A stretch of 64,000 nucleotides of DNA from Candidatus Obscuribacteraceae bacterium (lineage in GTDB: Bacteria > Cyanobacteriota > Vampirovibrionia > Obscuribacterales > Obscuribacteraceae): assembly GCA_044229845.1 (NCBI GenBank), contig JBGASG010000001.1, positions 896,001-960,000 of the forward strand. Reading direction: 5' to 3'. The position numbers and the translations under genes are program-made. Shown here one piece after another: positions 1-64,000 of the stretch (position 1 is the first letter of the stretch; every line of letters begins with the position of its first letter). The notes below the pieces were generated by a model that saw only the letters and a program-made list of their open reading frames with translations, did not search any database and was not told where the DNA came from.

Positions 1-796
1 GCGCCTCCATGGGCAGTGCCGAGAAGACATAGTGGTGCGTGCCGTTCAACGGGTAGACGAAGAAGAGCAACCAGAAACCAAGCATCGAATAGAAGTGACT
101 GAATATCGGGCGCTTGCTGACTGCCGGAATCACGAAATAAGCAATCGACAACACCAGCGGTGTCACATAGAGTCCGATCGCGTCGTGGATCCACAGACCA
201 CTAAATGCAGCTCCCTGGGCTCCTGGCAAAAGCTCTGGCACGAGATTGCCGACGGGGTAGGCGAGCAATGTGAATATCAAGCCACCCAGTATGTACCAGC
301 CGGAAACAAACAATTCGTGCAACCGCGAGCGCAAAAGCGGTATCACAAATTGTGCCACCATCAGTGCAAACGAAAGCACGATTACGCCATCGATGACCAG
401 AGGAAACTCCGCCCACTCCAGAGCCTGGCTATGTCCCATCAGCATCAGCACTAACCCGCCGACAGTGGCGCAATTCCAGAGGGCGAAAAGGAACCATCCC
501 AGCTTTGGGCTTGTAATCGAGCGACGCGCCAGCCTGGGCACCGCGTGATAGAGAAACATCAAGAAAGCGTTGCCGAGCCATCCAAAGAACACAGCTTGCG
601 TGTGGCTATAGCGGATGCGTCCCCAGGTCATTGCCGCGCTGTTGGCGGCTACATCAGGCGAATGCAATTTCATCGCGGCGAGAACGCCGAATGTGGCGAC
701 CAGCGCCAGCATCACAAATGCTGCTATGCCGTGAGCGCGTATCAGCCCGGTAGCAGTCGGTGGCGAGTCGAAATTGCCCTCTGCCTGATGAGTCAT
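1..796 (-). CDS. ccoN: cbb3-type (C-family) heme-copper oxidase subunit I-like protein, 5' part only (runs off window)
   Basis: Not in the ORF track; translated by hand from ATG 796: MTHQAEGN...TWGRIRYSHTQAVFFGW...GLWIHDAIGLYVTP...YPLNGTHHY. These match the CcoN WGRxR..H, WxxHxAxG and GxHH motifs. Start overlaps the upstream stop (ATGA). Confidence 0.75.
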   Translation of the reverse strand, partial: MTHQAEGNFDSPPTATGLIRAHGIAAFVMLALVATFGVLAAMKLHSPDVAANSAAMTWGRIRYSHTQAVFFGWLGNAFLMFLYHAVPRLARRSITSPKLGWFLFALWNCATVGGLVLMLMGHSQALEWAEFPLVIDGVIVLSFALMVAQFVIPLLRSRLHELFVSGWYILGGLIFTLLAYPVGNLVPELLPGAQGAAFSGLWIHDAIGLYVTPLVLSIAYFVIPAVSKRPIFSHFYSMLGFWLLFFVYPLNGTHHYVFSALPMEA

Positions 797-1185
797 TTCG
801 GCGCCTCCGGCTTTCCTTTAATAGTAGCCAGATAATCAATGATTTCGTCGGCGTCGGCATCGGATATAGGTGCACCGTAAGTGGTGACCATCTTATGAAC
901 GACTTTTGCCCATGTAGTTTTGGGGAAATTCGGCTGCATCTCGATATAACGCAGCGAATGGCAAATAGTGCAGGAGGCGGCAAACTTATCGTAGCCCTTC
1001 ATCTGCGGGAAGACGCCCTGATCTACGGGGAACTGGACATTACGTGCTTCCATGTAGTCTGCCGGCACATTTGCGTGAGCATCGGGCGCCACCGGAGCAG
1101 TACCGGCGGTTCTAGTGCTTGAACATGCCGATAACATCAGCACGGTGAAAACAGCTATGGGAAGAAGCGGCTGTCGGAGGTTCAA
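793..1185 (-). CDS. sorB: Monoheme c-type cytochrome lipoprotein (SorB-like)
   Basis: CTICH heme motif, WAKVVHKM...YGAPI typical of SorB-like proteins, lipobox-like MLSAC. TTG start overlaps the sorA stop (TTGA). Confidence 0.8.
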   Translation of the reverse strand: MNLRQPLLPIAVFTVLMLSACSSTRTAGTAPVAPDAHANVPADYMEARNVQFPVDQGVFPQMKGYDKFAASCTICHSLRYIEMQPNFPKTTWAKVVHKMVTTYGAPISDADADEIIDYLATIKGKPEAPK

Positions 1186-2408
1186 ACGACTTTGACCTCC
1201 ACTTTCTCGATAACGTTTCGCATGTACCCACTGCGATTCCACTGCGGTATGTTGGTCTGCACGGCGCCCGAGTTGCTGGTGGCGCGCACGGCGAGTGTGT
1301 GCTGGCCGATGCTGTCCGGACGCCAATCAAAACGCCACTGCCTCCAGCTGTAGTTGCCCAGGTCTGGTCCAACCAGAGTTGCAGGCTTAAATGTATTGCC
1401 GCCGTCGGTGGATACATCAACCTGCTTTATGCCGGAACCGGCATCGAATGCAATTCCCTGACACTGGATTTGCTCGCCGGAGGAAACTGTGGCGTTCATT
1501 TCAGGTACCACGAATATCGACCGCAGGTTGAGCTTGTTGATGGGGACGGTGTCGGTCGCCAGTGTTTTCGGCAATTCATTGGCGGTGGCATTGTTCGGAA
1601 TGCGATATGCGGTTTTCATCCAGAAACTGTCCAGCGCGCCCGGCAAGACCGTTATCTCGGTCAGTGCTTTTACCCAGTATGTCGCGTACCAACCCGGCAC
1701 CACCAGGCGCAGCGGGAATCCGTTGAGCACCGGCAGCGGTGCACCGTTCATCTCATAGGCGACCATCACCTCGTCCGATAAAGCGTGGTCGACTTTCAGC
1801 GACTTGCAAAACTTCGGCATGTTGGAAAGTGGTGCTTCGTCAGTGCCGGCAAATGCGACTTCGACCGCACCAGATTTGATGCCGGCTTTCTTCAGCAAAT
1901 CCTTCAACCGCACTCCGGTCCAGCGTGCGTTGCCCATGGCGCCCTCACCCCACTGCCCGCCGGGTACTGGTGGGAGCATGCGGCTGCGAGAGTTGCCGGA
2001 ACACTGGCAGACAGCGGTGATCGTTGTTGGGTCGAACTGCTTGCGCAACTCTTCCATCCCGAGCGAGATCGGGTTTCCTACCAGCCCGTTGACGCTCAAG
2101 GTGAAACTCTTTGGGTCGATGCTGGTTTGAATGCCCGCATAGTGCCACCGCACAAAGAATGCATCGTTTGGTGTCAGCATTTCCTTGAAATAGTAAAGCG
2201 GCGTTTCCAACTGCGGCGGCCGTTCGGTGAGCATGATCAACTGCGCTTTCTCAGGAAACCGCGCGACAGTTTGCCCCGCCGGCACGTGAATTAGCGACTT
2301 CTCGGCGCGTTCTACACAGCCGGCCAGTCCAGACGCTGCTGTACCGGCGAGCGCAGCGATTCTCAGAAATGCACGCCTATCTAATCGAGCGCCGAGCAGC
2401 TCATCCAT
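1182..2408 (-). CDS. sorA: Sulfite oxidase-family molybdopterin enzyme (SorA-like), Tat-exported
   Basis: Tat signal LDRRAFLR, LAGC lipobox, FFVRWH, Mo-ligand CSGN.R, GFPLRLVVPGWYA, C-terminal dimerisation domain. Confidence 0.9.
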   Translation of the reverse strand: MDELLGARLDRRAFLRIAALAGTAASGLAGCVERAEKSLIHVPAGQTVARFPEKAQLIMLTERPPQLETPLYYFKEMLTPNDAFFVRWHYAGIQTSIDPKSFTLSVNGLVGNPISLGMEELRKQFDPTTITAVCQCSGNSRSRMLPPVPGGQWGEGAMGNARWTGVRLKDLLKKAGIKSGAVEVAFAGTDEAPLSNMPKFCKSLKVDHALSDEVMVAYEMNGAPLPVLNGFPLRLVVPGWYATYWVKALTEITVLPGALDSFWMKTAYRIPNNATANELPKTLATDTVPINKLNLRSIFVVPEMNATVSSGEQIQCQGIAFDAGSGIKQVDVSTDGGNTFKPATLVGPDLGNYSWRQWRFDWRPDSIGQHTLAVRATSNSGAVQTNIPQWNRSGYMRNVIEKVEVKVV

Positions 2409-2419
2409 GCATCAACGTC

Positions 2420-4036
2420 TCACTCTGGTGGCAGTGCAGGTTTGGCCGCCGCGGCACACTCTCCGGTCTGTACCGGGAATCCTGCTTTTTGCCAGGCCGT
2501 GATGCCACCACGCAAATCGCTGACGTTCTTGAAACCCTGCTGGCGCAAAAGACTGGCTCCCAGGGACGACCGAAACCCGGTGGCGCAGTAAACCACAATC
2601 TCTTTGTCCTTCGGAACATCGGCGAGTTGTTGCTTCAGCACGTCAGCGATGTTTGTCTGCATCTGAATAAGCGGAATGAACAGCGAGTTAGCAATCTGCG
2701 CTTCGCCGCGTTCCGTTTTGGTCCTAATATCCAGCACTACCGGTGGTGTTTGGCCTTTAACCTCGCTTTCCAGTTGTTGCGCATCTGTGCGCGGCGCTTT
2801 CACAAGCGTTCCTTCTTCAAGTGAGAGCTGATCGATCGCGTCACTCAAAAATCCCGAATAGTTATCGAAACCGACACGGCCCAGACGCAGCGCAGCTTGT
2901 TTCTCCTTGCCAGGTGGGGCGATCAAAACAATCGGGATTTCGCGGTCGAGAAACGCTCCCGCCCACCCAGCAAACCGACCCGAGAGCGGAATGTTGAGAC
3001 TATCTACGAAGTGCACCTTGGCGTAGTCGTCGGCTTCACGTACATCCAATATCTGTGCGCCACCATTTTTAAGTCTCAAGAGTTGCTCGCGATTTAATGG
3101 CTTAAGCTTCTGAGCGACTACAGTTTCCAGCGAGGGATGTTTGCTCATGTTGAGCTTGGCGTCATAACTGAAATACTTCGGTGCCGGCGGTTGATCCGCA
3201 GTTACCAGCGCTATGAACTTATCTTTCTCCATCTCTTGCAGCGCATAGTTAGTCTTCTTCTGCTCGCCGATGGTTGAAACAGTTTCTGTGCTCATATTTT
3301 TGCCGCACAGCGACCCTGCACCATGCGCTGGGTAGACGAGCACCGCATCGTCCAGCTTCATCAGCTTGCTTCTCAATGACTCGTAGAGCATGCCGGCCAG
3401 TTGCTTGTCGGTATAACCCGATGATGCCAGCAAGTCAGGGCGACCCACATCACCGATGAACAATGCATCGCCGGTCAGTACCGCATACGGTGCTGCGTTA
3501 TCGGACGCGGCGCCGGTTGCACTCTGCTTATCGACAATCGCCAGCGAAATCGCTTCCGGCGTGTGCCCCGGTGTGTGTATGGCTCGCACCTCCAGTCCGT
3601 CGAAGGTCAGTTTGTCACCATCTTTGAAAGGAAGAAACTTGAACGCACCCTTTGCTTCCGAACCCATGCAAACCTGCGCGCCCGTGCGTCGCTGCAGTTC
3701 CAGGTGTCCGGCGACGAAATCGGCATGCACGTGCGTCAAGAACACGTGCGTGATTTTGAGTCCGTGTTTCTGAGCCGACTCTATGTACTTGTCGATGTCG
3801 CGTTCAGGATCGACAACAATCGCTTTGCCTGATTTGGTGTCGCCAATCAAATAAGATGCTTGCGACAGGCAAGGAAGATAGAACTGCTCGAAGACAATGC
3901 CTTTGTGCTTCGGCGCTTCCTTTACTTCAGCCACGCAAGAAACCGTCGCCAGCGCCGGCGAACACCAATGCGAAGTTCCAGCCATTCCGATGCCGAGAGT
4001 CAGCATTCCTACCAGCAACCCGACGACAGCGTGCAT
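2420..4036 (-). CDS. MBL-fold persulfide dioxygenase with two rhodanese domains (Blh/CstB-like), with an N-terminal hydrophobic signal-like segment
   Basis: THVHADF, HTPGHT, GDALFIGDVGRPDL, GAGSLCGK; C-terminal rhodanese with YCATGFRS. RBS GGAGGG upstream. Confidence 0.9.
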   Translation of the reverse strand: MHAVVGLLVGMLTLGIGMAGTSHWCSPALATVSCVAEVKEAPKHKGIVFEQFYLPCLSQASYLIGDTKSGKAIVVDPERDIDKYIESAQKHGLKITHVFLTHVHADFVAGHLELQRRTGAQVCMGSEAKGAFKFLPFKDGDKLTFDGLEVRAIHTPGHTPEAISLAIVDKQSATGAASDNAAPYAVLTGDALFIGDVGRPDLLASSGYTDKQLAGMLYESLRSKLMKLDDAVLVYPAHGAGSLCGKNMSTETVSTIGEQKKTNYALQEMEKDKFIALVTADQPPAPKYFSYDAKLNMSKHPSLETVVAQKLKPLNREQLLRLKNGGAQILDVREADDYAKVHFVDSLNIPLSGRFAGWAGAFLDREIPIVLIAPPGKEKQAALRLGRVGFDNYSGFLSDAIDQLSLEEGTLVKAPRTDAQQLESEVKGQTPPVVLDIRTKTERGEAQIANSLFIPLIQMQTNIADVLKQQLADVPKDKEIVVYCATGFRSSLGASLLRQQGFKNVSDLRGGITAWQKAGFPVQTGECAAAAKPALPPE

Positions 4037-4175
4037 CGCATGTCCCTCCGCGATTCAGACTTACACCGATGTGCAAGGATATCGCAAAATCGCCGACCAA
4101 GCCCTAGTTTCCTGTCACGTTCGCCTCGTGCGGTGTTGTCAGGATAAGGCGCTGCGTATTCTGACTGGCAATGCT

Positions 4176-4919
4176 TCAGTGATGGGCTTTTTGCAGCTGT
4201 TTCTCAAGAGCTGTTGCTTCGTCCGTGCGCCCTTGTTGGCGATAGATTTTGGCGAGTGCCGCATATTCATCCGCGCTCATGTCAAACTTCATTGATTCGT
4301 ACGCGCCGGCACGCGGAAACTGCTCCGGCCTCAGCTGAGCAGTTTTCATATCGATCGACTTTTTATAGAGTTGAACGGCCTCGTCGTACTTCTTCTGTGC
4401 TGCCAGGTTGGCAGCAAGTTTGTCGGACTGCGACCAGTAGTTTGTCTGGAGTTGGTCTTTCTGCTGAGCATTTTGTTGGTGAGCCTGGAGAATGGTTCGC
4501 CTCAATGGTTCCGCAGCGGCGAACTTGCCCTGTGCTTCATAGCACTCTGCGAGTTGATCGAAATTCGGAGGGTCGGGCAGCCCGTTATTCATGTTTTTCT
4601 GAATCGCGGAGGGTACGTCCGACATCAACGCGTCATTCTTCCCGTAGATGCTGGTCCACAACTCTTCCCTGCGCTTCAGCACTGGCTCTGCCTCGGCGTA
4701 GTGCTCTGATACCATCAACTCCAAACCTTGCTTTTCCAGTTTTTCAAGTTCGGCACGCTGCTCCGGACCGTCCTCCACTTTTGTCGGCGTCACCTTTGTG
4801 ATCGCGCCACAGGAGGAAAGCAAAGTTGCCGCAAGCACCGCAATGGCAATGCTGCGTACCGCGATCATGTTCTTGACGGGGAGCATACTCAACCTCGTTG
4901 GTGCGGCGGCGGAATTCAA
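4176..4919 (-). CDS. TPR-repeat lipoprotein (start may be ~4886)
   Basis: LLSSC lipobox; kinesin-light-chain-like TPR motifs (YAEAEPVLKR, GKFAAAEPL). Confidence 0.75.
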   Translation of the reverse strand: MNSAAAPTRLSMLPVKNMIAVRSIAIAVLAATLLSSCGAITKVTPTKVEDGPEQRAELEKLEKQGLELMVSEHYAEAEPVLKRREELWTSIYGKNDALMSDVPSAIQKNMNNGLPDPPNFDQLAECYEAQGKFAAAEPLRRTILQAHQQNAQQKDQLQTNYWSQSDKLAANLAAQKKYDEAVQLYKKSIDMKTAQLRPEQFPRAGAYESMKFDMSADEYAALAKIYRQQGRTDEATALEKQLQKAHH

Positions 4920-4937
4920 ATTGTACAGGAGCTAAGT

Positions 4938-5333
4938 TCAATCGACCCAGATCAGGCAACTTTCAACCTGTTCGTTCTTGAACTCAATGGTGAGCCAAAG
5001 TGTGTCAAAAAGGTAAGGACCCAAGTTATAAGTTAGACTTTCGGGACGTTGCTCAATGTGACACCCATCTTCTGGTCCGAGCAGCTCAATCACTTGCTGC
5101 CGATGTAATCCATGAAGTCGATGATTTTGTTTGATGTCCTCTGCCATGCATTCACGCAACTTGTTGCCGCCTGTGCGCCACTTGCCAGCGTCAAAAGCAA
5201 GTGGCGCGGGACTGTCTATCAGGTCTGAGAGGAATGCTTCCTCCAACATTCCGCTCGCGAACATGAAGATTACGCAGCAGAGCAGGAGCATGGTGTGCTT
5301 TACTCGAACATCAATTACCGGCGTCAGCAACAT
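4938..5333 (-). CDS. Small exported protein, possibly SmpA/OmlA-like fold
   Basis: Hydrophobic N-terminus; GLHRQQVIELLGPED...YNLG...LTIEFKNEQV pattern. Confidence 0.55.
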   Translation of the reverse strand: MLLTPVIDVRVKHTMLLLCCVIFMFASGMLEEAFLSDLIDSPAPLAFDAGKWRTGGNKLRECMAEDIKQNHRLHGLHRQQVIELLGPEDGCHIEQRPESLTYNLGPYLFDTLWLTIEFKNEQVESCLIWVD

Positions 5334-5337
5334 CGGG

Positions 5338-6000
5338 TCAGCGAGACACGTAGACTTGGAACCGCTGGGGTTGACCTTGTTGCGCCGGCATTCCATACTG
5401 CTGTTGCTGCTGCATAGGCATTTCGCCGCCATATTGCTGTTGTTGCATTTGCGCTTGCTGCTGCTGCGCGCGCAATCCGAACGTGCGCATCGACGGCGGG
5501 TGGTGCTGTTGTGGTGGCGCCTGCTGCTCAGTCGCCGGCGTTTGTTCAGGCAGAGGTGGTGCCTGCTCCACCGGTGGTGCATAGTAATCGCGCATCGCTT
5601 TGTCCGATACACCCAACGACTGTTGGGCGGTGTTCATCAACAGGCGTTCTGCCGGAGACAGTTCACCCGATGGGTTATAGCCGCTTTCGTTATTGGCGGA
5701 CCTCACAAAACTGGAGAGCATAAAGACCGTGATCAGAGCTGCTCCGATTAGCACGCAGTAAGCTTTAGCCTGATTCTGCCGACTCTGTTCCAAAAACAAG
5801 GGTATCGGCTCGTCATATCCGAGCACCCAGTTCCACTTTTTTTGCGGGTACTGCGCGGCAAGCTTGTCGCCCTCTGACCCATATAAAGATTCGCCCCGCT
5901 TATAACCGAAAACGCGCAGCAGGTGTTCCTTAACAGTAGGAACACGAATGTCCTCATCCGGACGCTGTGTAGTCTGCCCACTAGTCGTGGTGTGCTGCAT
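5338..6000 (-). CDS. Hypothetical single-pass membrane protein with Gln/Pro-rich C-terminus
   Basis: ORF with one TM segment and poly-Q tail, packed with its neighbours. Confidence 0.6.
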   Translation of the reverse strand: MQHTTTSGQTTQRPDEDIRVPTVKEHLLRVFGYKRGESLYGSEGDKLAAQYPQKKWNWVLGYDEPIPLFLEQSRQNQAKAYCVLIGAALITVFMLSSFVRSANNESGYNPSGELSPAERLLMNTAQQSLGVSDKAMRDYYAPPVEQAPPLPEQTPATEQQAPPQQHHPPSMRTFGLRAQQQQAQMQQQQYGGEMPMQQQQQYGMPAQQGQPQRFQVYVSR

Positions 6001-6140
6001 GTTCACTTCCCTTGCCTCCAACCACGGCAGGGACGGGGATTGCCAGCCAAAATAGTACCCCAAGACGACCCCAGCCGTCTTTCGTAAAACCAGCACTGAG
6101 CCGGCTCCGGCTGATTAGTCCTGTCTCAGCATTGGCGGCG

Positions 6141-6416
6141 TCAGCCCGATTTGAGCATGTCCATGAAGAAGTTATAGAGCGGGGCGGCAGGTCTGAAACC
6201 AGCCAGGTGACCGCCAAAAGCCACAGTGCCCAGCAAACCGCAAACTATCCAGGCAATGGAGAGCATGGATGCCTTCTTCCCGGTGTAGGTCTGCTTGGTG
6301 TAAAACGCCATACTCTGACCGGTGACCTCACCGGTTTGCAGTCCCATAACGCCGTACAGCGTCAGCACTATCGAGAGGACGAGCCCTCCCACCGGAATAA
6401 TGGTGTCGAAGTTCAC
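6141..6416 (-). CDS. Small two-TM hypothetical protein
   Basis: Two hydrophobic helices; GAGG upstream of the GTG start. Confidence 0.6.
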   Translation of the reverse strand: MNFDTIIPVGGLVLSIVLTLYGVMGLQTGEVTGQSMAFYTKQTYTGKKASMLSIAWIVCGLLGTVAFGGHLAGFRPAAPLYNFFMDMLKSG

Positions 6417-6710
6417 TGTCTAACGGTGCCTCCTCGCCGAGACACTCATTATATCGGCACACGCAGCCGGTAGATTGTCGTGTAGATGATGCTCGACGTC
6501 CCGACTGAAGGGATATGGTGCTGAAGGCGAGAAGTCGCACCATGGGCTGACACCATTGGCGGTATCAACCGAAGAGATGACTGAATACATTGCATTGCTT
6601 CGGGTGTCAGTCACTCCATGGTGGCAGGTGTGCTGAATTTAAACTTTTCGGCGGGTAGAACTCCCCTAATATCGGCGTCGCTCAGGTCATTACCCTTGTT
6701 GTAGGACGTT

Positions 6711-7460
6711 GTGATGACAAGCGAAAAGAGCCGGTTTCTGGTCCAGCTACTGATGCCAATGCTGCTGAGCGCGCAATTTGCGCCTGCTGCGTTTGCTGGA
6801 GATTTGCCGTCCCTGCAAAAGCAAGAAGCTGCCGTCGATACGCAAACTGCCGCGGAGGATGCGCCGGCCGCAACGCCGACCTTGAAGGGCGCAGTTGAAA
6901 AAGGGGATGCGCTCGGTTCAGCATCTTCTGCGGATGCTGGAACACTGCAGACGCAACCGGCCAGCCCTGCCGATCGAGCCGCCAGACGTGAAGCGGCATT
7001 GAAGAAACTGGCGCTGCGCGCCAAACTCACCTCCGACGACTACCGCGACCTCGGCATTGGTGTTCTCGGATACGACAGCGACCGCACCTACTTCACCCAG
7101 TTTGCCAAAATTACGGTGCTGATTCCCGGATGTCCGGCTGAAAAGGCGGGAATTAGATTGGGCGACCTGATAGTCGTAGATGAGGAGGAAGCAGAGGACG
7201 CGGGCATCAAAGATCCCTCAATTCCGACCTGGGTTTTTAGCTGCGGCGTCGAAGGGCAAGCCGTGGATCTGACCATCAAGCGCGGCGACGAACTTCTGCA
7301 GTTTCACCTGGTGCGCATGAACATGGAAGATGTCCCCGATCCGCATGCCAGACATCAATATGAACAACTGGTACGGCAAACCGGACTCAGCCAGGGACAG
7401 GTTGAAATCAATAAACCTGTGTCCGTTCCTGCTACGCTCCGGACGCTGCTCGGTCTGTAG
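6711..7460 (+). CDS. Secreted PDZ-domain protein
   Basis: Signal peptide (AFA); GIGVLG...PGCPAEKAGIRLGDLI...VDLTIKRG PDZ pattern. Confidence 0.75.
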   Translation: MMTSEKSRFLVQLLMPMLLSAQFAPAAFAGDLPSLQKQEAAVDTQTAAEDAPAATPTLKGAVEKGDALGSASSADAGTLQTQPASPADRAARREAALKKLALRAKLTSDDYRDLGIGVLGYDSDRTYFTQFAKITVLIPGCPAEKAGIRLGDLIVVDEEEAEDAGIKDPSIPTWVFSCGVEGQAVDLTIKRGDELLQFHLVRMNMEDVPDPHARHQYEQLVRQTGLSQGQVEINKPVSVPATLRTLLGL

Positions 7461-7470
7461 ACCCCGATCG

Positions 7471-8547
7471 CTACTCCGTCGCAGCGGTGGCACTCTTCAG
7501 ACGTTTGACGCAGCTCTGCATGTCTTCTTGATCGTCGTCGGACGAGTAGAGTTTGGAAGCCTTGTCGTATTCGGCGGTGGCACCGGTGATATCACCGCTA
7601 TCTTCGAGCGCATAAGCCAGAATGCGATGTGCCTTCGGCGAATCGGGCGCAAGCTTCACCGAATGCTGTGCATCCTCCAGCGCCTTAGGAACGTTCTTCA
7701 GTCCCAGATAAGCCAGTGCGCGAAACATGTAAGCTACCGGTGAATTCGGCATGCCTTCCGCAGCCTTGGTCAGGTCAGGCAACGCCTTGTCGAATTGATC
7801 GCAAAGCAAATAAGCTCGTGCTCTGTCCAGGTAATAGCGTGGGCTGGGATCTTTTTTAATTGCTTCGCTGAAGTCACTGATCGCCACGGCTGCATCGCCC
7901 AGAGTCAGCCGGCACTGCCCTTTGATTTGCCAGGCATCGGCGAGGTTCGGGTCCAACTTCAAAGCTTTGTCTTCGTCCAACACTGCTGCTATGGCATTGT
8001 TGGACATCGAGTGTCCTTTGCCGCGAATGTAGAACGCCTGTGCATTCTGGTGCAGCTTGATGGCGTGGGTGCAGTCTTCAGTGCCTCCATCGGCATCACC
8101 CATGCTGGTTTTGGTCCAGCCTCGAAATGTCAAGGCATCGGCATTCTCATCGTCGTACTTGAGCGCCTCGCTGAGGTCAGCAAGCGCGTAGTTGGTTTCG
8201 TTTAGTTTCAGTCGAGCAAATCCGCGCCAGGTCAAAGCGGTGACGTTCTTGGGGTCGGCTTTCAACGCTTCGTTCAAATCAACGATGGCAGCTTCCCAGT
8301 TTCCTTTATTGATCTTCTCTCTTGCTCTCTGAATCGCTTCCGATTCAATCGATCTGGTCGCCCGCCATTTGCCCTGCAGTGCAGTCACAGGCAAATTTTG
8401 GTCGGCGCTGGAAAATGCCATTCGCTTCAGCGTGCTTGCCGTTTTGGCATCTTGAGATCCTTGCGCTTGGCAAGTCGCTATGGTGAATAATAGGGCCAAT
8501 GCTGCCGGCACAATTTTCCCGAACGGAGTGAATTTGTTAGATAGCAT
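7471..8547 (-). CDS. Secreted TPR-repeat protein (start revised to MLSNKF)
   Basis: Signal peptide followed by about 8 TPR motifs (ALKADPKN, ALKLDPNL). Confidence 0.85.
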   Translation of the reverse strand: MLSNKFTPFGKIVPAALALLFTIATCQAQGSQDAKTASTLKRMAFSSADQNLPVTALQGKWRATRSIESEAIQRAREKINKGNWEAAIVDLNEALKADPKNVTALTWRGFARLKLNETNYALADLSEALKYDDENADALTFRGWTKTSMGDADGGTEDCTHAIKLHQNAQAFYIRGKGHSMSNNAIAAVLDEDKALKLDPNLADAWQIKGQCRLTLGDAAVAISDFSEAIKKDPSPRYYLDRARAYLLCDQFDKALPDLTKAAEGMPNSPVAYMFRALAYLGLKNVPKALEDAQHSVKLAPDSPKAHRILAYALEDSGDITGATAEYDKASKLYSSDDDQEDMQSCVKRLKSATAATE

Positions 8548-8646
8548 CGGTCTTTCCATACTCCGGCAGACGAGAAATTGTTCACAACCTCGCGTCATTT
8601 TCGCATTTCGTCTTAATATGTGCACGATCAACCCAGGCATACAACT

Positions 8647-9579
8647 ATGTCGTTTTCGAAATTGCGCTTCTACCTGTTGCTGGCAGCACTGCTCGTGTCC
8701 ACCCTCGGACCGGTGCGCGCAGCGTCGGAAAAAACTGAGGCAGCCGCGCCGGCAGCCGCTTCTGTCGATCGCCCGGTCACCGATAAGTGGGCATTGCTGA
8801 TTGGAGTTAGCGAGTTTCCCACAGTCGATTTGCTCGGCGCTCACATCGAGAAAGGTGCGTCCACTACTCCTCGCCTGGTCCTCCCGGCTCGCGCCGACTC
8901 GCTCACATTCAGCGTTAAAGATGCCGTCGACGTGCGCAATTTCCTGATTTACAAAGCCGGGTTTGCCCCCAGCCACGTGAAAGTCTTGTTGAACTCCCAA
9001 GCCACTGGCGAAAAAATTCGTTATTACCTGGGTTCGGGCTGGCTGAAGAATGTTGTTCGCCCGGACGACCTGGTGGTTGTGTATTTCTCCAGCCACGGCA
9101 GCACGTCATTCTCGGACAAGAACGGCGAAAATTACATTCTCACCTACGACTTCGACGATCGAAATCCGAAGAGCACGGGATTGAGCATGCAAGAGCTGGG
9201 TCGCATGATCAAACAATCGCTCCCCTCAGATCGAGTCGTCATCATCGTTGATACCTGTTTTTCCGGCAACGTCAAAACCAGAGACGCCGCAGCGACCACC
9301 GACGTCATCGGTGCCGGACAGATTGCTGTCACCGCCTGCTCTGCCAATGAAACATCTGTAGATGACGATTTTAACGAGAGCGGGCTTTTCACTCACTATC
9401 TTTTGGAAAACCTGTCCAAATACGACGGAAAACTCAAGACTGCTTTTGAAGAAACACGCCAGCAGGTGATTATGGCAGCCAGGCTGCGCATGCACGAACA
9501 GCATCCCACGGTGAACTACAGCCGGTGGAGCGGCAGCGATGCCGTGCTTTTTGCAAAACCTTCAGACCCATCGCCCTAA
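8647..9579 (+). CDS. Secreted caspase-like peptidase (C14)
   Basis: Signal peptide; KWALLIGVS, YFSSHG and IVDTCFSG catalytic His/Cys dyad, GLFTHYLL. Confidence 0.9.
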   Translation: MSFSKLRFYLLLAALLVSTLGPVRAASEKTEAAAPAAASVDRPVTDKWALLIGVSEFPTVDLLGAHIEKGASTTPRLVLPARADSLTFSVKDAVDVRNFLIYKAGFAPSHVKVLLNSQATGEKIRYYLGSGWLKNVVRPDDLVVVYFSSHGSTSFSDKNGENYILTYDFDDRNPKSTGLSMQELGRMIKQSLPSDRVVIIVDTCFSGNVKTRDAAATTDVIGAGQIAVTACSANETSVDDDFNESGLFTHYLLENLSKYDGKLKTAFEETRQQVIMAARLRMHEQHPTVNYSRWSGSDAVLFAKPSDPSP

Positions 9580-9618
9580 GTCAGTCAACGCCATCCAACA
9601 GGATGAAGGAATCGAGCA

Positions 9619-11736
9619 ATGAAACGACATCTGATCTCTCCAGTGGTGGCACTTTGCGTGATGCTGGTGGCGGTACTCGGACCGATTCGTATGGCTGCCG
9701 CAGCTGACGCTCCCCAGCAGCCGGGCAATCAAAACAAGTTTGCCCTTTTGATTGGCATTGATGACTACATCTCCAAACGCCTGGAAAAGCTGGATGGTTG
9801 TGAAAACGATGCGAAGGACATGCGCAAGCTTCTCACGACACGCTTCGGGTTTCCTGATGACGACAAACATATAAAAGTCTTGCTCTCGCGCCAGGCAACC
9901 AGACAAGCCATCGTTGATGCGTTCAAGGCTCAATTGATTGAGAATGCCAAAGCAAATCCGAATGCCATCTGTGTGTTTCATTACAGCGGGCATGGCTCTC
10001 AGGTGCCCGACATGAACGGCGATGAGGAGGACGGTATGGATGAAACTCTCGTGCCGGTAGATTCTCGCCAGCCCGATCACTACGACCTTACCGACGACGA
10101 TCTGGAAGACCTGATCAACCAGCTCGGTCAATATACGAAAAACATCACCATAATCACTGATTGCTGCCACTCCGGCTCCAATGTTCGAGACGCGACCGTG
10201 AGTGTGAGACTGCGCAAGGCCGAGACTGATGACAGACCGCAACCTCCACAAAAACCAAAGGACGCCAAAAGCGCTCCACCGGCTACTTATGTGTCAATGG
10301 CGGGATGCTTGCCCAACGAGACTGCCGGCGAGTCCGACACCGATACTCCGCAGGGTGACCGTGCCAATGGACTTCTGACAAGAAACTTGATTGATGCGCT
10401 TGAGCAGGCAAACGCCGGTACTACATATCGCGACTTGTGGGGAGCGGTGGCAACGGGAGTGACGGGCAACCGTTCCAATCAGCATCCGCAAATCGAAGGC
10501 GACATCGACCGTTTCATATTCGGCGATGCAACCGATCGAGCCGATCCGTACATTCCAGTTTCGGAAGTCACCGACAAGAGCATCACCATTGCCGCCGGTT
10601 CTCTGCAGGGGATCGATCCAGGCACGCTGGTGGCGTTCTATAAAAAGGAAGCAACTCAGCTGCGCGGCAACAAAGATTTGTTGGGTGTCGCCAGCGCCAA
10701 AGATTGCAATGCACTCAGTGCCACCATCGAAAGACCGGCAGGCGTTGATCAGGAAGCGTTGAAGTCGGCCAAAGCCAAAATCGTCACGCCGCACTTCGGC
10801 GCCGGTCCGCTCAATGTGACAGCATTCAATGCCGTTCCTGGAGAAACGAACTCAGCCAGCTGGCAGCAGTTCACCAAGGGCCTGACTGATTCGGTCGACC
10901 CCAAACTGGTCAAAATTGCCAGCAAAACCGCTGATCCGTTTAAAACGCGCGACGCCGGTGGCTGGGACATGTCTGTCGTAAAGGACACATACAACAACTT
11001 CCAGCAGGAGAAAAGTACCGCCGGCACTCGTGACGCCAAAGGCAACGGTTACTTCATTGCCACTAAGGATGGTGCGCCGCTCTTTGATGTCTGGGTGGAT
11101 GAAAACGATCCACACGCTGCCGACACCATAGCCAGCGCTCTGGAAAAGGGAGCTCGACAGCAGCGCGTGTTGGCTCTCGATAATCAAGTCTCGCCTCTCA
11201 AGGGCGCTCTGAAGATCGAAGTGCTGAAAGTTACCCCACTTGGTAAAGACGAATGGGGCGAGCCGACCTTCAAAGAAGATCCCGTTCCAGGAAATCAACT
11301 TGTGCCCACCGTGCACGTGGGGGACAAGTTGCGACTCAAGTTGACCAACACCACGGACGAAAATATCTACATCGCTATTTTGGCAATTGAGACCAGCGGC
11401 AGCATCGCTGTGCTCTATCCGCCGGACAATGCCAAATATCCGCTGCCTCCTAAAGGTACTTTCCGGTGGCCGGCACAGAAGCGCTTGCTTAGCATCAAGC
11501 CGCCCCTGGGAGTGGAGACCCTCAAATTTATCGTCACAACCAAGCCGGCTGATTTCACCATACTCGGACAGTCTGGCGTCAGCCGTGCTGCTCCGTCCGG
11601 TCCCGGTACGGCGCTGGAAGAACTTTTCCGCCGCAGCGTCGGTGGTCACAACACCCGCGATCTGGGCGTCAGCGAGGAAGACAGCAACTCGCTTGACGAG
11701 TGGACCACGACGACTCTCAGGCTTGTCATTAGATAA
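9619..11736 (+). CDS. Secreted metacaspase (C14) with C-terminal DUF4384-like domain
   Basis: Signal peptide; HYSGHGSQ, DETLVPVD, TDCCHSG; C-terminal GDKLRL...YIAIL...LYPP...PPLGVETLKFIVT. Confidence 0.9.
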   Translation: MKRHLISPVVALCVMLVAVLGPIRMAAAADAPQQPGNQNKFALLIGIDDYISKRLEKLDGCENDAKDMRKLLTTRFGFPDDDKHIKVLLSRQATRQAIVDAFKAQLIENAKANPNAICVFHYSGHGSQVPDMNGDEEDGMDETLVPVDSRQPDHYDLTDDDLEDLINQLGQYTKNITIITDCCHSGSNVRDATVSVRLRKAETDDRPQPPQKPKDAKSAPPATYVSMAGCLPNETAGESDTDTPQGDRANGLLTRNLIDALEQANAGTTYRDLWGAVATGVTGNRSNQHPQIEGDIDRFIFGDATDRADPYIPVSEVTDKSITIAAGSLQGIDPGTLVAFYKKEATQLRGNKDLLGVASAKDCNALSATIERPAGVDQEALKSAKAKIVTPHFGAGPLNVTAFNAVPGETNSASWQQFTKGLTDSVDPKLVKIASKTADPFKTRDAGGWDMSVVKDTYNNFQQEKSTAGTRDAKGNGYFIATKDGAPLFDVWVDENDPHAADTIASALEKGARQQRVLALDNQVSPLKGALKIEVLKVTPLGKDEWGEPTFKEDPVPGNQLVPTVHVGDKLRLKLTNTTDENIYIAILAIETSGSIAVLYPPDNAKYPLPPKGTFRWPAQKRLLSIKPPLGVETLKFIVTTKPADFTILGQSGVSRAAPSGPGTALEELFRRSVGGHNTRDLGVSEEDSNSLDEWTTTTLRLVIR

Positions 11737-11852
11737 AGCCAAGGAATTTTTTGTAGAAACATATGGGCAAATCGTTATCTGCCGACGATAATCTGTTCTG
11801 GCCCGCCATAAGGGAAGTAGCCTTCCCTGAGTTATAGGAATTGGAGGACAGA

Positions 11853-12197
11853 ATGGAAAAATTGAACAAGACCGATTTGACGGTATTGCTCGCAGCGATC
11901 AGCGTCAGCTCTGGTGTTCTGGTCAGCTCAGGTCAACCGGCAGTAGCAGCCAAATCGACCGGAATGGCAATCGCTGAAAAGGGAACCAACCTGGCCGACA
12001 CCGATAAGAAAGACGACACCAAGAAAGAAGAAGCCAAGCCTGCCGGCAAGAAAAAAGGTCCTGGCAAAAACAGAGGCGGCGGTTGCACATATCCGTGCGG
12101 ATGCCACTACGGCAACGCCAAGAAGCATGGCAAGACCGACAAAGCCGGCGAATCCAAACCGGCCGAAGATGCCAAAAAGGAAGCTGAAACCAAGTAG
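11853..12197 (+). CDS. Putative RiPP precursor: signal peptide, Lys/Asp-rich spacers, Cys-rich core GGGCTYPCGCHYG
   Basis: GGAGG RBS at ~11843; 114 aa; first gene of an operon containing DUF692/DUF2063, the layout of secreted MNIO precursor clusters. Confidence 0.75.
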   Translation: MEKLNKTDLTVLLAAISVSSGVLVSSGQPAVAAKSTGMAIAEKGTNLADTDKKDDTKKEEAKPAGKKKGPGKNRGGGCTYPCGCHYGNAKKHGKTDKAGESKPAEDAKKEAETK

Positions 12198-12212
12198 TCA
12201 GCCTCAGGTTCA

Positions 12213-13649
12213 ATGAGAAAATTTAGCCCTGCGTCCGTGCTAGCAACGTTGTGTCTGGTTGGTAGTTTATTTGCCAGCCAGCTCAAGTTGCCCGCAATGG
12301 GCGCAGGGTTTGATTCTCTAGTAGGCACCGCACTACCTGTCCAACACAATGGTGAACGAGCGGGAGCCCAGCAAGCGGCCCCAGCAGCGCCAGCGGCACA
12401 ACCAGCAGAAGGGCCGCTGAGCACCGTCGAAATCACTATCGGTCCTTTCGACCTGGCCAAAAAATATCGATCCATGGAAGGTCCGTATGTGCGCGAGCCG
12501 CTGCGCATCGCCGACCTGATTGCGTCGAAACAGATCCAAATTCCTGAAGCCCTTGTACAATTCGTCGAAGGTTGTTCAAAACCGGCACCTTCAATGTCCG
12601 GCAGTGCCAAAGGCGCGAAGTCCGATGTACCGGATGCTGGTGTGATCGGGCTCAACACAGCGCGCACAAAAGGCAGAGAGTTGCTCTGGCTGAAGTCGGT
12701 CAAGCTGGAAGTCCTGGACGAAAACGATCAGGTCTTACCCACGGACGAATTTTTCTGCCACTCGACCATTGATGTCGATCTGGATTTCCGCAGCCATGTG
12801 TTTCCTGAAAGTGAACAGCCAGGGAGCATGCGCCACATAGTTCTTTCGCAGGGGCAGACCGAGTTTTCCTTCCCGCGCGGATATGGACTGCCGGTTGCCA
12901 GCGACGAAACCTGGAGATTCATTTTTCAGGCAATCAATAGAGATAGCGACAAACACCGGCGAGTCAAGCAACGCTGTGTACTTTCATTCGTTCGCGATTC
13001 GGAATTGGTTTATCCGATCAAAGCTCTGTTCTGGTACTACCCGGTGATCAATGTGGTGATCGATCGCAATTCGCCGGAGGCGGCACAAGAAGAACACAAC
13101 ATGTGCCCGGACTGTTCGTTGATGTCTGATGGCGTGCCGGCTCCGAGCAGCATGCGCAGCATGATCTTCAATGATGAGCTGGGGCGCAAACAAATCGGCC
13201 ACTGGGTGGTGCCACCCGGTACTCACACTTACACAAGTCCCGTCAGCACCATCACATCCCCTGCTAATGCCGATTTCTCCGCGGTAAACAGACGTGTTCA
13301 TCTGGTCATGGCTCACGTGCATCCTTATTGTGAAAAATTTGCTCTGGTAGAGTGCAACGGTAAAGCACGCAAGGACGTGATCGTGGTCAAGGCGCGAACG
13401 CAGGAAAAGCCGCTGCAGATTTTGCACATCGACACGCTGAGTTCCAGCGAAGGTATTCCTCTGATAGCGGGCAAGCATTACGAGCTGGAAGCGACTTACG
13501 TCAATCCGACGGCGCAGCCGCAAGACTCGATGGCCGGCATGGCAATTTATTGCGCCGACACAAAATTTGTGCGACCTGACTGGTCGTACGCCGGTGACTC
13601 CAATCCCGCTGATTGTGGACTTCCCGTTAGCAAGCGCAAGGCGAAATAA
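12213..13649 (+). CDS. Secreted protein, putative copper type II (PHM/DBH-like) monooxygenase
   Basis: Signal peptide; FFCH, then FPRGYGLPV, AHVHPY and terminal YVNPT...DSMAGM, resembling the PHM CuM site (HxH...M); CPDC motif. Confidence 0.55.
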   Translation: MRKFSPASVLATLCLVGSLFASQLKLPAMGAGFDSLVGTALPVQHNGERAGAQQAAPAAPAAQPAEGPLSTVEITIGPFDLAKKYRSMEGPYVREPLRIADLIASKQIQIPEALVQFVEGCSKPAPSMSGSAKGAKSDVPDAGVIGLNTARTKGRELLWLKSVKLEVLDENDQVLPTDEFFCHSTIDVDLDFRSHVFPESEQPGSMRHIVLSQGQTEFSFPRGYGLPVASDETWRFIFQAINRDSDKHRRVKQRCVLSFVRDSELVYPIKALFWYYPVINVVIDRNSPEAAQEEHNMCPDCSLMSDGVPAPSSMRSMIFNDELGRKQIGHWVVPPGTHTYTSPVSTITSPANADFSAVNRRVHLVMAHVHPYCEKFALVECNGKARKDVIVVKARTQEKPLQILHIDTLSSSEGIPLIAGKHYELEATYVNPTAQPQDSMAGMAIYCADTKFVRPDWSYAGDSNPADCGLPVSKRKAK

Positions 13650-14557
13650 TGACGTCTAAGTTTCTCGATGTGAAAAAGCAATTGCCGATACTGGGTGTCG
13701 GCCTGGGGCTGCGCAACGAAGTGGAAGACGAAACCTTCGAGCACGCCGACCAGATCGACTGGCTGGAAATAATCTCCGAGCAATTCATGGGACTGGGCGG
13801 AAAATCGCGAGCCCGCTTGGACAGGGCTTTAAATGTATTCCCTCTAATCGCGCACGGGGTCGGACTGTCTCTCGGGAGCACCGACGAAATAGACCAGGAC
13901 TACATCCGGTCTTTGAAGAAACTCCTGAAGCATATCGATGCTCCTTGGTGGAGCGATCATCTTTGTTTCAGTGCCTTTGGCGGTGTGCAAACCCACGAGT
14001 TGCTGCCGCTGCCGTTCTCACGCGAGGCAGTTGCGCATTGCGTAACACGCGCGAAGAAAGTCCAGGAGATGACGGACATTCCGTTTCTTCTCGAAAACAT
14101 CACGTACTACATGCGCATGCCCGGCAGTGAGCTGGATGAAGCTCAGTTTCTTTCTGAAGTGTTGGAGCAAGCCGATTGCGGGCTTCTGCTCGATATCAAC
14201 AATGTGTATGTCAATTCGCTCAATCACAAATTCGATCCTTTCGAATTTATGGATCAGATTCCGCTTGAGCGCACCGTACAAATTCACATAGCCGGTCACC
14301 ACCATGCTCCCGAATTCGATGCCTATGTGGATACGCATGGTGCCACACCTCCAAGACCGGTTCTGGATCTGCTTAAGTATGTGATGGAACGGGTTCCAGT
14401 CAACGCGATTCTCCTCGAGCGCGATCAGCATTTTCCCGATGAGTTTTCTGAGTTACTGGCAGAGCTGGACGATATTCGAGCTGTAGTCAAAGCAGCACAA
14501 CCAGGCTGGCTCGACAGCAAGTCTCAGGCGAAGACGTCGCACCAGGTGCGCGGATAA
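13649..14557 (+). CDS. DUF692 multinuclear non-heme iron oxidase (MNIO)
   Basis: GVGLGLR, WLEIISE, HGVGLSLGS, WSDHL, LLENI, LLLDINN, QIHIAGH, DTH, LERD. Confidence 0.95.
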   Translation: MTSKFLDVKKQLPILGVGLGLRNEVEDETFEHADQIDWLEIISEQFMGLGGKSRARLDRALNVFPLIAHGVGLSLGSTDEIDQDYIRSLKKLLKHIDAPWWSDHLCFSAFGGVQTHELLPLPFSREAVAHCVTRAKKVQEMTDIPFLLENITYYMRMPGSELDEAQFLSEVLEQADCGLLLDINNVYVNSLNHKFDPFEFMDQIPLERTVQIHIAGHHHAPEFDAYVDTHGATPPRPVLDLLKYVMERVPVNAILLERDQHFPDEFSELLAELDDIRAVVKAAQPGWLDSKSQAKTSHQVRG

Positions 14558-14561
14558 GACT

Positions 14562-15404
14562 ATGCCTGGTAGCACGCTCTCCGAAGTCGAAAAGGCAATG
14601 ACCAAGTTGTGGACGAATCGCGACGCATTGGAGCGATTTCTGGCAGGCGACTTCTCAGACATTGGTCCCGAGATCGCCGCTCAAATCGATAAAGAGCGGC
14701 TGATGATCTACGTTCAAGTTTTGCAAGTCAAACACTACGAAACGATGAGCATGACTTTTCCTCTGACGGAAAAACTGTTAGGAGAAGACTGGGACGAGAT
14801 CGTTGAAGACTATCGCAACATCTGCCCGCCGACCAGCTACAGGTCCAGTCGCGCCGGCGAACACTTCAAGACATTCATCGAAAAACATTTGAACGAGCAG
14901 GTGAAGGAAAAGTTTCCTTACTTGACGGACCTTGTCGATTACGAGTTTTCCGAAAGCGACATGATTGATTTCGATGATACGGAATTCGATTATCAATCCG
15001 ATACGTGCCTGCTGCAATCGGCTGAGGAATTCGCGGGATTCAAACCTCTGGTCAACCCGGCTCTGCTTATTCGGCGGTATCACTTCGATCTCATCGCCAT
15101 CGCCGAAAAGCTGGAAGAAGAGTCGGATGAGTTGCCGGCAGACGTGAAGGCGGAGCCGAGTATTGTCCTTGTTTATCGAGATCCTGAGGACAAAGAGATT
15201 CGATTCTTGTCCGTGGGACATGTGGCGGCGGCGATCATTGAGAAAGCTCAGGAAGGAAACAGCTCCTACGGCGATCTCGCAGGACTTGCGGTCGCGCTCA
15301 ATCCGGATCAAGATCCGCAAACGACATTGGCCGATTTTATGGGACTAGTAGAGTCCCTGCAGGGCAAGCACGTTTTTATTGGACATCGCAGAATTTCCGG
15401 CTAA
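14562..15404 (+). CDS. DUF2063/HvfC-like MNIO partner protein
   Basis: Directly follows DUF692; RLMIY...FPLTEKLLG...PYLTDLVDYE...NPALLIRRYHF pattern. Confidence 0.85.
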   Translation: MPGSTLSEVEKAMTKLWTNRDALERFLAGDFSDIGPEIAAQIDKERLMIYVQVLQVKHYETMSMTFPLTEKLLGEDWDEIVEDYRNICPPTSYRSSRAGEHFKTFIEKHLNEQVKEKFPYLTDLVDYEFSESDMIDFDDTEFDYQSDTCLLQSAEEFAGFKPLVNPALLIRRYHFDLIAIAEKLEEESDELPADVKAEPSIVLVYRDPEDKEIRFLSVGHVAAAIIEKAQEGNSSYGDLAGLAVALNPDQDPQTTLADFMGLVESLQGKHVFIGHRRISG

Positions 15405-18400
15405 CTACCAGCCCACGCCGTCGTAGACCCAACCCGCCCAGTAGTAGGGATGCTTCCACTTGCCACCGGGGGTTGACTTCACCGACTCTTGCGCCGCCTT
15501 CAATGCGTCGACTGGTTTCATCGGTTTCGTGGGATTCCACAGATTTTGATAGAACGCCTTCATCAATTCTTTTGTGGCCTTGTCATCGACAGACCAGAGT
15601 GACATCAAGACTCCTCGCGTTCCGGCACCGATTAATGCGGCGCGCAGTCCCATCACTCCCTGCCCTTCGTAGTCTTTGCCGCGACCGGTGTTGCAGGCGG
15701 ACAAGACAACGAGATTGCAGTGGCTCAAGTCCTGGCCAACCAACTCCTCAGCGGTAAGCCGATCGTTGTTGCTGCCCGCGATGATGTTCAGGTAGTTGGA
15801 TTTGAATTGGCCACCGCCCAATTTTTGTGCGTCCGGTATTGGTGCCACCAGAAGACCGGACAAGACAAGTGGATTGCGCGAGGCGGCTGCAGCTCTCGTG
15901 TCGATGCCGCCCTGATCTTTGCCGGAGAACCTCACTGTGTCGCCAGGCAATGTCACCAGGGGCACCGTTTTGTCTCGGTCGTCTGCCGGATCGAAGAATC
16001 CGTGCGTGGCAAGGTGTGCATAAGTGGAACTGCTCAAGTGTTTGAGCACCTCATCCTTGGTCGGCTGAAGACCAGTCAACTTCGACACATGAAGCTTCAT
16101 TGGCTCTGCAAGCGCGGCGATTTCGTTGGCTTCGGATTCTGTACCCGGAAGGAAAAGTGCCTTTTGCGCAAACTCGATGCCGCCGATCACAAAGAGATCT
16201 TTTGCTTGAGGAGCTTTATAAGGTGCCCGCAATTGCAGCAGGGCGCGCGGACTGTCGATTTGACAGGTGCGTATGCGGCCGCCTTCGTTGTTATCTATGA
16301 GAACAGACCAGGGCAGGGTCGCAAGTTTTGAGTCGGGGCAAATCCACACTTTTGGAGCGCTTGCCGGGATTGCTGCTTTGATGGGCAACCAAAGTTTCTT
16401 GCCGACGGCATTTGCCAGCTCAGTGCAATTGACGCGGGGTGCATTGGCAGCGTTTGGCGAGTTTGGTTTCTCGTCGTCGTCGGTAATGGAGACATCGCGG
16501 GCGGTGCCAGAGTTCGAAGCCATGGCGTGAAGCCAATCGGTTGACACCTTATCTATGTCGTCGGCATCACCCAGTCGAAATCCCTTGACACCACCTGACT
16601 TAGAAACTGCAAACACGAAGTATGCCGACTTGTTGGTGAGCATATCTTTGTAGCGGAGCATGTCTACTACGACTTCATCGCTGCTCAATGAGCTGGCGAA
16701 CTCGCGAGCTGTTTTGGTGAGCGTTGGATCGATCTCGCCGGTCGCAGTATTTTTGAGGGCGAGTTTGCGTTCGAGCATTTCTTTAATTTCTGTCCGGGTC
16801 TGAATGCCGATCAGATCGGATTGTTGACCGGCACCACCGGCGGAGAGTTTTGAAAGCTCTTGCCTGATGTTTCTGAGGGCGGCGACGGTGTTCGGGTCGC
16901 CGCTGCGTTCCAGGTTGGCCTGTTGTCTGACAGCGTTGATCAAAAGACCCTGCCAGCGCATAACATATTCAAATCGCTTGTCGGCTGACTCAGTTGCCGA
17001 GCCGTATGATAGGAGCGCGTTGATCTGATCGCCTACGCACTTGATAAACGCGCACTGACCTGCAAATGAGAGCTTCGGAAACCCGGACTTTACAAACTCG
17101 TCCAGCTTCTCGCAGGCGGCCAAAACATTTTTATTCGCAACTGCTTGGGCACCAAGTTTGCTGTTAGCGAATGCAATGCCATTGTAGTCCGCCACCAGCC
17201 CAAGAACACCAGCGCTCGACGTGTCTTTGAGATGCAGTTTCAATGCCTGGTTATACTCGGTGTCCGCAAGTTTGTAGTCTTGCTTGGAAAGGGCAAGCCC
17301 GGCAAGCAGCAAGTGCGCCTTTGCTAGTTCGGACTGATCAGTGTAGTTGGGTTGGATGATGCTGGAGAGAATGGTCACCGCTTTTTGCGCGACCGATGCC
17401 GCCTCAGCGGCGTTGTTCGACAAGCTGAGAACTTGTGCTAGTTCCAGTTGATGACTAGCTACCTGACTGTTGCTCAATCGCAGGTTCGATTTCCCACACA
17501 GCTGCCGCGCATAGTTTTCTGCTGCTGCCAGATCGCCTTTGGATCGGGCGACCGACGTGAGGATCTCCAGGCAATTCATGCCGAGCATGTTGTCCTGATA
17601 ATAGGTCGGCCCCCAAAGTTTCTTGCAGAGATCTTCTGCTTCTCTGGCTCTCGACCAAGCTACATCATAGTCACCTTCCAGGCGACACACTCTGGCTCGG
17701 GCAATCAGTGTTCGCACTCTGTTGTCTTGCGGCTGGTTGTGGTTTGCGTACCAAATTTGAGACGCCGCGAAGGTAGCTTCAGCCTTTGCATAGTCTCCGA
17801 GATTTTCAAACAACAGTCCCAATCCGTACTTTTCGCGACCGTTAACAGGCGATACGGATAAGTCACCGTTGGGAGCAAGAGCGCTGAAATTGGCAAGAGC
17901 CAGATTTGCCAGTTCTACCCCCTTCTGCCGCGTTCTCTCATCGCCGGACAAGAGGTAAGCCAGGCGCACCAACGATGCTTGAACGGCTGGTGTCTTGAGG
18001 CGAGCATCTTTTGCATCGCTCAACTTCTTCCAGATTGCATACCCTTCCAGCGCGGGCGGAACATAGTCACCACCCAGCGCCGCCAGTCGATGTGCGATCA
18101 AAAACTTTTCCTGAGCGACGGACGGGCTATCGTTGCCTTCCAGCTTCTGTCTGATCTGCATCGCCTGAACAATGATTGGAATCACCGGCTGCGTCTTGTT
18201 TTTGAAGTATGGATACGCAATTGCAACATCGTCCAGAAACTGGGCGTACTGGACCGAGTTCGGATCCATTTTTGAGCCGTTGTCGGACATTACTTTGCTG
18301 AGATCGGGTGCGATACCAAAAGCTTTTTCGTGAGTTTCGCGTGCGGCGGCGTTCTGAGCTTCTAAAGCAATGTCGATGAAAATGTTTTTGCGAATTAGTG

Positions 18401-18647
18401 CATCGTTGTCTCTGTACTGATTGTAGAGGGGCTCCGCCTCTGTCGGGCGACCCTCCGCGACAAGTATGCCAGCCAAGTCTCGATTGGCTTTCGCCAGCTG
18501 CGCCTCAGGAGCCTTATTTTTAGTGAGCTGCTCAATTTGCGCACGGGCAGCCTTTTCGGCGTCCTGCAGTTTCTTGTTGGTTTCCTGGGCATCCACCTGG
18601 CAGGCACAGGAAAGTGCCGCCGCTACGAGAAGTACCAGTCTCTTCAT
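15405..18647 (-). CDS. Secreted TPR + CHAT-domain protease
   Basis: Signal peptide; HLATHGFF, LVVLSACNTG, SLWSVDD, HPYYWAGW. Confidence 0.92.
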   Translation of the reverse strand: MKRLVLLVAAALSCACQVDAQETNKKLQDAEKAARAQIEQLTKNKAPEAQLAKANRDLAGILVAEGRPTEAEPLYNQYRDNDALIRKNIFIDIALEAQNAAARETHEKAFGIAPDLSKVMSDNGSKMDPNSVQYAQFLDDVAIAYPYFKNKTQPVIPIIVQAMQIRQKLEGNDSPSVAQEKFLIAHRLAALGGDYVPPALEGYAIWKKLSDAKDARLKTPAVQASLVRLAYLLSGDERTRQKGVELANLALANFSALAPNGDLSVSPVNGREKYGLGLLFENLGDYAKAEATFAASQIWYANHNQPQDNRVRTLIARARVCRLEGDYDVAWSRAREAEDLCKKLWGPTYYQDNMLGMNCLEILTSVARSKGDLAAAENYARQLCGKSNLRLSNSQVASHQLELAQVLSLSNNAAEAASVAQKAVTILSSIIQPNYTDQSELAKAHLLLAGLALSKQDYKLADTEYNQALKLHLKDTSSAGVLGLVADYNGIAFANSKLGAQAVANKNVLAACEKLDEFVKSGFPKLSFAGQCAFIKCVGDQINALLSYGSATESADKRFEYVMRWQGLLINAVRQQANLERSGDPNTVAALRNIRQELSKLSAGGAGQQSDLIGIQTRTEIKEMLERKLALKNTATGEIDPTLTKTAREFASSLSSDEVVVDMLRYKDMLTNKSAYFVFAVSKSGGVKGFRLGDADDIDKVSTDWLHAMASNSGTARDVSITDDDEKPNSPNAANAPRVNCTELANAVGKKLWLPIKAAIPASAPKVWICPDSKLATLPWSVLIDNNEGGRIRTCQIDSPRALLQLRAPYKAPQAKDLFVIGGIEFAQKALFLPGTESEANEIAALAEPMKLHVSKLTGLQPTKDEVLKHLSSSTYAHLATHGFFDPADDRDKTVPLVTLPGDTVRFSGKDQGGIDTRAAAASRNPLVLSGLLVAPIPDAQKLGGGQFKSNYLNIIAGSNNDRLTAEELVGQDLSHCNLVVLSACNTGRGKDYEGQGVMGLRAALIGAGTRGVLMSLWSVDDKATKELMKAFYQNLWNPTKPMKPVDALKAAQESVKSTPGGKWKHPYYWAGWVYDGVGW

Positions 18648-18695
18648 ATCTCGCTGTTCCTCCACACTGCCAAAGACCAAGCGCTGTCAAGAAAC

Positions 18696-21600
18696 TTACC
18701 AACCCACTCCGTCGAAGACCCAGCCTGCCCAGTAATAGGGATGCTTCCATTTGCCACCAGGAGCCGACCTGACGGTGTTCTGAGCGGCTCTCAACGCGGC
18801 TACGGGTTGCATCGGATTGGTTGGGTTCCAAAGATTCTGGTAGAAGTTCTTCATCAACTCTTTGGTTGCGCGATCATCAACCGGCCAGAGAGACATCAGC
18901 ACTCCGCGTGCACCGGCTCCGATCAGTGCGGCGCGCAGCCCCATCACACCCTGCCCTTCGTAATCTTTGCCGCGACCGGTGTTGCATGCGGATAGAACAA
19001 CCAGGTTACAGTGGCTGAGATCTTGGCCGACCAGTTCTTCGGCCGTCAGTCGGTCGTTGGCGTTCACATTGGCGCCCTGGGCTGGTGCTACGAGCAAGCC
19101 TGACATTACGAGCGGGTTTCGTGCGGATATCACAGCCGTGGTGTTGAGTCCGCCCTCTCCTGTGGAAACTGTCGCGAAGCTTCTCTGCGACGCCAACAAC
19201 TGATCTGCGACAGTTTGTGCATGTTGCTGACTGATTGTTTTTTCGTCACCTTGATCGAAAAAGCCGTGAGTAGCAAGGTGCGCATAAGTTGCCGTCCCGA
19301 GTTGTCTCAAAACTTCGTTCTTTGTCGGCTCAGCACCGGTCAGTTTCGACAGATGCAGTTTCATCGGCTCGGCAAGTTTCGAAATGTCGGCGACTTCAGA
19401 TTCGGTGCCGGGAAGAAACAGAGATTGTTGAGCGAACCGAATACCGCCAACCAACAGGAGATCTTGCGCGACCGGAGTCTGGTGTGGCGCTTTGAGCTGC
19501 CACCAAGCCCTGGGGCTATCGATTTGGCTAGTCAGTACCTGTCCGTTTTCCACTGAATCCACCATGGTGGACCACGGCAAAGTGGCTAGCTGGGAATCCG
19601 GGCAAATCCACACTCGGCGTATGCCGGGAGGCAGTGCAGCTTTTATCGGCGTCCACAGTTTTTGTGTGACGGTGCCGGTAGCGGCATCCAGGTCGATCTG
19701 AGTTTTGGCAGGCTCAGCTGATTTGGGATCTTCATCCAAGATCGACACGTCACGGGTGCTGCCGGAATTGGATGCCATTGCCTGCAGCCACTGGGCGGAC
19801 AGCTTTTCGATGTCATCCGCATCTCCCAGACGGAATCCTTTGACACCGGCTTTCTTCGAAACTACGAAAGCGTAATATGCAGGTTTGTTAGCGAGCAAAT
19901 CTTTATAGCGCAGTACGTCCACCAGAGCTTCGTCGTTTGCCAGTGAATTGACAAAGTCACGTGGAGTCAGCGTTAGCATCGGATCGGTGGTGGCAGTGGT
20001 GACCGTGGTGCTGAGAGCGAGTTTACGCTCCAATGCCTCCTTCGCTTCGGTCTTGGTTTGAATCGCAGCCGCAGTAGATGCAGCTTGATTATTCATGCCG
20101 CCGCCCGATGAAAGTTGCGACAACTCTTGTCTGATTTGTCGCAGTTGCGCGACAGTCTGCGGATCACCGCTGCGCTCGATACTGGTCTGTCGCCTCACCG
20201 CATCTATGAGTAGACCTTGCCAGCGCATCACATATTTGAATGGTTCAGCAGCAGTATCGCCAGTAGTGCCGAGCGAAAGCAGCGGATTGATCTCATCGCG
20301 TACACATTTGATAAACGCGCATTGTTCAGCAAAGGAAAGTTCTGGAAACCCGGTTTTGATGTAGGTGTCCAGTTTGTCGCAGGCGAGCAGCGCATTTTCA
20401 ATGGCGGCTTGTTTCTTGCCGAGCTTGCTGCCGGTGAAAGCTATGCCATTCAAGTCTGCCACCAATCCCAATACTCCGTCGGTGGACTTATCGGTGCCGT
20501 GTAGAATAAATGCCTGTCTGTACTCTGCATCGGCGAGCTTATAATCTTGCTTCGCCAGCGCCAGACCACCCAATAGAAGGTGCGCCTTAGCCAACTCGAT
20601 CTCATCGTATGAGGTCTTCTCTCTCAGGTTCGAGAGAATTGAGACTGCGTCCTGAGCATATCTGGTGGCTTCGCTTTTGTCGTTGCCCATGCTCAACACC
20701 TGAGCTAGCGCCAGATAGTGGCGTGCCATATCACTGTTTTGCTGCAGCCATTTGGTTTTCAGTGTCAGCATACGCGCGTAAAGTTCGGCCGCTTCCAGAT
20801 CTCCTCTGGCTCTGGCGATCGCCGTCAGTGTCTCCAGGCACATCATCCCGGCGACGTTTTCCTGATAGTGGGTAACTCCCCAATTCTTTTGACAGATCGC
20901 TTCAGCGGCTTTTGCTTTTTGCCAAGCAACATCGTAGTCGCGTTCGAGATAACAAATTCGTGCATCAGCAATGGCGGTGCGCGCCGTGCCTGTGGGATCG
21001 TTGTGAGCCTGAAACCAGAGGTTCGCTTTTTCATAAGCGGTACGTGCCTGCCCGAATTCTCCTAGATTCTCGTACAGGAGTCCGAATCCGCCCCATTCGC
21101 GGCCGGCATTCGGCGAATCCGGAGCAAGGTTTGCGCGGGCTAAAGTTGCCATTTCCAACGCTTGCGATTTGGTCTCGGCATTTCCGGCAAGCAGGTACGC
21201 AAGCCGCAGGATGGAAGGCTGAAATGACTTGAGACGCACATCGTGTCTGTCGCGCAATTTTACCCAAATCTTGTATGCGTCCAGAGCGGGAGCTGTGTAA
21301 TCACCTCCGAGATTGGCGAGACGCACGGCGATTTGGAATTTGTCGTCGGCAATTCTTGGCGTATCGGGACCTTCAACACGCAGCCTGATCTGAATGGCTT
21401 CTTCAAGCAAGGGAATCAGGGGCTGTCGTTTGATGCGAAAGTTTGGATAGGCAAAGCCAACGGATTCCAAAAAATCAGCGTACGCCAGAGAACGTGAATT
21501 AACACCGCCATTAGGATCAAGTCGGGCTTTGGTGTCTGCGATGGTTTTAGCGAGATCGACGGCGTTGCCGCCAAACTTGCTTTTATAGACGCTGGTGGCC

Positions 21601-22649
21601 ATTGCGCTCTGGGTTTCTATGACCACATCAATAAAAACGTTCTTTCGCACCTGTCTTTTGTTGGCTATGCTCACGTAAGCCTGGTTGTAATAAGGTTCTG
21701 CCTCTCCGAGACGTCCCAACTCGACCAGTGCCCGGCCCAGTTCCTTAAGTGGATCTTCCAGTTCGGAGGCGGTGGCTTTGGACTTGATCAGCAAATCCAA
21801 CTGAGTGCGGTATGCCTTTTCCGCCGCCTGCAGGTTTCCTTTCCTTCTATTGAGCTTTCCGAGGTCGCCATACAGATAGGCACAAGTCGTACTTGACGCC
21901 AGGTTATTCTTCGTCAAAATGTCGATGGCTTTTGTGTAGCTGGCTTCCGCCTGTGTGTAGTCACTACGCATGTAATAACAGTCGCCCAGATACTCGACGG
22001 CAGTCGCCAGCGAGTCGGGGTCGTTCAATGAATTGCGGTGTTCTCTTAGTGCGATTACTTGCTTGTAGACCTTCTCTGCTCGGTCGTATTGGCGCCGATA
22101 CTTGTATATGTCCGCCAGGCAGGAGAGGGGATAAGCAGCTTCCACACTATTGGGACCCCAGATGGCTAGAGCCCGTTCTAGAAGCGGCTCTGCCTCGGTA
22201 TCGCGAAATTGTCCAGAGAACAGCGAGCCTAGCTGTGCGAAAGCGCCGGCTTGAAGGTCCACCAATGCCGATTCGATCTGCTTCGGCGTAAGTCCCCGAT
22301 CGCGCAGAGTCTTTGTTCTAGGAGGCTTTAACTCAGCGATCTTGACGGCCCGTTCTGCATTCTTTTGTGCATCGGTCAACAAATTGTCCGAATTGTAAGC
22401 CCGGCTCAATGCTACTAAAACAGGAATCAATTCGACTGTTTCTGGGTCTTTTGCTTCTATTTGCTTAATCAGTGCCAGCAGTTTGGTTTGCGCGCCTTTG
22501 TAATTGCCCGAATCCTGGTCTGCCATCGCTGCAGCGAACGCATCCTGCGAAGAAGACCCTGCAGAAGCTGTTTCTCCAGCGGATGAAATCGGCATCGTGC
22601 TTGCCAATAGCAGCATCGCGCAGCAAAGGGTGACTAGAAATCTCGGCAT
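18696..22649 (-). CDS. Secreted TPR + CHAT-domain protease (paralog with extra N-terminal TPRs)
   Basis: Same CHAT motifs (HLATHGFF, LSACNTG, HPYYWAGW); many TPRs; signal peptide. Confidence 0.92.
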   Translation of the reverse strand: MPRFLVTLCCAMLLLASTMPISSAGETASAGSSSQDAFAAAMADQDSGNYKGAQTKLLALIKQIEAKDPETVELIPVLVALSRAYNSDNLLTDAQKNAERAVKIAELKPPRTKTLRDRGLTPKQIESALVDLQAGAFAQLGSLFSGQFRDTEAEPLLERALAIWGPNSVEAAYPLSCLADIYKYRRQYDRAEKVYKQVIALREHRNSLNDPDSLATAVEYLGDCYYMRSDYTQAEASYTKAIDILTKNNLASSTTCAYLYGDLGKLNRRKGNLQAAEKAYRTQLDLLIKSKATASELEDPLKELGRALVELGRLGEAEPYYNQAYVSIANKRQVRKNVFIDVVIETQSAMATSVYKSKFGGNAVDLAKTIADTKARLDPNGGVNSRSLAYADFLESVGFAYPNFRIKRQPLIPLLEEAIQIRLRVEGPDTPRIADDKFQIAVRLANLGGDYTAPALDAYKIWVKLRDRHDVRLKSFQPSILRLAYLLAGNAETKSQALEMATLARANLAPDSPNAGREWGGFGLLYENLGEFGQARTAYEKANLWFQAHNDPTGTARTAIADARICYLERDYDVAWQKAKAAEAICQKNWGVTHYQENVAGMMCLETLTAIARARGDLEAAELYARMLTLKTKWLQQNSDMARHYLALAQVLSMGNDKSEATRYAQDAVSILSNLREKTSYDEIELAKAHLLLGGLALAKQDYKLADAEYRQAFILHGTDKSTDGVLGLVADLNGIAFTGSKLGKKQAAIENALLACDKLDTYIKTGFPELSFAEQCAFIKCVRDEINPLLSLGTTGDTAAEPFKYVMRWQGLLIDAVRRQTSIERSGDPQTVAQLRQIRQELSQLSSGGGMNNQAASTAAAIQTKTEAKEALERKLALSTTVTTATTDPMLTLTPRDFVNSLANDEALVDVLRYKDLLANKPAYYAFVVSKKAGVKGFRLGDADDIEKLSAQWLQAMASNSGSTRDVSILDEDPKSAEPAKTQIDLDAATGTVTQKLWTPIKAALPPGIRRVWICPDSQLATLPWSTMVDSVENGQVLTSQIDSPRAWWQLKAPHQTPVAQDLLLVGGIRFAQQSLFLPGTESEVADISKLAEPMKLHLSKLTGAEPTKNEVLRQLGTATYAHLATHGFFDQGDEKTISQQHAQTVADQLLASQRSFATVSTGEGGLNTTAVISARNPLVMSGLLVAPAQGANVNANDRLTAEELVGQDLSHCNLVVLSACNTGRGKDYEGQGVMGLRAALIGAGARGVLMSLWPVDDRATKELMKNFYQNLWNPTNPMQPVAALRAAQNTVRSAPGGKWKHPYYWAGWVFDGVGW

Positions 22650-22888
22650 GGTATAGCGTCTTGCGAGGAAGCAGGAACGAATTATATCGTTTTGGCAGTG
22701 CCTGTGTTGTCTTTAAGCAACATATTTAGTAATCAAGAGGCGTCAAGTCCGCGCTTTGGATGACACTACGGGTGGTATTACCAGGACGGACACCAGAGGC
22801 GGCTTTTCGATTTCCAGACTTCTTGCCGACTCGACAGGCAAGCCCTGTGAGTGGCATGATAATATCAACGAGATAGATCTCACAATGA

Positions 22889-25800
22889 GTGGCGGTCGCC
22901 AGCATGTTGAATCGGGTCTCAGCGCTAAGAATACTCGTTGCAATCGTGATTGCCGTGTCCCTCGGCGGGTGTAGCAGCCTGGTCGAGAAAGTTAAATCGC
23001 TCAGCCCCTTCGGCAAATCTAAAGTCCAGCGCAATGACCTTCGCCTGATTATCGATCGTGGGCACGACGGCGACATCATGGCCATCAAGTTCAATCCGTC
23101 TGGAAAATTGCTCGCCAGCGGCAGCGACGACCGGACTGTAAAAATCTGGGATGTGCCAAACCAGTGCGAACTGCGTACTATCGAGACGGGCTTCAAAGTA
23201 ATCGCGATTGCCTTCAGCCATGATGGCACGCTGATCGCAGCCGGCAGCTACGAGAACAAAGAAAAGAATCACTGTCCCATACAAGTGTGGAATGCCTTGA
23301 CCGGCGAGAAGGTCATGGAATTCTTCACTGACGATACCGGAGTTAACGATCTGGCATTTACTCCGGATGACAAATCATTGGCTGTCACATGTACGCGTGG
23401 CAAAGACAAGCAAAAAGACGGCGCTGCGGTGCGTTTCTGGAACATAAAGACCGGCAAGTGCACGGAGACTTTCTACGGACCGGAGGAGCACTCTTGCAAC
23501 AGTCTTTGTTTTAGTCCAGATGGTGAAAATCTGGTAGGCACTACATCTGGTGGACTCATCACCGTATGGAACGTGTCTGATCAGAAGAAGTTGAAAAGTT
23601 TTGACTGCGACTTTGAAGATGCTACCCGCGCTGTAGTGACCTATAGCCCCGACGGGAAGACGCTTGGACTGCTTAATGCCACCAAAGTGGTTCTCATAAA
23701 CATTGAAGACGGGACGAAAAAATCCGTGACGCTGCCAGGAAAAGTGGATCAGCCGAGCATTGCCTTCAGCCCGAACGGAAAAGCCGTCATTGCCACCACC
23801 AAAGACATGATTTACATGTTGAGCACGGACGACTTGCACGAGATTCTCAGAAAGGACAGAGAAACGAAAGCTGTTGCGTTTGCGCCTAATGGTCGGTGCT
23901 TTGCCACCAGTCGCGCAGACCATATCTCAGTCTACGATTCGGGAGACGCCGAGAGATGGTATTCATTGGGTCTTGACGGACCGCCGATGTCTATGGCGGA
24001 TTTCTCGTTCAGTCCTGATGGCAAGAGCATCGTCACTTGCGAAGCAAACGCGAAACTCTGGGATCTTACGGGCAAGCGTAACGTCCGCATGTTCGACTAT
24101 CAGGAAGCCGCCATCAGTCCGGATGGCTCTTTGATTGCGGTCGGCGGATATGTTTTCATGCACGGCTATACCAATACTGTTGAGATCAGAAACACGCAGA
24201 CTGGCGGCATCCTTCGCACGATTAAAACGGCAGGACCAGTGCAGCAGCTCTGTTTCTCCAGTGACGGCAAACATATCTTCAGCATCGATGAAGAGGAGAG
24301 GAATCGGAAAGGCGACTACGGAGCCTCCATGGTTCAGAGCTTTGATGTGGCGACCGGAAAGGAGACTTTGCGAGTCGCTTACAAGGATAAGGAGTACGAT
24401 ACGCCCTGGGAGATGGATTCGAAGACTGACACAGCTGCCTGCCCCAGGAAAGCCGGCATCGATATAATCGACATGCGCACGGGCAAGACGAAATCCAGTG
24501 TCAAGTCGACGGGCGACATCAACATGGACCTCTCCGAGGGTGCTAAGTTTCTTTCGGTGGTACAGGTGCATGACCTTTGTGTTCATGATCTCGAGCACGG
24601 CAACCGCGTGATCATGAAATTGACCGAGCCGAAAGATTACATCAGGACCGTCGGCTCCCTGGCGATTTCGCCGGACGGCAAGACGCTGGTGACTTCCAGT
24701 CGCAGTGAGAATGCCACCCGTGTCTGGAGTGTCCCGGACGGCAAGCTTCTCGACACGCTTGACGGAACAGCCGGCATAGTCAGGTTCAGTCCGGACGGTT
24801 CGCTGCTCGGAAGCGCCGAAAATCGCATGTTGGTGCTCAGGAAGACGGACGATTGGACCGAGCTTGCCAAAATAGTGCCTCTCGCTCACAGCGAATGGGT
24901 GGTTCTGGATCCTGAAGGAAGATTCGATTCATCCAAGAGAGGGCGAATGGTTATTCACTTCGCCAAAGGCACCGCTTTCCTGTCGCTCGACCAGCTGTGG
25001 AGTCAGTATTATCAACCCAACTTGTTGTCCAGGTTGGTAGGCTTCAACTCCGAGCCACTGCGGGCTGCTCCTGCCATGACTGATATCGGACTGGCGCCCG
25101 AAGTGGAGTTGGAACCGCCGGCGAAAGGGTCTGGTGTGCTGAACATCAAGATCAAGAAACGCGACGGCGGCTTAGGCAAAGTGGTTGTTCGCGTCAACGG
25201 CAAGGAGTTGCCGGCGCAGGCGCAGCCACGCGCTTTGGATCTGGGAGGGACTGACGTTAAGGTGCGGGCAGACCTGATGCAGGCTGCATCCGCGGAGTAT
25301 GGCAAGACAAATAAGGTGAGCGTCGTTGTCTACAACGCCGACGGCACCATGACCAGTCGCGATTGCCAGGTCTCGTGGGCGGCACCGGAGACGGAGGCTG
25401 AGCCAGCTCATGCGAAGCCGGAACTCTATGCCATCATATGTGGTACTTCCAAGTACAAGAACTCGCGGCTGAATTTGACGTTTCCTGCAAAAGACGCGAC
25501 GGATTTCAGCAAGTCTCTGGAGATTGGTGCGCCTTCGCTCTTCGGTACCGAGAAGGTGCATATCATCCTGCTGACGACGGATAGCGAGTCAGATGAGACA
25601 CCGACCAAGGCTCACCTCGAAGCCGCTTTTGCCGCGGCCAAAAAATCGCGGCCGGACGATGTGTTTGTCGTGTACATGGCTGGTCATGGCGTTACCGTCA
25701 AGGAACCGGCTGACACGTACTACTACCTGCTCACAGATGCGGAGAGCGCAGATTTATCTAATAAGAAACTGCGAGACGCCAGCACCGTTTCCAGCGAGGA

Positions 25801-26602
25801 ACTGGCTGACTGGATCACGAGAATTCCTGCGAAACACCAGGTAATGATCTTCGATACGTGTGGTGCAGGAGGATTGATCAAGAAACTGGCGCAACGTCGA
25901 GATTTCTCCACTGATGGTATTCGTGCCATCGAGCTGTTGAACAGACGAGCGGGGACTCACGTGTTGCTTGGATGCGCCGCCGATGCGGTGAGTTATGAAT
26001 CGAGTCAGTATTCGCAGGGATTGCTTACTTATGCCCTGCTGGAAGGGATGCGCACCACGAAGGGGCTGCATAAGGATTCGGAAGGTTATGAGCAAGATGT
26101 TCTGACGTTGTTTAACTACGCGCGCAATCGCGTGCCCGAGTTAGCTCAATCAATAGGCGGCATCCAGGAACCACGGGTGGTGGCAGACCCGGAAGGCAGC
26201 TTCGCCATCGGGTTGTTGAAGCCGGAGGACACGGGCAAGATACCTCTGGCTAAAGCGAAACATCGATTAACACCACCGCGCCTTGTGGACGCCGATCAGG
26301 TCGATGATACGCTCGACTTAAGTAATCGACTGGGCATTAAGTTGAGTGACCTCGCTACTCCGACGAAGAGCAGATCGACGGAGCCGTATGTCTACATCAC
26401 CGACGCGGATCTTGCCGACGCAATCAGGGTGTTCGGTAAATATAAGGTTTCTGGAAATAAGGTGACCGTTACGGTCAACATGCTTCGCAATCACGAGCAG
26501 TTAGAGAAGTTCTCGGTCGAGGGAACCAAGGACGATCTGCCCAAACTGGTCGGAGCGCTTTCCGACAAGATACGCGCCACACTGCGCAAGGTCGCTACGT
26601 GA
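22889..26602 (+). CDS. WD40-repeat + caspase-like (C14) lipoprotein
   Basis: LGGC lipobox; GH...SGSDDRTVKIWD repeats; YMAGHG and FDTCGAG dyad; GLLTYALL. Confidence 0.9.
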   Translation: MAVASMLNRVSALRILVAIVIAVSLGGCSSLVEKVKSLSPFGKSKVQRNDLRLIIDRGHDGDIMAIKFNPSGKLLASGSDDRTVKIWDVPNQCELRTIETGFKVIAIAFSHDGTLIAAGSYENKEKNHCPIQVWNALTGEKVMEFFTDDTGVNDLAFTPDDKSLAVTCTRGKDKQKDGAAVRFWNIKTGKCTETFYGPEEHSCNSLCFSPDGENLVGTTSGGLITVWNVSDQKKLKSFDCDFEDATRAVVTYSPDGKTLGLLNATKVVLINIEDGTKKSVTLPGKVDQPSIAFSPNGKAVIATTKDMIYMLSTDDLHEILRKDRETKAVAFAPNGRCFATSRADHISVYDSGDAERWYSLGLDGPPMSMADFSFSPDGKSIVTCEANAKLWDLTGKRNVRMFDYQEAAISPDGSLIAVGGYVFMHGYTNTVEIRNTQTGGILRTIKTAGPVQQLCFSSDGKHIFSIDEEERNRKGDYGASMVQSFDVATGKETLRVAYKDKEYDTPWEMDSKTDTAACPRKAGIDIIDMRTGKTKSSVKSTGDINMDLSEGAKFLSVVQVHDLCVHDLEHGNRVIMKLTEPKDYIRTVGSLAISPDGKTLVTSSRSENATRVWSVPDGKLLDTLDGTAGIVRFSPDGSLLGSAENRMLVLRKTDDWTELAKIVPLAHSEWVVLDPEGRFDSSKRGRMVIHFAKGTAFLSLDQLWSQYYQPNLLSRLVGFNSEPLRAAPAMTDIGLAPEVELEPPAKGSGVLNIKIKKRDGGLGKVVVRVNGKELPAQAQPRALDLGGTDVKVRADLMQAASAEYGKTNKVSVVVYNADGTMTSRDCQVSWAAPETEAEPAHAKPELYAIICGTSKYKNSRLNLTFPAKDATDFSKSLEIGAPSLFGTEKVHIILLTTDSESDETPTKAHLEAAFAAAKKSRPDDVFVVYMAGHGVTVKEPADTYYYLLTDAESADLSNKKLRDASTVSSEELADWITRIPAKHQVMIFDTCGAGGLIKKLAQRRDFSTDGIRAIELLNRRAGTHVLLGCAADAVSYESSQYSQGLLTYALLEGMRTTKGLHKDSEGYEQDVLTLFNYARNRVPELAQSIGGIQEPRVVADPEGSFAIGLLKPEDTGKIPLAKAKHRLTPPRLVDADQVDDTLDLSNRLGIKLSDLATPTKSRSTEPYVYITDADLADAIRVFGKYKVSGNKVTVTVNMLRNHEQLEKFSVEGTKDDLPKLVGALSDKIRATLRKVAT

Positions 26603-26678
26603 GGATGATGTTGGTGTTGGTGACTACGGTTTGCGTGTCCCTCGACTTGTTCGCAAGGCATACTAAACAAGGGAACAA

Positions 26679-27008
26679 ATGCCCAAACAAAAGGACTTTG
26701 CTCATTGGCTGTTCGAACAGAATGTTCTCCCATGGCTGACGGCATTCAGTTGGATTATTGGTTTCGAACTTACCGACGCCGATAAGAAGTCAGTGGAGGC
26801 GAAGGTTGATACCAGCGACTTTGACAGCGAAAGCTGGTGCCACTTCGAATTTACAGGCAGGCATAGCGTCAAAGTGAGATTTGCTAAGGGACCTCGACCT
26901 GGCATTGTGCATGTTCGAGGTGAGGTTCCAAAACACCTGCATGAGCAAGTAGAAGTTGCGCTGATTATATTTGGTCACTTTCGTCTCGTTGATCCTTCGG
27001 AGCAATAG
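26679..27008 (+). CDS. Hypothetical protein
   Basis: 109 aa ORF with AAGGGA RBS. Confidence 0.55.
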   Translation: MPKQKDFAHWLFEQNVLPWLTAFSWIIGFELTDADKKSVEAKVDTSDFDSESWCHFEFTGRHSVKVRFAKGPRPGIVHVRGEVPKHLHEQVEVALIIFGHFRLVDPSEQ

Positions 27009-27016
27009 CTACTCAC

Positions 27017-27724
27017 TCAGAGGCTGAATCTGAATAAGACGTGCTTATTCTTGTTGCGAGCCGTCTTGCAGGTCACGACAATCTTTTTGAGCAATTCCGC
27101 CACATTTCGCTGTTCCAAATGATACTCGGCGAAGCGGGGCTCGATCTTCATCCAGTCAACTGCGACTTGCGACACCTCACTGTCCTTGACGCCTGCGAGC
27201 GTTTCGACGAATGCATCCGGAAATTTGGTGACAAAGCATTCGGCTCCCATGATGGACGGATACAGAAGTTTGAAATATTTGTAGTAGCTTTTGTCGGTCG
27301 CCTGATGCTTTTCTGCATCTCGCATCAGGCGATCCATTAGACCTGGATGCTTCGCCTCGAAATCCTTGAGTGTTTCTGCGACGGTCTTTCCTGTGGAAAG
27401 CTTTGTATCTGAATTCGCGGGGGTGCCCGATGCAACAGCAATCACCGGGGGACCCTGTTTAGGCAGAGAGTACTCCTGAAGTTTCATGGTCTTGTTTCGT
27501 GTGCGACACACCGATAATAGGGACAATTGCCTGGCTTCATCAAAACCCGATACATCAACCGAGTCTGAAGTGTCAGATTCGCCTTCGCAGATGTCCTTTG
27601 CTGCGCTTTCATCTGCCACATAGAGGTCGTACAGTTGGCTAGCGACTGACGCTGGCCCAGTCATCAGTAGAGCAAGAGCTGTAGAAATGACTACCGGCAC
27701 CAATCTCTCAAATGTACTTGTCAT
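27017..27724 (-). CDS. Hypothetical secreted protein
   Basis: Signal-peptide-like N-terminus, 235 aa. Confidence 0.6.
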   Translation of the reverse strand: MTSTFERLVPVVISTALALLMTGPASVASQLYDLYVADESAAKDICEGESDTSDSVDVSGFDEARQLSLLSVCRTRNKTMKLQEYSLPKQGPPVIAVASGTPANSDTKLSTGKTVAETLKDFEAKHPGLMDRLMRDAEKHQATDKSYYKYFKLLYPSIMGAECFVTKFPDAFVETLAGVKDSEVSQVAVDWMKIEPRFAEYHLEQRNVAELLKKIVVTCKTARNKNKHVLFRFSL

Positions 27725-27855
27725 TGAATCCTTCGCGAGGGTCGCATCACTACCGGCGCTGCTAGCCTACACGGAAACTCTAGGAGTCTCAAGCGTGGTT
27801 CTTTGCAGATGGTAGAATCGAAGAGTCCCGGCTTTCGATTGGTCCGTAAACAGCT

Positions 27856-28233
27856 ATGAGTATGTTCGATTGGGTAGTTTGCACGCTTTCTGAATGGCTC
27901 TTGAATCGTGCCCGAGGCACATCTGCCGATGGCAACGCCGAAGCGATCTCCCGGGTCCACAAGTATGAGCACAGACCACGACCAACATGGTCTGTGCGCC
28001 CAGGCGAGGATCTGTGCAAGCTGTCTAGGCAACTCTTCCATAAGGCCGAACTTGGTTGGCTGATTGCGGACATTAATGCAGGTAGCATCAGCGAGATGTT
28101 TGACGGCAGGAAACGTATCATCGAACTATCTGTCGGTCAAAAGATCGAGTTGCCTGTGTGGCAGGACGTAGTCGAGTTCTACAGGCTAAAAAACAACTTC
28201 AGATCGAGCGACGTTATCACCGTGATCAAGTAA
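27856..28233 (+). CDS. LysM-like domain protein, possibly a gene fragment
   Basis: WSVRPGEDLCKLS...WLIADIN...LSVGQKIELP resembles LysM. Confidence 0.5.
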   Translation: MSMFDWVVCTLSEWLLNRARGTSADGNAEAISRVHKYEHRPRPTWSVRPGEDLCKLSRQLFHKAELGWLIADINAGSISEMFDGRKRIIELSVGQKIELPVWQDVVEFYRLKNNFRSSDVITVIK

Positions 28234-28438
28234 GAGTACCTCATCTCGATCTAAGAGGAGAGTGCTTTGGCAATAGTGAGCGCGCTCTGGCTGACCCTAC
28301 ATGTGGTGGCACGCACACGTGGACACCTTTTGCCTAATCGAATCCAGCGGTTTGAGAGTTGTAGAGCATGTATACCAAGGGTTTACAAGACAGCCTATAT
28401 CTAAACCTAGCAGTCTGAAACATGCTAGAATGTCAACC

Positions 28439-29269
28439 ATGGGTATACAAAGATACGACAAGCTAAACCACCTTCAAAGGGTACTACCGGAAGGCTTGCT
28501 GGTGGATTCCGCCTGGCTACAGGCGCAGGGTTATTCGCGTCAGCTTATAGCCAAGTATGTGCGCCACTGTTGGCTTAGTTCGCCAGTGCGCGGGGTCTAC
28601 CGAAGAGGCAGTGCGGCGACCGATATACATAGATGGGAGCCCGTGGTCATATCTTTGCAGTCCCTGTTGAAACTGTCCCTCACCGTCGGCGGGCGGACGG
28701 CGCTCGAGCTTGACGGTGTCACGCATTATCTCTCAATGCACGACAAAGGTGAGGTTCATCTCTACGCGTCGGAGGCGCTACCGGGCTGGGTTGCCAGGCT
28801 TCCAGTGAAGCATGATTTTGTACTTCACTCGACCAACCTGTTCAAGACCGCTACCGCGCAGATAGAACGAGATAGCCAACTACGCGCTGCGAATTTCGCA
28901 GCGTACAAGTGGGGAGCATCCGAGTGGACGATTCGGGTCTCGACGCCCGAGCGCGCGGTTCTCGAGCTTCTCGATGAATTGCCGATGCGCGAAAGTTTTC
29001 ATCAGGCAGATGTCCTGATGGAAAGTCTGACCAACTTGCGTCCTCAGTACATGAACTCGCTGCTAGTCGATTGTCGGAGCATCAAAACAAAACGCCTATT
29101 CCTTTGGTTAGCCGAGCGACATAATCATCCCTGGTTCAAGAAACTCGAAATCGAAACAATCGACTTGGGAAAAGGCAAGCGCATGATCGTCGCCGGCGGC
29201 AAGCTGGATACGAAATATCTGATCACGGTGCCGGAAGAGTTTGCAAATGATAGAGAGCGCGCCATATAG
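28439..29269 (+). CDS. abiEi: Type IV TA antitoxin, AbiEi family
   Basis: KLNHLQRVLPEGLLVDSAWL, GGRTALEL, STPERAVLELLDELP, KRLFLWLAERHNH, DLGKGKR. Confidence 0.85.
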   Translation: MGIQRYDKLNHLQRVLPEGLLVDSAWLQAQGYSRQLIAKYVRHCWLSSPVRGVYRRGSAATDIHRWEPVVISLQSLLKLSLTVGGRTALELDGVTHYLSMHDKGEVHLYASEALPGWVARLPVKHDFVLHSTNLFKTATAQIERDSQLRAANFAAYKWGASEWTIRVSTPERAVLELLDELPMRESFHQADVLMESLTNLRPQYMNSLLVDCRSIKTKRLFLWLAERHNHPWFKKLEIETIDLGKGKRMIVAGGKLDTKYLITVPEEFANDRERAI

Positions 29270-29366
29270 ACGACAAGTCAGCTTGTTGGTTCGTGTCTTG
29301 CCCATCGTCGGGGAAGAAAAATGCTTTGCACTGAAGGGTGGAACTGCATTTGAAGAAAGCTCTTGA
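29247..29366 (+). pseudogene. abiEii: Truncated AbiEii nucleotidyltransferase toxin (39 aa remnant)
   Basis: Hand translation MIESAPYRRQVSLLVRVLPIVGEEKCFALKGGTAFEESS*. Carries the AbiEii N-terminal FALKGGTA motif, overlaps the abiEi end, then stops. Confidence 0.8.
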
Positions 29367-30076
29367 GTAACAGCAGCACCATTTGTCAAAATTTGCTGAG
29401 GCGCACCAGATATCACAACCTGGGTGCGGAGCGAGAGGACCTGATCGCGCGTGTTTTGCCAGCACTCGCGCTCGATTTGGATGACCATGCGCGCGTCGAA
29501 CTTGCGCAGCTGTTTCCTGTTGCTGTGAGCGATATCATTCTGGAGATCGGTTTTGGCGGCGGTGAACATCTGGCCGCCGAGGCTCGTCGATTGCCAACCT
29601 CGGGCTTCATTGGATGTGAGACCTATGCGAGCGGACTGGCGCGGTTGCTGAATGAGATCGAGCTTTCCGGACTGAGCAACGTCAGGCTATATGCGGGTGA
29701 TGGACTTGATGTGGTTAGGTGGTTACCCGACGGTTGTCTTTCGCGCGTCGATGTGTTGTTTCCAGACCCCTGGCCAAAGCTAAAGCACCAAAAGCGACGT
29801 CTCCTGCGAGTTCCAAACATTCCCTTGTTTGCTCGAGTTTTACGTCCGCAAAGTGAATTACGATTCGCTTCCGACAACGCGCATTATGCGAGGCAGGTGT
29901 TTGAATCCATTTGCCGGTCGCCGTTTTTCGACGCGATGCTGCCGGCACTATTGGATTGCGTTGAGCCGTGGGAAAACTTTCCTGGCACCCAATATCACAC
30001 CAGAGCAAAGAAGGAAGGTCGCCAATCGTACTTCCTCAGGTTTTGCAGAAACTACAATCCTATCGCTCTGCTGTAA
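29363..30076 (+). CDS. trmB: tRNA (guanine-N7)-methyltransferase TrmB-like
   Basis: LEIGFGGGEHL, FIGCE, LFPDPWPKLKHQKRRL, RFASD, TQY. Confidence 0.8.
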   Translation: MSNSSTICQNLLRRTRYHNLGAEREDLIARVLPALALDLDDHARVELAQLFPVAVSDIILEIGFGGGEHLAAEARRLPTSGFIGCETYASGLARLLNEIELSGLSNVRLYAGDGLDVVRWLPDGCLSRVDVLFPDPWPKLKHQKRRLLRVPNIPLFARVLRPQSELRFASDNAHYARQVFESICRSPFFDAMLPALLDCVEPWENFPGTQYHTRAKKEGRQSYFLRFCRNYNPIALL

Positions 30077-30192
30077 TACGAGCTCCGCGCTTTTTTATGC
30101 GTGATCTGCTGCCAGCAGCCGATCTGTGCATTTTACTTTTGAAATACGGTGTGCACCATTCCTTTGCCGCGGTAGCGAGAGTGCAACTCCCG

Positions 30193-30900
30193 CTACCGGT
30201 CGAATGGTTGTGGCACTAGTGGCCAAGCCCGTCCCTTAGTAGTCGGAAAGAGAGTGATGTCGGTAGGAGGTTCCCGTGCCGCTTTTACATGCGCGATCTC
30301 TACCGCTCCTTTGACCGTTGCTGTGGCAAGCAATCCGAAAGTTGCGTAGTCTGATTGTTCAAAATCAAAGCTAGGGATCGAATACGACCCGTCGGTGGCG
30401 GAGTCCGCAGTCAGTTCCGGCATCAGTGAGTCTTGTTGGGTATTTAGACACCATTCATCTTCGGTGTAGTCGAAAATACTAGTTACCAGCACGCGACACT
30501 TATCCACTGGAACTTTGCTCTGGCTAAAAACCTTGCCGCGCAAGATGCATCCTTTTGAGGATTCCACCAATGTGACCGCAGGAGCGTTCTTTCGTTTGCT
30601 CCAGATCTCGGCTTCAGCTATGTATAATGCTGAGCCAGGAAAGGCGATAACTACGATGGCTTTGCGAATGTCGTTTTCGTCCACATTCACTGTCAATATT
30701 CCGGCGCTATCTGTTTTGCTTTGACACAGAACCTTTCCATGTTCATTACGCACTTCCACGCGGGCGGCTGTTGCAGGCTTGCCGTTCGGAGCCAGAATTT
30801 GTCTGGTGAGGGTGAGAGTTTTGCCGAACGCAGGCGTACAGGTGATTCCGCAACAGGCAATTGTCAAACATGCAACTGCGAACCAAGCAGTCAGTTTCAT
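30193..30900 (-). CDS. Secreted protein with carboxypeptidase-regulatory-like (prealbumin-fold) repeats
   Basis: Signal peptide; GKPATAARVEV...TDSAG and LRGKV...PVDKCRV...DGSYSI. Confidence 0.55.
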   Translation of the reverse strand: MKLTAWFAVACLTIACCGITCTPAFGKTLTLTRQILAPNGKPATAARVEVRNEHGKVLCQSKTDSAGILTVNVDENDIRKAIVVIAFPGSALYIAEAEIWSKRKNAPAVTLVESSKGCILRGKVFSQSKVPVDKCRVLVTSIFDYTEDEWCLNTQQDSLMPELTADSATDGSYSIPSFDFEQSDYATFGLLATATVKGAVEIAHVKAAREPPTDITLFPTTKGRAWPLVPQPFDR

Positions 30901-30967
30901 GGCGCATCTCCTGGAAAGGCTGATTCAACCGCGCCTAGAATAGCAGGAGTGGCAACACGGGACGATC

Positions 30968-32027
30968 TCAATGATCTTCGGCAGGTTTAGAGTTTTGGCG
31001 ATTGCTCAATGGCTGCGTCTCGAAGACTTTATCGTGCATGACATATAGACCAAAGGTGCTTAGTCCGACTATCAGAACACGTCTATAGTTTAGTGGTTTG
31101 AGGAATCGCAGCAACCGGTCCAGCTCTTCTGCGGAACATGATGTGCCCTTCCAGAATGTAATCAGCAAGAGATTCTTCGTTTGATGCTCCGGTAGGTGGT
31201 CATACAACTGCCCGTAGGAAATCTCCGGAGAATCAGGAGCGCCGCCAAGTCGCAGCATGCCTGGTTGCGCGCACCATAACCGCGTGTCAGCCTTGCTCAT
31301 CGTCCGAAAGATCGCTTCAAACAAATCGGAGTCTTCGTTTCCTCCCCGACCGTAATAGTCCGACTTAAATGCCATGTTCTCAGGAATCGAAATGGGGGGA
31401 TCGAGTTGTTCGATCCGTGCAAGAGCAACGCGATATGCACCCAAGATGGCGTCAGTTTCAACAACGGGACAATTTCTCAGCCGACCGCGAAGAATGTCCC
31501 GCGTGGGAAACATGTCGACCTGGTAAGAGATCATTAGTGCCTTGACAGCGTTTTCTTGCTCACCAGATTTCGCGTAAATTTGGGCTAGTGCCACCCAACC
31601 GCGATGGCACTTAGGATCGAGTGCAATCGATTGAATAGAATGCCTTTTTGGCGACAATGTCATCGGTCAAGATTTCCATGTCTGTGAGCTGGGTGACTGC
31701 ATAAAATGATCCGGGATTCCTTGCGGACTCCTTTAGCAGTGCCTTTGCTTCCGCTCGGTAGTAGTCCTGCGGAGAGGCATAGTCCGAGGGATTTAGGACC
31801 TCTCTGTGGCTTCTTTTCTCGACCGGCTTAGGGCGTTTTGACAGATCGTCTACGACCGAGCGCACAAGGACTCTATCGGGTGTGCCTTCCGATTTGATCA
31901 ATCGCTCGATCAGACAGGTGGCATCGTCCGACTCAGCAGCGATCGCCGCCATCGAACAAACACACAACTCCAACATCAAGAGGAGCAGGACAGCACCACA
32001 TATAGTTGCACTATTGCTCCGGCTCAT
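30968..32027 (-). pseudogene. Secreted TPR protein split by an apparent 1-nt frameshift near 31638
   Basis: ORFs 31611..32027 and 30968..31663 join as AKKAF/IQSIALDPKCHRGWVALA, a continuous TPR. Confidence 0.6.
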
Positions 32028-32090
32028 GTGCGAGGTTTCTGGTGATTTTTCCTACCCCATAGGCCCGAGGTAAGCCGATCCTAAAAATCT

Positions 32091-32162
32091 TGGGCGGTAA
32101 GAGACTCGAACTCCTAACCCCCTCGGTGTAAACGAGGTGCTCCACCATTGAGCTAACCGCCC
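32091..32162 (-). tRNA. tRNA-Val(TAC), CCA not encoded
   Basis: Reverse complement GGGCGGTTAGCTCAATGGTGGAGCACCTCGTTTACACCGAGGGGGTTAGGAGTTCGAGTCTCTTACCGCCCA forms a cloverleaf with anticodon TAC. Confidence 0.97.
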
Positions 32163-32209
32163 GCGCGAATTTCAAGTTTAACATGCTGCACAGGTGGGGC
32201 TGCCAGCGT

Positions 32210-32255
32210 TTGACAGGTCCCTTCTTGACGATCTAGAATATGAAAACGGTTTTCA
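32210..32255 (+). promoter_or_regulatory. Sigma70 promoter (TTGACA-18-TAGAAT) followed by a 7-1-7 Fur/Zur-type box TGAAAACGGTTTTCA
   Basis: Perfect inverted repeat at 32241-32255, upstream of the tonB and Fur-family genes. Confidence 0.75.
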
Positions 32256-32273
32256 TTCTAGGAGTCATAGGAT

Positions 32274-32654
32274 ATGCGGGCTGTTTGCCTCGTTGTCGCC
32301 TCGGTAGCCATAGTTGGACTCGCAGCCGCAAAGCCCGCGAGCGCGCAGGTTAAGACCTTCGCCGCCGGCACTGCCTCGACCGCTACCTATTTAGATGCAA
32401 AGCTCCTGGAAAACCCCCTCCCGAAAATTCCGCCGCATCTGCACGAGGAATGCTTCAAGTCGTGCTGTATCGCGCGTTTCAAAATCGACGAAAAGGGTCA
32501 GTATCAGGTGCGCCTGATAAGCTCCTCCGGCAATACAGAGATTGACGAAATTACACTTTCGACGCTTCGCCGCTGGAAGTTTAAGCCTGCTATGCTTGAT
32601 GGCAAGCCGGTCGCGACCACACGCCGCATCCGGGTTGAATTCGAAGTCGAATAA
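32274..32654 (+). CDS. Short TonB C-terminal-domain protein
   Basis: N-terminal hydrophobic segment; SSGNTEIDE...RWKFKPAMLDGKPV. Confidence 0.85.
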   Translation: MRAVCLVVASVAIVGLAAAKPASAQVKTFAAGTASTATYLDAKLLENPLPKIPPHLHEECFKSCCIARFKIDEKGQYQVRLISSSGNTEIDEITLSTLRRWKFKPAMLDGKPVATTRRIRVEFEVE

Positions 32655-32666
32655 CCATCAGGCGAT

Positions 32667-33113
32667 ATGGTTCACTCCCATTCCCATAAACAACAAGCCA
32701 ATCTCCCGAGACCAGCTGGTCTGACGAAGGGCTGTCAGCGTGTTCTCGAAGTTTTAGAGCAAGAAACAGAACTGGCGAGCGCGCAGGATATACACGGCAA
32801 GCTGCGTCAGGAAGAAGACAAGGCACCAGGTCTGACGACTGTATATAGATCGTTGGAGTCGCTGGTCGCGCTTGGTCTGGTGCAGGCGGTCGACCTCGGC
32901 GACGGCGAACGCCGCTACGAGCTGGTGAACCCCGGCGAGCACCATCACCACGTCATCTGCGAGTTGTGCCGCACGAGCATGCACCTGGATCAGTGCCTCG
33001 TGTCCGAACTCGAAGAAGCTATTCAACAGAAGTACGGATTCGAAGTGCGGTCGCACATCCTAGAGATCTTCGGTGTCTGCGACTCCTGCCAGAAGAAACG
33101 CCGCGGCAAGTAG
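32667..33113 (+). CDS. Fur-family regulator, probably Zur
   Basis: GLTTVYRSL, HHHHVICELC, HILEIFGVCDSC. Confidence 0.9.
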   Translation: MVHSHSHKQQANLPRPAGLTKGCQRVLEVLEQETELASAQDIHGKLRQEEDKAPGLTTVYRSLESLVALGLVQAVDLGDGERRYELVNPGEHHHHVICELCRTSMHLDQCLVSELEEAIQQKYGFEVRSHILEIFGVCDSCQKKRRGK

Positions 33114-33158
33114 CACCTCGCTTGTGCCATCGTTAGCGCTCAGCAGCTGTGGAAGGGC

Positions 33159-33275
33159 TGACCGCCACGGCGGCCACAATGTACTCAAAATGGCCGCCAC
33201 TGCGGGTCATTCTTAGTGCCTATGGCCGCCGTGGCGGTCATTTCGGCGAATCTCTGGCCGCCACGGCGGTCACGA
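33159..33275. repeat. Four 18-bp palindromic units (TGGCCGCCACGGCGGTCA-like) at a 32-bp period
   Basis: Units start at 33159, 33191, 33223 and 33255; spacers differ. Confidence 0.85.
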
Positions 33276-33323
33276 GGACTCTTGTCTGTCCTGCCCCATC
33301 ATCAAATGATGTCAACATAGGAA

Positions 33324-33338
33324 TGAAAACGATTTCCA
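33324..33338 (+). promoter_or_regulatory. Second Fur/Zur-type box TGAAAACGATTTCCA
   Basis: 13/15 match to the box at 32241; upstream of the TonB-dependent receptor. Confidence 0.65.
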
Positions 33339-33402
33339 TTTACATACGATTTCCAAGAGCGCAGAATCTATTTCGGAATCCAACGAACGAAAGGTTCGCC
33401 TC

Positions 33403-36240
33403 GTGTCTCGGTCTTGGCAAACGCCCCGGTCAAATGCAAATGCATCGTCCATCTCGCTGATCGCACTCGCGGCGACGGTGGCACTCCTTGCTTGCCAGCA
33501 GTCTGCGTTTGCCGCCAACAACAACGACGATGACGACGACGATGCTCCGCCCGCCAAGCCGGCGCAGGCGACGCCGATTGCCCCACGCGCGGCTATTCAA
33601 GGTTTCTCGCGCGCCGCATCCTCTTATATGAATAACTTCGGTCCCGGTGCCACCGCCGCTCCGGATCAACCTTTTACTGGTGCCCCCGCCACTGCGGGAG
33701 GTGCCCAAGCCGGTGCACCTGGAACATCCCTAAGCCCAGGTGCGCCGGCTTCGAATTCTGCGAAGAAACCACCAGTGGTGCAACTCAAACCCGGCACCTC
33801 CACCATTCAGGGTAAGGTCGTTGACGCTGATAACGGCACCCCCATCGGCGACGCGGAAGTTCTCATCCAGCGCGTCGGCAAGGACGGCGCCCGCCTCGAA
33901 CAGGAAGTTCAAGACGACGGCTCATTCTCTTTCCAAAATATAGAGGAAGGAGATTGGGACCTCACCATCACCGCCGAAGGCATGTTCTCGCAGACCAAGC
34001 GCGTCGTAATCAAAAAGGGCGAAACCCAAAACTTCCCCATCGCCATGGAAGAGCTCGAGTCGACCGACGTACTGCGCGTCTCCGGCAAGCGCACCCTCAC
34101 TCATCCCGAGCGCATCGGCAGTACCACGGACCTCGACCGCCGTTTCCTCGATCAATATAAATCCGGCAACGACCTCAAACAGGTTATTCAGAGCACACCG
34201 GGGGTGATGGCAGACTCGTTCGGCAACATCATCACCCGCGGCGAACACAACGCGGTCAACTACGAGGTCGACGGCGTCGTTCTGCCCGAGGCACCCAACA
34301 ACCTCAGTCAAGGTCAGTTTGCCTCGCCGCGTGCGTTGCAGAGCGTTAGCGTCGACATCGGCGGTTACGAGGCGCGCGATGGTGGCGGTCCCCTTGGTGC
34401 GGTGGCACGCCTGAAAACTCTCCCAATCCAAGCCAAACCCTCGCTCGAATATGGCGGACAGATCGGCGGACCCATCGCAGGCACCATTTACTACCGCGCC
34501 ACCGGCGCCGCCAGTCAGGATCCCAACAGCATCTGGAACAAGGTGCGCTTCGAATCAATCGGACAAGCGCAAGCCAATTCGTACGGCATCCAGGCTCCGG
34601 CGAAGTTCTATCGCAACAACGCGCGCCTCAACATGAACTTCATGAACAAACTGGAGTTCTCTCCCAACGAGTACAACACATTCAAATTAACTGCCGCCCT
34701 CAACAGTAGCTTTGCGCAGCAACCGACCAACATCATGTCAGCCAATGCGGGTGTCAGGCAGAAACTCTCCGAGCGCGACCATTACTTAATCGCCAGCTGG
34801 AACCGTCGCGGCAAAAAATTCTTCGACGAAGCAAACCTGCACTTCGTCAACGCGTTCTATCAACAGCTCGGACAAAGCAACCTCGCCTTCGATCCCTTTC
34901 CCAATCTCGTCGGCGAAGAACCGCTGCTTGCCTCGACCGCGTTCACCGGTCGCAGATTCAATTATGCCTTCTCCGCGCAAGGCGACATCAAAAAACGCAT
35001 CTTCAAGACCCACAACCTGTACGCCGGTTTCCTCAGCGAAATCCGCCCGGTGACGACCAGTTTCTCCGGCATCTATTTCAACACCGACCGCAACCTGGCA
35101 CCAATCGGCGGACTGATCAGCCCGTACACGCGTACTTTCGACGGTCCCCAATTTACCGGTGGCGTCGGCAAATACAAGGGCTTCCGTTATCTGCAAAGCG
35201 CGTACTTCCAGGATACCTGGAAGCCCGAAAAAGGTTTCCTCAAGCGCCTCACTCTCAATGCCGGCGCGCGCTTCGACTTGTATCACGGCGTCTTCGGCAA
35301 CACTCTCGGCGTCGCGAACGCCATGCAGAACATTCCCGGCATCCAGCCGTTCGATGCCTCCCGTTTCCAAAAACAAACCGTCACCGATGCACAAGTCAGT
35401 GGACGTTTTGGTGGCACCTACGCACTCACCAAATCAACGGTACTCCGCGGCTCCTACTCCCAGATATTCCAACCGCCGCCCGTCGATGTGTTCGTAACAC
35501 CGCCAAATGTCTCTGAGGACCCAATCTTTGGCATCTACCCAGGTACCGTGCGCCCGCTCAGAGCCACGCGCGGCAGTCTCGTCGACGCCAGCATCGAGCA
35601 GCAGGTCGGACCTCGCTTCGTGCTGCGCAATAACCTTTACTACAAGCGCCTGAAAAACTTCGGCGACTCGGGCGTCGTACAAAACACTCCGCTCTACAAT
35701 CGACTGACGCTCTCCGCCCAGGAAGCCTACGGCTGCGAAACCCGCATGGAACTGCGCCCCGCGCGAGACGGCACCGGGTTCAATGGATTCATCTCCAGCA
35801 CGGTTGCAGTCGCTTACCTGCGCGGAACCAAGTCCACCACCGGTGGTATCTGGGAACCAGACATGGCACCCGTCCTCGCCAAATACCCCGACCACGACCG
35901 TCGCTACACCCTGCAATCAGGACTTGGCTATCGCTGGAAAAGCGGACTCTGGTGCCTTGGTGAATGCGGCGTCCTGACCGGATTGCAAAACCAACTCGAT
36001 CCAGCCATCTTCGGTCCGCACCCCGCGCGCACTCCGGTAGTCACCATCATCGGACTCAACGCTGGCTACGAAATGCCGAAAAAGTACCACGACAAAAGCA
36101 AGCTCTTGCCGACCAGCTTCGATGTGCGCATCGATAACCTCACCAACCAACGCACACCACTAAACTTGGGCAGCCCATTTCAAGGAAACCGCTTCATGCT
36201 GCCAATCCGCATTCTCGCCGGGATGTACTGGAAGGTCTAA
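33403..36240 (+). CDS. TonB-dependent outer-membrane receptor with N-terminal carboxypeptidase-regulatory-like domain
   Basis: Signal peptide, IQGKVVD...PIGDAEV, plug (STPGV...ITRGE...VDGV), LNAGARFD, IDNLTN, aromatic C-terminal strand. Confidence 0.88.
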   Translation: MSRSWQTPRSNANASSISLIALAATVALLACQQSAFAANNNDDDDDDAPPAKPAQATPIAPRAAIQGFSRAASSYMNNFGPGATAAPDQPFTGAPATAGGAQAGAPGTSLSPGAPASNSAKKPPVVQLKPGTSTIQGKVVDADNGTPIGDAEVLIQRVGKDGARLEQEVQDDGSFSFQNIEEGDWDLTITAEGMFSQTKRVVIKKGETQNFPIAMEELESTDVLRVSGKRTLTHPERIGSTTDLDRRFLDQYKSGNDLKQVIQSTPGVMADSFGNIITRGEHNAVNYEVDGVVLPEAPNNLSQGQFASPRALQSVSVDIGGYEARDGGGPLGAVARLKTLPIQAKPSLEYGGQIGGPIAGTIYYRATGAASQDPNSIWNKVRFESIGQAQANSYGIQAPAKFYRNNARLNMNFMNKLEFSPNEYNTFKLTAALNSSFAQQPTNIMSANAGVRQKLSERDHYLIASWNRRGKKFFDEANLHFVNAFYQQLGQSNLAFDPFPNLVGEEPLLASTAFTGRRFNYAFSAQGDIKKRIFKTHNLYAGFLSEIRPVTTSFSGIYFNTDRNLAPIGGLISPYTRTFDGPQFTGGVGKYKGFRYLQSAYFQDTWKPEKGFLKRLTLNAGARFDLYHGVFGNTLGVANAMQNIPGIQPFDASRFQKQTVTDAQVSGRFGGTYALTKSTVLRGSYSQIFQPPPVDVFVTPPNVSEDPIFGIYPGTVRPLRATRGSLVDASIEQQVGPRFVLRNNLYYKRLKNFGDSGVVQNTPLYNRLTLSAQEAYGCETRMELRPARDGTGFNGFISSTVAVAYLRGTKSTTGGIWEPDMAPVLAKYPDHDRRYTLQSGLGYRWKSGLWCLGECGVLTGLQNQLDPAIFGPHPARTPVVTIIGLNAGYEMPKKYHDKSKLLPTSFDVRIDNLTNQRTPLNLGSPFQGNRFMLPIRILAGMYWKV

Positions 36241-36899
36241 CCTGAGCCCAAGCCTATGATTTTTTCGTTGTAGCCCAGCACTCGGCTAACCACCACATCG
36301 GAATCCTTTTCGATATAAACTTCTACTTTAATCTCATACGGTGCATCTCCCGGCAATGGCAAGTCGGTGGGTTCAGCCTCTTGAATCCAACGTGAGAGTG
36401 CAATGTCCATTGGGTTTTGTGAGGAGGGTGCGACCCTGGTGGCACGTCCGTCATGGTCTAGATAGTAAGTTGCTCGACATCTCTGATTAGCTGCCTGAGA
36501 TGTCTGCCCATCGTTAGCGGCGTCGACCAACCATGACCGCCTGATGCTGTTGTTTGACGCTGCCAGGTAGAAGTCGAAGAACGAAGCCACCGCTTTCTTC
36601 CTCTTTTCCAGATTTTGTTGCTTCAATTGCGCCCACTGCTGAACATCCCAGTGTTCGCAGTTTGCCAATGCTAAAGGAACACCAGGCTGTTCAAACGGCC
36701 TGATCACGTCGTCCCACTTAGCATGCTCAAGGACGACCTTTCTGCGGTAAGTGTGATGTGCCGGGGACAAATAACGCGTAGACCGGCGCATATATGCGCT
36801 CACCTCAGGCGGTGGCATATTGGCAAAAGCAGCGTCCGCGAGGTTGGTAATCGCAGTCACCAGCAACAGTGCCGTGGTTAGGCTGGTTGGCTTGTTCAT
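36237..36899 (-). CDS. Hypothetical secreted protein (paralog of the next gene)
   Basis: Signal peptide AFA-NMPPP; shares motifs with 36896..37612. Confidence 0.7.
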   Translation of the reverse strand: MNKPTSLTTALLLVTAITNLADAAFANMPPPEVSAYMRRSTRYLSPAHHTYRRKVVLEHAKWDDVIRPFEQPGVPLALANCEHWDVQQWAQLKQQNLEKRKKAVASFFDFYLAASNNSIRRSWLVDAANDGQTSQAANQRCRATYYLDHDGRATRVAPSSQNPMDIALSRWIQEAEPTDLPLPGDAPYEIKVEVYIEKDSDVVVSRVLGYNEKIIGLGSG

Positions 36900-37612
36900 T
36901 TATTCAATCTTTGTGTTATCCGGCTTGGGCTCGGATTCTTCCTGTGATTAGTATTGGTTGAGTAACTCACGACACGGCTATGGGTTTCCGCTGTCTCAGT
37001 ATCGAGCGACACTTCTACTTTGATCTCGCCGGGTGCATCCGCGGGAAGAGCGAAGAAGGCTTCCTGCGCGATCGCGATCACCTTCGCCAGCCTTTGATCG
37101 TTGGCTCCTTTACCTCGAGGCGTGATTCTCGTTGCACGTCCCGCCACGGTCAGGTAATACGAGGCAAACGCCATTTTGCGGGGAGGCGGCGGAGGAGGCT
37201 TCTCATCCGGATTGGTACTGGCCCAGTTTGATACTCGGATTTGCAAAGGTTTGTGCCCGTCCCACCCCATCACAGTATGCTGCCACTCTTGTTGAATCGC
37301 CAGATCTTCCCTTCCCAGATAGAACTGGAAAAAGGTCGCCGTAGCTTTCTCCTTTCCATTTTTCTTTTCGAAGTGCTTAAGCAGGTCCGCCCAGTGACCA
37401 TGGTTATCGACAAATTGCCAGTAGTCCTGGTACGCGAATCTGTACTCTTCCTCCACGCTATCTTGCAGCAGTATCCACCCTTCATTGGGTGGCGGTGCGG
37501 CCACATTAGACCAGGCTGCGGGCATGGCAATCGGCATCAAATACAGTGCCGATGCCAGAATTAGAATCACTCTCGTCCACGTCGACCAAAATGACCGATG
37601 GCTTCGTCGCAT
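36896..37612 (-). CDS. Hypothetical secreted protein (paralog of the previous gene)
   Basis: Signal peptide then NVAAPPP; FFQFYL, YYL...GRATR, LP.DAP.EIKVEV shared with its neighbour. Confidence 0.7.
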   Translation of the reverse strand: MRRSHRSFWSTWTRVILILASALYLMPIAMPAAWSNVAAPPPNEGWILLQDSVEEEYRFAYQDYWQFVDNHGHWADLLKHFEKKNGKEKATATFFQFYLGREDLAIQQEWQHTVMGWDGHKPLQIRVSNWASTNPDEKPPPPPPRKMAFASYYLTVAGRATRITPRGKGANDQRLAKVIAIAQEAFFALPADAPGEIKVEVSLDTETAETHSRVVSYSTNTNHRKNPSPSRITQRLNK

Positions 37613-37614
37613 CA

Positions 37615-39222
37615 CTAATACTGATTGCCGCCCTTCCAAGACCGCACCATATTGTTGTACTCGAACGTGAACTCGATATCCACCGCATCCGGAGCGCTCT
37701 TCGGCAGCACAGGGAAGTAAGGCTGCGCATTGCGTATCGCCGTCAGCGCCGCGGCATCAACGGTGTTGTTGTTGGATGTCTGGCTGATGCGCAGGTCGTT
37801 CATCGATCCGTCTTTGCGCAATTCGAAAATCACCGACGCATTAGACGAGCCATCGCGCGGCGGATACCAGTGCTTCTTGATGATGCGCTGCAACTGGTTC
37901 ATGTAGGCTGAAAAGTCCGGGTTGACTGCGACGCTGGCCACGCTATCCGGTCCATCTACTGCATTAGGATTCGTGTTGCCGAGCACACCACGATCGTTGG
38001 AGACTGGCGCGATGACGTTGTCGTTTTCGCCTGACATAGTCGTACCGTGACCCGGTTGCACGGTCGGCATTGGCGAGGTGTCGCTACGCGATGTACCGCT
38101 CGGGCTCCCTCCAGCCAGAACGGCGACCGGCGTAGCAGTGTCTACAGATGATGGATGTTTCAAGGTCGCCACCATACCCGGTGCGGCGACGGTGCCGCCC
38201 TTCGATGGCGTTGTCGGATTCTTCACCACATCCGGTGTCGAGCCGGCCGAGGTGGCACCATCCGGCGCCATGTTCTCCGACTTGGCCGTGGTGGGACGCA
38301 CCGCCTGTGGTGTGGGATTGCTCTGCGTTCCCGATATGTATTGCACCGGCGCGGCAGTGGCTTGCTTCGGATTAGGATCGCCCGCCGTCGGGCGGCTTGC
38401 CGACAGGTTGCTTGGCACGGGCGTCGTCGCCAGGGTCGGCGTCGTCATGGCTGCCAGCTGTCGCAGGTTAGGCTGCGGCGCTCCCGGTATCGGATCAATC
38501 GCCGGTTGGGGACGCGTCTCATTCGGATTGGGCGCCGCGGCGGAGGCGGTGCTCGGAGCCACGGGGTCGGATGCCGATTCCGGCGCAATGATGTCGCGCC
38601 AGTCGTCGTGCCGTCCGCTGTCGATGCTGTCGCGTTCAGACTGGCGGGTGGTGTCCACGGGCGGCTTCAAAGCCGTTTCTGCCTGTTCGGGAATGAATTC
38701 AATGACTGTGTAATTGCGTTCGATCGGACGCTTGCCGCTGAAGCAGGCAGCCCCGACGAGGCACGCCATCAATAGGGCGAAGTGCGCCAGGTAGACGCCG
38801 CTGGATGTTTCAGTCAGCCCAATCAATTGACTGGGATACTTGATTTGCATCTGCTTGGCGGTGCGCACATCAAAGAAGTAGGCGTCGAAGACGGCATAAG
38901 CCACGAACAAACCCATGAGCGTGAACAAAACCACTGACGCCGGAGATCCGAAATGCGCGTAGCGGACCGCATCGAGCACACTCACGTTAGCCTTGACGTG
39001 AAACTGCTGGCACACTTCGGTGATCGCGCCGACTATCGGTTGGTTAAAGACGATGAGCAGCAGAAGCAGGAAATTTACGATAGTCGCGTCGAGGAAAAGA
39101 ATACCTTTGCGTTTCTCGCCGTTGTAGAGCTGCCCGAGCCCGGGTATCAAAGATAAAAGCGCTGCCTTGGCAGGGTTTTTTCCGGCAGAGTTACCGAATG
39201 CGTCAAAAAACGTCGACGACAT
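37615..39222 (-). CDS. TonB/TolA-family protein with multi-TM N-terminus
   Basis: LSLIPGLGQLYNGE TM motif, Pro/Thr-rich linker, C-terminal YMNQLQRIIKKHWYPP...VDAAALTAI...IEFTF. Confidence 0.8.
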   Translation of the reverse strand: MSSTFFDAFGNSAGKNPAKAALLSLIPGLGQLYNGEKRKGILFLDATIVNFLLLLLIVFNQPIVGAITEVCQQFHVKANVSVLDAVRYAHFGSPASVVLFTLMGLFVAYAVFDAYFFDVRTAKQMQIKYPSQLIGLTETSSGVYLAHFALLMACLVGAACFSGKRPIERNYTVIEFIPEQAETALKPPVDTTRQSERDSIDSGRHDDWRDIIAPESASDPVAPSTASAAAPNPNETRPQPAIDPIPGAPQPNLRQLAAMTTPTLATTPVPSNLSASRPTAGDPNPKQATAAPVQYISGTQSNPTPQAVRPTTAKSENMAPDGATSAGSTPDVVKNPTTPSKGGTVAAPGMVATLKHPSSVDTATPVAVLAGGSPSGTSRSDTSPMPTVQPGHGTTMSGENDNVIAPVSNDRGVLGNTNPNAVDGPDSVASVAVNPDFSAYMNQLQRIIKKHWYPPRDGSSNASVIFELRKDGSMNDLRISQTSNNNTVDAAALTAIRNAQPYFPVLPKSAPDAVDIEFTFEYNNMVRSWKGGNQY

Positions 39223-39409
39223 ATCAACCTCAAAGATTCGTTCGGTCGGCAGGAGAAACGGACCTGGTTCCAATCCCAATGTATTCCAAACCGCTGGGCT
39301 TCTGTAGGGTGATCGCACCGCAAAATATTCAGGGTTTTCCCCGGCGGAATTCGATTTGCACTATCCGTCGGGCTTTGGTAGGCTTCCCAGCCAGGACCAA
39401 GAGGCATAA

Positions 39410-40387
39410 ATGGCGACCACGAAACCCAGCGGCACAGACGACGACCAGCTCTGGCGCGATTACCTGGAAACCGGAATTAAGGCGCTCAATGGCGGGAACC
39501 TCCACCTGGCCGAGGTCGCGCTCTTGGACAGCCTCAAGCATACGGGCTCAAACGGCGGGTCTACGTATCACGTCGAGCAGAGTCTCGAACTCCTGGGCGA
39601 GTTGGCTGCCCGGATTTATTTCGAAAACGAGGAAGAGCGCGCCGTACAGCTTTGTGAGCAGATTCTCCAGATCGGCTACCCGATACTGGGCGGTCAGAAC
39701 AGTGCCGTTTATACGGCTGCCTGCCTGCTTGCCGACCGGTATTTCGACCTGGAGCAGGAGCAGTCCACCACCCCAAAACAGGCAGTCCTGGAGGAGTTAG
39801 CCCAGATTCTTTCGCAGGCGGGGCAGGTCGTCATGTACGAAGATGCCGAAATGGTGGGCAACGGGCTCTACATGCTGGCAAGCCTCTATTACTCCTCCGA
39901 GCAATACGCGACCGCCGAGCGCCTGGTCAGGCAGACGTTGGCGCTGCGGCAAATTGCGCCCCCGCAACTGCAGGCGGCGCTGATTCAGGACTACGAGCTC
40001 TTCGTTAACACGCTCTGCTGGCAATCCAAATTCGAAGAGGCGGAACGCGCCGCCGGCGAATGGATGGCGCTCGCCCGCGATGTGCCCCAATCGGGTGAGG
40101 GGGAAGAAACGCCCGTCCGCGACGGGCGCGAGCTCTACCTGGCACAGATTTACCTGACCCAGGGCGAAATCTACCGCATGATGGAACGCCCCGAAGAAGC
40201 CGAACCAGCTTATCAGCACGCGATAAAACTCCACGAGGCCGAGCGCTGCGATGACTGCTCCGAGATGGCGGCCATCCTGCGCGCCTACGCGCGTTTCTTG
40301 CAAGCCAATTCACGCGCCGACGAAGCGCACCGCATGCTGCGCCGCGCCGGACGCATCAACGACGACAGCGAAGACGTCCTCTCGTAG
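39410..40387 (+). CDS. TPR-repeat protein
   Basis: TPR motifs (YATAERLVRQTL, EAEPAYQHAI). Confidence 0.8.
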   Translation: MATTKPSGTDDDQLWRDYLETGIKALNGGNLHLAEVALLDSLKHTGSNGGSTYHVEQSLELLGELAARIYFENEEERAVQLCEQILQIGYPILGGQNSAVYTAACLLADRYFDLEQEQSTTPKQAVLEELAQILSQAGQVVMYEDAEMVGNGLYMLASLYYSSEQYATAERLVRQTLALRQIAPPQLQAALIQDYELFVNTLCWQSKFEEAERAAGEWMALARDVPQSGEGEETPVRDGRELYLAQIYLTQGEIYRMMERPEEAEPAYQHAIKLHEAERCDDCSEMAAILRAYARFLQANSRADEAHRMLRRAGRINDDSEDVLS

Positions 40388-40400
40388 CCGCCCCAACAAG

Positions 40401-40420
40401 TTGTACAATATTCTGTACAC
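40401..40420 (+). promoter_or_regulatory. Putative TA operator: two TGTACA palindromes 12 bp apart
   Basis: TGTACA at 40402-40407 and 40414-40419, just upstream of the Phd/YefM gene; same core as the yefM-yoeB operator. Confidence 0.65.
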
Positions 40421-40435
40421 CTTGAGACTATTGGC

Positions 40436-40738
40436 ATGGCAAAAGTTCCAAAACGAATCGGCAAAGCGCAGGCGCGCGAAGAATTCTCCAGTCTTATAGA
40501 GTCCGTGGCGAGCGGTGCCGGTGCTGTCGAAATCACAGACTACGGCAGAGTGGCGGCCGTACTCGTGAGCGACGAGGAATATAAGTGGCTTTGTACCTGT
40601 GCTAATAACGCGACGCAGCCTAAGCGTAAGGCTCGTGGCGTAGTAATTCTAGCTGACGACAAAGCGTTAGATGACGCAGCTAAGCAACTGAAGACTGACT
40701 TCGAGTCGTCCATGGATAAGGCGGTGCGCAAGCTGTGA
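40436..40738 (+). CDS. Phd/YefM-family antitoxin
   Basis: QAREEFSSLIESV...VEITDYGRVAAVLVS. Confidence 0.85.
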   Translation: MAKVPKRIGKAQAREEFSSLIESVASGAGAVEITDYGRVAAVLVSDEEYKWLCTCANNATQPKRKARGVVILADDKALDDAAKQLKTDFESSMDKAVRKL

Positions 40739-41151
40739 CTGACAGTTTCCTGGTCACTGATACTCATCCACTTGTTTGGTACCTAGCCAATCAAGAAAAG
40801 AAACTTCCTAAGAAAGTGCTGGCGGCTTTCAAGTCTGCGGAAGAAGGAAACGGCGCCCATATATGGGTTCCCGCAGCTGTTGTCTGGGAGTTCTCGCAAC
40901 TCCTTCGCAAGACTGTTCGCATCAAAGTGGATGCGCCATTCGGTCAGTTGGTGCGGGAGAACTTCTTCATGAAGAGCGTTACTCTGGCAGAGTTACAGCC
41001 TGCTGACCTGATTCTCGCCCACGAGTTCAGTTTTAACCGAGATCCATTCGATTCGCTGATTGTGGCAACTGCCGTACGTCTGGGATTGCCGCTGATGACG
41101 GCAGACCATGAGATCACAGATGCCGAAGCCTGCGACGTCTTTTGGAAATAG
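40735..41151 (+). CDS. vapC: PIN-domain toxin (VapC family)
   Basis: DTHPLVW, VVWE, RDPFDSLIVATA, LMTAD; GTGA overlap with the antitoxin. Confidence 0.88.
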   Translation: MTDSFLVTDTHPLVWYLANQEKKLPKKVLAAFKSAEEGNGAHIWVPAAVVWEFSQLLRKTVRIKVDAPFGQLVRENFFMKSVTLAELQPADLILAHEFSFNRDPFDSLIVATAVRLGLPLMTADHEITDAEACDVFWK

Positions 41152-41205
41152 ATGGGTACTCATTCGTAGATACCGGCTTCTCCCGTCGCGCGTTCCCATG
41201 AAAGA

Positions 41206-42488
41206 ATGTCCTTGGGTGAGGATTCTCGCATGCTAGCTAGCCTTACGTTACCAACAAAGGAATTCACTGCGATTCTTGCCATAGCAGGAGCTGCCTTGGC
41301 TTGCGCGATGTGCTGGACTTACCCCCATCGTCTGGCACTTCCAGATTCGTACAGTGCACAGAAAATGTTTCTGCAAGGCAAGGATGCGTACAAGCAGCGC
41401 AAGTTTGCCGAGGCTGAGCGATGCTTTCGGGCGGCGCTTTCCGAACCGCTGTGTGAATTCAATCGGAACGAACAATATGCTCGCATCGCTATTTGGCTCG
41501 GCGTGTGCAACGCCGACCATGGTACGGCTCGTGATTCAGAGTCTCTCTACGTCGAGGCGATTCGGATTAGAAGGCTGATCTACGGCAGGGTTAGCGAACC
41601 GACTGCAAGTGCGTTGGAGTGCCTGGCAAGTTTGTATAAGGATCAAGGACGCTTTGAGGAGGCCGACACGACTTCAGCTGGAAGTATTTCGTATTCGGGA
41701 AACGCTCTACGGAGCCGATTCACCGATGATGCGAGAGTCGCTTAACTCACTGGGACTGCTGCATTTTGAGCACTTCTACTCTCGACGCGCTAGCTAGCCT
41801 CTACGAAGATGAGTACAAGTACGCGGAAGCGGAAGCTATGTTTCGCGAGTCCTTGCGCATGCGCAAACAACTGTTTGGTTGTGATGATTTTGAAACCGCA
41901 AAGTCTCTAAACAACCTGGCGAGCGTGTGCGCGCATCAAGGGAAGTATCAAGAAGCGGAGTCGCTTTTTGTGCTGGCCATTGACGGACAATCCAAAGCCA
42001 TTGGTGCGAAACATCCTGATGTTCTTGCTTTCAAATCCAACTTAGGTCACCTGTATGACCTACAACATCGGTATGCGGATGCGGAAAGGTTATATCGCGA
42101 GGCCTTAACAGGCAGAAGGAAAGTTCTAGGGTCTTGGCACCCTGACACCGCCATCTCATTGAACAATCTTGGTGGGTGTTTCCTGGACCAGGGTCGCTAT
42201 AGAGATGCAGAGCGATTACTGCGTGAGGCGGTGCATCTCAAAACTGACTTATACGGTCCGAACGACCCAGACACTGCGATCTCACTGTGCTTGTTAGCGG
42301 ATACTAAATTCGAGCAAAAGGACTTCGCCGAAGCAGAGAACTTATATTCTCAGGTCGTCAACATATCATCGGTTCGATATGGGCCGGGAGACTTTCGAAC
42401 TCGGGACTATCTGTCCCACTTAGCCCGCTGCTACCGTGCGCAAGGGAAGCTTGCGCTTGCAAAGAAACTCACTCTCGACGATCAATGA
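41206..42488 (+). pseudogene. Membrane-anchored TPR protein broken into three frames
   Basis: TPR sense moves from 41206..41745 into 41609..41797 (RIRETLYGADSP..SLNSLG) and then into 41766..42488. Confidence 0.65.
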
Positions 42489-42505
42489 CGTGCAAGAGCT
42501 GATAG

Positions 42506-43822
42506 CTAAATAGTTGATAGGGATACTGAGACGCGGTGGTCGAGCCATGGGAAGGTCTCGGCGGCCTGGCGCTCCAGCTCTTCTTGAAACTGCGGCGCTG
42601 CGATACTGATCAACGCCTTCACGCGTTGAGACATGTTCAACCCACGCAGGTTGACGGTACCGTATTCGGTGACCACCCAGTGCACGTCGAAGCGCGACGT
42701 CACGACGCCGGCGCCTGCCTTCAAGGTCGGCACGATGCGCGATATCTGTCCGCCTTTCGCCGTAGACGGCAACGCGATGACCGACTTGCCGCCCTCGCTG
42801 CGCCACGAGCCGCGCACAAAGTCGACCTGCCCACCGCAACCGCTATACATAGATGTACCGATGGAATCGGCGCACACCTGTCCGGTCAGATCTATCTGCA
42901 AAGCCGAGTTAATCGCGGTCATGCGGTAATTCTTGGCGATATTGAATGGATCGTTGACGAAGTCGACCGGCATAAATGCGACATCGTCGTTGTCGTCGAG
43001 AAAGTCATACAGTCGCCGCGTCCCCATCGAAAAGCTGACGACTGATTTGCCGGGCACGAGTGTTTTGCGGCTGTTGTCGATCACCCCGGCTTCGACCAGA
43101 CTTACCACCCCATCCGAGAACATCTCGCTGTGCACCCCGAGATTTTTCTTCCCCTGCAAAGCCAGAAGCACCGCATTCGGAATTTCTCCAATTCCCATCT
43201 GCAGGGTCGCTCCGTCTTCGACCAGGTCTGCGACGCGGCGCCCGATGGACAGCTCGTCTTCGCCGGGCGGATGATTGGGCAATTCACACAGTTCGTATTC
43301 GGTTTCGACGATGTGATGGATCTGATCTATGTGGATTTTTGTTTGTCCGTGGGTGCGCGGCATGCGCGGGTTGACTTCGGCAATTACAAGGCGCGCGTTT
43401 TTCAGCGCCGCCAGCGTGCAATCAAGGGACAAGCCCAGGGTCAAGTTGCCGTCGGCATCAGGCGGTGAGCAGTGCAATAAGACGACGTCGGCGCGTGCGT
43501 TTCCTGACTCGAACATCCACGCCAGGTCGCTGAAGAATATCGGCACGTAGTGCGCGCGGGCTTCGTTCACCGCCAGGCGGGTGTTGGGACCGATGAACAA
43601 ATTCTGCACCGTGAACACATCTTTAAATTGTGGTGCCGCATATGGTGCATCGCCAAGGGTGATGATCTGGTAAATCGTCATGTCCTTCAAATCACCGGCG
43701 GCAGCCCGCTCGGTGAGCGCCGACACCAGCACGCGCGGGCAGGCGGCGTTCGAATGAATGTACACGGCATCACCGGAGCGCACATGCGACAGCGCTTCAG
43801 CGGCATTGGTGGGTTTCTTCAA
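42506..43822 (-). CDS. Acetyl-CoA hydrolase/4-hydroxybutyrate CoA-transferase family protein
   Basis: TLQMGIGEIPNAV, LGVHSEMFSDG, GCGGQVDF, VVTEYG. Confidence 0.92.
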   Translation of the reverse strand: MKKPTNAAEALSHVRSGDAVYIHSNAACPRVLVSALTERAAAGDLKDMTIYQIITLGDAPYAAPQFKDVFTVQNLFIGPNTRLAVNEARAHYVPIFFSDLAWMFESGNARADVVLLHCSPPDADGNLTLGLSLDCTLAALKNARLVIAEVNPRMPRTHGQTKIHIDQIHHIVETEYELCELPNHPPGEDELSIGRRVADLVEDGATLQMGIGEIPNAVLLALQGKKNLGVHSEMFSDGVVSLVEAGVIDNSRKTLVPGKSVVSFSMGTRRLYDFLDDNDDVAFMPVDFVNDPFNIAKNYRMTAINSALQIDLTGQVCADSIGTSMYSGCGGQVDFVRGSWRSEGGKSVIALPSTAKGGQISRIVPTLKAGAGVVTSRFDVHWVVTEYGTVNLRGLNMSQRVKALISIAAPQFQEELERQAAETFPWLDHRVSVSLSTI

Positions 43823-43825
43823 GGC

Positions 43826-44779
43826 CTAGCTCTTTGCCGCCGCGGTCTGTGCAGCAGAGTCGGCGGTTTCTTCTTTGTCGTCGGTGTGCTCTTCCTGAAT
43901 CCAGAAGAGAATCGCCGGGTGGTTCATGTAGCGCACCAGCAAATCAGGCGAATTGCCGAAGCAAGTGCGGCGCACGCTGGAAATTTCCATGACCGGAACC
44001 ACCACCAACGTGTCCGGGTCGGCTTCCGCTTCGGTCTTCCAGTATTCATTTAAGTCGCGCGTCGTCTTCACTTCGTGGGTGCAGCCGGCGATTTCGGGGA
44101 CCAGCTTGGCGTAGTCGCTGAGCACCTTCATGCCTTCCGGTGCCACCACTTCGTCTTCGCCGGCCCCTTCGCGTTCGAGCAGATAGCGGATGCTGGGCTG
44201 AATCTTGAAGGACTTAGCCAACTCGAAGCAGGAGGACAAAAGATCCGACGGCACTTGATTGGAGCCGAGCATGATGCGCATCGAGGTGAACGGTTTGCAG
44301 CGGTCTTGAATCACCAGCAAGGGGCGCGGGCAATAGTGGGTGAGCGATTCGGCGATCGAGCGGCGCGGCAGGCGGCGGCGATCTTCGTCGGGTCCGCGCA
44401 TGCCGGTCGAACGGTGTCCCAACATCACGATGTCGGTGTCCTTGGCGCGCTGGCAGATTTCGCGGATGGTCGTGCCTTCATCGAGGAAGACTTCGCCTTC
44501 GATGTCGTTGTCGTCGGCGAGGGATTTGTAGGCTTCCACCAGGCTTTCGCCGATGGAATAAAGAGAGTTGCGCATGGTTTCGTGGGCGGCGAAGTAGGGA
44601 CCGCTGCCGATGAATCCGGCGATGTCGAAGCCGAGGAAGTCCCAGGCGGCTAGCGAGTCGACCACATGTTGCCCGATAACGCTGAAACTGCTGCGTTTCG
44701 CCATCGTCCAGGCGAGTTCAGCGGCATAACGGGACTGCGCCGAGCCGTCGAGCCCCAGTAGTATTTGTTTCTTCAGCAT
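43826..44779 (-). CDS. Universal stress protein (Usp) family
   Basis: ILLGLDGSAQS...DIVMLGHR...SIAESLTHYCPRPLLVI. Confidence 0.85.
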   Translation of the reverse strand: MLKKQILLGLDGSAQSRYAAELAWTMAKRSSFSVIGQHVVDSLAAWDFLGFDIAGFIGSGPYFAAHETMRNSLYSIGESLVEAYKSLADDNDIEGEVFLDEGTTIREICQRAKDTDIVMLGHRSTGMRGPDEDRRRLPRRSIAESLTHYCPRPLLVIQDRCKPFTSMRIMLGSNQVPSDLLSSCFELAKSFKIQPSIRYLLEREGAGEDEVVAPEGMKVLSDYAKLVPEIAGCTHEVKTTRDLNEYWKTEAEADPDTLVVVPVMEISSVRRTCFGNSPDLLVRYMNHPAILFWIQEEHTDDKEETADSAAQTAAAKS

Positions 44780-45194
44780 CGCTACCTCAAGGAACATGCA
44801 CTCAACAATACGAACGCCCGCAATTTTACCCGGCTGCCCGCGAAATTGCCACGCCGCCACCCCGCCGTGTGAAGGCGAGATGGGCAGCGCTCCGGGCAGC
44901 CGCCCCGAGTGCCTGCGATGATTCGCCGCCGCGATTCAGAAGAACTCAAGTCCAAGTTGCGTAATCAGCAACTTTTTGCGGTCGCCGTGCGCACTTTTCA
45001 CCTTATCACCTCGGATTTAATGAGGAACTGAGCATGGACTGGCTGAAAATGTGCGGATCCGACACATCCACCAATTCGCGGAGTCCACCCGGCGCCGCTG
45101 CCTGTCCAGCAATGAAACGGGGCAGCGCACTGGCGCTACCCCGTCGGTTCAACACACGTTATTACTGCGTTTTTCGCGCGTTCGCGCCTCGCCC

Positions 45195-45848
45195 TTACTT
45201 GCGGCGAGCGGCGTGGCGCAACGTTTTACCGGTCAACTCCGATGCGGAACCCGGGTTGCTCTGAATGTGCGCTTCCAAGAAGTAGAGCGACTTGTCAACG
45301 CCACGAACGATTTCGGTATACAGATCGGATGTGCCGACGTCGTCAAGGTCTTGTGTCTTGTCGATATTTTCACGCGAGCTGGCGCCGAATTGCGACCAGC
45401 GCTCGGCAAGGGCGACCACGAAATCCATGCCTTCAAATATGTTGGTGGGGAATTCGGGCAATTCGGTTGCCTTCGCTGCCATGCGGACGGTTCCCATCGG
45501 CATGCCGCCCAGGGCGGTGACTCGCTCCGCGATCAGGTCGACGTATTCCAGTACTTCGCCTGCCAGTTCATCGAACAGCAGATGCAACTGATAGAAGTCT
45601 TTGCCTTTGACGTTCCAGTGAGCTTGTTTGGTTTGGCTGTGCAGATCAAACGCGTCTGCCAGCGACTGGTTGAGGACAGCGATCACTTGCGTGCGCGTGC
45701 GCTCGGGAATATCAATCATGGTGCGATGCATGACCGGACGGGTGCCGTTCTTGCTCATCATGCTGACGCTGCTTTTGGTGGTAGCGGTCTTGCTGGCGAC
45801 CGCTTTGCGCGCCACAGATTTGGCGGCGGTGGTTTTGGTTTTTTTCAT
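45195..45848 (-). CDS. dps: Dps DNA-protection ferritin-like protein with basic N- and C-terminal tails
   Basis: QTKQAHWNVKG, LHLLFDE, DLIAER. Confidence 0.93.
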   Translation of the reverse strand: MKKTKTTAAKSVARKAVASKTATTKSSVSMMSKNGTRPVMHRTMIDIPERTRTQVIAVLNQSLADAFDLHSQTKQAHWNVKGKDFYQLHLLFDELAGEVLEYVDLIAERVTALGGMPMGTVRMAAKATELPEFPTNIFEGMDFVVALAERWSQFGASSRENIDKTQDLDDVGTSDLYTEIVRGVDKSLYFLEAHIQSNPGSASELTGKTLRHAARRK

Positions 45849-46010
45849 GGGCCTCTCCTAATGCACAGGCAGGCAAATCTACAAATCATCATCGTCGGTG
45901 TCAAGCGCGGTACGCCTGGCTATGATGCGCTGTAATATGTACACGCACGCGACTGCCCCAGCCATCGGCGTGCGCAATAGATGAACTGACGGCGCTCACG
46001 GAGAATCGAC

Positions 46011-46940
46011 TTGAGAGACATATCCGGAAAAATTTCCACGTTGCGAACGGCGCGTGCGCAGGCGGTATTGAAAGCGTCCGCGCATACGATCAAAATGCTG
46101 CGCGACGGTCAGATTCCCAAGGGCGATCCGCTGCCGGTGGCTAAAGTCGCGGCAGTGCAGGCGGCAAAAAACACCAGCAGCATCATTCCTTATTGCCATC
46201 CTTTGCCGGTCGACTATGTCGGCGTCGAGTTTGACGTGCAAGAGACCGCCATCGTCACGCGTGTGGAAGTGAAAGCGATCTACAAGACCGGGGTCGAAAT
46301 GGAAGCGCTGGCGGCGGCATCAGTAGCGGCGTTGACTCTATACGACATGATGAAGATGCTCGACGAAGATATGGCCATTGAAGGTGTGCGCTTGGTAGAA
46401 AAGCGCGGCGGCAAATCAGACTTTCGCGATGCCGCCGGCGCCGGAGCACAACTGAAGGCTGCCGTACTGGTGATGTCCGACTCCATCGCCGCCGGCAAGA
46501 AACAGGATTCGTCAGGCAAACTCATCTGCGAGCGCTTAAAGCTAGAGGGCATTGATGTAGTCGACTACAAAATCGTGCCCGATGAAGAAACGACGATCGA
46601 GAGCACGCTCACCGATTATGCCGATCAGCAGAAGCTCGATCTGGTTGTCACCACCGGTGGTACCGGCCTCAGCCCCCGCGATCGCACCCCGGAAGCGGTG
46701 TCCAGATTGTTCGATCGTCACGTGCCCGGCATTGCTGAAGCAGCGCGCGCCTACGGGCAAGAGCGCACGCCTTACGCCATGCTTTCCCGCAGCCAGGCGG
46801 GCTTGCGCGGCAAGACGCTGATTATCACCATGCCCGGGTCGAAGAATGGCGCCGCCGAATCGCTGGATGCGCTGTTTCCTGCAGTGCTGCACGCTTTCAA
46901 TATGATGAAAGCCGGCGGACACCACGACTGCCAGTCCTGA
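46011..46940 (+). CDS. moaCB: Bifunctional MoaC-MoaB/MogA molybdenum cofactor biosynthesis protein
   Basis: IPYCHPL, TGVEMEAL; then TTGGTGLSPRDRTPEA, MPGS. Confidence 0.92.
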   Translation: MRDISGKISTLRTARAQAVLKASAHTIKMLRDGQIPKGDPLPVAKVAAVQAAKNTSSIIPYCHPLPVDYVGVEFDVQETAIVTRVEVKAIYKTGVEMEALAAASVAALTLYDMMKMLDEDMAIEGVRLVEKRGGKSDFRDAAGAGAQLKAAVLVMSDSIAAGKKQDSSGKLICERLKLEGIDVVDYKIVPDEETTIESTLTDYADQQKLDLVVTTGGTGLSPRDRTPEAVSRLFDRHVPGIAEAARAYGQERTPYAMLSRSQAGLRGKTLIITMPGSKNGAAESLDALFPAVLHAFNMMKAGGHHDCQS

Positions 46941-47020
46941 ACAACAGGCGAGCACGCGAACAGTCGGCAGTCGGCTGCCAATAGCTCACAAAAGCGTCTC
47001 ACCAAAAAAAGTTTTCTACA

Positions 47021-47066
47021 GAAGTTAAATTCGCATCGAAATTGATGCGAATTTGATCTCAACTTC
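47021..47066. terminator. Hairpin between convergent genes
   Basis: AAATTCGCATC-N6-GATGCGAATTT at 47027-47054. Confidence 0.5.
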
Positions 47067-47136
47067 ATGCCATTGAAAACTAATCGCTTTGTGGAGCGAT
47101 GCTAAGCAGATGTGTTGGCGCGGGGAAAGCGGCGGT

Positions 47137-47499
47137 CTATTCGCGAGTGTTGGTCGAACCGACTTCGTTCCAGAGGGCGTTTTCGTCGTATTCCTCGGTC
47201 TTGAGAGGAACCGATGGGTCGAACCCAGGACCCGGAGCGTTGCTGGTCGCTTCACGGAGCATCTTCGAGTTCATCATGCCAAGATCGGTCTCGTACAGGT
47301 TGTACAGAGGCTCAATCGACACGCTGAGGATCTGAAGAACAATGTTTATCTCATTGCCAATCCGCTCCAGCGCAGCTTTCGCCTGCGGAGTGATGGCATG
47401 AGCATTAATGTCCTCAGTGAGCTCTTTTAATCGGTCGGTTTCGGTCATGAGCCGCGCGAGCAACTGCGGAACCGTTTTTTCGGGATCAGAAAGGTCCAT
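47137..47499 (-). CDS. Hypothetical protein
   Basis: 120 aa ORF, GGAGG upstream. Confidence 0.6.
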   Translation of the reverse strand: MDLSDPEKTVPQLLARLMTETDRLKELTEDINAHAITPQAKAALERIGNEINIVLQILSVSIEPLYNLYETDLGMMNSKMLREATSNAPGPGFDPSVPLKTEEYDENALWNEVGSTNTRE

Positions 47500-47638
47500 G
47501 CTATGTGAATGCCTCCAACACCATTATTATCACCAATTCCGCATGTTTCATAGACATCGATCTCATTAGGTTTGCCACAGGCAAACTACCCTCTGTGCCA
47601 TAATTACAGCCGAAAACGGGCGCCCGACGGAGTTTCTC

Positions 47639-48628
47639 TTGACACTGCTTGATATTCGCAATCTTTCCGTTGTTTTCGATACGGAGGCGGGGGTGGCGAA
47701 AGCCGTCGATAATCTTTCGTTATCTGTTGAAAAAGGTTCTGTGCTCGGGGTTGTCGGCGAGTCTGGTTGCGGTAAATCCGTGACGTCGCTTTCAGTTCTG
47801 CGCCTGATCCCGCCTCCCGGTCGCATGGTCGGTGGACAGGTCCTGCTCAACGGCACCGATCTCGCTCAGTTGCCTGAAGAGAAAATGCGGACGATACGCG
47901 GAAACCAGATTGGATTGGTTCCGCAAGACCCGATGACTTCTCTCAACCCTGTCTACACGGTGGGACAACAGATAATCGAGGCTGTTGAGCTGCACCAGAA
48001 GGTCGACCGCGCTGAGGCTCGCAAACGGGCGATTGAAGTACTGGAGCGCGTGCGCATTCCACAGGCTGCCGGACGCATCGACGACTATCCGCATCAATTC
48101 TCCGGCGGCATGCGACAGCGCGTCATGATTGCCATGGCTCTGTCTTGCCAACCGGAACTTTTGATTGCCGATGAACCGACAACCGCGCTCGACGTCACCG
48201 TGCAGGCGCAGATTCTCGAACTGATGCGCGAAATTCAGCGCGAGCGCGGCATGGCTATTTTGCTGATCACCCACGATCTCGGTGTGGTGGCAGAGATGTG
48301 TGACAACGTCGTCGTCATGTACGCCGGTTCGGCGGTTGAGTATGCAACCGTCAGCGAACTCTTCAATAGACCGAAGCATCCCTATACAGTCGGCTTGCTC
48401 AATTCGATTCCGCGCCCGGGCAGCGATCGACTGGTACCAATCGATGGGCAGCCGCCCAGCTTGATCAACTTGCCCGACGCATGCCGCTTCGCGCCACGTT
48501 GTCCGTTAGTGGAAGACAAATGTTTGCGCGGCGTGCCGGACCTGGAAGAAAAACTTCCCGGCCACTATGCGCGGTGCGTGGTCGTGCCCAGCGAAATGCC
48601 GGCCGCCGCCGGCAGCAAATCATCATGA
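47639..48628 (+). CDS. oppD: Oligopeptide/dipeptide ABC transporter ATPase (OppD/DppD)
   Basis: [28 protein letters not shown]-terminal Cys cluster. Confidence 0.92.
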
Positions 48629-50376
48629 TTCGACAAACTCAAAGAGTATTATCCACTGCTCAATTGCGTGCTCTGGAAGCCGCCTGGATTCAGCTGTGCG
48701 ACCCGTCCGGCTGGGGACTGGTGCTCATGGAGCAAGCCGGCATGCAATCGGCGTACCTGGCGATGGAGATGTGGAAGGAAGGTCCCGGCACCATAGTTGT
48801 GGTTTGCGGACGCGGCAACAACGGCGGTGACGGACTTGTGATCGCGCGCCACTTGCATCGGCTGGGGGCGGGCGTTTCCGTCTTTATGATCGACGGCGGC
48901 AAGAAAGCTAACTCGACTCTCAAAGGCGAGAGTCAGGTGAACGCGACCATTCTCGAATCAATGGGCATGCCGATCGCGCTGGTCGAAGCGGAAGACATGG
49001 AAGAGCTGGAAACCGCCCTCGATGAGGCGTGCCTGGTGGTCGATGCGCTTCTGGGCACCGGTCTGGATCGCGATGTCGAAGGATCTTATGCCGCCGTGAT
49101 CGAGGCGATCAACCGCAGTGCCAAGCCGGTCTTTTCAGTCGATGTGCCGTCCGGAATTAATTCGGACACCGGCGCCGAAATGGGAACCGCCGTGCGCGCC
49201 TGGCGCACCGCTACTTTCGGCTATCTGAAGGCGGGACTGGTGTGTTATCCGGGCGCCGACTTCGCCGGCGAAGTCGAGTTATTGGATATCGGCTTGCCGT
49301 CAGCCGACGAGCTGCCCGCTGAGATGTCTTCTGTGACCGATACCCTGCACCACCCCCGGTGGCTGCTCATGACCGGCGAAACCACCCGCGATTTGTTGCC
49401 GTACCGTCCCCAGGATTCACATAAAGGAACCTTCGGCGAACTGCTCACAGTCGCCGGCAGCGGCGGTATGACGGGAGCAGCGCTCCTGGCGGCGCGCACC
49501 GCCTTGAAGGCGGGCGTCGGATTGAGTCGGTTGTGCGTGCCGCGTTCGGTGATGGGACACCTGCCGCCCGGCGAAGTAATCTACTATGGTGTGGACGAAA
49601 CTAAGACCACGCAAGCGCTCACCCCTGCAGCCTGGAAACAAATAGAAACTCAGCTGCCCCGCGCCTCCGCCGTTTGTTTGGGACCCGGCATTGGTGAGGA
49701 TGCGGAGACGGTGCAGTTCGTGCACGAATTTATCAATAAGATTCAGCTGCCATGCATAATCGATGCCGATGCATTGAATGCGATTGCGCGCGATCCAGAT
49801 AAATTTCCGAAGGACAACGGCGAGAACTTCGTGTTGACTCCGCATCCGAAGGAGTTGTCGCGCTTACTTGATATTGGTGTCGGCGAGATTCAGGCGAAGC
49901 GCCTGCACTACGTGGTGGCGGCAGCGAAAAAATTCGGCTGCACGGTAGTCTTGAAGGGTGCCCGTTCGGTGGTCGCCAATCCCGATGGCGATGTCGCCAT
50001 CATCCCGACCGGCAATTCCGGCATGGCAACCGCCGGTTCCGGCGATGTTCTGTCCGGCGTGATCGGCAGCCTGCTTGCCCAGTCATTGCCAGCCTTCACA
50101 GCCGCCGCGGTAGGCGCCTACATTCACGGTATGGCCGGCGACATTGCCGCCGACCACGTCGGTGAAGACGGACTCGTAGCCGGAGACGTCGCCGATTGCG
50201 TACCCGAAGCTATTAAAGAACTGCGCGGCGAGGAATTCATCCGCTCTGAAATCGAAGAACAGATCATGGGCTCCGCGCCGGCATACAATCTGTTGCTCTC
50301 CTTCTTCCGGGCCGGCGAACACAAACCGATGGTAACCACCCCGCCGCCGAATAAGGGCGCCGGCACCGCCGAGTAA
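48625..50376 (+). CDS. nnr: Bifunctional NAD(P)H-hydrate epimerase/dehydratase
   Basis: CGRGNNGGDG, VDALLGTG, SHKGTFG, LTPHPKE, MATAGSGDVL. Confidence 0.93.
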   Translation: MIRQTQRVLSTAQLRALEAAWIQLCDPSGWGLVLMEQAGMQSAYLAMEMWKEGPGTIVVVCGRGNNGGDGLVIARHLHRLGAGVSVFMIDGGKKANSTLKGESQVNATILESMGMPIALVEAEDMEELETALDEACLVVDALLGTGLDRDVEGSYAAVIEAINRSAKPVFSVDVPSGINSDTGAEMGTAVRAWRTATFGYLKAGLVCYPGADFAGEVELLDIGLPSADELPAEMSSVTDTLHHPRWLLMTGETTRDLLPYRPQDSHKGTFGELLTVAGSGGMTGAALLAARTALKAGVGLSRLCVPRSVMGHLPPGEVIYYGVDETKTTQALTPAAWKQIETQLPRASAVCLGPGIGEDAETVQFVHEFINKIQLPCIIDADALNAIARDPDKFPKDNGENFVLTPHPKELSRLLDIGVGEIQAKRLHYVVAAAKKFGCTVVLKGARSVVANPDGDVAIIPTGNSGMATAGSGDVLSGVIGSLLAQSLPAFTAAAVGAYIHGMAGDIAADHVGEDGLVAGDVADCVPEAIKELRGEEFIRSEIEEQIMGSAPAYNLLLSFFRAGEHKPMVTTPPPNKGAGTAE

Positions 50377-51230
50377 TAAGTGACCCCTCGCCCGAAAAAG
50401 GTGCGACCGGGTGCCCCTATTTTTCCCTTACTCCAAATCAACACTTCTGTTTAAAAGCTCGATCGTTTCGGCGCCCGTGGGTCCTTTAAACACTTCTGTT
50501 GATTTGCCCTAAGGGCCGATCAGGGACGCACCCGCACAATCGAAGCCAAAACCAGCAACGATCGAAACCCCAAAAAGGAGGAAGACTGCGGAGGTTGACA
50601 CACCGCAGTCTTCCGTACAGCCAGGGGTTGGGACTGACTGTACCCGCCGCAAAATTATGAGCACCGCCAACGGTGCTTCAGGGGTTTTTTCCGCCGCCAA
50701 GCGGGATGTTCCACTGCCAAACGCCAAACCAAGGATGAGGTTTGTTCGCAAAGCCTGATTGGTGATAGTTACCTCAGACTACTAACTTCTATCCGCCACC
50801 GAGAAATTTTGGACAGTTCATGCCAAAAAAGAATGCAAGCGCAGGAGCCGTCCATCTCCCGCGCCTGCCGAGACCGCTCCCCACGGTCTAAACCTACGCC
50901 TTTCAGTCAGCATCTTCGTGCTGCTGTTTGTTGCTGACAAAACTTGGTTGCGTTTCTATCTGAAGGTGAGCACCTCTGTTGGGACGCTGCTCGATTCCTT
51001 CCTCATGTATCCGTTCGTAGACTTATTGCTTGCGCTGACGGCAAACAAATGATCTATCCGAAGGTGGAATTACATCGCTTTTCGCAAGACAGGTCGGGGA
51101 ACGAGACTGTCCACTAATAATGCAATAACGAATACGGGCACGAAATGGTCAAACGCGTCCCACCCGGTACGCAATAACGCACCGCTAGCTGCTGCGGTGT
51201 GGGCGCCGGTCGCCTGCGGCTGGTCTCGGG

Positions 51231-51830
51231 CTACAGGGCTTTCTGAAATTGTATGAGAGCGTAACCAATCATCGCAGCGGCCACAATGACGGGCGGCCAT
51301 GGCAATACGAACAGCCCGGCGAACAAGACCCAGAAACGCAAAGTCGTTGTTTTGAGCATCAGCAGCGATCCAAATATCGAAGTGATAAGCAAACCAACCA
51401 GCCCGCACGACAACTGCAAATTGCCGGTGCCCGAGTAGAGAATTTTCAGCTGCGGCGGTACAAGCGTCATCACCACCGCTAAAACACAGATTGGCAGCAG
51501 GGACACAAGCACTGTCTTTGCCTTGCCGGGTCGGTGATCTGCGCCGCCGACAATTGCCGCCACGCACAGGTAGACTAGGGCGATTGCCAGTGCCCCCATT
51601 CCAGCCACAATCGACATCAAGCCCAACAGTGCAATTGGTCTGCCGAAAAGTTCGTTCGCGAAAGTGGCTATCAGAATGACCAGTCCCAGGATATAGCTCA
51701 ACAAGCCGTGCAGACAAAATGAATGTGCAAAGGAAACCGGCTTCGAGTTGCTTTTCTGCACTGCGTCGGCGTCCTCACCTTCGACCAGTTCAGGCGTCTT
51801 TTGTTTCTCTTTGAACTCGTCGGAGACCAT
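51231..51830 (-). CDS. Hypothetical multi-pass membrane protein
   Basis: About 5-6 hydrophobic segments. Confidence 0.65.
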   Translation of the reverse strand: MVSDEFKEKQKTPELVEGEDADAVQKSNSKPVSFAHSFCLHGLLSYILGLVILIATFANELFGRPIALLGLMSIVAGMGALAIALVYLCVAAIVGGADHRPGKAKTVLVSLLPICVLAVVMTLVPPQLKILYSGTGNLQLSCGLVGLLITSIFGSLLMLKTTTLRFWVLFAGLFVLPWPPVIVAAAMIGYALIQFQKAL

Positions 51831-51839
51831 CGGATGCGA

Positions 51840-52865
51840 TCAAGCAAGTGCGCTTTCGGCGAACTCGATATGACCGGCTCCCGCATCCAGGCGGCAATTG
51901 ATATTGAGTGGGACGACTGATGTGTTCTTCGTTTGTCCGAAGGGCATGCCGAAGCAGGAGGGCTTGTCGAGTTTCTTCAAGCGGTCGCCGAATGTGTCAT
52001 CGACTGAGAGCATGTTGACCGAGCCTTTGCGGTCGCAGTTTTCGAAGGCACCGAGTGTGACACCACTGGCTACCTGCAGATAGCCTCCGATGTACAGCGT
52101 CGTGAACCAGCGATCGAGAATGCCGAACTGTTCGTTTCTGTCTTCGAGAAACAACACCGCGCCTTGCATATTGGGCTGGAAGGGCGTTCCCAGAAGCGAG
52201 ACGAACGCGGTCAGGTTTCCTCCCAGAAGATGTCCTTCCACCTCGTGCGCCACCGGACTGTATGCTGTCCAGCGCATGTCGTCGCCCTGCTGATTGTCGT
52301 TGATGTCGATTGGCTTCGGAGTTCCCTTGCCGGTCAACATGTTTTTCAATCGGTCGAAGGTGAGACGCGAATTCACCTGGTCCAGGTTTGGTGCGTGGAA
52401 GGTGACCAGCCCGGTAAGGGCGGTGATGGCGTTGAGCAGCGAGGTATTGTCGTCGCAGCCGGCGATGATTTTGGGAGATCTCGACAAGCCTTCGTAATCC
52501 AGATCATTCAAAAGATGCAACGCACCGAAACCACCCGTGGTGCAGAAAATCGCTTTGACACTTTTGTCTTTGACGAAACCGTTGAAGTCGGCGAGGCGCT
52601 CCTCGTCGGTTCCGGCCATGAAGCCGTGCGTGTTCATGGCGCTGGCGCCGACCACGGGAATCATGCCGAGCTGCTCAATCACCTGGATGCAGCGATGCAG
52701 GACCGAGGGATTCTCAGGACGGCTGCCTGGAGAAACCAGCGCTACGCGGTCGCCTTCTTTTAGAGGCGCGGCTTTCAGCGCGGGAAGAGGTTTCGTGCTG
52801 TTGCTTTCGGCTGCACCATTGTTGTTAGCAGATTTTGCTTTTGACTTCGATGACTTCAGTGGCAT
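51840..52865 (-). CDS. S66 LD-carboxypeptidase homolog, catalytic Ser/His apparently replaced
   Basis: GDRVALVSPG, GGNL, LFLED present; GYSD reads GCDD and FGH reads FGQ. Confidence 0.85.
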   Translation of the reverse strand: MPLKSSKSKAKSANNNGAAESNSTKPLPALKAAPLKEGDRVALVSPGSRPENPSVLHRCIQVIEQLGMIPVVGASAMNTHGFMAGTDEERLADFNGFVKDKSVKAIFCTTGGFGALHLLNDLDYEGLSRSPKIIAGCDDNTSLLNAITALTGLVTFHAPNLDQVNSRLTFDRLKNMLTGKGTPKPIDINDNQQGDDMRWTAYSPVAHEVEGHLLGGNLTAFVSLLGTPFQPNMQGAVLFLEDRNEQFGILDRWFTTLYIGGYLQVASGVTLGAFENCDRKGSVNMLSVDDTFGDRLKKLDKPSCFGMPFGQTKNTSVVPLNINCRLDAGAGHIEFAESALA

Positions 52866-53947
52866 GCCGACTCCTCGATGCGGAATCGTACTTTGCCGCG
52901 CGATGCTTCCAGCACCGCGGACACGCCGTAGGGAACGGTGAATTGATCTTTGCCGTGACCGAAGCGCAGCCCGTAGACAACGGGAATGCCGAGGTTGCCC
53001 AGGCGTTCGTGCAGCACTCGTTCGACGCTGTGATTGAGATGCAGCACGTTGCGGTGGCTGTCGCCTGGTTTGCACGAAACACACTCCGCAATCAAAATCC
53101 CGGCTGCTTGCTGCAACTTACCGGCGAGCAAAAGCTGGCTGAGGATGCGGTCGATGGCGTGCGGTTCTTCTTCCAGATCTTCGAGAAACAGCAGCTTGTC
53201 TTTTGTGTCGAGCGCGTAGGGTGTTCCTTCTAATTGACGCACCAGGGTCAGGCAGCCGCCGGTCAATCTGCCGCGCGCTTTGCCCTCGGCGATGATCAGT
53301 CGTGGTGGCGGATAAACCGGGCTCCAGACCTCATTCGGCACGGGGTCGGCAATCAGACCGATTGCGCGTGTCGACATCACTGCCTTCGTGAAGTAGTGAT
53401 ATGAGTAACTCGATTTGAAAAACGACGCCGCCATCGGTCCGTAAAATGTGACCAGTCCGGTGCGCTGGTGAATCGGCACATGCAGCGCCGTGATGTCGCT
53501 GTAGCCGACGAAGAGTTTCGGCTTTGATTTGATTAATTCAAAGTCAAGGAGCGGCAGGATGCGGGCGGCTCCATTGCCGCCCCGCAGTGGAACCACCGCG
53601 TCCACGTCCGGATCAGACCAGATTGTGTGGAAGTCTTCGGCGCGCGCCTCGTCTTGACCCGCGTAGTCGCTGTACGTCTTGAAGACGTGCTTGCCGATTT
53701 TGTACTTAAGACCAATCTTCGTCAGCCACTGGAAGGCGAACTCGATTTCGCCTTCTTCGAACATGGGGCTGGACGGGGCGATGATGCCGATTGTGTCGCC
53801 CTTACGCAGTGCCCGCGGCTTCACAAGCGGTGAGGGAGCAGGCGCACGCGACGGGCGCCTGTTTCTTCCGTCGTCATTCTCGCTGACAACCGCCGCCGGG
53901 TCCGTGGGGCTGGTCGCTGCCGTCTTACTAGTAGATTGGTCGCTCAT
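52856..53947 (-). CDS. S66 LD-carboxypeptidase (LdcA/MccF family)
   Basis: GDTIGIIAPS, RGG, GYSDIT, LFLED, FGH triad intact. Confidence 0.92.
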   Translation of the reverse strand: MSDQSTSKTAATSPTDPAAVVSENDDGRNRRPSRAPAPSPLVKPRALRKGDTIGIIAPSSPMFEEGEIEFAFQWLTKIGLKYKIGKHVFKTYSDYAGQDEARAEDFHTIWSDPDVDAVVPLRGGNGAARILPLLDFELIKSKPKLFVGYSDITALHVPIHQRTGLVTFYGPMAASFFKSSYSYHYFTKAVMSTRAIGLIADPVPNEVWSPVYPPPRLIIAEGKARGRLTGGCLTLVRQLEGTPYALDTKDKLLFLEDLEEEPHAIDRILSQLLLAGKLQQAAGILIAECVSCKPGDSHRNVLHLNHSVERVLHERLGNLGIPVVYGLRFGHGKDQFTVPYGVSAVLEASRGKVRFRIEESACH

Positions 53948-54044
53948 CTGTGCTCTAGTTTTACTGCATCGCGCCGGGAAGCGCCACTGAGGCGCCGCGA
54001 CTGCTATATTTATTACCCACACTTTATATGGATAGGACCGCAAG

Positions 54045-55277
54045 ATGTTGCGCACAGAGCCACAGCCACTGGAAACTGCTCCTGACGGGTTCTTTTCCGA
54101 GACGCAGTTAAGTTGGCTGCACAAGGCGCGCCAGTTCGCCGCCAAGATTCCAATTGAGGATGTGATTCGCAGCGACCGTGAAAACACTTTCCGGCGCGAC
54201 CTCTTCGAAGCGGCTTGCCGAGAAGGTTTCGGCGGATTGCCTTTTTCTAAGGAGTACGGTGGCACCGGTGGTGACTACGTCAGCTTCGCTTTGATCAACG
54301 AGGAGTTCGCGCGGCGGTGCGTTCCGATTATGTCGTCGCTGGGTGTGCATATACTCTGTCAGGAACCTATATATAGATACGGAACGCCTGAGCAAAAAGA
54401 GAAGTATCTCAGACCGTCGGCGACGGGAGAGTACCTGGCGGCATTCGGGCTCACCGAGCCGGGCGCCGGCTCCGACACGGCGGCGCTGGCGACGACCGCC
54501 AGGCTGGAAGGCGACACGTACATACTGAATGGCACCAAGACCTTTATCACCAGCGGTGGTGCGGCAGATTACTACATTGTCATGGCGAAACTGAATGACG
54601 CCGCCGGCGCGCTCAACGCGCCCGCCAAGTCCGATCGGACGATCACCGCCTTCATTGTGGAACGCGGCTTTCCGGGTTTTGAAATCGGACAAAAGTTCGA
54701 GATGCTCGGTATGCGTGGTTATGCCACATGTGAGCTGGTGTTCAGCAACTGCCAGGTGCCGGCCGCCAACTTGTTGGGCGCGCACGGAGAGGGACGGAAA
54801 GTGGCTCTCGGCAGTCTGGCCAAAGGACGCGTCACGATTGCCGCGCAGGCGACGGGATGGGCGCAGGGCGCACTGGACGCGGGCATCAAGTATTTGCGCG
54901 AGCGGCGCACCGGCAAATCAGGCGACGGCAATGGCGCATCCGCGCATGGCGAGGAAGACAACAATAGATTGAATGCCGTTGCCGCGGCGCTTGGTGAGCT
55001 GCATGTAATGGTGGAGTCGGCGCGCGTCCTCATGTACCAGGCGGCAGCCGCGATTGATCGAGGCGAAGGCGACGTGACACTGGCGGCGATGGCAAAAACG
55101 CAAGCCACGGATGCCGCCATGCGGGCATCGACCGAGATTATGACTTTGCTTGGTTCTGACGCGGCGCGCCCGGAGCTGCTTCTGGAGCGCATCTTCCGCG
55201 ACGCCAAAGCCGGGCAGATCTATGAGGGAACTAATCAAATTCAGCGCATGCTGATCGCGCGCTCGTTGATGAAGTAG
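54045..55277 (+). CDS. Acyl-CoA dehydrogenase
   Basis: FGLTEPGAGSD, NGTKTFIT, GMRG, RDAKAGQIYEGTNQIQR. Confidence 0.93.
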   Translation: MLRTEPQPLETAPDGFFSETQLSWLHKARQFAAKIPIEDVIRSDRENTFRRDLFEAACREGFGGLPFSKEYGGTGGDYVSFALINEEFARRCVPIMSSLGVHILCQEPIYRYGTPEQKEKYLRPSATGEYLAAFGLTEPGAGSDTAALATTARLEGDTYILNGTKTFITSGGAADYYIVMAKLNDAAGALNAPAKSDRTITAFIVERGFPGFEIGQKFEMLGMRGYATCELVFSNCQVPAANLLGAHGEGRKVALGSLAKGRVTIAAQATGWAQGALDAGIKYLRERRTGKSGDGNGASAHGEEDNNRLNAVAAALGELHVMVESARVLMYQAAAAIDRGEGDVTLAAMAKTQATDAAMRASTEIMTLLGSDAARPELLLERIFRDAKAGQIYEGTNQIQRMLIARSLMK

Positions 55278-55282
55278 AGATC

Positions 55283-55846
55283 ATGGAAACGATACTGTTA
55301 GTCATGCGTATGGGACTGCTGCCTCTTTTAGTGGCGGCGGCAGCCGGTGCGGGTTGCTACAACGTCAACCGCCTGGTGATTTTGACCAGCGGCGCCCGCA
55401 GTTTCCTCATGGTTGCCATCGTTGCGGTCTCGGCACCGATGGTGGTGGCGCCGTTTTTCTTCGAGCCTGTGCCGCTCTCCAAACTGGTACTTGCTTATTT
55501 CATGTTTTTTGCCTGTATCCTTTGCTGGGCGGTGCTGGCGATTTCGCGCCACGGGCAGGAGGCCTTGCTGCAGATCGAAGAGGAGTGCTCTGAGCTGCGT
55601 GATGTTTCGATATTGGGCGCGACGCAGACACGCGCGCAGCTGGCGGACATCTCCGAGCGGCTGCGCCGGCAAGCGGAGCCGCCCAACGAGCGCGAAGCCA
55701 CAGCCCTAGTTTTGAAACATCTGAGTCCGATCGTCATGCTGTTTTTCGCCAAAGAGAAATCGATGCTCAAGTGGGGCATGGGCGCGTTTCAGCTGGCGCG
55801 TTCGTTCGCGAAATATCTGAACGCCAAGAAGAAAAATGAGGCGTAG
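55283..55846 (+). CDS. Hypothetical membrane protein
   Basis: Three TM helices; lies in the operon. Confidence 0.65.
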   Translation: METILLVMRMGLLPLLVAAAAGAGCYNVNRLVILTSGARSFLMVAIVAVSAPMVVAPFFFEPVPLSKLVLAYFMFFACILCWAVLAISRHGQEALLQIEEECSELRDVSILGATQTRAQLADISERLRRQAEPPNEREATALVLKHLSPIVMLFFAKEKSMLKWGMGAFQLARSFAKYLNAKKKNEA

Positions 55847-55911
55847 ATCATGCGTTGCAGGCATGATTCTTAGAGAATGTTTCAGTTGGAGCGCCCCACG
55901 AGTAGCGTGAG

Positions 55912-56883
55912 ATGGTGTCCGGAACTGCGTTCGATTTTCCAAGTTATGTGCAAGACAAGCGTTCCCAGCTGGAAGCGTGTCTGGCGGAATATCTGAGCGG
56001 CGACGAACCGCCGGCGCTCTGGGAGTCGATGCGTTATTCGGTGCTCGAAGGCGGCAAGCGCATTCGCGGCATGTTGTGTTTTGCGGCTGCGGAAGCGGTC
56101 GCCGGTGAACCGGCAGCTGCAGGCGGCACCGCATCAGTATCGGTCGCCGAGATTGTGATGCCGTGCGCCTGTGCCATCGAGATGGTGCATGCGATGAGCC
56201 TCATCCATGATGATCTGCCGGTAATGGACAACGATGATTTCCGGCGCGGGCGTCCGACCAATCATAAGGTTTACGGCGAAGCCCTGGCGCTCTTAGCCGG
56301 GGATGCGTTGCTCGTGCGCGCTACCGAAGTATTGGCGCGCCATACACCACCTGTGGTGGATCGCCAGGCGCTCATCGATGTGATTGCCGAATTCGCTCGC
56401 GTGTCGGGAGCGTGGGGGCTGGTGGGCGGGCAGGTCGACGACCTGGCATTCAGCGGGCAGCTGGCGCAGCAGCTGGCTGAACAGATCGGTGTCGATGAGA
56501 AAACGCTGCGCTCGATTCACCAGCGCAAGACCGGTGCATTGCTGAGTTTTTGTTCATGGTCGGGAGCTTATTTGGTCGGGGCGCGCGGCGATCTGGCAGA
56601 AGCTTTCAAACAATTCGGCGAATTGCTGGGATTGGCATTTCAAATTACGGATGACTTGCTGGATGTGACGGGCGACATAAAGACGCTCGGCAAGACGCCA
56701 GGCAAGGACGAGGCGGCACAGAAAACAACGTGGGTGCGTATGTTCGGCATCGAGCGGTCGCGCCAGCACGTGGTGGAGTTGCGTGAGCAACTAGAAGAAT
56801 TGTTGAATCAAACCGGCATCGCCAGCGGCAGACGCGCAGCGCTCAAGGCAATAGTGGACTATGCAGTAACCAGGCAAAACTGA
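55912..56883 (+). CDS. crtE: Polyprenyl (geranylgeranyl) diphosphate synthase
   Basis: GGKRIR, HDDLPVMDNDDFRRG, FQITDDLLD, GKTPGKD. Confidence 0.92.
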   Translation: MVSGTAFDFPSYVQDKRSQLEACLAEYLSGDEPPALWESMRYSVLEGGKRIRGMLCFAAAEAVAGEPAAAGGTASVSVAEIVMPCACAIEMVHAMSLIHDDLPVMDNDDFRRGRPTNHKVYGEALALLAGDALLVRATEVLARHTPPVVDRQALIDVIAEFARVSGAWGLVGGQVDDLAFSGQLAQQLAEQIGVDEKTLRSIHQRKTGALLSFCSWSGAYLVGARGDLAEAFKQFGELLGLAFQITDDLLDVTGDIKTLGKTPGKDEAAQKTTWVRMFGIERSRQHVVELREQLEELLNQTGIASGRRAALKAIVDYAVTRQN

Positions 56884-57407
56884 TGGACGTTATCAATTCA
56901 CTTATTTCCAACATCACGGTCGCGCAGACCGGCAGCAGTGCCCAGAGCCTCTGGCAGGGGCGCGGCTGGCAGGTGGTGGCAGCGTTCTTCCTGTGCAGTT
57001 TTCTGGCGCAAACCACCAAGATAGTCATGAAACTCATTCGTACCGGACACTTCGATTGGCGCATGCTGTCTAAGACTGGCGGCATGCCGTCCAGTCACAG
57101 TTGCTCGACCATGGGCATGGCGGCAACGGTTGGATTGATTGAAGGATTCAATACATCCATCTTCGGAGTGGCTCTGTGTCTGGCTTTCGTGGTTATGTAC
57201 GACGCGGCTGGAGTGCGTCGCAGCGTCGGGTTGCAGGCGAAAGTTTTGAACCAAATGATGGAAGAACTGTTCTCCGAGCACCACCAGATATCTTCACAAC
57301 GCATTAAAGAATTCTTGGGGCACACCCCTTTGGAAGTGTTGGTGGGTGCGGCACTCGGATGGGCGATCGCGTTCGGGTTCAACTGGTGTGCGTTACGGGT
57401 TTCTTAA
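56883..57407 (+). CDS. Divergent PAP2 family protein (DUF212)
   Basis: TGGMPSSHS, VMYDAAGVRR, LGHTPLEV. Confidence 0.92.
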   Translation: MDVINSLISNITVAQTGSSAQSLWQGRGWQVVAAFFLCSFLAQTTKIVMKLIRTGHFDWRMLSKTGGMPSSHSCSTMGMAATVGLIEGFNTSIFGVALCLAFVVMYDAAGVRRSVGLQAKVLNQMMEELFSEHHQISSQRIKEFLGHTPLEVLVGAALGWAIAFGFNWCALRVS

Positions 57408-57751
57408 CCGCAGTAAATAATTGGGCTTATGCCCTTGGAAACGTAGCCAAATAATACGAAAGTAATACTTGAATACTGCCTTTTATTGCGGAACTCCATT
57501 ATAATCAAGACCTTGAAAAGGGTTGTCAGGGCGGGGACTCGAAGTTCTCGCTTTCAGTGAGGAAATTACGAGTACATATAGACTGCACTCACAACCCATA
57601 TGCAGAATGCATCTGCAAATACCGAATACCAAAAAAAGTTAGCACTCACTTATCAACATTCACTCGGTACAGTTCAAAACAGAAAAAGGAGGAAGGCGGA
57701 TAAATTTGACGAGGGCACCTGAGCTCCGGACAAAAGTCTGCCGAAAACTAG

Positions 57752-58318
57752 ATGAATACGACGGTCACAACAAACCCCATCACTGCTAAGACGACATCGC
57801 CGCGTCGCTCTCGTTTTCCTGGGAAGGAATCGGGTTCAGTGTCTTTCAATTTGACGGCTCTCGGCCGCCAACTCTTGAAGGAACAAGCGGCAGCCGCCAG
57901 CGTGTCCAATGGTGACTACGTTGAAATGCTCATTCGTGAGCGTGCTGGTCAACCACCACTGAGACTGCCTGCATCCGCCAAACAAACCGGCCCCAAAGGC
58001 GGCGCCAAATCGTTCTTCTTCGGTAAGAACCGTGGCACCACCACCGCAGTATGCGTAACTCCGTTGGCTCACAGACTGCTCGACGAGCAAGTCGCTGCTT
58101 CGCGCATGAGCCGTGGCGATTACATAGAATACCTGCTGCGTGAAAAAGCCGGCTTGATCGATGAAGCTTTGAGAGCCGCTGTCGCAGCTGCTTCCGCTGT
58201 ACCGATTGCTCAATCGGCTCCAGCTCCGCAGCCTGTGATTGCCCAGCCGGAACAAGTCGAACAGACTTTCCAGCCGCCAACACCAGCAGTCACCACTGAC
58301 TGGTCCTTCAATAGCTAA
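57752..58318 (+). CDS. Protein with two tandem ribbon-helix-helix-like repeats
   Basis: SVSFNLTALGRQLLKEQAAAASVSNGDYVEMLIRE and TTAVCVTPLAHRLLDEQVAASRMSRGDYIEYLLRE. Confidence 0.7.
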   Translation: MNTTVTTNPITAKTTSPRRSRFPGKESGSVSFNLTALGRQLLKEQAAAASVSNGDYVEMLIRERAGQPPLRLPASAKQTGPKGGAKSFFFGKNRGTTTAVCVTPLAHRLLDEQVAASRMSRGDYIEYLLREKAGLIDEALRAAVAAASAVPIAQSAPAPQPVIAQPEQVEQTFQPPTPAVTTDWSFNS

Positions 58319-58364
58319 CTTTTTGAACAGAACTAACTAAGAGTTCCTCCTTCTTAAGCTGTTC

Positions 58365-58395
58365 AAACCCCGGCCTGCCCGCCGGGGTTTTTTTT
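58365..58395 (+). terminator. Rho-independent terminator
   Basis: AAACCCCGGC-ctgccc-GCCGGGGTTT followed by a T-tract. Confidence 0.85.
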
Positions 58396-58402
58396 GCCCA
58401 AA

Positions 58403-58535
58403 TCCGCCGCCCCGCGTTTCTCCGCCCCGCATTTCCGCGCCGCCGCGCCCCGCGTTTCTTCGCCCCGCGTTTCTTCGCCGCCGCATTTCCGCGCCGCCGC
58501 GCCCCGCGTTTCTCGCCGCGTCTCCGCCCCCCGCG
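58403..58535. repeat. Degenerate GC-rich tandem repeat (ccgccccgcgtttct / ccgcatttccgcgccg units)
   Basis: Visible reiteration. Confidence 0.75.
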
Positions 58536-58537
58536 TG

Positions 58538-58654
58538 TGGCCGCCATGGCGGTCACCAAAGTGCTGAATTGCCCGCCGCCGCGGCCAAACCACCTCTCCA
58601 TGGCCGCCGTGGCAAGCCAAATTCGAGCAATGCCGGCCGCCACGGCGGTCACGA
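58538..58654. repeat. Second copy of the four-unit palindromic element seen at 33159
   Basis: Units at 58538, 58570, 58601 and 58634; last unit followed by CGA, as in the first copy. Confidence 0.8.
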
Positions 58655-58691
58655 ATTCTCCACGCGCATTTCGTGCTCACTACTTGTTGTG

Positions 58692-59483
58692 CTACTTATT
58701 AGGTGGTGCTAATTTTGCAACGAGTAGTCTAACTGGTTCGACGCAATAGACTGGGATTACAACGACCGCACGACCAGCCACTTCGCACAGAGCAGCGAAG
58801 GATTCTGTCAATGCTGACGTGCCACCCTTTTCCAACTCCTGCAGGTGGGTGCGGCTAACGCCAGCTTTCTCTGCCATTTTTCGCTGAGACAGTTTGACTT
58901 CGTTGCGCAGTCGCCGCAGGAAACCACCGAGTGGTGTTTCTTTTGTCAGTACCAAGATTCGTTCTGCAGGTGGATGCGCTTTCGCCTCAAGGCACTCCAG
59001 ACAATTCAGCTTGTGCTCCTCTTGTGTGTTCAACGCGATGGCGGGTTGGTCGAATCTTATCGTGTTGTTGGTCGATTTTCCGTTACTGAAAAAGTTGAGA
59101 CTTCCGGAGTAAGAGATCAGTCCATCGAAAACAGCGACCTTCACGTGAATGTCCTCGAGCATTGTGACGTGTGCTCCATATCCCCTCAAGAGGTTGATGA
59201 TTCCTTGTAGTTCGTTGAATTCTGTTTGCGTAACGGGGTCTAGCAAATCGCGGCGCACATACCAGTTATCCGGCTGGCGCACAAATATGCAGACCTGCAC
59301 ACCTCTGCGAATGCATTTCACTAGTTCGTACAGAAACACCTTGAGTGCTTGCAGACCGATATAGACAGTTTGAATCAGCACATAGTGTTTCGCAGCCCTC
59401 AGGTCGGCGAGAAAGGGTTCCCGGAAATTGTGGTGATGGTATTCAACGCCAGCTTCGGCTGGTCGTGGCAGTCGTTTTTCCAT
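58692..59483 (-). CDS. PLD-like (HKD) domain fused to a C-terminal XRE HTH
   Basis: IHVKVAVFD...YSGSLNF; LRRLRNEVKLSQRKMAEKAGVSRTHLQELEKG. Confidence 0.8.
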   Translation of the reverse strand: MEKRLPRPAEAGVEYHHHNFREPFLADLRAAKHYVLIQTVYIGLQALKVFLYELVKCIRRGVQVCIFVRQPDNWYVRRDLLDPVTQTEFNELQGIINLLRGYGAHVTMLEDIHVKVAVFDGLISYSGSLNFFSNGKSTNNTIRFDQPAIALNTQEEHKLNCLECLEAKAHPPAERILVLTKETPLGGFLRRLRNEVKLSQRKMAEKAGVSRTHLQELEKGGTSALTESFAALCEVAGRAVVVIPVYCVEPVRLLVAKLAPPNK

Positions 59484-59704
59484 AAAGACACCTCGGCGGT
59501 GAAGGGGCGCGTAATTGATAAACGCTTCCGGAGCGGAAAAAGTTCAGCGCTTGATGTGTCAATTAATCCGCTTGGCTACTCGCCGTCTGGTCCCGTGCAC
59601 CGCCCGCCTGAATAAGGTTGCCGACGGCGAGGTATAGCCTAGATGGCGCTCTTGGTCGCTAGATGACGCTCCCGGTCGGTGTTACTAAACCTCCTCGATG
59701 ATGA

Positions 59705-61699
59705 ATGGATGAGTTGAAAGAGGACGTGGCGCGGGCAACCGCGACCGATGCGGATGCGTTGGTCGGCACCGTGCTGGATGGCAGATATCGCCTGCTCAAG
59801 TTGATTGGGCGCGGCGGTTTCAGCGCTGTCTATCAGGCGCTCCACGAAGAGACCGACCGCCTCGTCGCCATCAAACTCCTCCTCCCGCACTTCTGGGATG
59901 ACACATCGAAGATCCGCCGCTTCCAGGCTGAGTCGCGCACGCTCTCGACCCTCGAGCATCCCAACATCGGTCAGGTCTACGCATTTGGTGTCACCCCTGA
60001 TGGCAGTGCGTACCTCGTGCTCGAGTATCTTCCGGGGCGAACGTTGCGCGAGCTCATCCCCGAAACCGGCATGCCCACTGACGAAATCATCTACATCTTC
60101 AAGCAGATTGCTGCCGCTGTCGCCTTTGCGCACGACCGCAACATCGTGCACCGCGACCTGAAACCCGACAACGTCATCGTGCTCGATCACGCCGCCGAAA
60201 AGACGTTCGCGCACGACGTGAAGGTGCTCGATTTCGGCATCGCCAAGCTCCTCACCGCGGACGCGGAGCAACGCCAGAAGTTAACCGCCACCGGAGTGGT
60301 GCTCGGCACGCCTCGCTATATGAGTCCCGAGCAGATGGGGTCTGCGCAGCCGGATGTGCGTTCCGACATTTATTCATTCGGGTGCATCCTTTACCAGGCG
60401 CTGGCTGGACACCCACCGTTCAGGGGCGAATCCGCGGCCGACCTTTTGACGGCGCATCTCACCCAGCCACCACTGGCGATACCGGAACGCGCCAACGACG
60501 CAGGAAAGCCGCGTAAAGCACTGGCGAAGATCGCTCTCAAGTGCCTGGCGAAAAACAAAGATGACCGTGTGCAGAGCATGCACATCGTCGGCGACCTGCT
60601 TGATGAAATCGAAGAGCACGGTGATTGCGATCCCGGAACAGTAACCGTCTCCGGACGGACGCCCCGATTGCGTCTGCGTTTAATTGGATTGGCGTTGTTG
60701 GTGCTGACTGCGGCCGTTTCGCTGTTCGAGATCATTTCATCGACATCCGTTCCTCCTCCTTCAGCAAAGGACGCCGTCGAAACAGAGCGTCCGCCTGACG
60801 CTCGGTCGCTCGCCTGGCTCGGCACGGACACCAGGGTGAAGGCACTCGAGACGTTCGGCGACGCACACGAGGACGCATCTAAGCGGATTCACCTTTTTGA
60901 AGAATCTCGCCGGTTGTTGACTGAAGCTGTCGACAAAGCCTCCGACCCTAAAGACAAGCGAAACTATCAGCACGAGCTGGCGCTGACACTGGGTTGTATG
61001 AACCGCGATCCTGCGGGTGTCCGTGAGGAGGCGGAGGCGTACTACAAATGCGCAGAAATGGATGCGCAGCTGATCAAGCAAGAGCACGATAAGTTCGAGC
61101 GCTTCAAAATGCGCCGCCGGCAGGCTGCCGCATACCAGAAAGCGCTGGTCTATTACATGTTTGCCTTGAATGATGCCACCATGTCCAAACGCTTGATTAC
61201 GACATTGGTGGCAAACGATAAGCGCGAACATGATCCCACCTGTTACTCGCTGTGGGCGCAGCAAATGGTGGCTCGATATGCGCGCAAACCCGCTGAAGCC
61301 GCTGATTGTGCCGACGGCGTTCTTACCTACCTTCAAAAACATCCGTATCTCGATGACTTCGGATTGGTGCGACACATCGAGGAATCCATCGTCGATTACA
61401 TGGAAGCGGGAATGACACTCGAACAAGCTGAGAAACGAGCCGCCGACCACCTGCCCGAACTCTTGAAAGAGGAGCAGAATCTGGATGTGATGCCTGAAGT
61501 TGATCAGCGGCTGCGCGAGCAGATCCGGCTGCACCGGTTTCACGCCTATGAGATGCGCAGTTATCTCGGCAACATGGGTACGGTGCCGACGTGGGCGTCG
61601 ACTGCCTTCGCGTGGACGCAGCCAGCCGCCGCGTGGGCGCAGCCAGCCGCGGGAACGCAGCCGGCCCGACCGGGAAAAGAGGACGGCTCCCGTGATTGA
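59705..61699 (+). CDS. Membrane Hanks-type Ser/Thr kinase
   Basis: GRGGFSAVY, VAIK, HRDLKPDN, DFG, YMSPEQ, TM helix. Confidence 0.93.
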   Translation: MDELKEDVARATATDADALVGTVLDGRYRLLKLIGRGGFSAVYQALHEETDRLVAIKLLLPHFWDDTSKIRRFQAESRTLSTLEHPNIGQVYAFGVTPDGSAYLVLEYLPGRTLRELIPETGMPTDEIIYIFKQIAAAVAFAHDRNIVHRDLKPDNVIVLDHAAEKTFAHDVKVLDFGIAKLLTADAEQRQKLTATGVVLGTPRYMSPEQMGSAQPDVRSDIYSFGCILYQALAGHPPFRGESAADLLTAHLTQPPLAIPERANDAGKPRKALAKIALKCLAKNKDDRVQSMHIVGDLLDEIEEHGDCDPGTVTVSGRTPRLRLRLIGLALLVLTAAVSLFEIISSTSVPPPSAKDAVETERPPDARSLAWLGTDTRVKALETFGDAHEDASKRIHLFEESRRLLTEAVDKASDPKDKRNYQHELALTLGCMNRDPAGVREEAEAYYKCAEMDAQLIKQEHDKFERFKMRRRQAAAYQKALVYYMFALNDATMSKRLITTLVANDKREHDPTCYSLWAQQMVARYARKPAEAADCADGVLTYLQKHPYLDDFGLVRHIEESIVDYMEAGMTLEQAEKRAADHLPELLKEEQNLDVMPEVDQRLREQIRLHRFHAYEMRSYLGNMGTVPTWASTAFAWTQPAAAWAQPAAGTQPARPGKEDGSRD

Positions 61700-63593
61700 T
61701 CCCGAGGAGCTAATTGCGGAACCGAGCGCGCCGGACCTGGTCGACAAACTCATCGATGGTAAGTATCGCGTGGTGCGTCTCTTAGGCTGCGGCGGGCTGG
61801 CGGCGGTCTACGAAGCGATTCACGAAGAACTCGGACGTCGCGTCGCCATCAAGGCGCTGCTCCCGAAGTGGGCATCAGAGACGCACCAGATCAAAAGATT
61901 TCGTCGCGAGGCGCAGCTGCTCAGCGAAATAAGTCACCCCGGCATTGCCGCTGTGCATGCATGCGGATTGACTGCCGATGGTCAACTCTACCTGTGCCTC
62001 GAGTTCGTCGACGGCACGGCCCTCGATGACTTTCTCAAAAAAGGAAACCGCCTCACGTCCGCACAATGTTGTTCGCTCTTTCTGACCCTGGGCAGCGCGG
62101 TGGCATTCGCTCACGAGAGCGGCATCATTCATCGCGACATCAAACCGCAAAACATCATGATTGCCCTCGACGAAACCAGCGGCAGCATCACCGCGAAGTT
62201 ACTCGACTTCGGCATCGGAAAAATATTCTCGGACGAGGTCGGGCAAAAGCTGACCGCGACCGGAGCCGTGATCGGCAGCCCAGCGTACATGAGCCCCGAG
62301 CAGTTTTCCGGCGGCAGCGTCGACACGCGATCGGACATCTATTCGTTTGGTTGCGTCCTGTACGAAACGCTGACGGGCAGCGCCCCTTTCCAGGCTGAAA
62401 CCGCATTTGAAATGATGGACCTGCACGTCAGCCAGGCACCAAAGCCGATACCACCATCGTCATCGTCGCCGCCTGGAGATCCGGCCCGCGATTCGCTGGC
62501 GCAGGTGGCGCTCAAGTGTCTGGCGAAAAAGCCCGATGATCGATTTGCGTCCATGACCGAGGTGTGCCAGGCGCTCCAGCAAATTCAAGATGCCCCGACT
62601 ATCCCGCTGCGGTTTCGCAAGGCGACTGCATCCCTGTCCAAACCAACTGCGCACGCCGCCAAGCGCCGTGCCGGACGCCGGCGCTTACCGCTCATAGCGG
62701 CGCTTGCCGCCGCTCTCGCTGTCGCGGCGTCAGCCGCGTTTCTTGCCCAGAACAGGACGCAGCCGACCGCGCTGGAGCCGCGTCTCGAAGTCTTCAGCGA
62801 CGATGAGCGCCAGGGCAACAATGCCTACGACCGAGGCGTGGTCGAGACGGATCCGTCTAAGCGCAAAGCCTTGATGAGGCAAGCGGCTGCCAAAATGCGT
62901 CGTCTGCTGGCGTCTTCGCACCAGCCTCGCTTGGACGCAGCCCGCCGGCTGGTTTTGGCGCGCTGCCTGCGCGAAATGCCCGAGGATCCGCAAAGTTTGC
63001 AGGAGTCGCGCCTGCTGTTCAGCCAAGTCCTCCAGATGGCCATCCAGAACAGGCACCTGGTCAAGGAAAGCAACGCGCGCCATGACGTAGCTAATACCGT
63101 CTCCGACTGCTATCTCAACCTGGGCATTATCGACATCCTGGAAAACAAGTTCGATGATGCGGTGGGAAACTTCGAAAGCTGCCGCAAGGAACAGCTGGCA
63201 GGCGGTTCAGAAGGTGACTGGGGACCGCTGTGGGGGCTCGAGCTGGCTTATCGCTATAAGCGCCAGCCGCAGGAGGCGGTGCGGTACGCCCAGTTGAGCG
63301 CCCAGATGTTTCATCTGCGCAGCCTGGACGATGATTTGCGTGGCATGATGCTGGCGGATGCGGCGCTCGATATCAAAGAAGCCGATAAGTGCACGCTGGA
63401 GGCGGCCACTGCGATTGTGCGCAAGGTGGTCGGCGCGCCCACCGCCAGCGAACACCGCGACTTGCGCAATCAGGCAGCTCTCAATTACATGGATAAGGTG
63501 CTGGCCGGCATCGACGACGCGGAAAACGCTCACGCCTACGAAGTGGACAGTCGCATGCTGTTTCGAGACCCGCGACCGCCAAATCTCAGATAG
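61692..63593 (+). CDS. Membrane Hanks-type Ser/Thr kinase with TPR-like external domain (GTG start)
   Basis: GCGGLAAVY, HRDIKPQN, DFG, YMSPEQ, TM helix. Confidence 0.92.
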   Translation: MIDPEELIAEPSAPDLVDKLIDGKYRVVRLLGCGGLAAVYEAIHEELGRRVAIKALLPKWASETHQIKRFRREAQLLSEISHPGIAAVHACGLTADGQLYLCLEFVDGTALDDFLKKGNRLTSAQCCSLFLTLGSAVAFAHESGIIHRDIKPQNIMIALDETSGSITAKLLDFGIGKIFSDEVGQKLTATGAVIGSPAYMSPEQFSGGSVDTRSDIYSFGCVLYETLTGSAPFQAETAFEMMDLHVSQAPKPIPPSSSSPPGDPARDSLAQVALKCLAKKPDDRFASMTEVCQALQQIQDAPTIPLRFRKATASLSKPTAHAAKRRAGRRRLPLIAALAAALAVAASAAFLAQNRTQPTALEPRLEVFSDDERQGNNAYDRGVVETDPSKRKALMRQAAAKMRRLLASSHQPRLDAARRLVLARCLREMPEDPQSLQESRLLFSQVLQMAIQNRHLVKESNARHDVANTVSDCYLNLGIIDILENKFDDAVGNFESCRKEQLAGGSEGDWGPLWGLELAYRYKRQPQEAVRYAQLSAQMFHLRSLDDDLRGMMLADAALDIKEADKCTLEAATAIVRKVVGAPTASEHRDLRNQAALNYMDKVLAGIDDAENAHAYEVDSRMLFRDPRPPNLR

Positions 63594-63632
63594 GGCGCGA
63601 GATACAGGCGTGCACGCCTTGTGAAATAGCTA

Positions 63633-63661
63633 TTGTCAAGCTTACCTCTGAAACCTATAAT
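63633..63661 (+). promoter_or_regulatory. Sigma70 promoter TTGTCA-17-TATAAT
   Basis: Near-consensus hexamers with 17-bp spacing. Confidence 0.7.
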
Positions 63662-63713
63662 CAACCCATCCCTCCGCTGCGATCCACCACGTTCGTCAGG
63701 ACTTACTACCCTC

Positions 63714-64000
63714 ATGGGTCAAACTGCAGACGAGCCTCGCCCGGGCGAGGATGCCGTTGCCGGCAAGAATAAGGTGCCCGACAAACCCGACCAACCGGGT
63801 GCCGGCTTTCGCCTGGAATTCCAGGACTGGGTGACCGACCAGAAGAATGTCGGGATGACCCTCCAGCTTTCGACCGTCGGCGACGGCAACAAGTTCAATC
63901 TGCAAAACGGGCTGACTCACATCGATTTCAGCCTCCAGGACCCTCTGCGGGCTGAAACCGAGAAGCTTTTGCTCTCCCAGGCGACCGACAAGATTAAACC
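63714..64000 (+). CDS. Hypothetical protein, 5' part only
   Basis: Open frame from ATG 63714 (MGQTADEPRPG...) to the window end, downstream of the promoter. Confidence 0.55.
   Translation, partial: MGQTADEPRPGEDAVAGKNKVPDKPDQPGAGFRLEFQDWVTDQKNVGMTLQLSTVGDGNKFNLQNGLTHIDFSLQDPLRAETEKLLLSQATDKIK

What the first reader, a model, noticed from the sequence alone, without database searches (positions are those of the whole stretch)
11853..15404. Putative new RiPP cluster: secreted Cys-rich precursor, PHM-like copper monooxygenase, MNIO (DUF692) and DUF2063
Seen: four co-oriented genes with 15-bp, overlapping and 4-bp junctions. The first is a 114-aa signal-peptide protein whose only Cys residues lie in a single core, RGGGCTYPCGCHYG, between Lys/Asp/Glu-rich tails. 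Established: DUF692/DUF2063 pairs convert Cys in secreted precursors into metal-binding heterocycles (bufferins, oxazolins, methanobactin chemistry). Unusual: the CxxxCxCH core matches no MNIO precursor I recognise, no ECF sigma/anti-sigma or DoxX gene is adjacent, and an exported candidate Cu-monooxygenase lies between precursor and MNIO. Inference: maturation in two compartments (cytoplasmic Fe enzyme, then periplasmic Cu enzyme) gives a new metal-binding peptide.
Basis: partly seen in the sequence, partly recalled or inferred. Interest (0 to 1): 0.88.

Follow-up and report, generated by a model that had tools for sequence, protein, structure and literature searches.

The report
Copper-peptide cluster with PHM-fold partner
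A four-gene bacterial cluster pairs a likely secreted cysteine peptide and its iron-enzyme maturase with a protein predicted to fold like animal hormone-processing copper enzymes; the three co-occur and form matching lineages across two genera, so the peptide likely gets a second, copper-dependent modification outside the cytoplasm.

Summary
Four co-oriented genes encode a 114-aa precursor, a 478-aa protein, an MNIO (PF05114) and a DUF2063/RRE partner. The core C-x(0,1)-Y-P-C-G-C-H-Y-G is invariant in 9 of 9 precursors, while the tails drift. The 478-aa protein has no Pfam hit, but its model matches PHM and dopamine beta-hydroxylase (Z 13-16). It keeps the CuM motif (H368, H370, M440) but not the three-His CuH motif. 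Among 107 genomes of the order, the core occurs in 4. These are the same 4 that carry a full-length copy of the closest PHM-like subclade, beside an MNIO, in two gene orders. The linked MNIOs form one clade (97/96). Other family members lie beside no MNIO and are often fused to prolyl isomerases. Best reading: a captophorin (5-thiooxazole copper peptide) variant with a dedicated exported PHM-fold partner that likely hydroxylates the Tyr-Pro core. No chemistry was shown. A copper hand-off role is the main rival, and amidation is unlikely. I found no report of this combination in seven literature searches. Verdict: new variant of a known kind.

The parts
11764..11822 (+). Probable promoter and transcript start region
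   Evidence: Sigma-70-like site 11764-11792 (5 sites found against 2.3 +/- 1.7 by chance, so weak alone). RNA contigs in 7 of 7 RNA runs laid begin at 11801-11822; run X22 (kind not on record) bridges the place. A weak hint only.
11853..12197 (+). Precursor, 114 aa: predicted Sec signal (about residues 1-33), charged disordered tails, one Cys core
   Evidence: The model is disordered apart from helix 6-18 (pLDDT 51). Its N-terminus resembles the family-wide oxazolin-like precursors.
12081..12113 (+). Core G77-C-T-Y-P-C-G-C-H-Y-G87
   Evidence: C78 and Y80-G87 are invariant in 9 of 9 precursors. In the 5-row alignment 10 of 11 core columns are invariant, against 8 of 43 and 5 of 27 in the tails.
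12213..13649 (+). PHM/DBH-fold protein, 478 aa, predicted exported. CuM-type H368/H370/M440 kept; CuH motif replaced (C182, H183, Q239); further invariant or near-invariant M88 and H330
   Evidence: Model pLDDT 85. Foldseek top hits are PHM. VIA Z 16.2 to DBH and PHM; top 3 of 48,161 chains are PHM, PHM, DBH. Conservation.
13649..14557 (+). MNIO (DUF692), BufB/HvfB type
   Evidence: PF05114 307 bits. NCBIfam BufB 270.8 and HvfB 260.8 bits, both under cut-off. H69, H104, D182, N185, H213, D228, H230, E257 are kept as in all 70 other rows, D259 as in 69 of 70, and E149 is present.
14562..15404 (+). PME1 partner (DUF2063 plus NGO1945_C/RRE)
   Evidence: Fused to the MNIO in G077 and G079.

Best explanation
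The four genes form one conserved unit that likely makes an exported copper-binding peptide in two steps: the cytoplasmic MNIO with its DUF2063 partner would turn one or more core cysteines into 5-thiooxazoles, and after predicted Sec export the PHM-fold protein would use copper and O2 to hydroxylate a residue of the Tyr-Pro-Cys core. Shown: gene anatomy, conserved core, coupled distribution and phylogeny, intact MNIO metal ligands, predicted fold, kept CuM motif. Inferred from characterised MNIO-PME1 pairs: thiooxazole formation (-4 Da per Cys), export and copper binding. Inferred only: that the PHM-fold protein is catalytic and acts on the peptide. My guess for the site is Tyr80/Tyr86 (benzylic, as in DBH) or Pro81. 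Rough odds: one functional unit 0.9; the MNIO modifies this core 0.85; the PHM-fold protein oxidises the peptide 0.45.
For: Core pattern in 4 of 107 genomes of the order; the same 4 hold the only full-length P0002 relatives at 60% identity or more, the next being 51%. The order is precursor-PHM-MNIO-PME1 in G000 and G069 but precursor-(MNIO~PME1 fusion)-PHM in G077 and G079, so the link survived rearrangement. The linked MNIOs form one clade, 97/96, among 71 MNIOs, with a 2-residue insertion just before the D228/H230 ligands that is absent from 70 of 70 other rows. The 12 closest PHM-like proteins form one long-branch clade, support 100, with 22 diagnostic residues. G076 keeps only a 40-aa remnant of the gene and has no precursor or MNIO in the 12 kb read, which fits joint loss. 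62 of 120 listed homologues are fused to cyclophilin and one to FKBP, which points to Xaa-Pro peptide substrates; the core has an invariant Tyr-Pro. All characterised MNIO-PME1 pairs install 5-thiooxazoles (PMC13097082).
Against: The three-His CuH motif is missing, and PHM H-site mutants keep about 5% activity or less (PMC12164859). No sequence profile links the family to Cu2_monooxygenase: 0 of 63 and 0 of 76 members in Pfam and no PDB sequence hit to PHM. Most family members have no peptide or MNIO nearby (2 of 45 loci with 2.5 kb or more on both sides), so the family function needs no such peptide. No electron-donor gene is conserved. FonBC tolerates no Pro near its Cys, so which Cys is modified is open. 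Only two genera were read directly, and kin are not independent.
Confidence: 0.45

Rival explanations
1. Copper hand-off. The MNIO-modified peptide is a periplasmic copper buffer or chaperone, and the PHM-fold protein is its copper partner: it loads or unloads the peptide, or takes copper or electrons from it, without changing it covalently.
For: The linked subclade alone gains M206, H208, M314 and M317, residue types that bind copper. The CuH motif is incomplete. Captophorins bind copper. This reading explains the coupled distribution equally well.
Against: The incomplete CuH motif is family-wide, also where no peptide lies nearby. Invariant non-ligand core residues (Tyr80, Pro81, Tyr86) and the prolyl-isomerase fusions fit substrate recognition better.
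Confidence: 0.27
2. Co-regulated passenger. The cluster is an ordinary captophorin with a new core, and the PHM-fold gene joined it once and acts on other periplasmic substrates.
For: The family is mostly stand-alone, with no broadly shared neighbour. One ancestral joining followed by inheritance or transfer as a block could give all 4 genomes.
Against: The link was kept through gene-order change and MNIO-PME1 fusion. No genome of 107 has the core without the subclade gene. The subclade has a long stem with active-site-region changes.
Confidence: 0.17
3. PAM-like amidation. A protease cuts after Gly87, and the PHM-fold protein hydroxylates this Gly to give a C-terminal Tyr-amide.
For: Gly87 is invariant and ends the core. 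PHM is the nearest fold, and Ac-YVG is a PHM substrate.
Against: No lyase (PAL-like) or protease gene is conserved in the four loci read. The residue two before the first CuM His is Met, Leu, Trp or Ala, not the Arg that binds the substrate carboxylate in PHM (PHM Arg240 recalled, from no call). The residues after Gly87 vary.
Confidence: 0.07
4. The MNIO makes a ChrH-type macrocycle between core cysteines instead of thiooxazoles.
For: The core's C..P-C-G loosely resembles the ChrH motif CPxCGxG (PMC13056109).
Against: ChrH model 61 bits against BufB 270.8. A PME1 partner is present. The motif is internal, not C-terminal, and the Cys spacing differs.
Confidence: 0.04

Closest known systems
Captophorins: bufferins, oxazolin (hvf), fontiphorin (PMC11626156, PMC13097082)
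   Same: BufB/HvfB-type MNIO, PME1 partner with DUF2063 and RRE, Cys precursor with a predicted Sec signal and low-complexity charged tails. The genome's own C12 locus is of this ordinary type (MNIO 57% identical).
   Different: One non-repeated C-x-Y-P-C-G-C-H-Y-G core instead of EGKCG repeats or DUF2282; a PHM-fold gene inside the unit; the MNIO lacks the second Arg that pairs with the substrate Glu in FonB (N/S/A against R in 40 of 70) and has a clade-specific insertion.
Type II copper monooxygenases: PHM and dopamine beta-hydroxylase
   Same: Two-domain fold (Z 16.2, rmsd 3.5-3.7 A, 238-256 residues aligned); HxH...M CuM motif; predicted secretion.
   Different: About 10% identity; no Pfam match; CuH motif replaced by Cys-His...Gln, with extra conserved Met88 and His330; no PAL; bacterial; relatives often fused to prolyl isomerases.
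ChrH subfamily, including MelH of a Melainabacteria isolate (PMC13056109)
   Same: MNIO acting on a secreted substrate with a Cys-Pro-Cys-Gly-type motif, in the same broad lineage.
   Different: A different MNIO subfamily (61 bits against cut-off 600), a C-terminal CPxCGxG motif, and no PME1 or PHM-like gene reported in the passages read.
CxxxxC and adjamnio precursor families (PMC12452194)
   Same: Minor MNIO precursor families, some with a Sec signal, some with an extra metalloprotein gene (Lactamase_B_2 in 54% of CxxxxC clusters).
   Different: Different Cys spacing and taxa; no monooxygenase partner is mentioned.

Membership tests
Captophorin (MNIO-PME1) clusters | MNIO of the BufB/HvfB type with metal ligands and catalytic Asp | tested here: met
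   PF05114 307 bits; BufB and HvfB are the best NCBIfam models; ligands kept.
Captophorin (MNIO-PME1) clusters | Score above the curated BufB or HvfB equivalog cut-off | tested here: not met
   270.8 against 310 and 260.8 against 360.
Captophorin (MNIO-PME1) clusters | Adjacent PME1 (DUF2063 plus RRE) | tested here: met
   PF09836 and PF22106 above cut-off.
Captophorin (MNIO-PME1) clusters | Cys-containing precursor with a Sec signal | tested here: inconclusive
   Three Cys are shown; the signal rests on a hydrophobic 11-mer (2.33), helix 6-18 and an A-x-A motif, without SignalP.
Captophorin (MNIO-PME1) clusters | Precursor of a described class (DUF2282, Lys-Cys/EGKCG, Cys-Lys, CxxxxC) | tested here: not met
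   No Pfam or NCBIfam hit; the motifs are absent from the sequence.
Captophorin (MNIO-PME1) clusters | 5-thiooxazole installed; product binds copper | not testable with these tools
   Needs LC-MS, UV and NMR.
Type II copper monooxygenase (PHM/DBH) | Two-domain PHM fold | tested here: met
   (a predicted model, pLDDT 85).
Type II copper monooxygenase (PHM/DBH) | CuM ligands His-x-His...Met | tested here: met
   H368 and H370 in 76 of 76, M440 in 75 of 76. The match to PHM H242/H244/M314 is by motif and domain position; no residue-level structural alignment was returned.
Type II copper monooxygenase (PHM/DBH) | CuH ligands His-His...His | tested here: not met
   C182-H183 in 76 of 76. Q239 aligns without gaps to the third His of two bacterial PF03712-like proteins, but hhalign probability is only 2%. 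An alternative site (M88, C182, H183, H330; H208 in the subclade) was not tested: no coordinates.
Type II copper monooxygenase (PHM/DBH) | Pfam Cu2_monooxygen or Cu2_monoox_C match | tested here: not met
   0 of 63 and 0 of 76 members at E 0.1.
Type II copper monooxygenase (PHM/DBH) | Cu-, O2- and reductant-dependent C-H hydroxylation | not testable with these tools
   Needs an assay.
ChrH subfamily | ChrH-type MNIO and C-terminal CPxCGxG | tested here: not met
   61 bits against cut-off 600; the core is internal and has a different spacing.

The most novel reading that the evidence does not exclude
A bacterial RiPP matured in two compartments by two metals: an MNIO writes thiooxazoles in the cytoplasm, then a PHM-fold copper enzyme with a rebuilt electron-transfer site (Cys/His/Met instead of three His) hydroxylates the Tyr-Pro core in the periplasm. 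The peptide would be the first named substrate of a large unannotated bacterial PHM-fold family (603 representatives at 50% identity) whose repeated fusion to prolyl isomerases suggests a class of Xaa-Pro-directed peptide oxygenases.
Probability: 0.35. Interest if true: 0.88.

Novelty: new variant of a known kind. Interest (0 to 1): 0.7.

Why it matters
If true, it adds a copper monooxygenase step after export to MNIO peptide chemistry. One 2026 paper says, of lipoprotein RiPPs, that periplasmic modifying enzymes have not been reported (PMC13056109). It would also give a ready substrate for an unannotated bacterial PHM-fold family that keeps CuM but lacks the three-His CuH. That is a natural test of the debated question of what CuH contributes in PHM and DBH (PMC12164859, passages). 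All four genes can be co-expressed in E. coli, so the claim is cheap to test. The limits are a narrow distribution (4 of 107 genomes, known only from assembled genomes here) and no chemistry yet.

Tried and rejected
Sequence-level links from P0002 to PHM: phmmer and two profiles against the PDB found none; the only rows were E 0.17 or worse to a coronavirus nucleocapsid stretch, taken as chance. hhalign to two bacterial PF03712-like proteins gave probability 2%, used only for register. The ESM Atlas gave unnamed clusters and SURNod19 in 13% of one cluster, a lead only. A neighbourhood census of 120 loci found no neighbour shared by more than 17, apart from shadow ORFs, and no short Cys ORF upstream except in L031. 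No shared operator was found upstream in G000, G077, G079 or the C12 locus. The core pattern had 0 matches in viral contigs. The precursor profile found only the own genome and one weak match (E 6e-4, not covering the core, not followed up) among 401 genomes of the phylum. G064 has a PHM-like gene about 7 kb from an MNIO, but on the opposite strand, 43% identical and with no core; not counted. RNA contigs over the three downstream genes are sparse, which says nothing about their expression. Earlier findings of the scan: none returned. MNIO tree: 73 sequences, 2 exact duplicates dropped; it holds only part of the family's MNIOs (125 further matches were not listed).
Full report
Observation. The four ORFs, their junctions and the three-Cys core are as described. 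The third gene is an MNIO (PF05114, 307 bits); BufB and HvfB are its best NCBIfam models, both under cut-off. The fourth is a PME1 partner with DUF2063 and NGO1945_C. Genes one and two have no Pfam or NCBIfam hit. The flanks are caspase and CHAT/TPR genes. The nearest named records are titled Candidatus Obscuribacterales.

The precursor. Profile search gave 8 further precursor clusters (9 hits, one an unrelated Cys-poor protein at E 0.65, dropped). C78 and Y80-P-C-G-C-H-Y-G87 are invariant in 9 of 9; one lacks the residue between C and Y. The tails are poorly conserved and the model is disordered. The N-terminus resembles those of the oxazolin-like precursors found beside MNIOs across this family, so this looks like a family-type precursor with a new core. 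The genome also carries an ordinary locus on C12, with two such precursors and an MNIO 57% identical.

The 478-aa protein. Folded on 63 homologues, the model has pLDDT 85. Foldseek ranks PHM entries first, then DBH. VIA-align gives Z 16.2 to DBH (rmsd 3.7, 256 aligned) and to PHM (3.5, 238), with PNGase F folds at 8.4 or less. In an independent scan of 48,161 chains the top three are PHM, PHM and DBH (Z 13.1, 12.6, 9.7). H368 and H370 are kept in 76 of 76 diverse homologues and M440 in 75, matching the CuM pattern by motif. CuH is different: C182-H183 are invariant, and Q239 falls on the third His in a gap-free but weak alignment to two bacterial PF03712-like proteins. M88 (74 of 76) and H330 (73 of 76) are further candidates for a rebuilt site; this is untested because no coordinates were returned. 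PHM H-site mutants keep about 5% activity or less (PMC12164859), so catalysis cannot be assumed. The family is large (603 representatives at E 0.001) and unannotated. 62 of 120 listed homologues carry a cyclophilin domain (my count). Among 39 mostly long relatives that I chose, 21 carry cyclophilin, and single ones FKBP, redoxin, HTTM or TPR, two ankyrin. None of the 11 closest homologues has a Pfam domain.

Is the PHM-like gene part of the unit? In 107 genomes of the order, 27 have a P0002 relative, and 100 of the 104 genomes of the family have an MNIO, so co-occurrence alone means little. The specific test is sharper. The core pattern occurs in 4 of 107 (G000 and G069 of one genus, G077 and G079 of another; reversed control 0). 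The same 4 hold the only full-length relatives at 60% or more; the next is 51%. In G077 and G079 the order is precursor, fused MNIO-PME1, PHM-like gene. Of 150 loci around P0002 relatives, 6 have an MNIO or partner; they are these 4 genomes, two seen twice. Of 45 loci with at least 2.5 kb on both sides, 2 do, both of the subclade. The linked MNIOs are one clade, 97/96, among 71; they share an insertion next to the iron ligands that 70 of 70 other rows lack. The 12 closest PHM-like proteins are one clade on a long stem, support 100 in a quick tree of 57 chosen rows, with 22 diagnostic residues including gained M206, H208, M314, M317. G076 keeps a 40-aa remnant beside a gene like the neighbour in G079, with no precursor or MNIO in 12 kb. 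Indirectly, 6 of the 8 other precursor clusters have a member whose longest-contig length equals that of a subclade protein, and three such pairs have locus tags two genes apart; two of these clusters match the precursors of G077 and G079, and the DNA of the others was not read. P0284 (544-bp contig) and P0285 have no matching record, and P0006, P0012 and P0015 have no matching precursor record. These genomes are kin, so all this shows one origin and long retention, not repeated independent pairing.

Expression. In 7 of 7 RNA runs laid (6 studies; 21 were listed as RNA or possibly RNA), contigs cover the precursor and begin at 11801-11822; one has a loose end, and run X22 bridges the place. 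Two contigs cross into the PHM-like gene. The runs were picked by this sequence, and contigs show neither strand nor a single transcript, so this is a weak hint of a start near the sigma-70-like site.

Mechanism. By analogy with all characterised MNIO-PME1 pairs (PMC13097082; PMC11626156), the MNIO likely converts core Cys to 5-thiooxazole before Sec export, giving a copper-binding peptide with His85 nearby. The Cys contexts (G-C-T, P-C-G, G-C-H) differ from what FonBC prefers, which fits a specialised MNIO clade. The PHM-fold protein has a hydrophobic N-terminus in all 5 subclade members checked, so it would meet the peptide only after export. I put oxidation of the core at 0.45, copper hand-off at 0.27, passenger at 0.17, amidation at 0.07 and a ChrH-type product at 0.04. 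Amidation is weak because no lyase is conserved and the carboxylate-binding Arg of PHM (numbering recalled) is absent. Binding was not tested.

Literature. Seven searches (listings and abstract starts) showed no MNIO cluster with a PHM-like gene. PMC12452194: parts 2-4 of 8 read; 'monooxygenase' occurs once, about methane oxidation; no CxxxC, CxC or Melainabacteria. Its precursor search took the gene just before the MNIO, which would miss this arrangement but not that of G077 and G079. PMC13097082: abstract and parts 1-3 of 4 of the results. The two held supplement files of each paper had no hit for the core or the taxon names; accession-only tables or files not held could still list these loci. 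PMC11626156, PMC12164859 and PMC13056109: passages only. Most subscription papers are not searched.

Verdict. It works like a captophorin cluster and meets the enzyme and partner criteria, but not any described precursor class. The extra gene folds like PHM but fails the CuH criterion, so it is not filed as a canonical type II monooxygenase. New variant of a known kind, interest 0.7.

Noticed in passing
P0002 family, database proteins: A large Pfam-negative bacterial PHM-fold family with Cys-His in place of His-His, repeatedly fused to cyclophilin (N- or C-terminal, sometimes twice) and once to tandem FKBP domains; also redoxin, HTTM, ankyrin and TPR fusions. Worth study in its own right.
   Followed up: partly
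G000:C12:5265-8816 (-): Ordinary oxazolin-like locus: two tandem precursors (SACGKGSCG; about 11 S-C-K repeats), MNIO, DUF2063 partner and a gene that looks YceI-like by eye. Similar loci occur across the family.
   Followed up: partly
G000:C14:67465-69645 (-) and C3:159785-160859 (+): Two further MNIO genes: one behind a membrane protein with a Gly/Cys-rich tail (TIGR04222-like by eye), one with a short downstream partner.
   Followed up: no
L194, L199, L201, ORF just upstream of the MNIO: Signal-less candidate precursors with repeated aromatic-x-Cys units (YAC, FKC, YLC), two behind a methyltransferase-like gene, next to long MNIO fusion frames. Possibly another undescribed MNIO substrate class.
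   Followed up: no
L237 (G076:C159:46052-46177, -): 40-aa remnant of the subclade gene with the rest of the cluster missing.
   Followed up: yes
L231:54-947 and L232:1453-2385: Bacterial PF03712-like proteins with His-His and a third His kept, but EHSN where the CuM Met is expected.
   Followed up: no
window 8620-11736 (+), 15405-22649 (-), 22889-26602 (+): The cluster sits among caspase-domain, CHAT/TPR and WD40-caspase genes. They are not conserved beside it in G077 and G079, which have a response regulator upstream.
   Followed up: partly
window 28301-29269 (+), 33403-39318: AbiEi antitoxin-family gene; TonB-dependent receptor and TonB genes.
   Followed up: no
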